NCBI GenBank assembly: GCA_964187785.1
Contig: OZ076409.1
Location: 24,182,001 to 24,246,000 of the forward strand
Length of the DNA stretch: 64,000 nucleotides
DNA from: Amphiscolops sp. MND2022
Lineage: Eukaryota
Direction: 5' to 3'
The translations under genes were made by a program, and so were the position numbers. The notes beneath the pieces are model-generated. The model was not told where the DNA came from and made no database searches. It saw nothing but the letters and a program-made list of their open reading frames with translations. How positions within the stretch are numbered: the stretch's first letter is position 1; the number at the start of each line of letters is the position of its first letter. Below are positions 1 through 64,000 of this stretch, in pieces.

Positions 1-967
1 GTGCTGCCTTGGAAGTAAGTTTCCTCCTTTTTGGGGGTGTGTTTTCCAGGTGTTCAATCATTCAGTCTCTACTTTCCAGTCGTCAATAAAAAATGTCTTC
101 CTGTTTGGATAAAAAGCAGCCGCTAGTAGACACATTAAAGGCCCTTGTCTGTCGCTAGATGGCTCTGAATTAATAATATTAATGGGCCACCAGTCTCGCC
201 ATTTTATTATTGTCCATTAATATTTAACGGCTTTTTACTGCGTCATCTCCTCTGTAAACGTTTTAATTTTTCCTTCATATCTTCCGACCAACAAAACGCA
301 CCATCAAGCGGAAAGCAAAGGCGTCCTAAGAAAAGAGCACCTTTGAAGTTGGAATTAATTGAAGGTTGAATAAGAGTACTTTGATCACAAATATTTTTGG
401 ATGCGACGAAGGGCCAAAAGGTGAACCAAATTATCAACTAAAAGACTTCCAAAGAATTATTAATCCATTGTTTTAGATATCTCCACCTCGTTTGATTGAG
501 GTCCAAATAAAAGAAAATCTCGCCCAATCAAGCTATTCTGAAAGGTTGCATTGAAAAAAATTACCACTTAATATAGCATTTTGAAACCTTATCTGGCAGA
601 AGTTTATGGTTAAGAAAGAGCATAAAAAGTGTTCTTTTTTGGAGAAAGTCTCCTAAGAGCACTAAAATTTACAATATTCCATAAAAAAACTTCAAGTGTT
701 TACAAATACTCACAACATGAAGTCCTATTGAATAGACTCAAACTTAAATGCTGATTAGCGAATTCACTTCGGCATGTTTTTCGAAAGAACCGAGTCATTT
801 TGTCGCATTTTTCCGAGTATTTGAACACGTCAGGAAAAAGCATCTCTAAACACGCAGATCCGAATCTGATCTTTTGAATTTTGTTTATCAACTGTGCATC
901 TGACTAATGTACTCAAAAGAGGGAGAGCATTTTGTTGATATCGTTACCCTCAGCAGTTCATTATCAT

Positions 968-2047
968 CCCGGGTTGACCCTCTTACTAGCATCTTGGCTG
1001 TCTTGGCAAGATCTTGCCAAATTCTTACTACATTTTGGCAACCATGGATCCCATGGCAAGATTCTTATTAAGATCTTATTAAGATAATACTTATTCCAAG
1101 ATCTTATCTTATCACGATGGACAAAATTTTAAGATTATAAAAAAAACACTATACCTTCGGTACAAGCAGCCGAGACTCAATCTAAAGGCTCATTTCACCC
1201 AACAACGACTATTTCTACTCGTTTTCATAATCAAAATGCTTAAACCTGCTGAAAAAATTTTGCATGCAAAAATGAGTGAAAAATTACGATAATGTAGTCT
1301 GGCTTCCGAAATTTTGACGAGAATCCTAATAACTGCTCACCTGTTTAGGACTAAGAAATGCGAATGTACCAAAAGAAAGGTCATTTCAAGGGCTTTCCAA
1401 AACTTGTAATTTATCACTCCTGTCGATTGCAGAGACGGAGAAATATGCTCCCAAACGTCCAGTTCCACTATCGGAAAGTTACAGAGGAAAGACCTCAAAA
1501 TCCTGAAATTTTTGTAAAAATCATATTTCCAGCATTCTTTGAGCCTGTTTCAGCAGCCCTATCACTGCTAGAAACGGCGGTCATCGCTCTTATTTGGGTA
1601 ATGATTCAGCTGAAGGCTATTCTGACGCCTTATTGGCGACAGTTTTGCAATTGAAAGAACAATATCGATATCGGAATGGTTGTAAAAATCATTCAGTCAT
1701 TTTGTTATGAGTGATGTCTAGATTATTTTTCCATAACTCTTAATTTAATGGTTTTCTGATTCTACTTTTTCTCGATATCGAGCAGTTCGTAGCAATTTTT
1801 TCTTGCCATATTCGGCTTCTTAGTTAGATTTTTCTTGCCAAATTGGGCTTCTTAGTAAGATTTTTCTTGCCATATTGGGCTTCTTAGTAAGATTTTTCTT
1901 GGAAACATGGCTCTCTTGATAAGATCTTACCATGGCATCTTGCAATTCTTGGCAATATCTTGTCACGATCTTAGCTAAGATTTTTCCAAGATCTTGGCAA
2001 GATCTTGCCAAGATCTTACTAAGATATCCATGGAGGGTCGACCCGGG
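968..2047 (+). mobile_element. Non-autonomous TIR DNA transposon, family A (CCC...GGG termini, CMC/EnSpm-like)
   Basis: TIRs CCCGGGTTGACCCTC (968) / GAGGGTCGACCCGGG (ends 2047), flanked by AT on both sides. Many subterminal CAAGATCTTG-type palindromic repeats. Homologous copies at 7368-8312 and 15250-15699. The ORFs called inside are non-coding artefacts. Confidence 0.85.
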
Positions 2048-3124
2048 ATCTTTTAATTTTTCCGAAGCTGATTCAAAAATTTCAAAGAAAGCAGGATTGA
2101 AACTTTTTTTTACAATTTTATTTAGCGTACATTGGTGTGTTTCAAAAAAATTTTAGACGAACATTGGGAAACCTCGAGTTAACTAGATTTCAGCACAATT
2201 GAAGGCTTTTGCCGCTTTTCTAATTTTTGACTGTTTTATCTACACCTTTTTTGACGAATTTCATACTCGCTGAACATCCCCAAATCTACTGCAGCCATGG
2301 ATATGTTTTGATTTCGTAATTGACCAACCGTTTCAGAACTGTCAGGTTCGAGAAGCAACAATTCTTCAATTTGCATGTATGAGGATTGGTATTGAGGTTT
2401 TCGGAAGAACCACGGCGAAACTTATTTCGTTCAGAATGTTTCTTGCACAAAAAACATACATATGGATTCCAGGAAAAGGACTTCATGGAAGAGCCACGAA
2501 AGCAGTGTCAGATATCAGAAGCGCTGATTGTTTAGAGAAAGCCAGTTTGCTCTCAATAGGAGAAGTGGTACGAATCCAAAGGCTAAATGGTACAACTGGA
2601 TAAAAAACATCCAACAAGAGCTGTGTTCGACCCAGCAGTAGTTGGTAAGCACTCAAGACGACGCCCATAAGAAAACTGGATGGAGGGGATTGCCGACGAC
2701 ATGAAAAAACAGGGGCTACGCCGAGTGATAGCTCAAGGTCGTGAAAACTCGAGTAATAAACTTACGCCGACACCGGAAGGGATAAGGGTGAAAAAGTGAG
2801 CAAAAAAAGAGAACTATGTAACGACGCTCAGCACATAGGCGCTTGATTTTCTAATCACAAGAAGACTATACAATACATGAGTATTTGTATCATTAGTGCT
2901 GTTCAATTAGAGAAACTACCAGTGATTCAACGAAAGGACTCTTCTTTAAATTTTCATCCTGGTCATAAGTACTGATTATAAATTCTAGACCAGTCAGGAC
3001 TTTTACTTGAATCCTTAAAAAAGGTCAGGTCAACCGGGTGACCAATAAGAGATCTGAAATACCGAAAGAAAATCATTTATATTGAAGTTGAGTAACAATA
3101 AATTGTACGATTACAAGACAAAGA

Positions 3125-3613
3125 TTTTTAGTCGGCGCTTCATGAAGTGAAACGCGACTTTTATAGTGGCTTTTCTTTCTTTTCAATCCACACGAACTGA
3201 CCAAAATACTTCCTAAAAGTTCTACAAAATATTATTGCACCAATTTGCACCATTTGGTCTAGCGAACTGAACCAAAAAGGTTTTTCCTGTTTTCCCGCGT
3301 AACATACCATACCCGGAGAGACCAAAGGGTCCTCCCTTCCAAATTCTTTCGGCACTGCAAGACTTTTTTCCGGAAAAATTTTTTTCCTCAAAGGGTCCCC
3401 CTTCAATTTTTTTGCTGTTTTGCGACAGAATGGATGTTGGAAAATCCTAAAGGGTCCCCCCTTTCACTTTTTTTCGGCACTGTGAGATTTTTTTTCCGAA
3501 AAATTTTTTTCATAAAAGGGTCCCCAACTCACCAATACTTCGACATATTGAAGTCCTTTTGCTATTTTTGAGCCTTAGATATGGCGCCGACTTGGGCCGG
3601 TCCCGGCTTGTTT
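3125..3613 (+). mobile_element. Helentron-associated (HINE/DINE-1-like) non-autonomous repeat
   Basis: 5' TTTT-AGTCGGCGC (3130-3138) is the inverse of subterminal GCGCCGACT (3584-3592), followed by hairpin GCCGG-tc-CCGGC and a TTGTTT end. Multiple copies in the window. Confidence 0.7.
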
Positions 3614-6600
3614 AGCTTACCCTTCAGTCAGAATGGCCAAAGTCGGCTCCTGGTCAGGGCGCAAAAAGCGCAAAACTCAAGGACTATCTTGAAAGTAATT
3701 TTGAAAATCTCACAATGCCGAAAAAATCATAGTGGATCCTATAGGGCATGAATATTACTTGAAAATAAAGATTTCATTTTGAAAAACAAGCGTCAGAAAA
3801 GACCTTTCAAACTGATAACGATTTTTTCTTAACTGAAAATACCAGGCATTTCACATTTACAAAAAGTTGGGATCTTTTTTTTGTTGATATCGGTGAAAAA
3901 TTTTTCATATTTGGAGTGTAAAATTAGGCTGAAGTCTCTCTCTCTCCAGTTGTAGAAGGTTATCAGGTCATTTCTTTTAGCTTATTGCTAATATTCCATT
4001 GCCAAGCGTGATATTTTTTGTTTCGATGCTTTCATCACCATATAAAAAACTTTTGAAACGCTTTCAAACCAACTGAAAGAGAAATTTGAAAAAAAGAAAG
4101 CAGTGGATAATAGGGAAAACTTTCGCTGTAAACGCTTTGTTTCTTTTACAAAACAGTGCTTTTAGGATAAACGTATTCACGGATTAAATTCATTTAGCTC
4201 ACTCAATGGGAGTTAGTTTTCTTCTTTCATTCCCTTCCAGCCAATACTCTACAATTAGTATTTAAACCCATTTTTTGTTAGAATGTGGTTTCTGTTATCA
4301 CCTAACATAATGATATCCGGGAGGAACAATTCAAGTATCATTGATCATCCAATTTAATTTCTTTTCTCTTTATTTCACTAAACAAGAACGAAAAAGGAGA
4401 AAAAAAATGAAAAACTCGAATAAAAGTTGGGCACAATGAATCCTATTGAAAGGGAAACTCTAGTTTAAGAAATGTTTTTCGAATGCAAAAAAGAATGAAG
4501 AGATACTTGTTATACGGTGTAATACCGAACCGATTCCTTCGGTTGACAATGTCAATCAAACTTTGATCTTTTTATAGTCCTAAATGTGATTTATGTTTAT
4601 ATACAATTGTAAACATTGTGCTAGATCTTTCGTGCTAGAAATACATCATTTAGTTACCGTTAAACTTAGAGAAAAGATCGTTTTGACATTGCTTTCTGTT
4701 CGAAGATATATTTTACAAAACACTGTTTTTATTGTGTAACCAAGAAATAGAACAATACTATCAGTTGCAAGTAAAAAACTGACTACAGTTTATAGCTTAT
4801 GGAGTTTAGCTGTGCTAATGATCTGATTATGTCGTGATAAAATCAGATAGAAATGTATGCATGTATGGAACGATTTGGGGAAACGGGAAAAGTTACGTCG
4901 TTGAGGCCCAGTTTCATGAGAGAGTTTTTTTTGAGTTTCTGCAACAATTAATTAGTGCATTTTTAATTGAAAGCAAGTAGTTTGGTTGCTCTACGTAGAT
5001 TTAAGTAGATTTAAAGGACTGCCACATTTCAAGTTTTAGATTCACCCAACCTGTGCAAATATCTGAGTATATATTTTCATCGTATTTATTATTTGACCCG
5101 CATGTGGGTTTTTGATATTTAGGGTCTTCAATACAAATCAAAATGTATCAACTAAAAAGAATTTCTTAGTTAAGATAAATTTATCAGTTAGAGGTTTAAG
5201 TTAGTCAAGAAAAGCCACCTAATTTCAACGAAATAGAGTAATAACATTAGCGCAAAATTGCAATCACTATTCTTAGAGCTGTGACTCAGTTGTTTCAATA
5301 TACAATTAATTCTTACCTAATTTATAAGTTTATAGTTTTAGACTATTCAGCACCATTGCGCAAGATTTTGGCAGACAAAAAATGTATAACAATCATATTG
5401 GTCTTAATGTCATCTAAGGGAAATTTTCCTGAATATACTTCGGTGACTAACTACAACAACAAACGACACATTTATCGCCGTCTTGATTAATTTATCCAAC
5501 TTGGAGCACAAATAGAAGTCCTGGTTGACTTTTGGTGCTTCAAACATTTACGGTGTGATTAGCTTTCAGCCTAAACAAAGCCTATGGCTTAATTCCGGAG
5601 GAACCAAAGCAAAGGAAAATAAGCAAAGCTCAAACTTGTCATTAAGGATAAACCCGGAGATAAAACTAGGCGGAAATACCAAGAGATAAAGTCTCCACTG
5701 TTTGTTCCGATTCTCTGCGGCGCTATTCTTCTTTTCGCCCTGTAATGTTCGTGAAACAATTGAGTTCTGAAATACATGTATTCACTTCAAACTGTTCATA
5801 TTTTCAAGATAATAACGAAACATGCGAAACAACTCTCGTGATAGCCCGAAATTGTCCAAAAAAATGTTCGCCTGATTTATTTTATCAGCAACCGACATTG
5901 AACATATGAGCACAGCCAATAAACTCGCGCCCACGAAAAACTTCAAAAAGGTTGAAAAATCAGAAGTTTGATAGTTTTCGACTCGTTTTTTTTCAAAATC
6001 AGTTTTCTCCAATTTAAAAAGTGCGATGAGGAGCTAAAAGTTTTATCGCTAGAAAAATTATTGCCGTAAAGACATTGAGAAAATGTACAAAACTTGCAGA
6101 AAAATTATTTTACAATTTTGGCTTTTTTTTCACTTCAAGAAATTTTTTGCAAGAAGTGCAAATATCTCCATGTAAATAAACTAAGGAACTAAACATTTTA
6201 TTGTTGAGCTCGATGGGCTTTCAACCCGACCATAAAATTGCAAAGTTGAACGTTTTGGCACTTTTAAATTCCAGCACATTTTTCTGGAGTTCAGATACCT
6301 TAATAAATACATATGCTACAAAATGGTTTTTTATTGAAGTCAAATTTTGTCGGAAAAAAATTTTGAATGTATAACTTGACCTTGGCGGTGTAATTTGGAA
6401 CAAAAAATGTTGACTGAGCGATCATTTTCTTCCATATATGGTACATAGGCTGAAAACAATGTATACACTTTCCGGGCGTCACATTGTATTTTATCAAAGT
6501 TTAGAGATCTTAGTGTTGAAAGCTTTTGCAGTTTCCCGTAAAGATTCTGTGAATGTACTGTGAATTCTGTGAAAAATTTTATATGTCAAATAAACTACAG

Positions 6601-7367
6601 TCGAGTAACTCAACAGTGGTCGGACAAATAAGTGTCGTTAGTCGAGCAGTACAGTTATTTCAACTGGAGAGAAACCATTTTTATTTCAAAGCTATTTCAA
6701 ATGCGATTAAACTGTGACAGTCTGTGAAATCATTTCAAGTACCCTTGAGTCTCACAAAAAATTTACATTCCTTTCAGAACTTCTAATGATTTTAATTCTC
6801 ATGGACATCTACATTTTCATGCAAATTTTTCCATCTTCCTAGCATTTTAAAAAAAGTATTGATGTTTGACTTCTGCATTAATTGATATCGTTTTTTTGTA
6901 TGACGTCAGCAAAATTGTTTCTTTGAAAGTCGAAACTAGGAGCAGTGAAAAGTATTGAATGTCAAGACGTAATGGCAGTACTTCAGAATCTATTGGGTGC
7001 TGGACAATGATAGTAACTAATTTATTAAAATGGACATATGAATGAATAGTTTAGCAAATAAGTTTTCAAAGTCTAATGTGTCTAGTTTTCCAGTTTTAGC
7101 TTTTGTAGGTCAATAAATCAAAACAATATTATACTAGCTGATTATAAAACACGAGGCGCAACGGTACAGATATATTTTTGTATACTGTTTCAAGAGACCT
7201 TTATTTTAAAAAATACGACGGTTATGAAACTCAATTGTCTGAAAACTAAAAAGCGGCAAAATAATTCCAACTAAAATGCCTCGGATGATGTGAAAACCAG
7301 CTAACGCAAATACCATCCGCTTATACTTTCATCCGTAACATAACTTAGTTCGGAAAAGTTATTATTT

Positions 7368-8312
7368 CCCGGGTTGACCCTCCATGAATATCTTGACAAG
7401 ATCTTGCCATGGTATTCTTTTTGCCACGGTAAGATATTATCAAGAGAGCCATGCTCCCAATAAAATTTTTTTGTAACATCCTATTTGTCCAGAAAAAAAT
7501 CTGAAAGGAAGTCAACAAAAATCAACATCTATGCAGATTTACATTGTTAGACATGACAGTTTGCTGTTAGCAGAGTATAAAACTTGATTGAATAGTCCTT
7601 ATGCTGTTTATTTAGGGAGGGACTCATTAAATTGTTCTAATAATTGCAAAACCGTTGCCCCAGAAAAGCCTCGGAGTGGAATCATCACCCAAACCGGGGC
7701 AATGACCACAATTTCCAGCAATAAGAGCTGCTGAAATAGGCTCCAAGAAAGCTGAAGATACGAGTTGACAAAAATTTCCGGATTTCTAGCTGCTCCCTGT
7801 GTAACTTTCCGATAATGGCTCTGGACATTTGAGAGAATTTTTCTCCGTCTCGGGAATCGACATGAGTGATAAGTTACAAGTTTTAAGAAGCCCTTGGAAT
7901 GAGCTTTCATTTGGTTCCTTCGCACTTCTCAGTCTTAAACAGTTGAGGAGTTATTAGGATTCTCGTCAGATTTTGGGAAGCCAGAATGCTTTATCGTAGT
8001 TTTTCGCACATTCTTGCATGCAAATTTGTTTCAGCAGGTTGAAGCATTTTGATTATAAAAACAAGTAAAAACAGTCGTTGTTGGGTGAAATGAGCCTTTA
8101 GATTGAGTCTCGGCTGCTTGTACCGAAGGTATAGTGTTTTTTTATAATCTTTGATTTTTGTCCATCGTGATGAGATACGATCTTGGTATAATAATACTTA
8201 GTAAGATTTTGATGAAAATCTTGGAATGGGATCTTTGGTTGCCAAGATATAGTATGAATTTGCCACGATCTTGCCTTGGCTGCCAGGATGCTAGTAAGAG
8301 GGTCAACGTAGG
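7368..8312 (-). mobile_element. Family A TIR element, inverted copy
   Basis: Starts CCCGGGTTGACCCTCC and ends GAGGGTCAACGTAGG (degenerate TIR), flanked by TT/TT. Internal sequence is the reverse complement of much of 968-2047 (ORF 7608-7925 mirrors ORF 1358-1654). Confidence 0.85.
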
Positions 8313-8750
8313 TTGGGATGACCCGCCTTTTGTCGTTATACACGTTGTCATGAAGTTTTAAAAAATGGAAAACACAAAGGTTTGAATACGGAAAAAATCG
8401 AAACTTTTTTGGTAACTTAACATATCGAGACAAATTAACGTCAGCAAAATAGATAAAGCACTTTCTAAATCCGAATCAGGGAATATCATAGTTTATTGTG
8501 AAAAGTTACGGAAGCTCAAAATGAAGTTGTTGTGAATTTCTACGCGGGGCAATAATGAGGTGAGAAACAATTTTAAAGAAATCTTACAAGAGCAAAGACC
8601 ACTTTTAGAAGGGACCTTCGGGGTAGAAATTGATTTTTCTTGACTGAAATTATGAAAGAAATCCAAGTTTTAATTCCCAAAATGTTGGACACTGTTACGT
8701 GTAACGAGTGAAGTGAACGTTTAGGCTCCAAAATCGCGCTTTCAAAACAA

Positions 8751-9400
8751 AAACAAGCAAGCCAGGACCGGCCCAAGTCGGCGCCATATCGAAGGCTCAA
8801 AAATAGCACAAGGACTGCAAAGTGTCAAAGTATTCTTTTCTACAGTATCTGAAAAACCCAAAAGTTGGATCGAATGGCACGTCTTTTCGTGATTAGATAA
8901 ACATCTGTTAACGGCAAGATTTAGTCTGTGACTAGCACATCCACATCCATATCTAAGGCTCAAAAATAGCAGAAGAACTTCAAAGTGTCAAGTATTTTTT
9001 ACAGTTTCCAAAAAAAAACCAAAAGTTGAACCGAATTGGAATGCCGTGCCGCTACCGGGCCCCCGGCGCGCTAAAAAGGGGACCCTTTTGCATATTTTAA
9101 CATCCATTGTTGCAAAACATCAAAAAATTTAAAGGGGGCTTTTTGGGGAAAATTTTGTTTTGAATAAAAAGTCTCACAGTGCCGAAAAACTGAACGGGTG
9201 GTACCCTTCAGTCTCTCCCGGTATTGTATGTTACGCGGAAAGAGAGTAAAAAATTTTTGGTTCAGTTCGCTATGTCAAATGATTCAATTTGAACCATAAA
9301 ATTTTGTTTAACTTTTAAGAACTATTTTGGTCAGTTCGTGTGGATTGAAAAAAAGTCACTATAGTAGTCGCGTTTCACTTCATGAAGCGCCGACTAAAAA
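8751..9400 (-). mobile_element. HINE-like repeat, reverse copy, with internal duplication and a hAT-derived insert
   Basis: Reverse complements of the 3' hairpin end (AAGCCAGGACCGGCCCAAGTCGGCGCC, ~8759) and of the 5' end (GAAGCGCCGACTAAAAA, ends 9400). Confidence 0.7.
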
Positions 9401-9878
9401 GGCTATGAGCGAAATTCTACTGTCAAGAAAAAATCAGCGGACAGTTGTGTTTTCGTGCACAGCCGAAAAAAAATGCGGTAACCTTTACCGTAAACTTGAG
9501 AGCATTTCTGAGAAAATTTATTTCAGTCACGAAGTACCGAAAAATAAACAAAGAGGGCACCTGAAAGCCGAAGAACCATTTTCCTTAACACAAAACCCAT
9601 AAGAACGAAAGTTAGTGATTTATATTTGAAGTCAAGTCCGAGGTTTAAATGCGAGATCTGCTATGTTGTTTTTGAAAAAGCTCGGAACTGAGACCCCATA
9701 CAATGTCAAGCATGATCATGAACGGTCCACGAGAGCCCCATACATGGACCGTACAATGGAAAGCGGTAGGCTAAAAATGTCAAAAAACTTGAATTGAGAA
9801 AACGCGAAACAACAGATGCCACTCTCGACATCATCAAAAATTGTCATAGATCTCAAAAAATAAAGACTGTGGCTTTGC

Positions 9879-10638
9879 TTTTAGTCGGCGCTTCATGAAG
9901 TGACTCTTTTTTCAATACACACTGACCAAAATAGTTCTACAAGTTCTACAGAATCTTATGGGGCCGAATTATACCATTTGGCCCAAGGAACTGAACTACA
10001 AGAGTTCTTTAGCGTAACAGCGTAACATACAATACCAGATGAGACTGATGGGCCCCCTTTCAATTTTTGTCGGCATTGTGAGACTTTTTCGAAAAATTTT
10101 AGTGTCTCCAAAAAGTGCCTTCATTTTTTGATATTTTGCAACAGAATGTATCGTAAAATATCCCAAATGGTCCTTTTAAAGCGCCAAGGGCCCGAGCTAG
10201 CGGGCCCTCGTGGCGTCAGTTAGGACCTCCTTTGGGTTTTTCGAGTACTGTGAAAAAAAGTGGGCCCAAAAAAAGAGCTCCACCGACTGTTTTTAGTCGG
10301 CGCCTTTTCCCTCAAGGAAAAAAGCCCGACTCTTACAGTGAGTAGTTTTTTTTTCAGTTGACAATCTCACTCTGAGTGGTCCACTTTTCTTACAATTTTT
10401 GTTCATCTTTCATATTTGTTCATCTTCCAGTTTTCGGTTTGTAGAAAACGTTGAATGAGCCTGAATGGCCTCTTTTTGAGTTTTTCGGCATTGTGCGACC
10501 TAAAAAATACTTTTTTTCGAAAAAAAAATCAAATTTTTTTTTGAAAAAAAAATTTTTTTCCAAATTTTTCCAATAGTTGTTCCTTGAATATTTTTGAGCC
10601 TAAGATATGGCGCCGACTTGGGACGTTCCCGTCTTGTT
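9879..10638 (+). mobile_element. HINE-like repeats (two adjacent/nested 5' ends, one 3' end)
   Basis: TTTTAGTCGGCGC at 9879 and again at ~10290. 3' end GGCGCCGACTTGGGACGTTCCCGTCTTGTT at ~10609-10638. Confidence 0.65.
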
Positions 10639-11876
10639 CCTTTTATGCCTCACGATTAAGTCAAATTGTCAAATTATTGATTATCAGATATTTGACTACC
10701 TTTTTGAGATTCATGGAGCTGACTTTAACCAGCTTGCGAATCCTGAAAAAGTTCCCCGAATTGAGGAACTTGAATTTTTCCATGCAAACTCATTATAGTG
10801 AAAACTCATTTTTTGCATTTAAAAAATAGACAGGACAGATGAATGGTTATAAAAAGACAATTTTGTAATAGAAAAGTGAATAGCATGTGAAGTCTTCTCA
10901 GTAACTTGCGGAGCGACGTTGCATGAGAGCTGGATTGAAATCTGATTAAAATTTTAAATAGAATCCGCCAGGAATGAGGTCATCCCGTGTTTGATTGACA
11001 CACAGGATGAGAGACAGGAAACTCAACTGCTATCCAATTTTTTACTTTGCATTTTTGGCCATAGATTTATAATGAGACAATTATGTCCCGCTTGCCGCCA
11101 AAATTAGCCTGGCGACCGTTGGAATTGGCAAAAGCCGCGACTTCATTCCGCCGAGATTGGAAAACAATTTTGCGACTTAAGATCAAATTTTGTCTGCATT
11201 AATCATTGCGTTTAATTTGGCAGGCTGATTTCATTGAAAGGCAACCTTTTAAGTTTAATCTTCTACAATTTCTTTCCCACTCCCAGGAAAATTAGCCCGA
11301 ATTTCCTGCTGTGGAGAGGTATATTGTATATACAAAATGTATACAATCTATATAGTATAGTATATGGTACATATACTTGACTTAGCTCATTATTTCCTTA
11401 ATATTGGTGGGAACACGGATTGCACGTGACTTTGCACGTGACCGCCACATGACTCAAATGCCGTTTGCTCTTTTCCATTAAGTCTAGACTAAGTCCCAAT
11501 TATTCCTCATTGCCGTCTCCTAAGCGTGCAGCTGCAGACAAAGCAAAATTGGCTGCAAATTAGGTTTCAACACCCAGTCACCAACATACCAATACACCAT
11601 GGCGTTTAGATGGAACTCGAATGTCCAACACACACCAAAGTCCAAACGCAAAATGTTGTGACCACTCAAAAAGCAGACAAAAACCAGAAGACTGGCAAGA
11701 TTGGCAATCTCAGATTTCCGGATTGAGTTCCTGGGTTCCAGAATTGAGTCATCAATCTTACGCTACTCCGGAACCTTACAGTAATCAATGGTGTTTTAAA
11801 AAATAATTTTGGTTGTTTTTATCGATGTTTCGTGGTATTAGGACCCTTGAAACTTGAAACAAGCTCGGGAACTAGT

Positions 11877-12085
11877 ATACGTAGTAAATTTATTCGATTT
11901 CGTAAAGTAAATTTTTTACCTGCTTAATGGAAGTGTTTTTAGCACATAGTAAATTAGTTCGTAGTAATTTAGTTAATTTTTTTACCTGTTTAATGGAAAC
12001 ATTTCAGTACTTAGTGAATTAGTTCGTAGTAATGTAGTACGTAGTAAATTTGTTCGATTTCGTAAAGTAAATTTTTTTACCTGCA
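11877..12085. repeat. Local imperfect tandem repeat
   Basis: TACGTAGTAAATTT...CGATTTCGTAAAGTAAATTTTTTACCTGC occurs at ~11878 and ~12038, with a related unit between. Confidence 0.7.
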
Positions 12086-12138
12086 GGTAAACTAATTCAA
12101 CATGTTGAATGGAAGTATTTTTAGTCAGCGAACTGCAT

Positions 12139-12265
12139 AAACAAGCCGGGAACGGCTCAAGAGTCGGCGCCAAGCTTAGGGCTCAAAAAGCGCAAAGTAC
12201 GCCAAACTGTCAAGGAACTGTTTTTGAGAAAAGTCTTTTAAACACCACAGTGCCGAAAAAAACAA
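12139..12265 (-). mobile_element. HINE-like repeat, 3'-end fragment
   Basis: AAACAAGCCGGGAACGGCTCAAGAGTCGGCGCCAAGCTTAGGGCTCAAAAA is the reverse complement of the family 3' end. Confidence 0.6.
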
Positions 12266-13335
12266 TTTGCTAACTAATACACTTTCTGGGAGACAAATTC
12301 GAAAATTTTTGCTTAGAAGACACGCCAAAAGCGGCACAAAACCCGTGTTATGTGCTTTTTGTACCTTAGAATTGTTTGTAGGATATCAAAAATGTACCTA
12401 AAATTCCGGTAAAGAGAGAAAAAGATTTCGACAATTTAGAGCAACTTTGTAAAACTTGGTTGAGTACTTCAAAAAACTTTTTCAGGTTATTTCCGGTACC
12501 TTCATCTTCATTGAAGGTGTTAAGATCTGCGATCATATGGTTAAGAAAACACAAATTGACTTTTATAATACTGAACTATCTTCCTTACTACTTCTATGCA
12601 GCAAAATGGTAACAATAGTAGTATAACAACATAAATAGATGTTACAGTCATTAAAGTTCGTTAGTAAACAACTTCCTGTCATCTAGAGTTTAATTCAGGT
12701 CAGTAGTATAGCAGTCTACAGGTAGAGGCCATGTGTCGTCATATTACTTAATTCTATCAAAGGTTCCTTTACATGACAAGATCATTTCCTTCGTGATTGG
12801 CTAAGTGTCGCGGGCTGCCGCCTGCGATGGAAACTTGTGATTTGAGAGACACCACAGGCCGTGGTCATTACACTAAGTACTCAATAAATTTGGCTGTAGT
12901 ATGGTATTATTAAAGAGTAATGAGGAGCAAAAATGGGAGAATATGTTTGAAAAATTAATGAAGTGAAAATGTTCTCAATGGAAAAATCTTCCATGGAAAA
13001 AATGAAAAACACAGCGAAGTAAAGTACTTAAATCGAATATGACATATACATTACCATTATCTCAAAAAATATATTTTCAGTTAAACCCTATCGGTCTCTT
13101 CAGATTAAACTTCCTGAAATGTCTCAAAAGTAAGGTTTTTTGGGACCATCTTGGAATGAATAAATCGCCGATATTACCTTGATTAAAGCATTGCTTCGTC
13201 TGTTGTTTTCGACAAGCTACAAGGCTGTGCGGAAATTGAGCTCGTTTCAATATCATCATAGAGTTTATCAACTTTAGCTGACGTCATTTTATTCAACAGA
13301 ATCTCAATGCCACTCCTTAACATTTAAGAATTTTC

Positions 13336-13535
13336 GGATCTTTTCTGTTAATTCCCAACACAGTAAGCGCATAAATTTTAATTCCCCACCACTATCAGCG
13401 ATGTGTTTCAGTTGCAGTTAGAGTTTTAAAATACTGCAATTTGATTGGTTGTTACTATTAATTCAGTGATAATTTCACTTGACCGCTTAACTGGGGGGAA
13501 ATTAAATTGGTGGGGGGAATTAACAGAAAAGATCC
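13336..13535. mobile_element. MITE, Merlin-like
   Basis: 21-bp perfect TIR GGATCTTTTCTGTTAATTCCC / GGGAATTAACAGAAAAGATCC. Flanks GAATTTTC and AAATTTTC match at 7/8 (probable 8-bp TSD). GG termini with an 8-9 bp TSD are typical of Merlin. Confidence 0.65.
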
Positions 13536-13808
13536 AAATTTTCCATTAGCAGAATTATATTTCTCTGACGTAACCCGTAAACATCTTTCGTTTGGAATTA
13601 TCCTGAGCCTGTGATTTATTATTTTCCACCCATATGGAAAACAAATCCATATGGGAAAGAAAAATTACTATCTCAGCTGCGTTTTTTTTTAAAAAAAAAT
13701 CCTTGTTCCAATTTCAACTCCAAATTGAACGGGTTCACCGACAAAAATCAAATGACAAAAACTTAGTTTGGTGCGACATGCTTTTGTAATTTTTTTCGGA
13801 TGTTTTTG

Positions 13809-13920
13809 GTTGACCCCCAACTGACCAAAATTATCAAAAAATGCAAAAAGTTGAACACTTAGTTGACCCCCAACTGACCAAATTCATCAAAAAATCCTAA
13901 ACGTTGAACACTTGACCAAA
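13809..13920. repeat. Short tandem duplication (~54-bp unit)
   Basis: GTTGACCCCCAACTGACCAAA...ATCAAAAAAT...GTTGAACACTT occurs twice. Confidence 0.75.
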
Positions 13921-15249
13921 TAGGTGTCTCAAAATAACACCGAAATGGTCAAAACTTCAAAGTTGTTCTTAATTTCAAGTTTTCTTTCAATTTGTGTACA
14001 TTTTTTTGAAAATTGTTGTGGGTTAGAATATACAAAAAGATGCACCATGACGAAACTATCTATCAAGGACGCTTTTGAACAAAAATCTGAATAACTTTGG
14101 TGAAACATGCTTCAAATTAACCACAAATTACTAGCAAATTTCAAAAATTTTCTGACATTTTGACGCACCTTTGTACAGTTTTTGAAAATTTCGAACGTTT
14201 AAGTCATCGAGTAAATTCAACGAAAAACCAGCTAACTATCCAAGGCGCTGTTACAAAGAGTAGTCTGATGTTTATGTTATGAGTAAGAAGCCTTAAAAGG
14301 ACATTCAAACACCGTAGTATTTCAAAGACAAAGCAAATAGTCATGATACATTTTTTTCTATAAGCATTTCGGAGTTATTGGAAGAAAAAGCCTTAAAATG
14401 ACGAAAATGAAACCAAAAAAGAAAAAGTTTTCCAATTTACGATTATTACCTGGCATTTTATTCAGTTTCTGAACGTTTACCAAGGTTCAAAAGTTCCAAG
14501 TGTTTTAAAACGACACAACGTGCTTTTTAGTGGGAAAATTTGGTGCTGTTTGTTTGAAAAATGTAGATACCTCCCAAAGAAACGATACCTTTTAGAATAC
14601 CGACTGTTCCAAGCAAATTCTGTACACACTTCGCATGTTTTCATAGGTATGAAAATCAACAAATATCACAAAGCAAAACATTCAATCCTTTAGAAGCCCT
14701 TTTAATAGAGCAACCAGCAGTTTTTTTGAAAAAAGATTCTATGCACAAAAATATCAAAAAACGCTTTTTTTATTATTTTGTCATTTCGATGAAATTTTTT
14801 TCCAACTTTTGGGACATTTTGGTGAGTACCACTGCACACGGTGATCAGAAATTGAATGATTATTTATCTACGTGGCGTATTCTTTAGGACAGAATTGTAT
14901 TGTGAGAAATGGGTCTAAACAGGAACCCAAAAATGTGGGGAAAAACAAATTTTTCATTGGGACATTTTAATGACAATTTTTGTAGCTTACAATTTCCAGC
15001 GATATGAACGACATACAAGACAATTATCCCGTATGTTTTCAGAAGAAAACGTTGATTTTTTTTCCAAAAAAGCTCCCAAAAAGCCCAGAGAAGCCAACTT
15101 TCTTCTAACAGTGTTGATCAGTTTCCGTACCTTTGTCGAATGTTTGGGTGAAAATGAATACTCTCGGCGTTCGAAGACATGTAAATAGCTTTTTCAGTAC
15201 TTTCTCAAAGTTGGAGACAAAATTTAAAAACCGACGATATTTAAACTTA

Positions 15250-15699
15250 CCCTGCCTTGACCCTCCATGGATATCTTAGTAAGATCTTGGCAAGATCTTG
15301 CCAAGATCCTGGAAAAATCTTAGCTAAGATCTTGCCAAGATATTGCCAAGAATTGCAAGATGTCATGGGAAGATATTATCAAGAGAGCCATGTTCCCAAG
15401 AAAAATTTTATTGTAAAATCCTATTTGGGCAGAAAAGATCTGAAAAGAAGTCAACAAAAATCAACATTTCTGCAGATTTATATTGTTAGACATTAAAACT
15501 TCTTGTACCGAAGGTAGAGTGTTTTTTATAATCTTAGAATTTTTTCCATCGTGATAAGATACGATCTTGGAATAATGTATTATCTTAGTAAGATCTTAAT
15601 AAGAATCTTGCCATGGGTTCCATGGTTGCCAAGATGTAGTAAGAATTTGGCAAGATCTTGCCAAGACAGCCAAGATGCTAGTAAGAAGGTCAACCCGGG
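15250..15699 (-). mobile_element. Family A TIR element, internally deleted copy
   Basis: Begins ...TTGACCCTCCATGGATATCTTAGTAAGATCTTGG and ends AAGGTCAACCCGGG. Both terminal regions are retained and the middle is lost. Confidence 0.85.
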
Positions 15700-17617
15700 C
15701 ACACAAAATGCCCAATGAAGGGTCAAAAATCTCTCTTTATGTAGGTTTCATGCTGTTTGATAATACTCGCATGTTTTTGTAGTTTAGCACTCCGAATATT
15801 TATAGAGTTCTCCAACAAAAACTTTTGCTGCTAAACATACGTCTTTTGGAGAAACATTTTTTCAGTGTTTTCCGAAGAAAGGCGTCAAATTACTTTGAAA
15901 AGGAGAACGTGTCCAAGCTCGCGAGCCTTAAGAACAAACTTTTCAGAACCATGTCGTAGCCAATTTATTTCGGCCAATTTATTTACACCGGTGCGGAAAA
16001 CATTTGTGTTGCTCAGTGGGCGTCATTTCATGTTCATGAAAGTCTCAAAACGCATGAATACTTTCAAACCGAACGGCCTCGAAGCACATTTTGCCATTGG
16101 TTGCATTATTTCCGCCATCGCCATCATGATTCATTGTTGATGATGACCAAAAAACATGTTTGTCTCAAATATAAGCTAAAACTTGAGGCGGTATTCACAA
16201 GTTAGCTTTTTCAAACAACTATAAAATTCTTCTCGTACAAAAGGGCATTAATTACGTCTTTCACAATTCTGTGATATTTGTTTAATTTTTACATCAGTCT
16301 TAGATCAGTTGAAGTCACGCGCAAAACCGCAAAAGTCTCTTCAATAATGAATATCAAATTAGGTACGTTAAGAAGCTTTCTCAAGTTATACTCTAGTCAT
16401 TATTAACAAACAAGTATGAATATTCTTAAGTTAAATTTTAAATTTATTAAATTTTAAAAAGAATACTTTTGTAATGGTGGGAAGCTTGTAATCTCGAAGT
16501 CAAAACTTGTATTGATTAATAGGTATTTTTACTCAGCTGAAATGCGGTCAATAAAAAACCAATCGAAAAAATCGAATCCCGATTTAACGAATTTAACGAA
16601 AAAAAAGTAAAACGAACCTAACGAAAAATTTATAACTCAAATAAACTGATAATTCAATAAACATTATAAACTTGATAATGATGATTGGGGCGGATCTTTC
16701 AACCGGAAAAGAGAGAGAGGTACTTTAAAAAGGTGCATTAAAAATCTGATTCTGGTGTCTTGAGAAAAACAGCGAGTTATTTAAACTCTAAAAAATGTTT
16801 TTTTTCTGAACAATTTTTTTTCGTAAATAGCCCGTTTTTCGAAATCCGATTTTCAGCCAGCGCGTTTTGAAAAAAATGCAAGACCCTCACAGTGGCCAGT
16901 TTTTCTCCAGTTGGAACTGTAGTGACCACTTTTTGTAAATACTATTATATGCAGAGGCAGTTGCTCCAATGTTAGGCTCTGTAGTACCCTTGTTGAAACT
17001 GCATGAACTTTTTGCATGTACTTTAATGTTGCCAGCAACTTTTATTATGATTTTCTAAAACTCTTACGGAAAATTTCATGCGAAATTTTGTCCCTGTTGT
17101 ATTTAACTTTTATCAAGCTGCTTGAAAGATTCATCAAAGTTTTAGCGGCAATTTTAAGCCTTGAAGTTTTGCAGGTTTCATTAAGCAGCAGTTATAATTT
17201 TGAAAGCAAATAAGGCGCTATCAATTTTACCGCTAAATCAATGCAAAATAACTTCAGTCGCATAATAAACTGCGGTGATCACATCAGATGAGTAGTTGAG
17301 AAAACAAAGTGTGTATACAAAGTGATCGTGTCGGTAATCTAGTGTAATTTATTTTCAAATTTAATTACAATAGTGGAAAATGCAGTGTAATTGTACATGA
17401 TTTACCAACCGAAGTTCATTAAATTTTCTAGGTTTTATTAAAAAAATACCCAGCATGCATGCCCTCAGCATGTAAAAAGTTCCTGCAGCTTCAAATTGGG
17501 TAGTTGTTAGAGGGTTTAACTGCAAAGCTGAATTGGAAAGCAAGCAGGCTGGAATCTCATACAGTGCCATGTTTTTTTTCGAATTGAATTCTGGAAGAAA
17601 ATTTTCGTATATAACAT

Positions 17618-18424
17618 CCCATATTTTCGACCTTTGCAAGTCTGTGCAGACCTGCAGGGTTCTGCAAAGATCGTTGCACTGAATCTTGAACATCCATACA
17701 GATCTGCAGGATCTTTACAGAAGTGTGCAGATTTTCTTTAAAGATTTTTGCAGAAATGCTTTTCTGCAGCTTCTAAGGAAACAAATTACTGCATTTTTAC
17801 TTCTTCGACTACTTTATTTAGTATTTTAGCTGACCAAGTTTCAGTCAGTTGAAACTCTCCATCACTCAAAGTTCTCGAGAACGAAAATTTGTCCCCATAA
17901 CGGTAATTATGGTGACTGCAGAATGTACGGTATTGGTTATACACCGTAATTTATCCATTCCACACGAAATTTCCAGAAGTGGTTGTTGAACTTTGAGAGG
18001 CTAGTTTGCCATAATAAATTCGTTTTGACGGATATAATTTGACATGTGGCAACCTTCTTGGTTGGTATATGTGTTGATAAAGTGTTGTTGTTGTAATATT
18101 TTGGGAACAAGGTTTGTTGGAGTAGTTTTAGTAATTGCTGGTAACTCGGAATACGTTATAGTAATTTCTTGGTCATTGTTTGGCTATGTAAAGATCTGCA
18201 AATCGCTACAGATCTGTACTGATTCTTGCAGAAAAATGTTTCATCATTTTGACATAAAGGAGACTTCTCTCCAGTTTTAAACATTTCTATTTTTCGTTTG
18301 ACATCGCTGTGAGGTTTTTATTGAGCTTCTGAGTAGGTCATTTTTTTTCGAATCTGCACATATCTGCAAAGTTCAGCAAAAATCCTGCAGATCTGCACAG
18401 ATTCGCAAAGATCGAGAACCTGGG
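17618..18424. mobile_element. Non-autonomous TIR element, family B (CCC...GGG termini, 2-bp TSD)
   Basis: Imperfect ~42-bp TIRs CCCATATTTTCGACCTTTGCAAGTCTGTGCAGACCTGCAGG vs CCTGCAGATCTGCACAGATTCGCAAAGATCGAGAACCTGGG, flanked by AT/AT. Subterminal TGCAGATCTGCA-type repeats. Confidence 0.7.
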
Positions 18425-20081
18425 ATATATAGCGATACAACATCGAAAATTTGAATATAGCTCATTTTAAGTTGTTTGAGGCAGTTTCCGCTTGTTTTCC
18501 ATTCTCATTAGTTCAACATCGTTTAATTCAGTGTTTCTTACTGTTGTTGCGAAAATACGACCGGGATTTTTCGGCATGTGCAACTTTTTTCATAGCAGTT
18601 GCGTAAATTTAAAAGAATTGCTTTGTTTGAGAATTTAGCGGGGCGCCAATTTGATATGTTCCCATCTTGTTAGGGTATAAAGTTTCTACTTATCATTCAG
18701 AATTGTGATATCTAATTATTCGATGCTTTTCTTCATTGCAGAATACACTTTTCAAAACGACACGCCTACTGATTGTTTTCACAGTATTCTTTTAATTGCC
18801 AATAAACTGTTTTCAAAAATATTTTTTCATATATCAATAAAGAGGAAAGAGAACAAACCTGAGAGAATGGATATCAAAAGTTGTATGCGAAGCTCTGTTT
18901 ATTGTGATTGAGAAAAGAATGAACAAACGCTCGCATTGTGAGTGACGAAACCAAGCACCAAATAATTCCACTTATATAAAGGGGTATTTGAAAATTGTTT
19001 GTCAACAAGGGGCGAAATCGTTCCCTGCAACCGAGGACGCGAGTAGAACAAAATGTGTGCGATTTTTCCAGTAGTAATATGATATAAAAACTCCGCGATG
19101 CAGGAAAAGCAAATACTTTTTAGATTTCTTCTCTCACAGCCGAAGCGATACAAAATGCCGGGAAGAGCAAATCCGCGGGACGGACGACGCGGGAAAATTA
19201 AGGAAAAAGTGGGATATGAAGAGGCAAATTGCGGCCGGCGATAGACCAAGAGGTTCTTATTAAGAGCAAGTATGCAATAATATAAGTGAGGAAAAGAAGG
19301 AAAAGGATATATAGACGGATAGACAAAAATATTTTTTAAAGCGACTTGGAAATAATATTGGTGCTGTCAGTTTCTTCTGTCTCACTGACCAATAATAAGC
19401 ATGGACTGTTTTGTGCATTCGGTGTTTCGAATAGTGGCGCTAAAGCAGAAACAGTAGCGATTGCATGGCTCCGATCAGCGCTGGTTTTGCTTTCTCGACA
19501 AAATACTGACTAAAATACTTCTCGACCGTACTTCATAATGCTTCGTATATCTCAGAGAGCCAGAAAATACTACGAGTAGAAATTATGTACAAACCAAACG
19601 TCAAGAAAGAAACAAACGCAGCTTTGCAATTACGAATCAGTTTGTTTAGCTCTAAACGCCACCATTAATTATTAATCAAAAATCATTGTTTAAATCAACA
19701 CAGGCTTGAAAAGCTACAATTGAGTGCTACTTCAACTTGAGGTTAATGAATAAAGGCCCCCCTTCGGTACCTTAGGGCCCTCCTGTGGCAGTTAAAGCAC
19801 TTAGTTTGATTAAATATGATGTGAGCTAACATTAAGTGAAGAATCAACAGTAGCTGTACCGGAAAAACCCCACTTACCTGGTTTCGCATTAATTGATTAA
19901 TAATAATGATAACAATAACAATAGAAGCGAAGTACAAAAGCTGCAGTAATTGGTAAAACTTCGTGACTGAGAAAATGGTAATAATATTGACTTTAACTTG
20001 TTATGACGAAAGTTAAGCAGACTTGACTGGCTAAGAGCCACCGGCCGGCAACAGCGGTGTGGGGTCGCCTTAGGGCCCGGC

Positions 20082-20162
20082 TTGTCGTCCTCGTCTCGGT
20101 TCGTCCTAATTGGTCGTCTCAATTTGTCCTAATTGATCGTCTCGTCTCGTCCCGGTTCGTCC
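20082..20162. repeat. Low-complexity TCGTC-rich minisatellite-like stretch
   Basis: Repeated tcgtcc/tcgtct/gtcctaattg units. Confidence 0.6.
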
Positions 20163-21637
20163 TTTTGTATGTGCCTCCTGATTTCAGCACCCAGACAAAG
20201 AGGGCTAGTCTGGAATGGAGTTTTACTGTTCTGGTTGTTTCCAAAGTATTTCCAATCTGAGTAGTACTAAGATTGAAGGAGAAAGAATTTGATTTAATTT
20301 ACTTGACAGAATGAAAAGTAGATTGAGAAAACAATAAAAACGACGGCTGTAAATGGTGCCGAGGGCGGTTCTATTCCTACCATGGGCTGACGTGTTTCCT
20401 GACTTGGTCGCCAAACTTTTGCCTTATTTGTTCTCATGGTCTATGCTCAGTGGCTGCAACCAAGCACAATAGTATATTTACAAGGGGGCTTTTTATAAAC
20501 TTGACAATGTTTGTGCTCTTTGGAACGAGCGCCCCAACCGACATTCACTTCCTGAAACTGTTTTGCTTCTTTTCTACTTTTCACCAGTTGCAATAACCTA
20601 CGCACACTTTACTAGACAGCGCAAACAAAGCAGCTAATACCATGTTTCACCCAAATTCAGCAGCAGAAGAAGAAAGAAGATTTCAGTAAGGAAGTCTATT
20701 TTGATTCACGCAGAAGAGGCAGCCGTGAACAACAAACCAAACCGCCACCGACTAGGAACAAACAAGAAGTTACTGTATTGAAAACAGGGGACGGAACAAA
20801 CCCTGCGGTAGAGAGAACCCTGCGGAAGAAAAATATGCGCTTCAGACTTGGATCTGTTAAAAGTGCTGCACTTTTGACTACAGTGAATACAAACCACCAA
20901 GTTTTCACCATAAACAACGCAGCCTTCTAATCGTATTTTTTCTCCTGTCGAGAAAGAAACCGACTTTTTCTTTGATGTAAGTCCTTCAGAACTTGAACAA
21001 TCGAGCAAATCTTGCGCAAAACAACTAAACAGCCCTAAAAATTTAATCGCATGCTTCCTCGATAGATGCTCCAACTTTCATAGTCACTTTTCCACGTATT
21101 CAAGCGCTAGGAAATTTGAGCATGTCTAAGTTGGCTGCAATTCTTAGGGTGATAAAATCTAGTTCTTTCTGGCTTGCATCAAAACAAAAAACCAGCGGCA
21201 TGGATAAATTCCGACGCCGCCATCAGATTTGGCGGGTACTTGTTAACTAGTAACGAAAAAAGGAAGCAAAAGTATGCGGGAATAAAAATGCGTGCCTAGA
21301 TTTCATACCAACATTTGCATTTCATGTGGAGGTCAAAAAAACATCTTTTCCCTGCATTTCGAAATAATATATGGCGTTTTTATCAAAGTGATAGAGTATA
21401 ATTTTCTACTAGTTATGAAAAGAACAAATAATTCATCGAATGGAAAACATTTGACGAGATGTAATGATGCAATACAAGGAACAACTGCGTTTAATTTGAT
21501 GTTAATAATTTTATGTTATGAAATTTTCAGTTTATGACAAAAAAGCGAAACAGTGGCTTTTCGTAGTTTTTTTATTAATAAGTAGTTTTTCGTAGTAATA
21601 ATAATTCGTAGTTTTTTATTAAGCAATTAATACTTAA

Positions 21638-21932
21638 AGTCGCTCAGAAGCTGGATTTGTCAACACGATGACCAAACAATACACGAAGGTATACATTACG
21701 CTTAAAATCTAAAGAAGACCAAAATGTTGCGAAGGGTCCAACCTTTCATATTTCCACATTTTATTCGACTAAAAAAGGACATATGTAGTTTCTTTTGGCA
21801 CTGTGCGATTTTTTTGATTTTTTGGATATTTCCAGTTAGAAAATGGACCGTTTAAGCCCAAAGGGCCCTCACTTCGAATATTTTTTGGCACTAAAATTCT
21901 GAGAATTTTTCAAATCCAGCTTCTGAGCGACT
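21638..21932. mobile_element. MITE with TTAA target duplication (Kolobok-like)
   Basis: 22-bp perfect TIR AGTCGCTCAGAAGCTGGATTTG / CAAATCCAGCTTCTGAGCGACT, flanked by TTAA on both sides. Purine-purine terminus. Confidence 0.7.
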
Positions 21933-21942
21933 TTAAGCATTA

Positions 21943-22482
21943 TACCTTTTGTCAATTGAATTCATCAAACGGAACTTTAATTTCAACATAACGGAATTTT
22001 GATTTCAACAAGCAGCCTTCCGGAACTTTAATTTCAACACAGGAAATTCAATTTCGACACGTGAATTTTTTCTTCAACATTTGAAAACTTTAAACTTTAG
22101 CGGACAGTACAACTGAAATATAATGGCTCCACGTCGAAATTACAACAAGATTCCAGTTTTTGACAAAACTCGTTTGCGGGAATCGTTCAACAGAGGAGAT
22201 TTTCTACAACTTGCAAAAATTTGGAAATGGTGAAAAAGATCATAGAAGACCAGGCTGTCGTTATTGACACTGCAAAATGCAAGGAGTGGCACAATAATGC
22301 AATGACATTCATTCCAAGATGCATCGTCGAGGCAGAAATACTATAAATCAAACTCTTCCTTTCGTTATTTTCTGTTTTTGTATATTTGTCGAAATTGAAT
22401 TTCCTGTGTTGAAATTAAAGTTCCGGAATGCATCTTGTCGAAATCAAAGTTCCGATGTGTTGAAATCAATTGACAAAAGGTA
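21943..22482. mobile_element. MITE with TA flanks (Tc1/mariner-like)
   Basis: TIR TACCTTTTGTCAATTGA / TCAATTGACAAAAGGTA, flanked by TA. Subterminal CGGAACTTTAATTTCAACA repeats are inverted between the two ends. Confidence 0.7.
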
Positions 22483-25400
22483 TAATTGCTTTTCGAACTT
22501 GAGTGGGGCGGCAGCTTATGCCGTTCCCATTTTGAATAGTCAGTCTACTTTTGGTGTGAAAGTTTTAAACATACCTTGATATAAAATCATGAAGTTATTG
22601 ACGCTAAGACAAAATACTAGTCCAAGGTCATTGAGTACATCAGTAAGAAGAATTCAGCTGGCCTTATTGTGGGTTAACAACGAACCTGATCAACCTTTCA
22701 AGGCTGAAATTCGATTAAAATATAACTTTATTTTAAGGTTTATCTACACTTTCAAGAAAATTGGGTCAAAAACGCTGCATAGTGAATGCTATAGAATTTC
22801 TACCCGGCCATTGATGCAGTTTGTTCTGAAATTAGGCGAGAATCACAAGCTTATACAAGACTAGCTGTCATTGAATCTGTACTTTGATAACGTAACTAAC
22901 TGGCTGTTTTTGTTGAAACATTATACGGGGACGATTCTATGGAGATGCGTACTCGCCAAAAACAAAGCGCTTTTAATTCACTGATTTTCCGCTGAATGTT
23001 GCGGCACGTCGCTCTGAATCACTTCCCATATTCATTTATAAGGCGTCCATTGCACAATGTGCTAGGCTATGTATCAGAAAAAAGCCATCGAAAACCCGAA
23101 ACAAAGATTAAGCTAGGGAACGGAACTAATATGGATAAAGAGTGTGCTTTTATAAGTAACTAACCCTAATGTTTGACTGTTTTCGCTTATATGCTAGGGC
23201 CACTTTGAATTCAGCAGCTCGCTGTAAGGTGCGAAGAAAGAAAATGAAGTAATCACTTGAACGTTAGCTGATCATTCGATTGCCAAGCAATATATCAAGT
23301 CAAAGCCCACCAAAAATTTCAAGTATAAAGAAAGAGAGCTTCGGTGATAAACACAGACCCAACTCAACTCACTCAATTGAAGATATGAAAATTAGGTTGA
23401 AGTTGAAGATTACTGCGTCTAACGATCATTGCTATTGATTACAGCAAAGAATTTGTAAAATTCATGTAATTATTTCATGAAATGCCTTATTGAGATCGAT
23501 AACGTTTTAGACTCTGCAATACACTAATAAAATCTGATAATTTAAAGTTTAGTTTACCTCAATCGAAGTATGGATTGGATACTTTCAAATTTGCCTTCAT
23601 TGAATCAGAAAAAAATCAGTGGATGAGTAATTAAAATCTTTCTCGATGGAAATCAGCATTCATCTTATTTTCAGTCAGTAACTAAAGATTTTCTGACATT
23701 ATTTTGTACTTTAAAAAACATTAAAGACAAAATTCTCTACCTGTTGTTTTTTTTCTGCAACCAATTCGCCAATTCTAAAACGCAAGCAGTCTCCGAAAAT
23801 TTATATTTTAAAAGAGCGTAAAATGTGGACTTTTCCAAGTGAAACTTGTCACAAAAATGTGAAAAATGTTACAAGAAATTTCAAAAAAATGACGCTGTAA
23901 GATTCGTGCACTTTTTCTTAGAAAAAGTGCCTACTAAAAACTCGTGTGGAATACCACGAAATGAAGTACCAAAAAGGACAATAAAGTACTAATTTTTTTA
24001 TTGCGTTGCCATTTCCCAAACTGAAGATTGCAAAATCAACACTTTACCGTCTCAGCGATCACAATCAGGAAATGAGACACCAGTTTTCAGTTAGATCTTT
24101 AGCATACTCAGGATCACCTTTATGGCAGTTTTGACTTAGATCTTTAACATACTCAGGATCGCTACAACGTTTTTAACAGTTTCCAGTTACAATAATGACA
24201 TCAACGAAAATCAGTCACATGTAATGTGCAAAATTATAGATAAGACGCAGTTCGAATTTTATACTGGGAGATAAACGCTCAATAAATACAATTAAACCAG
24301 TTACCTTACTAAAAAGTTTAGTCTGTGATGTTAAAAAGCCTTTATTAAGAAAAGGCTATAAAAAGGCTTGCTAGTATTTCATTTTTTTCTCTTTTCACAA
24401 GTCGAAACAAAATGATAGTTCTCAAAAATATAAAAATTTTAGCTGGAGTGAGGAACTTACCTTTAGTCTAGTAGTGTTATAATGAATACGACCCAGCTAT
24501 ACTATAAAGATAATTTTGGTGAAATGCTCTGGCGGTCGTTGGATTCTTTGCTTTCTTTTCTCTCTCTCCCTCTCTCTCTTTCCGCGCTCGGTTTACTCTA
24601 GCACTAACAAACGTGTGTTTTGTGTTTTCCCGATCCAAATGGAATCTGGTTGTGTTTGTTCTAACATTCAACTGACACTTGTCATTTATTGGCGCTTGTG
24701 TGCAATATGCGTTTGTTCACCAGTTAGAGTCTGGGATTGATGACGGATAGAACGCTAGAGTAAATTTGACTAGTCTAATTTGCTTTCTTCATGTTACACA
24801 TCTCTAAGTTTGTACCCATTCACTCTTCACTCCATGTATACACCATACCTATCAATCCACATCCCTAATCCATTATAGTACTATACCCCGTATCCTCTTT
24901 CGAATTCACTCAAGTTAACACTACAAACACCCCCCCTCCCATATTAACTCCTCGAAATTGCGTCACCACCTCGCGTAACATTACAGAGTAGCACTGTACA
25001 GTGATTTTTGAAGAAGCAACATAGCACCCGGCAAGAGAGGTAATGAACAATTCTGATTGGCTAAATAAGGTCTAATGCGCTAATTTTATTGGTCCAAAGA
25101 GAGGGGTGTCGATTGAACATTTTCAAAAAGCTAGAGCAAACGTGAGAAAAACTTCAATTTGAATTGAATTTATCAGCTATTGAATTTATAAGCTATAGCT
25201 TTAAAAAAGGTCATTCGTAACTTCCACAATTTTCATCATATATTTTTGAAACAAACATTTTTGTAAACTAGATAAAAATCTACGAAACCTTTACTTCTAC
25301 CATTTCTCGAAAGAGATACTCAATTTTGAATTTAGCCCTATATTGCTTCTCCTAGAATCACTACTGTACTTCCAACTCTCAAGCTTTGCTTACCAGTTTC

Positions 25401-26256
25401 ATGTGAGTTAAAGAAGTTAGATACTTCAAGTTCATCTGTGAGAGGAGGAGGAATTTTCTGTTTCGTTTTGTTTTAGAGAATGTTTCTCTTTCTTTCAGGG
25501 GAGTGTTAGATGGTGCTTACGTAACAGCAGAAGAATGAAATGTATCAATGCGCACGCTTCCAACCACAACCCACAAGTGCCAAGATGTTTGAAACTTACC
25601 ATTGACGCAGTGGTTTGTGGAAGAACGTGATAAGAAAAATTCCATTATTTCAGCTGAGATGAATGACGATGAATGTAGAACCAAACTATTTAACAGTTTC
25701 AATGATTTTAGTCAAAATATGTGGAACAATTTCCGAAGAGTCGATGCTTTTCGAGATAAAAATGTTCATTAAGGACATTTTGAACAAAAAAGACATTTCG
25801 AGTATTATATTAACTAAAAAGTTTACTGATGGGAAAAATGTTCAGTTGACAGAAAATCATGAACAAAAGGGCTCTATTAGGGTTCTAGGACATTACTCCC
25901 AAGGAGATTACGCCAAAGAACATTGCGACGAAAAGGGACATGACGCCCAAAACTGAAATTACAGCCAAAGCGAATATTACGCCCAATAACCGTTCTTGGA
26001 TTATGGACGCTTCGGCATAATGGAGCGATTGTAAATGCTTGTTGTGACTGACAAACTATGTTTTACTTTCTAACATTTGTCACAAACTTTTAAACTCGAA
26101 ACGAATGCTTGAGAAAGAATTAGCAAAACAAAAAATGATAAAAAAAAGTCCTCATAAATCGAGTTAGCTGATGCATTTTAGGGCTTTGATCGGCATAGAA
26201 AGCAGGTGTGCAACAAAAGATTTATTATGTCTTTCATGAAGTTTTTTGTATTTGTA

Positions 26257-26915
26257 TTTTAGTTGGCGCTTTTAGAATAAAAGAGCCCGACAATTACAGT
26301 CACTCGTTTTTTCTTCAAGACAGCCTCGAATGGGACCAATTTTCTGTTCAGTTTGTTCAACTAAACGCCCCCTTTCAATTTTTATTTTTTAAACGTAACA
26401 TACAAAGTTTTTGTGCAAAGTTTTTCGTTGGTCGTCAACAGTTCAATTGGTTGACAGATATACACAACTTGAAACTTTGTACAAACTTTTCAATTTTTTC
26501 GGCACTTTGCAACTTTTTTCGATTTTTTTGTCTCCAAAGGATCCCCCTTTCAATTTTATTGATGTCCCCTCTCGTAATATCCGGAGTAAAGCGCTACAAC
26601 CGAACCTGATTATTCGTAGTGGCAAAAGATTGATTCCAGAGAGCCACAAGAAACCGAGGTTTTTAGTCGACACTTCATGAAGTGAAACGCGACTAATATA
26701 GTGACTTTTTTTTCAATCCACACGAACTGATCAAAATAGTTCTACAAAATTTCTACCAAATTTTATGGTGTCAAATTGAACCATTTGACTTAGCTAACTA
26801 AACCAAAAAAGGTCTTTCCTGTTTTTCCGGGTACCATACAGTACCGGGCGAGACTAAAGGGTCCCCTTACAGTTTTTCTCAGCATTGTGAAACTTTTTTC
26901 TCGAAAATCTTTTCC
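26257..26915 (+). mobile_element. HINE-like repeat 5' fragments
   Basis: TTTTAGTTGGCGC at 26257 (similar to the 10290 variant). TTTTAGTCGACACTTCATGAAGTGAAACGCGACT at 26661 matches 3126 onward. Confidence 0.6.
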
Positions 26916-27107
26916 CTCTACTGTTTTTTACTCAATTCTTAGAAACAGTAGAGCATATTTTTTAATAGCGTCTGTAGCTTCTCACCCTGCTGCTATCACT
27001 GATATGACCTTTATTTTATTTGAAAACAGTTAACATCGATACCTGGGCATATTGTCCGCTTTTGATGTAAGGCCGTTTGCGCGTAATGTACTTGAGCGTA
27101 AGGTTCT

Positions 27108-27300
27108 TGTGACAGGGTACTAAAAAGAACAGTTACGCTAAAGATATTAATTACTAACACCTGTAACAAAAATGCTAGAATGAATCTGCTAGAATGAAAA
27201 TGCTAGTTGCTCTTGTCTTTACTTCGAGATACAGTTCATAATACATTGTTATCTCCCCTTCTTTCTTCCTTCTTACATTGCCTCTCAGTAGTCTCCAACA
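27108..27300 (+). repeat. 5' LTR of element 1
   Basis: TGTGACAG...CTCCAACA (TG...CA), repeated at 32206. Confidence 0.9.
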
Positions 27301-30300
27301 TGGCGCTGCGAGAAACTTCTGCTGCGTCAATACAAAAAGAAAACCCTTTTTTGTTACCCGGCCTGCCGCTGTTCTGGTCAGACAGTACAAGATCCCCGCT
27401 AATGGAATGGGAACGATGGTTTGACTTGTTCGCCGTAGCAGTCATGGCAAGATATTCAATCTCTATTGAGGAGTTGACAAAAACCACGGATGCGAACAGT
27501 CCCAGGATAAAAGCACTTATCGGGGATATGGCAGAAGAAGCGGCGGAGAAAAAAGTTGTAACTTGGCTATTCCTTTCGGTGGGGGAACCCGCCAGGAAAA
27601 TGTTCAAGGACAAACATCCGGATTTGTCAGTCTGGTTGTTGGGAGTCCGGGATATGATCGAGAGATGCAGAAATTGTTTTCACGTGGCACCCAATAGAAC
27701 ACTGGATAGACATAAGTTTCTGTCCAGGAAACAACAGAGTAATGAATTACTGCAGCAATTCTGGAATGCACTCAATGGACTGGCATCAAGATGTGAGTTG
27801 GGTGGAATAACCCAAACGTTGGTCCACGATGTGTTCATTTTAAATATGAACAACAAGAAAGTGCATAAGAAATTATGCGTAGAACCCTTTAATGACCTCC
27901 AAGATGCCCTGAAATATGTCATCTCCTACGAAGAAGGCGTCAAGAGACAGAAGACCATGGGGATAGGAGTGGCAGAAAGTTCAAAGGTGGCAATCAAGAC
28001 CGAACCGGTATGTGCGATGGAAAAGGTCAATAAGAGGGAATGCTTTCGTTGTGGAGTAAGGGACTTCGCGAGAGATCACAAAAAGAAATGCCCGGTCACC
28101 AATCACAAATGTGAATTCTGCGACATTACCGGCCACCTCGAAAATTGCGTTAACCAGAAACATCCCGAAAGAAGAAAGCAGATGAAGCAGAGACTTCAGA
28201 GCAGACGGAGAGGAATGGCACGAATAAACTACATATCCGAAGATTCAGATGAATGGGATGACGACAAAATAGTTTTGCTGATGAATGGTGCAGGAGCAAA
28301 ACCGTTCATGATAGAAGGCCTGATGTGTGGAAAGAAATTCCAGGCTATCAAAGAAACTGGCTCACCGGTGTCTATCTTTGCAATAAATGAACCGGAACGC
28401 ATCATTGGAAAACGTTGGGCAGTCGTCAGAGAGATGATCGATGATGAACGATATGTAGATTTCAACAGACGCCCTCTACCGCTGCTAGGATATATGTTCG
28501 TCAGCATTCAAGTGGGAAAAACGAGGATGTCGAAGGCGAGAGTGCTCGTCGCAAAGAAAGGAGCAAAATCGATTGTTGGTCGTGATTGGCTCACAGCTCT
28601 CAAATACAAAATTGAACAGCCTATGACAAGAAGTGAGAACATTGTAAATAGCATTTCCTGCGAAAGTGCAAATCCTGAGATTAAGCTAAGTCCGGAGGCA
28701 GAGCAATTAGTTGAAGAGTTTCCTAATCTGTTTAAGAGACGCAGTAGAGTGAATAAATACAAGATTAAAATTGACATGAAAGACGGCACGCGCGTCACTC
28801 AGCAGAAAGGTCGTAGAATACTACTACAATTGCAAGACCAAGTAGACAAAGAAATTAAACAATTATTAGAGCAAGGACATATCGAGAAAGTAGATACGAT
28901 AAAGGATGACGTTTTTATACAACCGGTGGTGACAACCGTAAAGAAAGACCGTTCTGTAAAAGTAGCATTAGACGCAAGAGCGCTAAATAACTCAATTGCA
29001 AAAGAAAAGTACCGAAGGCCGAATTTAGAAAATCTAATGGACATGATCGCAGAAAAAATCGATGGAAAACAAGGAGAAGTATGGTAATCTTCAGTCGACA
29101 TGAAATACGCATATGGTCAATTACCGTTAGATGAAAGTATGGCGAAACACTGTAATTTCCAAATCATCGACGGAAAATCAACTGGTACATACCGATTCGT
29201 AACCGGACACTACGGACTGTCAATAATGCCGACAGAATTTCAGAAATTAATGGACATAACTCTTGTAAATACGGATTGTACGATTGTGTAGATAGATGAC
29301 AATTTAATAGTTACAAAAGGTGAAAAAAGTGTACATATGCGAAAAGTCCGGGAAGTCTTAAAGGTGTTAGACAGCGCAAATTTGCAATTGAGAGTAGACA
29401 AATGTAAAATAGCTTGTACAAAGATAGAATGGTTGGGATACGAATTGTCAGGGGAAGGCATTTCCCCGGTAAATGGCAAAGTGCAAGGAATCACCGGATT
29501 ATTGCGACCGGGTAACTTGAGAGAACTGAGGCCATTCCTTGGAGCAGTCAACCAACTAAATGAATTTGTACCAGATCTAGTTAACATTTGCACACCATTT
29601 AGATCAATTTTGAAGAAAGAAGCTGAGTGGAAATTGACATAAGAACACGAGAAGGCATTTTTAAAAGTCACCCAAGGAGTGAAAAGAATAACGGAACTGG
29701 CACTTTTTAAAAAAGATGAAAAACTGCGAATTATTTGCGATGCAGGCGAACAAGGATTAGGGGCTGTACTTCATCAACAGCAAAGTAACCAAGAATGGAA
29801 ACCAGTGACATTTGCGTCTAGATTTTTAACAGACTTTGAATCCAAATACTCAATCAATGAATTGGAATTATTAGCGGTAGTTTGAGCGATTGAACATTTC
29901 AAAAATTACGTGTACGGCGTGAAATTTCAAGTAATTTCGGATCACAAAGCGTGGGCATCAGTGCTAAAACCGAATAGAAGCAACAAAACATTCTCTAGCT
30001 GCTTAACAAGATGGGTGGATAGGTTACTACCATTTGAATTTGAAGTCATCCATGCGCCAGGTAGGGTATTAGGCTTCGCAGAGAACCTATCAAGACATCC
30101 TAGCGAAATAAAAGAAAACGCGGTATTTTCAGAAAAATTATGAAACGACTGGTTCACAGCAAACGCAATCTCAAAAATTAATGCTATTTCAGAGAATGAA
30201 ACAACCCCACTGGAGATGCCAAAATCGATGAAACTGTCGCGCGCGCCTGACTCGGTATTGAAAGTGGAAAGCGAACAAGACGCACAGCACGCCGAGAAAG

Positions 30301-32040
30301 CAAACGAACGAGAAGGTAATCAGCCAATCAAATCGCGAGAAAGTTACGCGCGGCGGAACGAACGGATTTTCAGTGCGGTACAAAACTTAAGCAAAGTAAG
30401 CGAACAAGAAAATAGCAAAATCATATATAATCACAGGTCAAAAATTATTGACAGAATCAACGATTTCTTCCTACCCGCAAACTATGAAGCCGACAAAATG
30501 CTTCAAAAATTGATTAATTTGGTACAAACTAAGGAAGGAGCAAAAATCTCCAAATTGCCTGCGCCTTGGCGTGAAAAATTTAATTCAGTAGAAATTACCT
30601 TTACATGGACGAACGATTGGTTATTCCAACAAATTTACGTACCTCGATCATGAGCTAAATCCACTACGGACACCCTGGCCTTGACACTATGTTGAGGTAC
30701 ATTTCTGACATATGATGGCCAAAAATACACCGGGAAGTGGTCACGACAGCAAAATGTTGCGATCAGTGCAACAACGCAGGTAAAAACATTAAACCTTTGC
30801 TAAAACAGAAACAATTCAGAAAAATCCCAAAATCGGAAAACCGAACGATGAAATAGCTCTAGATTTTGCGATTCCGTTTCAAAACGCCAAACACGGAAAA
30901 AAATACCTACTAGTAGCCATAGATATTTTTTCAGCATGGCCCGATGCCCTAATTTTACATAAACCGACAACCAAGAAAGTAAATGATTTTTTAAAAAACT
31001 ATATATCTCAGTATGGTATCCCGCAACGAATCAGATCAGATCCGGGCACAACATTTACTGGCGAAGAGTTTAAAATATTCTGCCGAAACTTCCAAATAAA
31101 TCACGTAACCTGCCCAGTGCGCAATCACCGGGGAAATGGCAAAATCGAGCGATTAATACGAACCAAAAACGAACGCCTACGGACGAATAAGAACATAGTA
31201 TTGAAAAAAGACCAATCCGGGATGTCGGAAACAGTATACGCGTTAAGAATGGGGAAAAAAGCAGACAGAAAATCGCCATTCGTAAATTTGTACGGCCGGA
31301 AACCGAACACAGTCAAAAGCAACATAATAGACAAAATTAAAGGTGTTTCAGAAGTAGACCAAGGCCTAAAGTTCTCTACATCAGACTTCGAGGAGGAAGT
31401 AGACTCAGCGATAATGGCTAATGGTGAGAGAGAGGACGCGAGGGTCCAAATTGGAAAGTCAATTCAGAAAAAGAGCGGGAAAACCGTCAAAGAGACTGCC
31501 CACACCATTACGTTCCTACCCAAAGATGGGAAAAAGGAAATCGTATATTCAAAGAGAGATGTGGCGAAGGCAAAACCACAAAAGAAGAGAACAACTCCAA
31601 ACTTAAAAGACGAACAAGCTGGACCGTCCACAAGATGGAATGAAACGGAAGAGTCGTCGGAAGACGAGACATATGTAGCATCGGAAGAAACAAAGGATGA
31701 ATCAACGCCAACGGACACTACCATCACAGAAACTGTGGAGGACACGGCCAAGTGTGAAGAGGAAAGAGAGTCGAGGCCTGAGGCCAATGGGACGGAAAGC
31801 GAGGAAATAGCAATTTCCCAAGAAACGGCAACTCCCCAAGAATTGCTAACTCATCAAGAAACGGCGAACCCGGCAGTAAACAACATTCCTGGAAAAGGAA
31901 AGAAGAAGGCCGTGAAAGCATCGGTGTCGTGCCCCCCCACAAAGGGAAAGTCGCCGGAGACGGCCAAGAGAACGCTACGGAATCGATGTAGTAGTGAAAA
32001 TCGACGAATAAGACAAAAACAAGAAAGCAAAAGAACCTGA
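27300..32040 (+). pseudogene. gag-pol: gag-pol polyprotein of element 1 (stops and frameshifts)
   Basis: Gag with double knuckle CFRCG..H...CP...CEFCDITGH...C. Degenerate protease (KETGSPVS). RT (VALDARALN, V*IDD for YIDD). RNase H (CDAGEQGLGAVL, ELELLAVV). Integrase (HYGHPG, RSDPG, NGKIER). Charged C-terminal tail. Confidence 0.92.
27301..27312 (+). promoter_or_regulatory. Primer-binding site of element 1 (tRNA-Ser-like)
   Basis: TGGCGCTGCGAG directly after the LTR-terminal CA. It resembles the complement of a tRNA-Ser 3' end; the tRNA identity is inferred. Confidence 0.75.
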
Positions 32041-32194
32041 AGTCAGAAATATCTGAAACAGAAGAAACATGAAACATTACAACTACATTTATACTTTACC
32101 ACATTATTACATTATCCTACAGTCATGTAATCTGAAAAAAATAAGTTCTGGTACCATTTATAAACATGTTCCGAAAAACCCCAGGTGTTATGTC

Positions 32195-32205
32195 AAAACG
32201 GGGAG
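32195..32205 (+). promoter_or_regulatory. Polypurine tract of element 1
   Basis: AAAACGGGGAG immediately before the 3' LTR TG. Confidence 0.75.
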
Positions 32206-32394
32206 TGTGACAGAGTACTAAAAAGAACAGTTACGCTAAAGATAATAATTACTAACACCTGTCACAAAAATGCTAGAATGAAATGAAAAACACAACGTTT
32301 AGTTGCTGTTGCCTTCACTTCGAGATACAGTTCATAATACATTGTTATCTCCCCTTTTTCTTCCTTCTTACGTTTCCTTCCTTCTTACATTGCC
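32206..32394 (+). repeat. 3' LTR of element 1 (truncated)
   Basis: Homologous to 27108-27282 and stops at TTACATTGCC. Confidence 0.88.
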
Positions 32395-32459
32395 AAAATA
32401 TTTCCCTAAGCTTAAAAAAAAGGAAATAATAGTGAATTTTGAAACAGTTTGAAAAGCAA

Positions 32460-32975
32460 AACTCAAAATGGAATTTTTCATTAAATAATAAGATCAATTC
32501 AGCTTCGAGAGGCATTGGTTGATAATGTGTCTTGAGTACCCAATTTTGGGCTTGGCGTGGCTAAATAAACGTTCACAAATATTCGATGTTCCATCAACCC
32601 AAGATAGGGTTCCATACGTGCCATCTTATCTATCTGAATAACCTTGTTCTCTAAAACTCCGAGAGTTTTCATGTGACATCCCGTCAGGTTTAGTCCGAGA
32701 ATGCAGTTTACAACGACATTTTCAAAGTTTTCGCAGTTGACGATATCCGCACTTTTGGATAATTGATGACTCCTTACCGGCAATGTTCCTATCAGTCCAT
32801 CGAAGGGAGGTCTGATATCCGACAAGTCAATGTTGTAATCTCTTTGAGGACCTTTTGAGACAGAATTTATGTTCGCTAAATTTATCTTCAGTTCATTGAT
32901 TTTCAAATGGTTGTGGTCATCCAGTAAAAGGAGGACTCCAGGTCAGCTTGAGGTAGAAAAGGTTAAAGTTGTGTA
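32460..32975 (-). pseudogene. hAT transposase, C-terminal half
   Basis: ORF 32499-32906 (SVSKGPQR..LSDIRPPFDGLI..SADIVNCENFENVVV). An alternate frame reads GTSNICERLFSHAK, the hAT catalytic-Glu/dimerisation motif. Continuous with 48932-49760 once element 2 is removed. Confidence 0.85.
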
Positions 32976-34351
32976 TGTCAGAACGTGTGGACGTCACTGA
33001 ATTTAGTACGTCTCTGCCGTTCTCTTCCCTACTGTTGGTTATTTTATCAGTAAGGGCTCTCACAATACTTATAAGTTCTCCGATTTGACGGTTCATTTCT
33101 AGTCAACGTTGCTCAATCCTGTGTTTCTCATGATCCCTTTCCATGGATTTCACATCACTTTCAAAATCATTGTCGAAGTTAATTTCAGTGTAATGATCCG
33201 CTACACTCATCTCGTCATCTTCGTCAGAGTATCTATCTACTCCAGATTGTTCGATTCTGTTTTCCCTGTTAAATGTCGATCGGGTATTTACCATTGTTGA
33301 AAAGGTTGAAGTTTGAAAATGGTTTGATTTTAAAATTGTAGTTAATGAATTGAATTTCGCAAAGTTTTCTTTACAGTACGTCTGAATTTCAAGTAACAAA
33401 ATTCTTCTGACTGGATTTTCAAATTGTAATAGCACCTTCAAACTCTTAATTACTTGTTAATTGCACTTGATTGTTTTGCGTCTCTTTCACTCGACTATTT
33501 TGGTCAACCTGCTGTTATCACTTCATGGTACATTACACGACTGGTCACTCCAGTCGTCGCTAATTGCCAGTGTAGCTTTCTCGCTTCTTTGCCGCACCAG
33601 CATGTACCATTGATCGTACAACATCACAGCACGTACTAATGATTGATCTGTTGGGCATAATTACTGTACTTGAATACTGGTAGTAATAGCATTTTTAATG
33701 CACTAAGCACGATTGACGACTAGTATCCGAAGTTGTTGTTGGTAATTTTCACTGAAGATTAACTGAAATGACTGTTTATGAACTAAATGATGCTCTAGTA
33801 ATTTGATTATCGATGACTTGGTTATGAAGAACTGCATGTATATATCAGTTAAAATACGACGGGATATGGCAGTCGTTTACATAAATGGATAATGTACGTA
33901 CTATCACTGATTTGGATATGAAGAATTACATGTATATATTAGCTAAAATACGGCTAGATATGCCAGTCGTTTACATGAATGAATAATGTATTGCACTAAA
34001 ATGTTGTTAAGGTCAATTGCACGTTTTAGTCGTTACTGTGAACCAGGTGAAGAGAAACATATTCCGTATTTTACCAAGTATGACATCAAAAATGCATTGT
34101 GGATTTCTGTTTTAGCTGTTTTGGTTTGTTGTTGAGACGACTAGTATTATCAGTCGCTGGTTAGCACAATTTTGTAATTCGTAGCACAAGTGAAATTGGA
34201 GTGGCGACTGAATGGTACAGTCGTCCATTATATGAGTTTACATGTATTTTAAAATGTTTATAGTTGAAATGTTTGGGTAATTGGTGGTGACTTTGAAATG
34301 CTTGGGTAATTCATCTCTCAGTTGTTTTACTTCATACCAACCGGTATGACA
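32976..34351 (-). repeat. 3' LTR of element 2 (1376 bp)
   Basis: Direct repeat of 47573-48931. Preceded on the minus strand by the purine-rich AAAGCGGCGGGA (34352-34363, probable PPT). Confidence 0.95.
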
Positions 34352-35290
34352 TCCCGCCGCTTTGAAAAAAAATGAAAGTGGGCGGGGAATTGGAGGCAAT
34401 GCGGGTGTGGCCAGTTATTGTAGGTGCCGACTAAAGAGGCTGGCTGCCTTTTTCGCTGGGTAGATTACGGCCCACGGGTGTAGGCAGCTTTCACTCGTGT
34501 GGTGGATGTCTTCAATTGGATGACGACTGGTAGTACTAGTCGCCGTGAGTTGGAAACAGTTATCGGTTTACTGTCGGGTAGGCGGAAGCAGAGCTGAACT
34601 GTGACGTCATTTGCATCTTAGTGTCGGGGATTGGAAGTAATAAGTGCTGAGTGGAAATCGGTATGCCGCGTCATCCGGTCGTGCGCTGATAAGGGAGAGT
34701 AGTCGTGTTAAGTAAATAGTCAGAGAATAACGGCCGCGGCAGTCGGCTCGTGCTCGGTAGTATGAACACGTTTGATGCAGTGAATCGTCCATTCCGTTTT
34801 CCGTTTCCGCTACTCGTGCTTGAGTAAACAATTCATAACTGCGGCAGTTGGTAGATTCGTGCGTAATTGTCATTAGCATCAGTGTTGTTCAACCTTTGTT
34901 ATTATCGTGTTCGCTATTGTTATTCCTCGTTAATTCCGTGATAATTGTTCATTGATTGTTTCGTTATTTTCTGGTATCTTCTCATCACTCTGTATCTCTG
35001 AGGTTTGGGATCGAATATGCTCTGATCTGAAAGGTTTTGATCGATAGGTAGGGATATAAGTAGGATAAAAAACGACTTCTGTGTTCAGAGATAATTATAC
35101 TCTGTTAATAATTCTCAGTGGATTGATTTTTTCTTTCAGTACCACCCCTGGTAGTAACTTTTGATTACTGAAAGGGGTGAAGCTAGTAATTCAAGAAAAA
35201 TGTAGTTGATCAGGCCACATATTCGGTTTCACCAGCGCTGAACTGTTGAGTCGTCATTTTTCCAATTCCTTTGTCTATCCCTACCGTCGT

Positions 35291-38200
35291 ATGTCCGAGC
35301 TGGGCGGTGCGTCTTCTGATGCTGATTTGTGGTCATTAGTGTCGATTGCTGAACAGAGCTATCAGGAACTAGAAGATATGGCTTCTTCTATTGAAGAGTT
35401 GTCAGAAGAAGCGTTGGCCGCAGAAGCTGAACATTTGGGTTCGCCATGCTGTCATTTATCTGGGCGGGTTACGTCGTCATTCCTTGGACATATGAATGAA
35501 TTGCTAGAGCTTGCTCTATCTGATGAATTCCGTAAGTACACTTCGTTATTCCGTTTCCTCCGTCACATGTCAGTGACTGCATCATTTTTTTTGCGAGTAC
35601 TGTGTCTTGTCTCGCTGTTCATTGCTCGAGTCTTTTTCTATATCTTTTTTGGTTTTTGCAGTAGGAGTTTTCAATCTTCAGTTCGGTGAATTAGCCAATT
35701 TTAGCTCATTTGAGCGCTAATGTATCCTGGACTGTGTCATGATGAGAGAGTGATTTCCTTTTTTGCTTGGTTCATAGGTGAGGTAGATGTTCCGACGTTA
35801 CTTGAGTATGTCCGTGCTTTCCCGCAGAGAGACCGTCAGACGGGTGTGTCACCTCCGGACGCTCTAGATGATCAAGTGCACCAGTTGATGGAGTCTCAAT
35901 TGGGTTAGTACTGCATCAGAACCTTTGGTTTACCGCCTCTGTGGTCTCAAGTACCATGAACGATCTTGGTGTGTCTTCGTTTGTCGTTGTCAAGTGTAGC
36001 GTCGGTTGGTGAGAGAACTAATCAATTTGGCAGTAATCTAGGATATTGGGTTTTTTCTAGGTGCAGAAGACTGTGCTGTTTTGTCCTTAGAAGATCTTCT
36101 TGGGCGAGTAGAGGCCCGACTGGAGAAGTGTGTGAACGAGTTGACAAAGGCAATTCTAGAGTTTGCTTTGGGGGAACTTGGGACTGTTGGAGCACTTCGT
36201 GTCGACGAGTTCTGGCACACCTTCAAGGCTGCTTTACAAGAGGTCCTTGAGAAGCAGCGGGTGGATGTGACGCCTCGTGGGTTTACTCCTTCAATCGAGT
36301 TGCCGTCTGTGGAAGTGGGCAGCCGTGATACGAACCCGGGGTGCAGTGGCTCTGGAACTGGTTCATATGTGCCTACTGTGTTCGGTGGTCCTGGATTAGT
36401 GACGGTGGTTGAGCCTGTTGTCGGGACGTCCGCAACTCCAAGACCTGGTAAAGACTCTCAAGATCACATGCAATGTTATACTAACCTTGGGGGTTAAAGG
36501 AAAGCATTAAAACTTTTTTTAATCTTGTATCGTTTCGGAAGGTAGTATAGGCAGTGCTTTTGGGGTATAACGTTTTTCAAGCGTAAGAGAAGATGGAAAA
36601 AATGAAAAAATCTTTTTTTTGTTTTGAGGTTTAGTGTGTGGTTTTAGTGAGGAAGAAGAGGCTCAACACTCTGAAGCCATCGTACTTTGTGTCAAATGTT
36701 GTTGGCTTATTCGTTGGATTTCGGCGGCACAAGCGTGTACTAGATGGTTTCGCGCGTTGCCTCATGTGTCGCGTGGACCTGAGCATTGCGGTTCGTGGCC
36801 TGCAGAATCTATGGGGGCATTGGAAGGGTGCGGAACATACCCTCCTAGAACAAAAGTTCCGCATAATGACTCAGCGCGTCCATTGTTGGATAAGTCCTGT
36901 CGGCCCGTTTCTGCTGAGGAAGACAAGAGGATACGGCTTGAGCGCATGGTCGAACCACCTGTTTACCAAGAGTCGCCGATCAGCCTATCTCTAGAGGAGC
37001 GTGTGGCTTTGGAGCGTGAGGCGGAAGAAGAGAACTCTCGTCCAATTTTGTCTGAGGAGAGTGCCTCATATCTGTGGTTGAGCTCCTTCTTAAACTGTTT
37101 TGCGTCAGTTGCTGGATTTGAATCGCTGATGCGCCAAATGGACGGGTGGGCTAGCAGCTTGAGGGGAGAGTTGAACTTTGTGGCCCGAAGCCTTACCGTT
37201 GCAAAGTGTCATCCACCATAGCATTTTGTGTATGTTTTACATGTGAGGGTGTTTACTGGGGGTATTATATATCGTTTATGTGTTACATGTACTAGGACTT
37301 AGATGTTACATGGTGTGGTGTGTTTTTGGATTTTGGAAGATCTATATTGTTTTGTTTTGTTTAGAGTTTGTTATTGTACATGTGTACCCGTACGTCATGG
37401 AGAAAATTAGTGGCCTCGTGCAGTCTGGAAATCGAGTGGGGCTACGAGTGTACTTCGACGGTAATTTCTGGCGGGTCGACTGTCGTTTTGTGGACGACGT
37501 TGAGTTGAAGACAGTGACACTGGTAATCTGTTCTGTTTGTGACCGTTGGAAGGAGGAAGTGATTTGTCTAGTTATCACGCTGTTGTCTTGTTTGGATCCG
37601 TTGCCCAGTCTATGTAGTGTTGTGGTGGACACTCACGTTGCTGTCGGTCGTTCATTGGCCCATTTTGGACCTGCTGGCAAGTCAGTGGTGATGCTCTTCT
37701 ATGACGTTCAGTGGTTACAACGAAGCATCCGACAGCAGTTACGTCAACGTATTGGTGGCCTGGATCCTTACAATGTTCTCGATTTCCTCAAGTATCGCCT
37801 GTCAAGTGTGGTCAATGGTTCGGCTTTCGACAGAATGCCTTTGTTACGACAGGTACTCTCTTGTGACTTAAGGTGTTGTGTGTGTATAATGTCTAACGTG
37901 TATGGACTTCGCTTAGTTTGTGTTAAGACGCAACCTATGATTATAATATTAGGACTAGGGTGTTCGGTCGTTCCCAACTTTATGCTTCATGGATTAAAAT
38001 GTGGATACTACTTTCTGTTTGCAGTACGTGCGCAGTGACGACTTGACTCTATCTCAATTGGCTGCTGTGTGTGGAGAGCTTGTCGAACGATGGAATGATC
38101 TCGCTGTTTACTTCGGTAACGAGGGTATTGGTTCCATGGTGGAGCTGAGATCAGTCCCTAGTTGGAATGTCGTTATTTTCAATGATCGTTTAGCTCGACC

Positions 38201-39678
38201 ACAGATGGCCATGCTAAGATGGTTATTGGACGAAGGCCAGTATGAACGTTTGGTTGAGATTTTTTTTGTGGTTGTCCGGGCGAAAGAGAAAGAGAAAAAA
38301 AATAATTGATTGAGAAAGTTGATTGTAGTATTTCTCTCATTTTTTGTTCGGTTAAGGGTGGGAAACTGATTTCGTTTAGGCTATAATTATGATTGTTGGA
38401 TTGTTTGTTTTAGTCGTGGCGTCCTTTTCTCGAGAATGTACTAACAGTCGTGACCGTGACTTATGCTTCGAAGTCGATTTTGTTGCTTTCTTACGACGAC
38501 TAAGATGCAAGGTCCAAGATGCTGACAAAATCCCAGCGGCGTTTGATCACGAGCGCCTACTCAGTACAAAGCCTATCGATCTCGGTGTTGTTCCTCAGGA
38601 GCGTTACAAAGCTTTGTTTGTACAATACTTCCGATTTGATGTCCTCGACCAGCAGCGCGTCTTCTATCGCGAGATTCAGCTACTTATGACTAAATTGTGT
38701 GAAGATCTTGTGGCTGACTATCATTCCGACTATGAAGGAAGACTCAACCTGTCTGCGTTTGCTCCCGAAGCCATGTTTAGGCGATCGAAAGATCGGGTTG
38801 TGGATTCCCTGCCCCTGATGGACTGTTGCCTGTTGTTGACTCGTCTGGATTTCCTAACTGATAAACAGGGTGCTAGAGTTGTCCAGCAGTACGACGAAGT
38901 GTACAATTATTTTATGCATCGCTGGCGCAGTCAGTCGTTTACCGGACCTGTTGTGGACGATGTCATTAACTTGTGGCGTTCTTACCTTTTCTGGTCGCGC
39001 TGTGCTGATTTGTTAGAAGGTTTCAAGATCGTCATTTGTTGTTCTGCTCGAAGTCAGTATGTGGCCGATTTTTTGGATGTCGGAGTGACCGCTTTAAGCC
39101 AAGGACAATTACTTACTGTCGAGCATGAATCTTTTGCGAAGTTGGACAGTGCAGGAGTAGTCGGTGGCGCAAGAGAGTTGATGACTGGGTTTCTTCGTCA
39201 CTGCGAGACTACAGATATGCAGGTGTCACGACTTATGGATCCGGAGAGGGGACGGCGCTGGGATCAATTGTTGAAAGTGGGCATTGAGGACGTGTTGTCT
39301 CGTTGTTATCGTGTATTCAACGAGGGAACTGTGGAGTCAACAGGAATCTCGGTCGACGACTACAGGTCAGCGGTGTGCGCTCAGTTGAAGAGTAGTGCTG
39401 GCGATGCATACGCACAGATATGAGGCCGGTCCCGAAATGTTATGTCACGTGGTTCAGCTATTACCTTCTCTGTTGATGATGATGAGCCCTTAATTCGACA
39501 TGTTACGCGTCAAAAAGGTCCTCGGGCCAGAGGGATGTCAGTTTACCTTCCAGTTCTCGTGGTGGGAAAGGAAAAAAAACCTGTGGGCGTTAAGCCTAGT
39601 TCGACAAAGACGGCAAAGAAGGTTGTGAAGCGAAAATTGACCAACGTGTTGAGGAGTGAATCCTCGGAGGAGTATTAG
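35291..39678 (+). pseudogene. Spliced antisense accessory gene inside element 2; BED-like Zn finger and degenerate hAT-transposase-like body
   Basis: Chain of + strand ORFs separated by T-rich gaps with GT..AG ends. Approximate exons: 35291-35531, 35662-36008, 36061-36447, 36648-~37210, 37365-37852, 38025-~38253, 38414-39678. Introns 36009-36060, 36448-36647 and 37853-38024 join ORFs in the correct phase. Motif ARCLMCRVDLSIAVRGLQNLWGHWKGAEH. A few stops and frameshifts. Confidence 0.75.
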
Positions 39679-41479
39679 CAGTTTTGACATTTATGCAAAG
39701 ACTCATTGAAATTGAATTTTTTGCCATTTGTTAATCCCTCTTTTTTGTATTCTTGGTGATACTGATTGATATTGCATTGATTTTGGTGTTGACTTGGTCA
39801 TTGCATCATTTTTTTTGTTTTGCGTTGATGGTTTTTAGTGTTTTCGTATTTACTGCTAGCTGGCGCTCATTTTTAGTCCCGGAACGGGAACATTCGATTT
39901 TTGTTTAGTACATTATTTACTTGCTTGGATTGTATTATTGATCTGGAGTTTGGACAATTTTTTGCATAGATTTTAGTTACATGAACTTGTTACGTCTTGT
40001 ATGTGTTAGTGTTGTTTATCGTGATGACGCTATAGTACTGAAGTGTGTCCGAAAAAATACAATTTTGATTCCGTTTTTTTTCTTTTGTTTTAGCCTAAGA
40101 TTTTACATGTAGTACGTTGTTTCATGTATTTTACTTTACATGTTTCATTTTGTTCGTTGTTACCACTTCGTTGCAAAGTGAGTGACTGAGCCGCTCGCTC
40201 AGTTCGATGACTGGATGCCCAAGGACTGTATCCTTGGTTTGAGAGGTGACTTATTTTGCGTGTCTTTCAAGTTTCATGTCGTTTACCTTAGGAATTAAAT
40301 GCATGTTTTTGTTGTTCTTGGTGTATAACATGAGATCATTTATCTAAATCGACGTCATCATCGTGATGTGTGTCGTTAAGGTCATGAACTTTTGGAAATA
40401 TTATGTTATGGTAAATGCTATGGCGAACGGAAGGTGGACTAGGGTTTTGAGGCGTGCGTGCGTTGGAAGGCTGAGTTGAGAGTAGGGCCCCGAACTCCCT
40501 AAATTTTTTTTTACCAACGCGACGCAAAGCCTACGCATAGTTGGTCTAAGTTAAGGGGTCGGGCGTTCGTGTTTTACTTGGTTTGGTAAGTACGTTTACT
40601 TACCTTGGTTGTCATATGTTTCAATGGTTGGTTTTTAATTTGATGTTCGGTTTATTGGGAAGGTGAGTTGCCGTCGCAACCACCAGTACAAAACTAACTC
40701 TGAATCCAGTTGCTAAAGAGCAACCTTCATCTGTATGGTGACGACCAACCACACAAGCGCGCGTTTTAACGACGCACCCACACAGCCGCACTATGATTGT
40801 AGGGTTAAATGTGTGGGGCTTGGTTGTGTTGTCATAACGTTTGCGAGGCAGCAGATCGTCCCTGTTAGTTCGTTACGCGTTTTGGGAACGTTATTCTCGT
40901 TCACATTTTGCTAGATTTTTTTGTTGTAATAGTTTTTCATTCGAAGTATTTCACTTCTATTGTGGTTATTGTAATTTTGACGTGAATTGAATAAATTATC
41001 TCTCATTAATTTGCATGGTACATGTATATTCGCATCGTGCTTTTCATGACGACTGGTGTCTGCGGACGTTGCGTTTCCGTCCGTTCATTCTTAGTGGCAG
41101 TTAGTGTTCAGGGATTACGCGGCTCAAATGGTGTCGACTGAAAGTAATGGTCGTTTAATCGCTTTGATTTGTTTGTTTTGGAATTCTATTTTGGAAGTGT
41201 TGGTATTACTGGATGATGACTGGAATTGTGTGGTGTAATTCTAGAAAACTTACCTTCGCAGTTTAAATAGATATTGTTCATGACCGTTGTTGGCAGTCGT
41301 TATTGAAAGATGCGGTTTTGAATAAGCTAAAGTGGAAAATCGTTTTTTGTTGTGTGAGTTGTGTTTGGTACAAATTTTTCTTCACTGTAAATGTCAGACA
41401 ATTACCTGGAGTGTTTCGTGACTTTTAGTTGGTTTCGTTGTTTTGCAGAAGTTTTTGTAATACAGGTTTTACTTGGAGT

Positions 41480-44400
41480 TCATGGACAAGGAAGTCTCGG
41501 TAAGACTTCGGTGCGGGTTGAGCCCAGATTGTAACGGGTAGTGTTATTGCGTGACGTTACCGGTGCTTCGTCGGTGGTGTGTGGCAGCTCAATTTGGTGG
41601 ATTGCAGTTGGATCGGGTTCGGCCCGATATTCGTCGTCTAGATGAGCACTGACAACGGAGTTGTCAGTTGGTGGCACGAATGTTTGAGGAGAGTTTTCAG
41701 GGATAAGTTGTGCCAGTTGTCGGTCCTTTGACCTTTGAGCATGTTCGTAGTATATGATACCATGTTCAGTATCGAGTTCTCCAGGAGGCGGCAGTGCGGT
41801 CGTTCGTTCAAAGTGGATCGTTTGGGGTAAATGATCGTTGAAAAGATCCTGGTCGTCGAAAGCTTCAGGGTCGGCAAAGAAGAGATTTGGATCTTCTTCG
41901 ATGTCGTGTATAGGTGCGTTCGGGATGAAAGGGCGTAAACGCATCCTGTGAACGCACTGTGTGCGGGAAGTACCAACTTTTCTAACTATGTAGTTGAAGT
42001 TAGTTAAGCCCTTTACTACTTTGAAAGGGCCTTCCCATTTAAAATGGTTAAATGCAATTTTGTCGGACTGATCAGTGATTTTCGGGTTGAGAATGAACAC
42101 GAGTCGTTAACTTTTAAAGGTGATGCCTGCGCTTTAACGGTCGTAATACCTTTTGTACTTGTGGTAAGCTTGGAGTATGTTATCGTTTACTTGTTTGTAC
42201 TTCTCGTTCACTTGGTCAATCAATTTCGTTAAGTCGGTTTCTTGTGTTCGGTATTGCAGGAGGTTACTGATTTTAAGGTCTAAGGCGTTAAACGGGACTC
42301 TACCGTGGAACACTTCGCTCGGAGTACATTTAAGTGATTGATGGTAGGTCGTGTTGTGAGCCATTATTGCTAGGTTAACATACTTGTCACATTGGGGAGA
42401 GTCAGCGGCGACGTTGATTTTCAGTATCTGCTTTAGCCTTTGATGGGAACGTTCAACCATCCCTATGGTCTGTGCATGCTTTACAGTTGCGTGTTCGATG
42501 TGGATTCCGGCAGCGCTCATTAGTTCGGTCATGATGTTGGAGGTGAAGACTGAGCCTTTATCAGATATTATGTTCTTTGGGATGTAGGTATGACGGGTAA
42601 AGATTTGCATCAGAGCAGTATCTGGTTTGCGAATCGGGATAGCGAACAGATAGCGCGAGAAGTAGTCGCACGCCGTCAGGATGTGCGTATATCCATTTCA
42701 GCAGCGCAGTTCACCTCCCAAATCAATCTCGAGTATGTCTTCAGGACCGTTGCAGGGGTCATGGATTTTTTCAAGAGGTGGAGTTAGGCGTTTTGGGTTA
42801 ATGGGTTTAGCTTTTAGGCAGTCGGTACAGTTACTGACGAATTTTGGAACGTGTTCACTGAGGTTAGGTATGTAAAAACGCTTGCGCAGTTCTACCAACA
42901 TTTTGGTTGCCCCAGGCTGTCCCTGCATGGGGTCGCCATGCATCGTCCTGATTATGGGCAACGTAGTTTCTGGAGGTACTACAATTTGTTTAAATAGAAC
43001 TCTACCAGTGTTATCAAAAAATTTCCTGTACAACACCTTGTTGAGTACTTCAAGACGTCTTCTGTTTTCAACGAGTTTTTGTAAAAAGGAACTAGCTAGG
43101 TTTACGTGGTCTGGAAGAGGTTCGTTGTTAACTGAGACCGAATCATTTTTTGAACGTCTTGGTTACTTAGTTGTTCGTGGACTATTTGTGAATCCCCTTG
43201 CGGGCATACCTGGTTTACCGTGTTGGGTTGCGGTCTTCTGGTAAACTTCGTCAGCATGATGGAGGGAGCTTCGCCTGCTAGGACTGACGCGAGGTGACGA
43301 CTGATGATCTGGATCATCCTGGTACGGTCGTCGTCATGCTGGTGTTGGGTGTTCGCGAGGGAATGCAGTAGGGATTGCATTTGATTGAAAGCATCTTGGG
43401 TGTTGATTGCGTCAAGTTGGTTCTGCTCCAGGGATCAGGTGTTGTAGGGTTTTGCAGTTGCTCGGGGTCGTAGTCTTCTTCATTGTCGTCTTGCTTCGGC
43501 GTTTTTGCTGCTAGGTCGATCTCGATCTAGTGGACAGGAATTTGGTCATTCAGTTTCAGGTGAATCCGGTCTTCGGGGTTAATGTCGAGCCTGGACAGGT
43601 AGTCAGCAGCTGGGTTTCCAACTCCTGGTACGTGGGCTAGCACAACGTCGAATTGCAGGGCTTGGTCGCAATGATTCCACAGTTTTGGTGGGATCCGCTT
43701 TGATTGGAAAAAACGCGTTAGCGCTTTGTTGTCTGTCATCACAATGGTGGGTTTCTTGACTCCCCACAGGATGTGGGCGAATTCGTCGAAGAAGGCGAAA
43801 TGCATGGCTAAAAAATTTTTTCGCAAACATAGTCAGTGACATTTGGCCTTCAGTAAATCGTTGGGAACCAAAAGCAACGGGTGCATACGTCTTCTTCTTG
43901 CCGTCGTTACTTTCGGTGTAGTCTTCAATGAGCAGCACGTACCCTGCCGCGTGTTCGCTGGCATCACACATGATGACAAGTTGTTTGTCAGGCAGTGGCA
44001 ATCTGAGTGACAGTTTCGCAGCTCGTGCTAGATTTTCATTGATGTCGAAAATCGCATCCTTGTGTACCTGCGTCAGTACAAACTTGACATCTTTTTGCAG
44101 TAGTTTGTACAGTGGGACGAGCTTTTCAGCCAATTTCGGAATATATTGTCTGTAGAACTGGACAAATCCGATGTATCGTTGGAGTGATTTGACTGATATT
44201 GGCAGTTTCAGTTTTTTGAGGAAGTTGTCAATGCGACCTTCAAGGGGTGCGATGTCTTTTGTGGTTATGCTTCGACCCAGGAATTCGATCTTCGGATGTC
44301 CGAAGGCGCACTTTGACATCGAGAGCGGCAAGCCTGCTTTCTGTATCTGCTGGAAGACTGCTTCGATGTTGGCAACCAATACGTCCACGTTGCTTGCAGC

Positions 44401-46330
44401 TACTCCAATGTCGTCAACGTATTGTGCACATTTGTCTGTTTTTGCTAGTGCATCAAGGTACTCTCGGATTGTGCTGTTGAATGCAGACAGTGATCTGTTC
44501 AATCATCGAGCAAGACAAAGGTATGCAAAGGTTCTGCTGCCAAGGTAAAAGCAAGAAGTTGGAATGATTGTTCATCGGCCATCTGAAGGCAGTGGTAAGC
44601 TTGTGAACAATCAAGCTTGCAGAAGTACTTCTCGCCAGCCATGTGTTGAGCCGCATCTGCTATTGTTGTGACCGGGTGATTGTGTTGGTTGTAGTTGTTC
44701 TTGAGAAGGTGGTTGATGCGTCTCAAGTCGACTAATATTTGAAGTTTTCCATTCGGCTTCCGTTGTGCAAATATCGGGGAAGAATATTTGCTGTACGGAA
44801 GTGTGGTGACGATTCCGTATTCTTGCATCAGTGTCAATTCGACCAGGAGATCATCCTTCAGGTTGGTCGGCGTCGGTAGGCTCTGTGCGTACACTGGGTC
44901 GTCGTGTTTGGGCGTAAGCTTGATTTTGAAATCAGTGTTGATGCCTATGTGGAAGCGGTGGCGTGCGAAAATCATGTGGTATTTGACCAGTAGTGCTTCG
45001 ATCCTCTGTTGCTCTTGCTCGGTGAGGATTGAGTCATTCCAGCTGAAGTTCTTCAGGAACGTCTGTCGTTGGTCGTCGTCACATGCGGGATCAAGCTTCT
45101 CGGCTTCTCGGAGTTGAATGACTTCATCATATATTCTGCGCTCAATTTTATTGAGATTGTCGGGGTCGTCGCATGTTTTGGGGGTTGGGTACCATCGCTT
45201 GTCCTTGGTTGCACTGGGCTCCTGGAACAACTGATTGATCACAATGTCTGCTTCATCTGAAAATTTGGAAACGAGGGTCAGTTGTTCGTTTGTCATTGGT
45301 TGGACGTTCTTCGCTTGGTTTGGGGTCAAGATGCGGAAGACTGCGACTGTTGTGTGTTGTGGAATCGTTATTGCGTGGTCTAAATGGTTGGTGATTTGGA
45401 CTTGGCTCTGCTGCTTCTTTATTTCGGACATCGATGGAGACACCAGTAGTTCCGTCCTACGTTCGAATGCCGGGAACGCTTCCACTGTGCCTGTTACATT
45501 GCCAATGTCTTTTTCGGCAATGACTGGAACAAATACTTGTTGTCGGGGTGAGATTGTCGTCTTCTGTGTTGCCCTGAGCTCCAACATTTGTAATTTGAAT
45601 TTCCCGTTGTGTGGCTTCAGTTGGAGGGTGATCTCTGGGAAACTGACAATGTTGTTTGCGAGGTGCAGGGTCATAGAGTATTTCTTGAAGAAGGACATTC
45701 CGATCAATATATTTCCCATTGTTGGTAATATCATGAATGTCTCTTCGAACATGTTTCCTCCAATAAAAAATCGAAGGAGGACTTGCTTCCGAACTGGGAC
45801 GATACTTCCATTGGCGATTTGGACTTTGAAGTTCGGGGCTGGGTATTCTTCAAGTTGGGCGGCCGGGTGAGCTTGCAGTATCCGGCGTAGTTTGTTTTCA
45901 GACATTGCACTCTGGATTCCTCCGGTGTCCAGCAGTCCTTGGTTTTCATATGCTCTGAATTGTGGAGGTACATAGAGCATTTTGTTTCGTTTATACAGCT
46001 GTAGTGTTGCACTGAGGGGTCTGACAGTTGTTGGTTTAGGGTGGTCAGTCGATTTCGGCTGGGGTGGGTGTCTCTGAGTTCTCGCCTTAGTCTGGGTGGG
46101 TTGTCGAGTCCTTTGCAGTACAGTCCTTGATTGTACACGTGGGGTCATTGCCAACTAATGGGAGTATGTGGTAGTTGTTGGAGGATATCTTGTGTACATA
46201 GTATTTCATAGAGTGTGGGGTCCGGTTGTCAGAATGCTGCCGACATTCCGACGTCTGAGACTTCGAGTCGTAGTGGTGGTTAGTTTGTGGTTGTTTGCGC
46301 GCACTGGCAGTCTGGTTGTGTTGGGGATGA
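41480..46330 (-). pseudogene. pol: pol of element 2 (PR-RT-RH-IN), fragmented
   Basis: Protease LLDTGG. RT SSPIFAQRKPNGKL..VDLRRIN, KLDCSQAY, QYVDD. RNase H CDASEHAAGYVL. Integrase HGDPMQGQPG..CTDC, ISDKGSVF, VERSH. GPF motif KWEGPFKV. Confidence 0.95.
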
Positions 46331-46337
46331 CGTGGCT

Positions 46338-47891
46338 TTACAAGCTTTTTGAATTCTCGTTGAATTCTTCCCTGTAGTCTTCGTCATACCAGTCGTTGTG
46401 TCCTTCGATTTGGGTGGTCTCGCTTGTTACTTGTGATACTTGGTATTGTGGTTGTCGTGCATTTTGGGATTGTCTGAAGTCTCGTCGGAACTCACGGTTC
46501 TCCGTTGTAGACTGTTTCTGGTAAGGTACATTCTGGTACGCAGAGGCGCCTGGGACTCGATTTCTGCAGTCTCGTGCAGAGTGGCCGACTTTGCCACTGA
46601 TTTGGCACACTAGCTTTGAGTTGTATCGAGGTTTGTCGATCTGGGGCTGCTGGTGGTTGTTGTCTTGTTGAGGGCGTTGTTAGGTTTTTGTGTTGATTCC
46701 GTTAGCTTCGTCTCTGAGACGCTTTCGGCAGTCAATACATTTGTGACCGACAATGTTTTAGTATTTACAGTTCCCTTCGAAATTTCGTTTGACTTCTTTG
46801 TTTGCGTTTGGTTTCCCCGTGTTACTGGTAGTAGCTGTTTGTTGGTTGGTTTGCTGTTTTACGGGGTAATTCTGGAGGTTGTTTAGCGGTTGCATCCTGA
46901 AGTGCTAGGTAGCAGTTGTGCGTATTGGACAAAAAACGTCTTTGGACAAAAGTCTTGATCTCTTCGCTGGTTGCATCATGTTTCCCTGCTATTGCCAACT
47001 CATTTTGTATTTGGATGGGCAATTTGGCAAACAGGAAAGTTTCGGCTATGTCGTTGGCTTTTTTGCCTTACGCCTGTTTTGCCAGTTTTTTGAATTCCGT
47101 GAGGAAGTCGGCAAATGACTCCGTTGTTGGGTCGTACCTCATTTGATCGAATTTGTACTTCGATACATCCTTTAGGTATTCTTTGGCAGATTCCTTGCTG
47201 AACGCCTGGAGATTTTCGGTGGGTGTCATTTCAGTTGTGATTTTCAGGGTTTGCCAAAAGTCGATGGCGTCATCACTGAGGAGGCTTTGGAAGAAGTTCA
47301 ATTTTTGCTCTTCCGTCAGTTTGTGCATGTGGGCCGGAGGTGGTTTTTGAGTAAATGTTCAAATTCAATCTACTTCTCGCGGTTCCCACGGAATAGAGGG
47401 ACCTGTGTTTGGAGGATTTCGGGATGGATCACTCCATCGGTCATTGTTGTTCTGAGGTGCTGTAATTCGGACATGACGTCTCCCATTTGTGGATCATGTC
47501 GTGAATGTGGAGTCCTTCTTAGTGGTTGAGCGTTGGGTGTAGGTGGTGGGTTTGCCGAGACTCCTGTCACCATGTCAGAACGTGTGGACGTCACTGAATT
47601 TAGTACGTCTCTGCCGTTCTCTTCCCTACTGTTGGGTACTTTATCAGTAAGGGCTCTCACAAAACTTGTAAGTTCTCCAATTTGACGGTTCGTTTCTAGG
47701 AAACGTTGCTAAACCCTGTGTTTCTCATGATCCTTTTCCATGGATCTCACATCACTTTCAATATCATTGTCGAAATTATTTTCAGTGTAATGATCCGCTA
47801 CACTCATCTTGTCATCTTCGTCAGAGTATCTATCTACTCCAGATTGTTCGATTCTGTTTTCCCTGTTAAATCTCAATCGGGTATTTACCAT
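46338..47891 (-). pseudogene. gag: gag of element 2, fragmented; starts inside the 5' LTR
   Basis: ORF fragments MVNTR.. (47891), ..SDMVTGV..QVPLFRGNREK, EEQKLNFFQSLL..AIDFW, and knuckle CQISGKVGHSARDC. Ends ...AAAAAGCTTGTAA. Confidence 0.85.
47560..47572 (-). promoter_or_regulatory. Primer-binding site of element 2
   Basis: Minus-strand TGGTGACAGGAGT immediately after LTR end TGACA. Identical to the PBS of element 3. tRNA-Leu-like (inferred). Confidence 0.85.
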
Positions 47892-48931
47892 TGTTGAAAA
47901 GGTTGAATATTGAAAATGGCTTGAATTTAAAAGGGTAGTTAATGAATTGAATTTCGCAAAGTGTTCTTCACAGTACGTCTGTATTTCAAGGTAACAATAT
48001 TCTTCTGACTAGATTTTCAAATTGTAATAGCACCTTCAAACTCTTAATTACTTGTTAATTGCACTTGATCGTTTTGCGTCTCTTTCACTCGACTATTTTT
48101 GGTCAACCTGCTGTTTTCACTTCATGGTACATTACACGACTGGTCACTCCAGTCGTCGCTAATTGCCAGTATAGTTTTCTCGCTTCTTTGCCGCACCAGC
48201 ATATACCGTTGATCGTACAACATCACAGCACGTACTAATGATTGATCTGTTGGGCCTAATTACTGTACTTGATTACTGGTAGTATTAGCAATTTTAATGC
48301 ACTAAGCACGATTGACGACTAGTATCCGAAGTCGTTGTTGATAATTTTTACTGAAGATTAACTGAAATGACTGTATATGAACCAAATGATGCTCTAGTAA
48401 TTTGATTATCGATGACATGGGTATCAAGAACTGCATTTATATATCAGTTAAAATACGACTAGAAGGCCAGTCGTTTACATAAATGGATAATGTACGTACT
48501 ATCACTGATTTGGATAAGAAGAATTACATGTATACATTGGCTAAAATACGACTAGATATGCCAGTCGTTTACATGAATGAATAATGTATTGCACTAAAGG
48601 GTTGTTAAGGTCAACTGCACGTTTTAGTCGTTACTGTGAACCAGGTGAAGAGAAACATTTTTCGTATGTTACCAAGTATGACATCAAAAATGCATTGGGG
48701 ATTTCTGTTTTAGCTGTTTTGGTTTGTGGTTGAGACGACTAGTATTATCAGTCGCTGTTTAGCACAATTTTGTAATTCGTAGCACAAGTGAAATTGGAGT
48801 GGCGGCTGAATGGTATAGTCGTCCATTATATGAGTTTACATGTATTTTAAATTGTTCATAGTTGAAATGTTTGGGTAATTGGTGGTGACTTCATCTCTCA
48901 GTTGTTGTACTTCATACCAACCGGTATGACA
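47573..48931 (-). repeat. 5' LTR of element 2 (1359 bp)
   Basis: Direct repeat of 32976-34351 with scattered substitutions and an ~18-bp indel near one end. Confidence 0.95.
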
Positions 48932-49760
48932 GTGTATCTCTGTCAATCAATTAAACTTTTGACGACCAACGTGTTTTGTTTCTCAAAAATGGCAGTATTT
49001 GAGATTTTTTGCGTAACGCTGCGTTTTTTTAAGGTTCGCTTTTTCAGCATTATGGCCTGTACTTTCTCCATAATAATTTCGTGATTAGGTAAAAACTTGT
49101 TGACGGCAAGATTCATTCAGTGACTAGCACATCCATTTATTGGAACCTTTAGCAGTTTTGAAATGACAATATTAGGGTTCTCGTTTTCTGCAACGTGAGC
49201 AATATTGGAAGTAATGGTGATTTTTCGAAAATATAAATTACGGAAACATGTCATTCATAGTGGCTTCTTGCTGAAGAATGTTCTCCATCCTGCAGAGGAA
49301 CAATTGCCATTAAAGGAGTCAGATTCATTGATTTGTTGGTCGAAGAAAATAGCAAGATACCCAACGATATGCGTGGAATTTAAACTCCAGCATTCTGATA
49401 TGATGATATATTTTCAGGCAGAATTTTAGCATTTTTTGTTCAACATGGTGAACTATTTTGCCAATATACGTTGTCAAACAGACATTGGTGCAAGATTTAT
49501 GTACTTTTGGACATATTCCTTTTCTTATAAAGAATAAGGGCAGTGGTCCTTGACTAGAAAATCCATCCTCGAATGAATATTATTGCCTTTTTTGTTCGTC
49601 TTTCCAAATGATAGAGTGGTTTGTTTCTTCTTCTGCGAAACGTTTTGCGAAAGGCACTCAGGATGATGACGGTAATGTGTAATGTCACTGATCATGTTTG
49701 TATAACCTTATTCTTCTCCACCATGGCATGTATATCCACCATGAGTAAATGGTGGAGTGT
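48932..49760 (-). pseudogene. hAT transposase, N-terminal/central half
   Basis: Minus-strand translation across stops and frameshifts: GYTNMISD..HHPE (BED remnant), ISECWSLNSTH (DGWS position), LLKVPINGCASH*MNLAVNKF (CxxH motif), LRNKTRWSS. Possible TAGG terminus at 49887. Confidence 0.85.
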
Positions 49761-49942
49761 TCAATTCGTCGAACACGTATTCATTTAGCGTGCATTGTAT
49801 GACGTAATGGAACGAATTGATTTCGACTAATCAAATTCGAGCATTCAAAATTACGATAACGTAGTCAGATACGTTCACATACTCCTAGTGCCCTAAATGC
49901 AGGAGCGAAGCGAAGCGGAGCGACGTGCCATATGGCCATACC

Positions 49943-50188
49943 TCAATATTGGTACTTGGCGAAGGGAGCGAAGCGACCGAGCCATACAACAAATATGCTA
50001 ATCCCCACAAAATATAACCAAAGGAAATTATTCGCTGGTATGGAATTCTTTCGACGCATTGAATATATTCAATGCGTCGAAAGAATTCCATATCAGCGAT
50101 TAATTTCATTTGGTTATATTTTGTGGCGATTAGCATATTTGTTGTATGGCTCGGTCGCTTCGCTCCCTTCGCCAAGTATTAATATTGA
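49943..50188. repeat. 246-bp spacerless near-perfect palindrome (fold-back)
   Basis: Arms mirror about 50065/50066 (…GCATTGAATA|TATTCAATGC…). The ORFs on the two strands here are near-identical. Confidence 0.95.
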
Positions 50189-50599
50189 AGTTTTAGCTTT
50201 TCATTTGAAGCTATAGCTTTTCATTTTTCGACGATTTGAATGTTCGACGAATTTAAGTTGCACCGAGTAAATGACGTTTTAGGAACTTCTGCATTCATCG
50301 TAACAGACATTACAATAACTCTAACCTGACAGTAATTCAAGCATAAACGACTGTGAACGCTTCAAAACAAGTAGACAACCAAAGTTTATTATTTGGATTT
50401 GGTTGCTTTCTAATTCTGTTCGCGCCAAAATTATCTTAAATTATTTCAAGTACGTGAAACAAATTACCTCCCAGAATTCTATGTGAGAATAAAATGAATT
50501 TTATTTTCGTGATGAAAACACATAATTTATTTCCATTAAAAAATATTTTTTTCGAAATCGCTGGTCCGGACACCTTTCATAAGCCCTCAAGTGAATCCT

Positions 50600-51400
50600 C
50601 AAAATCAAAATGTTCGGAATTCACACTTGTTTGACGTACTTCAATTGTATTAGGAAGTCGCGACAGTCGGGAATGAAGAAACCTCAGACAGCTGTATAGC
50701 CTGTGGAAAATATCTTGAAGCTCTTGCATATTCTTTCTTATTCCCGTTGGGAGCGGGACAAAATATTGGAATCTGATATCAATTTCGCCATGTTTTCGCA
50801 TGTAGTTCAGTAACCAAACAAAAATCTCTTTAAATACGAATTCTAGACGATTTTGTTTTTCTGAGCAATATTCTTTGCAACCTATCTGTTTTTGATTGAA
50901 TTCATATTTCCCTTTAATGTGAAAAGATTCTATTGTTTTCTATTATGCTCTCTGGGTGTAATTGGAAAGTTATTCTACATGCTTTCATGCTTTCGAATGC
51001 GACCGGCATAACTTGGTAGTCCACGGTGAACGGCTGAGAAGAAATTCCAGTTCTTCCAAAAAACTCAAAGTGTACCTTTTGTCTCATCCACCTTCGCAAA
51101 CAGGAAACAATGTAGCATGAACACCTGCTTCCAGTCTACCTTTCCACGCCCTACCACGCACGCTAACCACTAGGCCAAGTGGAAAATACTTTTGACTTTC
51201 CATCCAAACATGTTTCTAGTAGTTTCAGACAGGAACTGTTGGAAAAAACTGTACGACGTTACCGACCAAACACTGGGACTGGTCCTCCTTCTTTGAAGAG
51301 CCATAATTCACGAGGGGGTGTTTATTTTGACAAACCTTCGGGGTCAACTAATTATGTACCCATATCATTTCTGGCGATCGATAAAATTGTGATTCGACGT
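50600..51400 (-). pseudogene. Possible relic of a second (ZMYM1/Tip100-like) hAT transposase N-terminus
   Basis: Fragmentary minus-strand translations (WLFKEGGPVP, VFMLHCFLFAK, RIRKHES, MRKHGE) resemble a TTF-type Zn-finger region. Heavily decayed. Confidence 0.3.
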
Positions 51401-52205
51401 CAAAATTCATAATTTCGCCACCACTTCACAAATTTTAAAAATATAGTTCAAAGGGACTGTGATTAACTTTGTAAGGAGGCTCTGCAGTTGGCAATGTTTG
51501 ATTCAACCGAATAAACATGGCCTTCGAGTGAGGAAAACTTGTAAACGCATTTCCCTGACACACGTGTGAAATCCTATCGCAGAGTATTGGTGGCAAATCT
51601 GTCCCTATGGGAAAAGATTGCAAATTAGCCCACCGATGCGATCGAAAGAAGTCTGAGTGCTGGTGCTATAATGATCTTAAAACGCGAAGGCGTTAAATGC
51701 ACAAGACACCCACAGATGGCCGGCATAAATTTTATCTGGAATTATTTTAAGACCCAAGCATAATCGACAAACGCATGCCAAATAAAAATTTCAAACCTAG
51801 AAAGTAGCTCAAACATCTAAAAAACGTATGAAACCATTCGAAAGTGAAAACTTTTAACATTTTCAGTTCTTTCGGGTCACTTTTTGCTGCTGTAGATTGC
51901 ATCCAGCCTCAGATGAGTTGCTCACGAAAGGATTGTCTCAAAGCAATGTCGGACAATCTTTGAAACTTTTATTTCGACTGCATGCTGCTGAGTATTTGTT
52001 TGTCCAGTAATGACAATCTTGAACTTTAGACGTGGCAAAACACAGCTTTAAATCTGTATTTTTCATAGTGGAGAAATTATCGAATGTTGAAATAACCTGA
52101 AACCTGCGCTTATGTACGAAAGGTACTTGAGTCAATACTTTTGTGTTGACTTTGAATACTACTGAATGACCAATTTGAGCATGGCAGTGATGCTGCGAGC
52201 TACTT

Positions 52206-53997
52206 TGTCAGACATTTTTGGTTGAAGGAAGTTTAGTCGAGTCGCCTGGGAAATTTCGATTAGCTGAAGAAAGCAAATGTCACTCATAAAACCGAAGTAC
52301 TTTCGTGATACATCAAGTGACCGAAATTGAATAATTTGAACCTCTTCTTAAATTTTTATTGAGAACGAAGTTTAGAGACCAATCCTGATTGACAGATAGG
52401 TGGGATCAGGCACACTGATGAGGCGAGACAATGTACGTTTAGTGAATCACCAGGTACCGAAGAAGGGAAAGAAGATTGGATCGACATTTACTCGGAGCCC
52501 GAAAAACGATGAGGAGGAACTATGATTCGGAAAATGACTAAACGACAAAATTTAAAACCGCAGTCGAACAGCGAGCAAAGTACGAAGGGCAACAAAGTGA
52601 GTGTAGAGCTGGAGATCAGCAGTTGACTACTTTGTCGTCGAAAACAATAGAGATTTTGGGGTCATTACCGAATTGGGAAGTGAGACTCTTCGCCAAACTT
52701 TGTTGAGATTGACTTTCTAACGCCGTGAGATTCGGGTTAGGAAAAAATGAGAGTTTAGCAGTACTTCAACTGTGGGGTAGTTCAGAGAAGACTTCAGCGG
52801 GAGTTAATCCGTGGAAAAGGAACAGTCGAAAACTGTGAGATAGTCAGAGATTCTTTCCATGAACGTAAGAGAGTACCGCGAGTTTGGGCAATTTCATATC
52901 GATCAATTCGATCACTATTCAATTCTCTCCCATCGGGAACACTCATTCACCCTCCGGGATAACTCACTTGCTGCTTAATCACTACTTTGAAGGTGTTATC
53001 AGATGATCAAAAGTGTATTATTGTTTCCCTGGAATGTGATTATAATGATCAGTTTTGTTGTAACCCTCTATTGATCATGATCAGTGTTGTAGTTTTTTTA
53101 TTATCTACAACACTCTATTATTATTTGATGTTTTGATAAAGTTGAAGATTTGTTGTTCAGCTAAATTACCTTTTTCTAATAGCCTGAGCACACAAAACAA
53201 TCTAATTAGCAAGTCAACGGAGTAACTGAGACTTGAACACTATATGATGCAATAGAACCCCACCACCTCTAAAGTTTCCCTATAAATTTTTGTGGATGCT
53301 CAGCCTTATCTTTGTACCCATTGGTTTAATTGAGTAGTGGTGGAGCATTCGATAGACTGTTAAAGCTACTTTTCAAAATTCTCCAAATACAGTTCTTTGA
53401 AGGTAATAATTTTCGTTAAGCAAACAAATCCTAAGGCTTGGTGACAAATTCTTAGGCTATGTTGCTAAATAGCTTCTCGATTTCTTAAAGTTTCTAAGGT
53501 TTTCAATTTGAGAGCGTGTATACAAACACTGAGAGACCATCATTTATTTCGTTTACAATCGTGCTACATTATCACGGCAATCGTATTAAGTACGAATGTC
53601 ATGACTTTGTTATGGAAACACACTCTAATATAACAAATTTTCGTTGAGGAGATTAGACGATCAACCAATCACGATGACTGGCCAATCACAGAAGGACACA
53701 TAAAACGCAATCAACCGTGACGAGGAATGCGGACGAGAGACAGAGAGAGACTGATAAAGAGAACAAAGAACAGCTTACCTCTGTATAAAACATTTCATCA
53801 AATAACTGATGTAACTTGTAATATTTCTCTTCAACTAATAAAACAACTTCATCGTCCATAATTTATTTCTTTTCATACTGAGCTGAGTTATAGGAAAATC
53901 GACCCAAGGCTGAAAACCCGAAATACACTGAAATTGAATTATCTAAAAATGATTGTTGTTGTAAATAGTCTTCTCCGCTCGACTAGACCCGCTGACA
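52206..53997 (+). repeat. Putative 5' LTR of element 3
   Basis: The end is fixed by CA+PBS. The start is inferred from TGTCAG/CTGACA terminal inverted repeats and the subterminal match GTTTAGTCGAG (52231) vs CTCGACTAGAC (~53978). No second full LTR is available in the window. Confidence 0.6.
53665..53842 (+). promoter_or_regulatory. LTR promoter/polyadenylation signals of element 3
   Basis: CCAAT at 53665 and 53682, TATAAAA at 53784, AATAAA at 53837, in U3-R order. Duplicated 1816 bp downstream. Confidence 0.55.
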
Positions 53998-54010
53998 TGG
54001 TGACAGGAGT
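53998..54010 (+). promoter_or_regulatory. Primer-binding site of element 3 (first copy; second at 55814-55826)
   Basis: TGGTGACAGGAGT after LTR-terminal CA. Confidence 0.85.
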
Positions 54011-54180
54011 TCTTTTCCTCACCAGCTCTGAAGTGAAATACATCCAACAAACTCTTCGTACTTGAAACTTCAAATCTCTATCATCTGAAATACAAAACCA
54101 AACTCCGATAATTGACCAAAACTACATCATTTTAATAGCTCTGCTTCTTTTCTCATTTTGCTCAATAACTCAAATCTACA

Positions 54181-54669
54181 ATGGCTGCGATACAAACTTT
54201 TGTGAATCTCCAACCCTTTAAGGGAACTGAAAAAGAAAATTTTGATGAACTTCTTCGTCAACGTGAGAGTTGTACTCAAGTAGCTGGCATACCTGATGCC
54301 CAGCGTCATAGATACTTATATCTTCACTTGAAATGAGGTGCTTTGACCTTCTTCGACCAGCGAGAGGCTGCTGTGCGAGCAGATTATGATGCAGCAGTGG
54401 AAGCACTTCGAAACAGATACAAAAACGATCAGAGAGTGCAACTTCAGAAGATCCTCTTCAACTCCAGGAAAATGAAGGCTTAAGACGAAAGCCCTCAAAA
54501 ATTTCTAACGGAACTTCAGAGATTAGCTTTAGAAGCGTACCACGATATTCAAGCACGAGCTGCAGCTGGAGGACGACCTGCAGTAATTACCGAAGACCGC
54601 GCACAAGAACGCAATCGCAGAGTTCGTGAAGCATTCATCAATGGAATGTCAATCGAAATGAAGAGATTC
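54181..54669 (+). pseudogene. gag: Truncated first copy of element 3 gag
   Basis: MAAIQTFVNLQPFKGTEKENFDELLRQ..LHLK*GALTFFDQ.., cut at the duplication junction. Confidence 0.85.
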
Positions 54670-55996
54670 TTTCCTTGAACGTACGAGAGTACCGCGAGTT
54701 TGGGCAATTTCATATCGATCAATTCGATCACTATTCAATTCTCTCCCATCGGGAACACTCATTCACCCTCCGGGATAACTCACTTGCTGCTTAACCACTA
54801 CTTTGAAGGTGTTATCAGATCATCATAAGTGTAATATTGTTTCCCTGGAATGTGATTATAATGATCAGTTTTGTTGTAACCCTCTATTGATCATGATCAG
54901 TGTGGTAGTTTTTTTATTATCTACAACACTCTATTATTATTTGATGTTTTGATAAAGTTGAAGATTTGTTGTTCAGCTAAATTACCTTTTTCTAATAGCC
55001 TGAGCACACAAAACAATCTAATTAGCAAGTCAACGGAGTAACTGAGACTTGAACACTATATGATGCAATAGAACCCCACCACCTCTAAAGTTTCCCTATA
55101 AATTATTGTGGATGCTCAGCCTTATCTTTGTACCCATTGGTTTAGTTGAGTAGTGGTGGAGCATTCGATAGACTGTTAAAGCTACTTTTCAAAATTCTCC
55201 AAATACAGTTCTTTGAAGGTAATAAATTTCGTTAAGCAAACAAATCCTAAGGCTTGGTGACAAATTCTTAGGCTATGTTACTAAATAGCTTCTCGATTTC
55301 TTAAAGTTTCTAAGGTTATCAATTTGAGAGCGTGTATACAAACACTGAGAGACCATCATTTATTTCGTTTACAATCGTGTTACATTATCACGGCAATCGT
55401 ATTAAGTACGAATGTCATGACTTTGTTATGGAAACACACTCTAATACAACAAATTTTCGTTGAGGAGATTAGACGATCAACCAATCACGATGACTGGCCC
55501 ATCACAGAAGGACACATAAAACGCAATCAACCGTGACGAGGAATGCGGACGAGAGACAGAGAGAGACTGATAAAGAGAACAAAGAATAGCTTAACTCTGT
55601 ATAAAACATTTCATCAAATAACTGATGTAACTTGTAATATTTCTCTTCAACTAATAAAACAACTTCATCGTCCATAATTTATTTCTCTTCATACTGAGCT
55701 GAGTTATAGGAAAATCGACCCAATGCTGAAAACCCGAAATACACTGAAATTGAATTATCTAAAAATGATTGTTGTTGTAAATAGTCTTCTCCGCTCGACT
55801 AGACCCGCTGACATGGTGACAGGAGTTCTTTTCCTCACCAGCTCTGAAGTGAAATGCATCCAACAAACTCTTCGTACTTGAAACTTCAAATCTCTATCAT
55901 CTGAAATACAAAACCAAACTCCGATAATTGACCAAAACTACATCATTTTAATAGCTCTGCTTCTTTTCTCATTTTGCTCAATAACTCAAATCTACA

Positions 55997-57199
55997 AAGG
56001 CTGCGATACAAACTTTTGTGAATCTCCAACCCTTTAAGGGAACTGAAAAAGAAAATTTTGATGAACTTCTTCGTCAACGTGAGAGTTGTACTCAAGTAGC
56101 TGGCATAACTGATGCCCAGCGTCATAGATACTTATATCTTCACTTGAAATGAGGTGCTTTGACCTTCTTCGACCAGCGAGAGGCTGCTGTGCGAGCAGAT
56201 TATGATGCAGCAGTGGAAGCACTTCGAAACAGATACAAAAACAATCAGAGAGTGCAACTTCAGAAGATCCTCTTCAACTCCAGGAAAATGAAGGCTTCAG
56301 ACGAAAGCCCTCAAAAATTTCTAACGGAACTTCAGAGATTAGCTTTAGAAGCGTACCACGATATTCAAGCACGAGCTGCAGCTGGAGGACGACCTGCAGT
56401 AATTACCGAAGACCGCGCACAAGAACGCAATCGCAGAGTTCGTGAAGCATTCATCAATGGAATGCCAATCGAAATGAAGAGATTCCTCATGACCCAACCT
56501 GAAGATATGGCAATAAAGGAACTATGTACCAAAGCTTCCAGTCGACTCATAGTTGATCGCCTCTACCCTGAGGACGACGACACAGCCTTCAACGAGGTTT
56601 GCATCTTCACTACAAAACAACTCCTAACTGGAATCCATGAGTTATCCAAAGCTCAATATACTCTAAAAGAAGAAACAGGAAAACTCTCCACGGAACTTCA
56701 AGAACTCAGAAAAACACTCCAGCTAACTATCAACCAACTTGCAGCTAACCAAAACAATAACAATCGCAATAACAACAATTCGAACAACAACAACAATAAC
56801 GACAAAAATCGCCAGCAATGGAACAAGAATAGTGGACCACAAAATCGCGGAAACAATTCTCAAAATTGGAGAAACAACAAAAACAACCAACAGAATTGGA
56901 ATAACAACATGCAACACAATTGGAAACCCAGAAATCCAAACTGGCAACCACGCGGACGAAACTGGCATAATAATAACAACCCAAATTTCGCTCAAACCGA
57001 CCGCATTCCCGACCCAAATTTCCGACCGCAACAAACCTATATGCCTGCTTTGCCCTACAACCAATTCTCCAACGCCAACTTTGTACCCACACAACAGTTT
57101 CCGATACAACAAACCCAGATGACTTCGATGAACCAAATGCCACAATCATGGCCCACTCAATATGAAGCCAACCAGTCCAACAACTACCAAAAAAACTAG
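55997..57199 (+). pseudogene. gag: gag of element 3
   Basis: Start codon mutated (AAG) and one TGA, then a 346-aa ORF with a capsid-like region (ESPQKFLTELQRLALEAY, VREAFINGMP) and an N/Q-rich tail. Ends AAAAAAACTAG. Confidence 0.88.
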
Positions 57200-60100
57200 G
57201 TAAGCCACACAATGCCCTTTCTTCTAATATATCTAATATCAATAACTGCACTCCTTCTAACTTCATTAATGTTTTATCAACAAAGCCTCGAACCTCTTTA
57301 TTCTCTGTACCACTTCAATTTTCATTCCCAGTAAAAGCCCTTATTGATACAGGCGCTTTCTGAAGCGCCATGCCTCTTTCTATTTTAACAAACTTAAACG
57401 TACTTGTCCCAAAGCTATAACCCTTTATAATCCTCAACCTTCAACAGTCAAAGTCGCGAATGGTGCCTCTAAAACCACACACGGTACTTTTCAAGCTTCT
57501 TTCAGAAGCGCTAATGAAACTTTTACAGAAACTTTCATTTTATTGGAGACAATGAATCAAACGATTCTAGGTCTTCCATTTTTCGAGAAAAATGATATCC
57601 TCATACACCCGAAAACACGAACCTTAAATTTGCCTCATATGACAAAACAGTTAACCGAACGGATCCACGAGGTGGGAAAATAAGTTCTTTGACCACGAAG
57701 AAAAATCTTTTTCTTCATTCTGCACAAAACTTAACTATCAAACCGAATTCTTCCGAAATAATCACTTGTATTCTTTCTGCAGAATCCTTCCCCGAAGGAA
57801 CTGTAGCAATTGTGGAACCTCGCCCACGGCTTGAGAAACAAACTGGACTATGCGTGACCAGTGCAATAGTCAAATTTGATGCAAAAAAAAACAAGCATCC
57901 CTAGGAGTTTTATATCTGTTGCCACATCAAGTAACAGTCAAGAAAAACGCATCAATTGCTAAATTCACAATTCTAACAGCTTCACAGGCTCAGTATTTAC
58001 AACCTGTAAGCCCCGAACTTTTGTCTGATCACCTAACGAAAGGTATAAATGACTTAATTGCAGATTCTGAACATAAAGTTTATCCGTCAGAAGATGAAAT
58101 TTGATTCGCAACCCCTGAAAATTGTTCAAATACAGAAACGCTCATTGGTATCCAAAAATGGATATACAATGAAATAGTCAGCTTGAAAAATGTGAGAAAC
58201 TTGTCCCGATCAACAATTCTGCTGACCGAGAAAAGTTTTTGTCACAATTTCCTTGGGAAAACTCTGTTTTCAACCAGGAACAAAAGAAAAACATTGAAAC
58301 ACTCTTACTGAAGTATCACTACATTTCTGCGAGACACCGTCTGGACATAGGCGCGAATGAAGAATTTAAAGTTAAGTTAACACCCGAAAACGACAACCCT
58401 ATGTATACACAAGGCCCACCGACCCCGATCCACTATAGAGACGAAGTCTTGGTAGAGTTAGCTTTACTACAGTATTGGGGAGTAATCACAACTTTAACTT
58501 ACTCGAAGTATTCCAGCCCCACATTTGCTGTACGTAAACCATTGGGAAAGCTCCGAATCCCTGTTGGTCTGCGACGAATAAATCATTTAATAAGGCACGA
58601 CTACGATAACCATAACTTTCCGATTGCTACTTTGGCTGATGTTAATTCACATCTAGCAGGAAAGAAATTTTTCGCTAAGCTTGATTGTAGTCAAGCGTTT
58701 CATGTCTTGCAAGTGGCATATCCTTTGTCTGTCCTACTACTTCCCTTTAATTTTCTCTCAAGGACTTTCGCATATTTACGTTTAGCTCAAGGACTAAGCT
58801 ACTCTGTTAGCGCTTTTGGTTCTTTTATGCGTAGGTACCTGTACCCATGTATTTTAGCTCACCGGTGCTTTCAATACGTGGATGATTTAGGCACAGCTGC
58901 CACCACTTTTGAAGAGTTTGCTCGTAATTTAGATGCAATTTTCAAGTGTGTAAAGAAAACAGGCCTCAAATTCACCCCTAGAAAATGTGAAATTGGATTG
59001 AAAGAAATGACCTTTTTGGGAAATACAGTAACAAGTGAGGGAGTGTTACCGAACAAAACCAAGGTGTCTGAATTTCTATCTACTCTAAAAGTACCTAAAA
59101 CTGTCAAACAAATAAGGCGATTTATTGGATTCTTCCAATATTTCCGATCCTTCATACCCAAACTTGGAGAAAAACTGCTACCTTTCTACCAATTGTTACG
59201 TAAGGATAATGACATTGTTCTAACCGATGAACACCACAAGTGCATACAAACCTTGCGTAAAGATTTGGAACAAGCTTGCCAAATGGCATTGAAATTACCT
59301 AAGGCTAATGGACAATACGTCATCTTAACAGGTGCGAGTTTTTAGCCGGTGGCTATGTATTGTTAATAGAAGACTATGCTACCGACCAGTCTGGAAAACA
59401 ATACAAAACATGTCCCTGTTTCTTTCGGTTCGAAAATCTTTACACCAACAGACCTGAAATTGTCCATATATGCAAAGGTAATTTTGGCCGTGCATTTTGC
59501 GTTTGACAACTTTGCCCATATTCTTTGGGGAAGTACCGAACCTGTACTTGTCTTAACAATAAAAGCCTGACACGTTTTTTCCAAACCAAAACTATTCCAT
59601 CAAGCTTCTGGATATGTGTAGACCATGTTTTAAACTTTAATTTTGTACAAGGCCATATTCCAGGAAAAGCGAATGCTGCGGCAGACTATCTGTCACGCAT
59701 TTACATTCAGCCTCATACAAAGTTAGGACTGAAATTCAACTCTAAAATTCCCGTAGCAGATGTTCAATTGAACATGGGAATGCAAACACCCGACAATTCA
59801 GTGAACTTGCTCCGATATGACTATGAATTTTCTTCTTTGTCGAAAAACTTACGAAAATCATACCCTGAAATCAACGCTCTTCATGCTTCTAATCTGTTAG
59901 ATTTTTTGAACATGTCAGATAAAATTAACCCAATGAACCTACAGGCTGAACAACAAAAAGACTCGAACATTCAATTAGTTCTTGCCTGGATTGAGACCAG
60001 TCCACCCGCTCAATCCCCCTACATAAACCATGAACTTCGTAAATACCTCAAGAATTTTAACCGTCTCGAAAATCACAATGGTGTTCTATATCGAAAATTT

Positions 60101-62334
60101 TACAGTGATAATGGTCGTGATTTCATACGCCAGTATGTAGTCCCGACTCATCATCGTCGAGAAGTTCTTTATTTGGTTCACAATAGTAAATATGCCAGCC
60201 ACCCTGGCATAGCAAAAACGGCAGAACTGTTTTGAAAACTTTTTTACTTTCCCTCTTTTGTCGAGTTCTTAACAAAGTATGTCAAAAACTGCTCTTCTTG
60301 CTTACAAGTCAAAGCAGTGAAACACGCAACTTTAAAGCCCCCTGCTCTCCCTGGCAACAGACAAACATTTTCCAGGTGACATGTTACAGATAGATTTAGT
60401 TGGAAAATTGCCTGAATCAGGAGGCTTTAATCATATTCTAACAGCTAAAGACACATTCAGCAAATACCTTTTTGCGACTCCTTTGCGCAACGCAAGCGCA
60501 CCGAAGGTTGCAAAACATTTATTTCATATTTGTATGCGTGCCTCGTATATTCCGAAAGTAGTTGTTTCCGATATGGGAACAGCTTTTACGGCTCGAGTAA
60601 CGACCGAACTCTCTCGCTTACTTGAAATTCAGTTGGAATATGCCACTGTCAAACACCCTCAGACAGTAGGGTCTGTAGAGCGCTGTCACGCGTCTCTGAA
60701 ACAATATCTTGACATTTACGAACATTAAAAAAAGCATGATTGGCATCAAAACGTTGATTTAGCGATTTTCGTACATAACACGTCCTTCCATTCTTCTATA
60801 GGATGTACTCCGACTTTTGTCTTCCACGGACGTCAACCCATGTCTCAACTTGATCTTAGACTTAATAACAAAAACAATCCAAAACCTTGGAACCCGTTAT
60901 GACTTCACCAGTACCCTACAGGACAAAATCAATGAAGTCTTTTCACAAGCTCGAGATACAACCATAACAGCCTACAATAAATATCGTCATTTCTATGACC
61001 GTAAAGCTTCTGCTTTACCCCTGAAAAACCATGAGTTTTGTCTACTCTTAAACCCAAAGTTATCGAATTTCAATGACCACATGGAAAAATCCCTGACCAA
61101 ATGGTTACCATTGTATAGGGTAGAGAATGTCTTGACTCACTCGAACACCATAATTCGAAAAGTGGGAACCAACTTTACGCAGTGCGTACATCGAGTCAGA
61201 CTTCAACCTATCAAACGCCAATATCAAGTAGAAGATCTTTCAAACATCAATCCATCTAATTTTACTCCTGACCCTTCTACTAGGCATGTTTCAGAACCAT
61301 CTTTAATTGACAGAGCCCTGCCGGACTTGTTAACTGATAAGACATTCGCTCCGGAGGATGAAGTTACCGATACACCCGCTGTAGTATTTTGCTACAGACC
61401 GCGCCGTGCTCCACCGGCACAACCCATTCCACCGGTACCTCCTCCACCACCACTACCACCTCAGCCGCGTATACAAACTTTGCCCGTGTCTCCTTTCCGT
61501 GATACTACCTGTCAATCCCATTGATTACACGCGTAACCATATTGAACCACCCATCTCCGTTTCTTTTGACTCTGCTTCATCTACTTTGCCCTTAAATGAA
61601 CAGCGCCATAGCTCATTTAAATTGACATCACGTGAATCCACCCCTTTACGAGATTCTGTTGCTGATCCACATTCTTCCTTTTTTCCTCGCTAAATACATC
61701 TTTTGATTCATTTGATGTTTTCACCGTAACACAACCTACCCCAACAATTTTTGACACTGTAACAACAGTAACCTATATTTCGCCAATCATACACTCAACA
61801 CCTCTCTCAAAAGCCCGCCAGGTACCGTCTCAGGCCAGTGCCACCCAGATGACAATGCCAACTCAATCCACTGAGCACTCGTTCACTACCTCTTTTGCTC
61901 CAACTCACATACATGCGCAACACGATCTTGATTCTTCTCCGTCGTTCTCAGGATTTTCTGAGGACACTATAGATCGTGCTCGTGCTGTGCTCTCACCTAT
62001 ATTTTCCCCACCTGAAATACAACCCCAGAGCACCCGGTCTGAATCATATTTAAATCAACAACCACACTACTTTAACTCTTCGAGTTGGAAACCTCATTAC
62101 CCATGGTACGAAAAACCTTTTATACCTCACGCACCCACTTTTGTACGTTCAAAAACGTCCACAGCTTCTCGAATTTTACCAAATTTATCCCTACGTCGTT
62201 CCAATGCGTCACAAACACCACCACCTTTACGGATAATACCTGATTACCAGGCATACATACGTAGTCTGCCTCCGTCACACTTCCGTCTGTCAACATATTC
62301 CCTGACCCACCCACTCAGAATACCGCCACTGTAA
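57200..62334 (+). pseudogene. pol: pol of element 3 (PR-RT-RH-IN), fragmented, with P/S/T-rich tail
   Basis: Protease KALIDTGA (~57335). RT 58239-59345 with QYVDD. RNase H remnants. Integrase HNSKYASHPG..C..C, QIDLVG, VSDMGTAF, VERCH. C-terminal KWLPLYRV..QCVHRVRL. Confidence 0.95.
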
Positions 62335-63370
62335 CTACCATCTCTGATACTGGCTCTAGTGATCGCCGTTCACGCCCCAAACCCCGAAAGACATCGTTTT
62401 TCCAGTCCAAACCTTGGAAACCGAACTGAGATTTTTTTCCATTTTGTCATTTCATTTTTCTATAATTTTTTCTGCCTTACCCCTCTTTATTATTCGGCTC
62501 TCCTTGCTCTTATGCTCTGAGAATCTTTTCACCCGTGATTTGTAATTGCATACGATGCCTTGTCATTTATTACTATATGACCCTTGCCTTTACTTCTTCG
62601 AAAAACGCTCTGGAACTATATATGATTTTTGACGTTTTTTGCATAATTTTCATCATTTTTGCCATTAACTTGCTTTTAGACCCTAACTTTCCTATCTCTC
62701 ACGTTTGTTAGACATTCCCCATTCCAAATCCAGGATTCGTGGACTACCATTTAGGGACCTTTTCTTTGGAAAATTCCGCCAAAAATTGAGTTTTCTTGTA
62801 TATCACTCCTATATAGACCCCAAAATCGATCAAAAAATCCGAATTTTGGGAATTTTGCCCCAAAATTAGTTACAAACCTAGTATTTGGCCTCAAACTTCT
62901 GATCTAGCCAGAAAAAACCGAAAAAAAATGAAAAAAATAAAAAAATATTTTTTTCTTGGTAACTTTTCAGCCTCAGATAGGAAATTTTCATAATTTTTTG
63001 AAAAAATTCTGTTTTTTGCCCCCACACGCCCTTGGAACGGTATCCAAACCCTACTTCTGAATTTTCCCTCATCCGAGCTACCTTTTTACTCCTTTTGCAG
63101 CTACTTTTGCAGTAGTTTTAGCCCTTCTTGTGACCTTTTTTCTTCAAAAAACTCTTGATTTTTTGACTTTTTCATGATTATGGCAATTTTTACTTACTTT
63201 TAACTTGCGAAAGTGCTTGGTCCACATGCCCCACTTTCCGCTTCTTCCTCCCACAGTACGCTAGCAGGACTCCGAACTCTCGTAGGTGTCATAAACCTAA
63301 TATAAACCCAGTTTTGACTAGCTCACAGCATTAAAACACATGGACTCTCTATGTAAAATCGTTGTTTCAT

Positions 63371-64000
63371 TCATTCTGGCTCCGGAAAATCGGGCAAGGG
63401 CTCGCAGTGGAAGCAAGTTCTGAACCTCTCTCTACCCTGGATGGCTTGACAGAGGAAACTCACGCCATTCCTAGTACTTTCAGGACCGTATTTGTAGCAG
63501 AACCATCCGCCCACATTCCAAATTTGCCAATAAACCAGGAGGTCCGTTTTCAACACCCAGGCTGTTGGTAGAATCTGAAACCGGGATACGTACCACCCGT
63601 CGTTCGTTTGCATTACCTTATGTTCAAGCATTTTGTACCCCACCAACCGCTGCTTCTGAGATCCTTGCAGTCACTTTCCCGCACTCCTGTGCTAGGAAAT
63701 CATTTGGTGCCATCCCCAGTGATGCTCGACAGAATTCTTTGAATTCACTTGTCTGCATCACCTTAGTAGCAACTTCCCGCAGAGTCTTGCATCATTGACT
63801 ATGAACGGTGTTCTAACGCTCTGAACAAACCTATCATTGGACATGACTTTTTTCTCCACATAGGAGATGGAATACACTGGAGAAGAAACATTCTCCACAT
63901 ACTTCGGCGAGTAGGCCAAGTGGTTCCTTTTTTCCAGGCTCTCCCAGGACCACAGGAACGCCGCCACTGAGTTTGGAACCTACGGGCTCCCACAAACAAG
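63371..64000 (-). pseudogene. Possible 3' end of an antisense accessory gene in element 3
   Basis: GC-richer segment downstream of pol with consecutive minus-strand reading frames (63758-63967, KTLREVATKVMQTSEFKEFCRASLG.., 63371-63646), followed on the minus strand by AT-rich non-coding DNA. No recognisable domain. Confidence 0.4.

Follow-up and report, generated by a model that had tools for sequence, protein, structure and literature searches.

The question raised by this locus is how an intron-containing gene came to lie antisense to gag and pol inside a Gypsy-type LTR retrotransposon, and what it may do there. Introns in antisense orientation stay in the genomic RNA, from which they are not spliced, so that a split gene of this kind can survive each round of retrotransposition. 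Extra genes in antisense have long been puzzling in LTR retrotransposons, and a 2020 review regarded their origin and function as unknown and insertion of a transposable element (TE) as unsupported (PMC7264820). Our findings on the window (i.e. the whole 64,000-nucleotide stretch of DNA analysed here) point to an origin that is traceable to a DNA transposase and would thus span both classes of mobile elements.

A split antisense gene carried by a Gypsy family

In line with a preliminary description, which saw a TSD-bounded Gypsy element with extra DNA separating pol from the 3' LTR, the window holds a complete Ty3/Gypsy-type LTR retrotransposon on the minus strand, with the 5-bp TSD GTGTA on both sides and ~7 kb from integrase to the 3' LTR (Table 1). 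Its 1.36-kb LTRs have TG..CA ends and are 93% identical with gaps (K2P 0.053), a primer-binding site and a polypurine tract common to relatives adjoin them, and Pfam gives the pol domain order PR-RT-RH-INT; no Rfam match was found in 32900-49000.

Table 1. Features of the retrotransposon and its antisense gene, by position in the window
Feature	Position	Strand	Basis
TSD, left copy (GTGTA)	32971..32975		sequence comparison of element flanks
3' LTR, 1,376 bp, TG..CA	32976..34351	-	LTR comparison
Polypurine tract adjoining 3' LTR	34352..34364	-	sequence; similar tracts in other subfamilies
Putative promoter / 5' untranslated region of antisense gene	34365..35290	+	position only; colinear in sister copies
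Exon 1, ATG, acidic	35291..35531	+	ATG 31/34, donor GT 34/34
Exon 2, 126 nt, stop in window copy	35778..35903	+	AG and GT 34/34, length 126 in 34/34
Exon 3, helical part and Ser/Pro/Gly linker	36061..36447	+	alignment of 34 copies
Exon 4, C-x2-C...H-x5-H zinc finger, best conserved part	36648..37212	+	profile match, copy alignment
Exon 5, RNase-H-like core and start of insertion domain	37365..37852	+	profile match, model
Exon 6, insertion domain by position	38025..38235	+	copy alignment; GC donor in window's lineage
Exon 7, remaining insertion domain, third catalytic segment (degenerate), basic tail rich in Ser	38414..39678	+	profile match
Non-coding spacer with repeated TTACATG/TACATGTA	39679..41479		motif counts
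GACGTCATCA block in spacer	~40351		sequence
Spacer block of ~150 nt, 80% conserved in distant subfamilies	40638-40791		sequence comparison
pol (PR-RT-RNase H-integrase), stops and frameshifts in window copy	41480..46154	-	Pfam
gag-like ORF, broken in window copy, start inside 5' LTR	46368..47891	-	tblastn, young relative's ORF
Primer-binding site	47555..47572	-	core common to seven distant relatives
5' LTR, 1,359 bp	47573..48931	-	LTR comparison
TSD, right copy (GTGTA)	48932..48936		sequence comparison of element flanks

The chain of exons opposite gag-pol is confirmed as a plus-strand gene of seven exons and six introns, albeit with ~1,092 codons rather than the product of 1,150-1,200 aa first estimated. 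Eight of the ten splice sites originally named are real, the donors at 35532, 36448 and 37853 and the acceptors at 36060, 36647, 37364, 38024 and 38413 being canonical in 32-34 of 34 aligned copies, whereas the acceptor at 35661 (AG in just 2/34 copies) and the donor at 36009 (GT in 20/34) had been misplaced and the conserved exon 2 overlooked. Two donors had gone unnamed, namely 37213 (GT in 31/34 copies, but not in the window copy) and 38236 (GT in 29/34, GC in 5/34); overall, splice sites of the gene hold in 31-34/34 copies. That the gene is not an env is borne out by its antisense orientation, by a longest sense ORF in the pol-3' LTR interval of only 112-219 aa (40 copies) and by exons 1 and 3 to 7, in which no conserved transmembrane segment was found (hydropathy >1.8 in 0-4 of 15-17 copies per exon). 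Searched singly against Pfam, these same exons gave no match beyond a weak zf-BED (7/21 exon-4 sequences, best E 0.026), TRP28 / PF04195 being absent.

The window copy of the gene is broken. Exon 4 has a frameshift near 36874 besides its lost donor, exon 5 has one near 37379, and exon 7 is out of frame at ~39109-39147, with a stop at 39421 and more breaks near 39527-39581. Such a state, together with an almost neutral decay relative to the closest sister (dN/dS 0.82), would suit a single nested insertion peculiar to this copy, or ORFs that arose by chance, but that idea is refuted by other copies: 37/39 sister loci carry the gene colinear into integrase and 22/22 distant loci (35-40% identity) have the same exon layout, with antisense integrase in view in 16. 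In the splice check of the distant loci the acceptor control was clean and the wrong-phase donor control uninformative, since GTRAGT supplies a second GT. The open spliced frame is kept in 6/34 copies, and between subfamilies dN/dS is 0.06-0.11 in the proposed frame as against 1.6-4.0 in shifted frames, so that the gene signal exceeds chance. Together, the copy survey, splice-site conservation and purifying selection establish, with next to no doubt, a gene that is inherited family-wide under selection, much as the preliminary description had surmised for a stable, intron-containing accessory gene. LTR elements can, it follows, carry a six-intron gene in the long term, and standard ORF-based annotation would overlook such genes. 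A non-autonomous LTR subfamily with the accessory gene alone (L115) was considered and dropped, its apparent second LTR being foreign sequence there. Longer relatives of exon 7 numbered 0/4,756 candidates in a word-seeded search, and metagenome scans with the exon-4 alignment gave no match.

Probable descent from a hAT-like transposase

To our minds, an origin of the gene from a hAT-like transposase is strongly supported by profile comparisons and, in part, by modelling. Exon alignments were compared, profile against profile and with pairwise E-values, with a 97-member transposase family that had been picked on the basis of a motif. Exon 4 aligned to transposase positions 33-69 (probability 58%, E 1e-4), exon 5 to 184-267 (17%, E 1.4e-3) and exon 7 to 448-642 (92%, E 7.6e-7), which in this order are the zinc finger, the RNase-H core and the insertion/C-terminal region; for each of the three, 0/40 block-shuffled controls reached the score. 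Exon 6 alone was without a significant match (E 0.36; 21/40 shuffles as high), exons 1 and 3 had no profile match to this family, and an earlier local profile comparison with 8 transposases was weak and is superseded by the 97-member alignment. Within the donor family (A7; P0166-P0289) D, D, CxxH, RW and E are invariant in 96-97/97 members, and elements of the family in the genome have TIRs and 5-6-bp TSDs in 9/10 cases. A TSD of 5-6 bp is described as a mark of hAT5/hAT6 (PMC12730594); A7 also displays the DDE, CxxH, RW and TIR traits of the hAT superfamily (PMC12730594; PMC4763223). The Pfam domain Dimer_Tnp_hAT had 0 matches in 7 and in 28 A7 members; one UniRef name reads Dimer_Tnp_hAT.

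The exon-5 model (pLDDT 78) has RNase-H topology and, in Foldseek, matches Hermes with E 3.7e-4, probability 1.00 and the highest listed query TM-score (0.45-0.46), the top row being HIV integrase. VIA-align aligned 140/157 of its residues to Hermes, the longest among the 50 matches listed, and ranked Pelota (Z 7.7) and ribosomal S11 (Z 7.4) above Hermes (Z 6.1, rmsd 7.8); in a wide VIA search Hermes was absent among the 50 matches listed. Since Pelota and S11 outrank Hermes in the one search and HIV integrase tops the other, the exon-5 fold by itself speaks for the RNase-H type only. Profiles, the exon-5 model and structure searches combined indicate an RNase-H-like core followed by a helical insertion domain. 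For exon 7 the model (pLDDT 71, last third poor) was uninformative, with no Foldseek match at E 0.001 and a best Z of 5.3, and neither the exon-7 profile nor the transposase profile gave a significant match when the PDB was searched by sequence. Dynein-like clusters for exon 7 in the ESM Atlas (0.90, low recognition) were dismissed; zinc-finger clusters for exon 4 at 0.91-0.93 in the same atlas are a lead only.

The absence of TIRs or a TSD had been read as speaking against a secondary insertion. None were found flanking the gene, across copies with the TIR of the living relative as query, so that part stands; the gene nonetheless most likely began as an ancient nested DNA-transposon insertion. 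Our literature search found no description of such a cross-class capture of a DNA transposase by an LTR retrotransposon.

A putative DNA-binding regulator and its alternatives

Zinc-finger residues C, C, H and H are found in 21/21 antisense proteins, and the near-invariance of the finger while LTRs diverge is unlike a fast arms race. The CxxH and RW motifs are absent, E occupies the third catalytic position in at most 11/64 sequences, the second has D in 4 and E in 9 of 21, and the first has D in 12/21, in a register that is uncertain. As loss of CxxH, RW and the glutamate is reported to abolish or cripple hAT activity (PMC4763223), cutting activity has very probably been lost from this protein. 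This loss pattern, finger kept and cutting site gone, is that of host-domesticated transposase transcription factors. A protein still active as nuclease or transposase could be argued from the aspartates that the window's lineage retains at both candidate positions, but with those motifs missing and no TIRs flanking the gene it seems very unlikely. An acidic residue persists near both aspartate positions in many subfamilies.

We therefore envisage no enzyme but a regulator, and put the probability of a DNA-binding self-regulator of the retrotransposon at roughly one in two. In an ancestor of the Gypsy clade, a hAT-like DNA transposon would have landed antisense in the interval from pol to the 3' LTR. 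The retrotransposon would then have retained the transposase, while the TIRs disappeared, the cutting site decayed and the zinc finger stayed conserved. The protein (~1,092 aa), presumably made from a spliced antisense mRNA of its own, would enter the nucleus and bind DNA motifs repeated in LTRs and spacer of the family, thereby promoting transcription of the element or shielding it from silencing; TnpA and VANC of plant DNA transposons are the model for this role, and disarmed transposases acting as regulators have reported precedent (bioRxiv 10.64898/2026.08.24.746577). More tentatively, the whole clade of animal-type Gypsy elements may have domesticated a class II transposase as a spliced, sequence-specific trans-regulator, its targets being motifs of the TACATGTA/GACGTCATCA type in LTR and spacer, its effector the acidic N-terminal extension, and its introns kept or even gained under antisense protection. 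In this version P0091, a distant relative outside the assembly, would date the arrangement to before a single species. The one metagenome match obtained with P0091 as query was a chance match in a bacterial locus.

As for candidate targets, TTACATG occurs 70 times in 16 spacers against 6.4 expected, counts that are not independent because the spacers are related, with a strand bias of 51 to 11; exons have 1 against 3.8 expected and integrase 0 against 3.5, and 6/8 LTRs, unalignable ones included, contain three each. TTACATG might alternatively be a signal in RNA or for a host factor. CpG shows no depletion (o/e 0.92-1.16; CpG transitions only 1.3x the non-CpG rate), so a VANC-like demethylation role would have little to act on.

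Granted the same origin, the protein might instead act at integration or on cDNA, binding element ends or integrase and aiding nuclear import or steering insertion to chosen chromatin. Transposases oligomerise and bind ends, selection acts on the entire scaffold as well as on the finger and is about as strong as on integrase (dN/dS 0.06-0.11 against 0.08-0.13), and accessory and integrase distances correlate (rho 0.66, 0/2000 permutations). Yet the two trees conflict for L107, L126 and inside one clade, so that the pairing appears exchangeable, and the motifs sit inside LTR and spacer, not at the tips; we consider this role unlikely, if worth keeping in mind. Nor do we favour the gene as a brake, be it on the family itself, with antisense transcription assisting in copy-number control, or as a host service, with the protein inhibiting hAT DNA transposons in a dominant-negative manner. 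Silencing can result from antisense transcription as such (PMC7264820) and the genome's related DNA transposons are short and deletion-derived (756-1,941 bp in 10/10), but carriers are numerous and young, with 851-944 first-look candidates and LTR pairs 99.0-99.9% identical in four subfamilies, and neither TTACATG nor GACGTCAT is concentrated in DNA-transposon loci.

A captured host gene with zinc finger and RNase-H-like fold, either not transposase-derived or already a domesticated hAT transposase before capture, seems distinctly improbable, because matches to a single transposase family fall, in order, on three distinct segments and sequence searches found no host-gene-like full-length relative. 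It would fit the related transposase ORFs, which are uninterrupted across the intron positions (matches 152-426, 414-784), and the missing TIR remnant (a 10-mer of the living relative's TIR occurs in 3/59 loci, none flanking the gene); a domesticated intermediate would account for the six introns and still keep the hAT ancestry. The family offers a protein that can be tested, motifs as candidate targets, young subfamilies and hundreds of copies of every age.

Comparison with known systems

Like the antisense gene, aORF-3R of plant Retand, Grande and RIRE2 and of fungal Boty is described as family-wide, antisense, located between pol and the 3' LTR and conserved like pol, and is presumed to be a nuclear regulator under a promoter of its own (PMC7264820; PMC11963269). 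It has, however, been described in the form of ORFs, for the most part carrying TRP28, a plant-only domain, whereas the gene studied here has six conserved introns, no Pfam match and an apparently traceable DNA-transposase origin; for the aORFs, dissimilarity to other TEs was taken as no support for TE insertion (PMC7264820). With hAT5/hAT6-type transposases (P0166-P0289; Hermes as structural reference) the antisense protein shares the zinc finger, the RNase-H core, the insertion domain and the C-terminal segment, all in one order, but it has ~250 extra N-terminal residues and a basic tail (K+R = 18-23 per 95 residues) and is without CxxH, RW and the conserved glutamate, and its gene, without TIR or TSD, is carried along inside an LTR element. 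Captured extra genes are also described for Gypsy-like elements of animals, in bdelloid rotifers (ORF3s) and planarians (Burro cargo), where the cargo, unlike the antisense gene, has Env-like, esterase, exonuclease or apoptosis domains (PMC5408684, PMC6431247); the main text of the rotifer ORF3 paper uses none of the words transposase, intron or opposite. Finally, TnpA of Spm, reported as transposase-derived (bioRxiv 10.64898/2026.08.24.746577), and VANC of VANDAL, reported as derived from a host protein (PMC13547354), are transposon accessory proteins with short motifs repeated in non-coding parts of their elements; the non-coding TTACATG repeats here are strongly enriched, albeit in related sequences and with a strand bias. 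TnpA and VANC act for DNA transposons, within their own class, and in plant genomes that are methylated; in the present case a class I element would be served by an enzyme of class II.

A selected antisense gene inherited with its retrotransposon

The element has the domain order of Gypsy (protease, RT, RNase H, integrase; Pfam), its LTRs differ by a K2P divergence of 0.053, and between integrase and the 3' LTR lie ~7 kb. Searching the 1.07-Gb assembly with 1 kb of the accessory gene's last exon (DNA search) gave 41 matches, the window counted in; 39 other loci were fetched and, with six rearranged ones dropped, 34 sequences were aligned, which form four subfamilies (65-78% identical) and yield the exons tabulated here.

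Features of the LTR element and its accessory gene (window positions)
Feature	Position	Strand	Basis
LTRs of complete LTR element	32976-34351 and 47573-48931	minus	TG..CA ends, 5-bp TSD
Exon 1	35291-35531	plus	copy alignment
Exon 2	35778-35903	plus	copy alignment
Exon 3	36061-36447	plus	copy alignment
Exon 4	36648-37212	plus	copy alignment
Exon 5	37365-37852	plus	copy alignment
Exon 6	38025-38235	plus	copy alignment
Exon 7	38414-39678	plus	copy alignment

In 37 of the 39 fetched sister loci the gene runs colinearly into integrase, and the accessory gene is thus real and family-level rather than a one-copy insertion, as the preliminary description had proposed; nor is it an env. Two splice sites put forward there (35661 and 36009) are not conserved among the copies, and exon 2 takes the tabulated position instead. 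All twelve splice sites, which bound introns of ~150-250 nt, are canonical in 31-34 of the 34 copies, with GC at one donor in 5. The ATG survives in 31 copies, and six combine all sites with an open frame of ~1,092 codons. The window copy itself is defective: exons 2, 4, 5 and 7 are each disrupted, and so is the donor of exon 4. The GC donor, that of exon 6 (38236), occurs in the window's subfamily and one other.

Expected purifying selection was borne out in five subfamily pairs (the sixth being saturated): dN/dS is 0.06-0.11 in the proposed frame, compared with 0.08-0.13 for integrase. Shifted frames yield 1.6-4.0, two frames on the opposite strand 1.4-4.8, and the mirror frame 0.17-0.22. 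Inside subfamilies the gene's ratio is higher (0.36-0.82), a rise that is expected where only lineages that replicate are under selection.

With two distant relatives as queries, protein searches gave 851 and 944 first-look candidates, 100 and 95 of which were scored, and 22 distant loci were picked from these for diversity. All 22 hold exons 3, 4, 5 and 7 on one strand (exon 7 at ~35-40% identity), 16 with antisense integrase within the fetched flank and one more with antisense RT. Among the testable cases, acceptors keep their phase in 13/16, 22/22, 18/20, 20/20 and 20/21, and 0-1 are shifted by one base. LTR pairs 99.0-99.9% identical in four distant subfamilies imply that carriers of the gene were active recently. 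Across 26 loci, distances between accessory genes track those between integrases (rho 0.66), some loci being mosaic. Together, these data show a selected, spliced-type antisense gene that is inherited with its element.

In trees, loci L107 and L126 place the accessory gene in one clade and integrase in another, which suggests possible recombination between subfamilies. In L100, L102, L104 and L106 a gag-like ORF starts 321-330 nt within the 5' LTR and reads through the primer-binding site; its LTR-internal part in the window is 47573-47891.

Probable derivation from a hAT-like transposase

Sequence searches of Pfam and PDB gave the accessory gene no match. Motifs in the exon-7 alignment offered a lead to a hAT-like transposase family; elements of this kind turned up in this genome in a pattern search, and of all ORFs in those loci the exon-7 profile ranks the transposase ORFs highest (E 3e-4). 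The 97-member donor family gathered from these ORFs is invariant in its zinc finger and in D, D, CxxH, RW and E, and 9 of 10 local elements have TIRs with 5- or 6-bp TSDs, a hallmark of hAT5 and hAT6 according to PMC12730594. Among the local insertions, loci L060-L071 form a DNA transposon family with TIRs beginning CAGGG (TSD 5-bp in 5/10, 6-bp in 4/10), all of them short deletion derivatives.

Profile-profile comparison places exons 4, 5, 6 and 7, in exon order, on donor positions 33-69, 184-267, 370-393 (not significant) and 448-642; no block-shuffled control (0/40) reached the scores of exons 4, 5 and 7, and those of exons 1, 3 and 6 lie inside this null. Independently of the profiles, AlphaFold predicts an RNase-H topology for exon 5. 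Foldseek matches this model to both HIV integrase and Hermes (E 3-4e-4), the TM-score being best for Hermes; VIA-align aligns more residues to Hermes than to any other structure listed and gives other RNase-H-like folds higher Z. The exon-7 model found no structural match. To a hAT-like origin we assign a probability of about 0.9.

All four zinc ligands are unchanged in 21/21 sequences, and among the exons conservation is highest in exon 4 (58-65% between distant subfamilies versus 24-37% for exon 5). CxxH and RW are absent, the glutamate is not conserved, and acidic residues near both aspartate positions occur in ~60% of sequences, not invariantly. Exons 1-3 add ~250 residues without transposase match, and the tail is basic and Ser-rich. 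The donor's living relatives in this genome have no introns at the corresponding places, so those of the accessory gene stem from another lineage or from an intermediate domesticated by a host, or were acquired within the retrotransposon.

Other elements and unusual loci

A pol-less arrangement (L115, L117, L119 with L129-L131, L133, L134) pairs a full accessory gene with a second one behind it that is inverted, internally deleted and of another subfamily (~80% to L097/L101, 71% to its neighbour). The arrangement is 98-99% identical in three loci and extends into shared DNA that has neither gag nor pol; it is apparently cargo of a larger duplicating unit. P0091, a protein of 420 aa on short contigs, is 18% identical, and nothing in this genome matches it above 28%; it may stem from another organism. 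L132:4765-8984 was rejected as a chance match on a bacterial contig, its ORFs in a row presumably resembling Abi-type, Argonaute-like and SIR2-like proteins.

On the window's plus strand lie a second LTR element, 5 kb long, with short LTRs and a Pfam integrase (27108-32360), and a third, broken Gypsy-type element (56153-62334; RT 49% identical to the studied family) with two unexplained ORFs past integrase (60802-61524, 61666-62334). A dispersed repeat of 11-bp tandem subunits, in both orientations (968-2039, 7374-8307, 15257-15699), is probably a DNA-transposon or MITE family, and 49940-50191 is a near-perfect 252-nt palindrome (126-nt arms, 94%).

Candidate targets, function and known systems

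From these features we infer a scenario where a retrotransposon would have captured a DNA transposon in antisense, a placement that would shield introns from loss in retrotransposition, catalysis would have decayed and the protein may have been put to use as a nuclear DNA-binding factor. In Kat1, according to PMC4763223, the BED finger confers DNA specificity and cutting requires CxxH and DDE. Candidate targets of the accessory protein may be sought in the spacer (39679-41479) between its gene and pol, where TTACATG, chosen from an LTR scan, is 11-fold enriched while rare in coding parts. In an unbiased scan of 14 spacers TACATGTA ranked top (27 versus 1.0 expected, present in 14/14), and the block GACGTCATCA is common to all 14. 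This motif type is absent from 11 kb of another Gypsy element in the window. Caution is called for, however: the spacers are mutually related, the motif has a strand bias, and CpG sites bear few signs of methylation.

What such binding might serve is a matter of graded likelihood. Self-activation or anti-silencing has about even odds to our minds. A role at integration seems unlikely, and one in repression rather improbable.

Two spacer blocks, a short, often doubled one of GACGTCATCA type at 40351 and one of ~150 nt at 40638-40791, are at least 80% conserved across subfamilies whose spacers otherwise fail to align; they have no Rfam match and are possible packaging, 3'-end or binding signals.

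Searches of open full texts brought up no title, abstract start or passage on an LTR element whose antisense gene is spliced and derived from a transposase; a prior annotation, for instance in Repbase, is possible. Section 6 of bioRxiv 10.64898/2026.08.24.746577 nowhere uses the words LTR or retrotransposon. Extra ORFs are already known in animal Gypsy elements (PMC5408684, PMC6431247, PMC8220671), and Gypsy elements of plants and fungi have antisense ones (PMC7264820; PMC11963269). Regulators that derive from transposases are known from both DNA transposons and hosts (bioRxiv 10.64898/2026.08.24.746577; PMC13547354).
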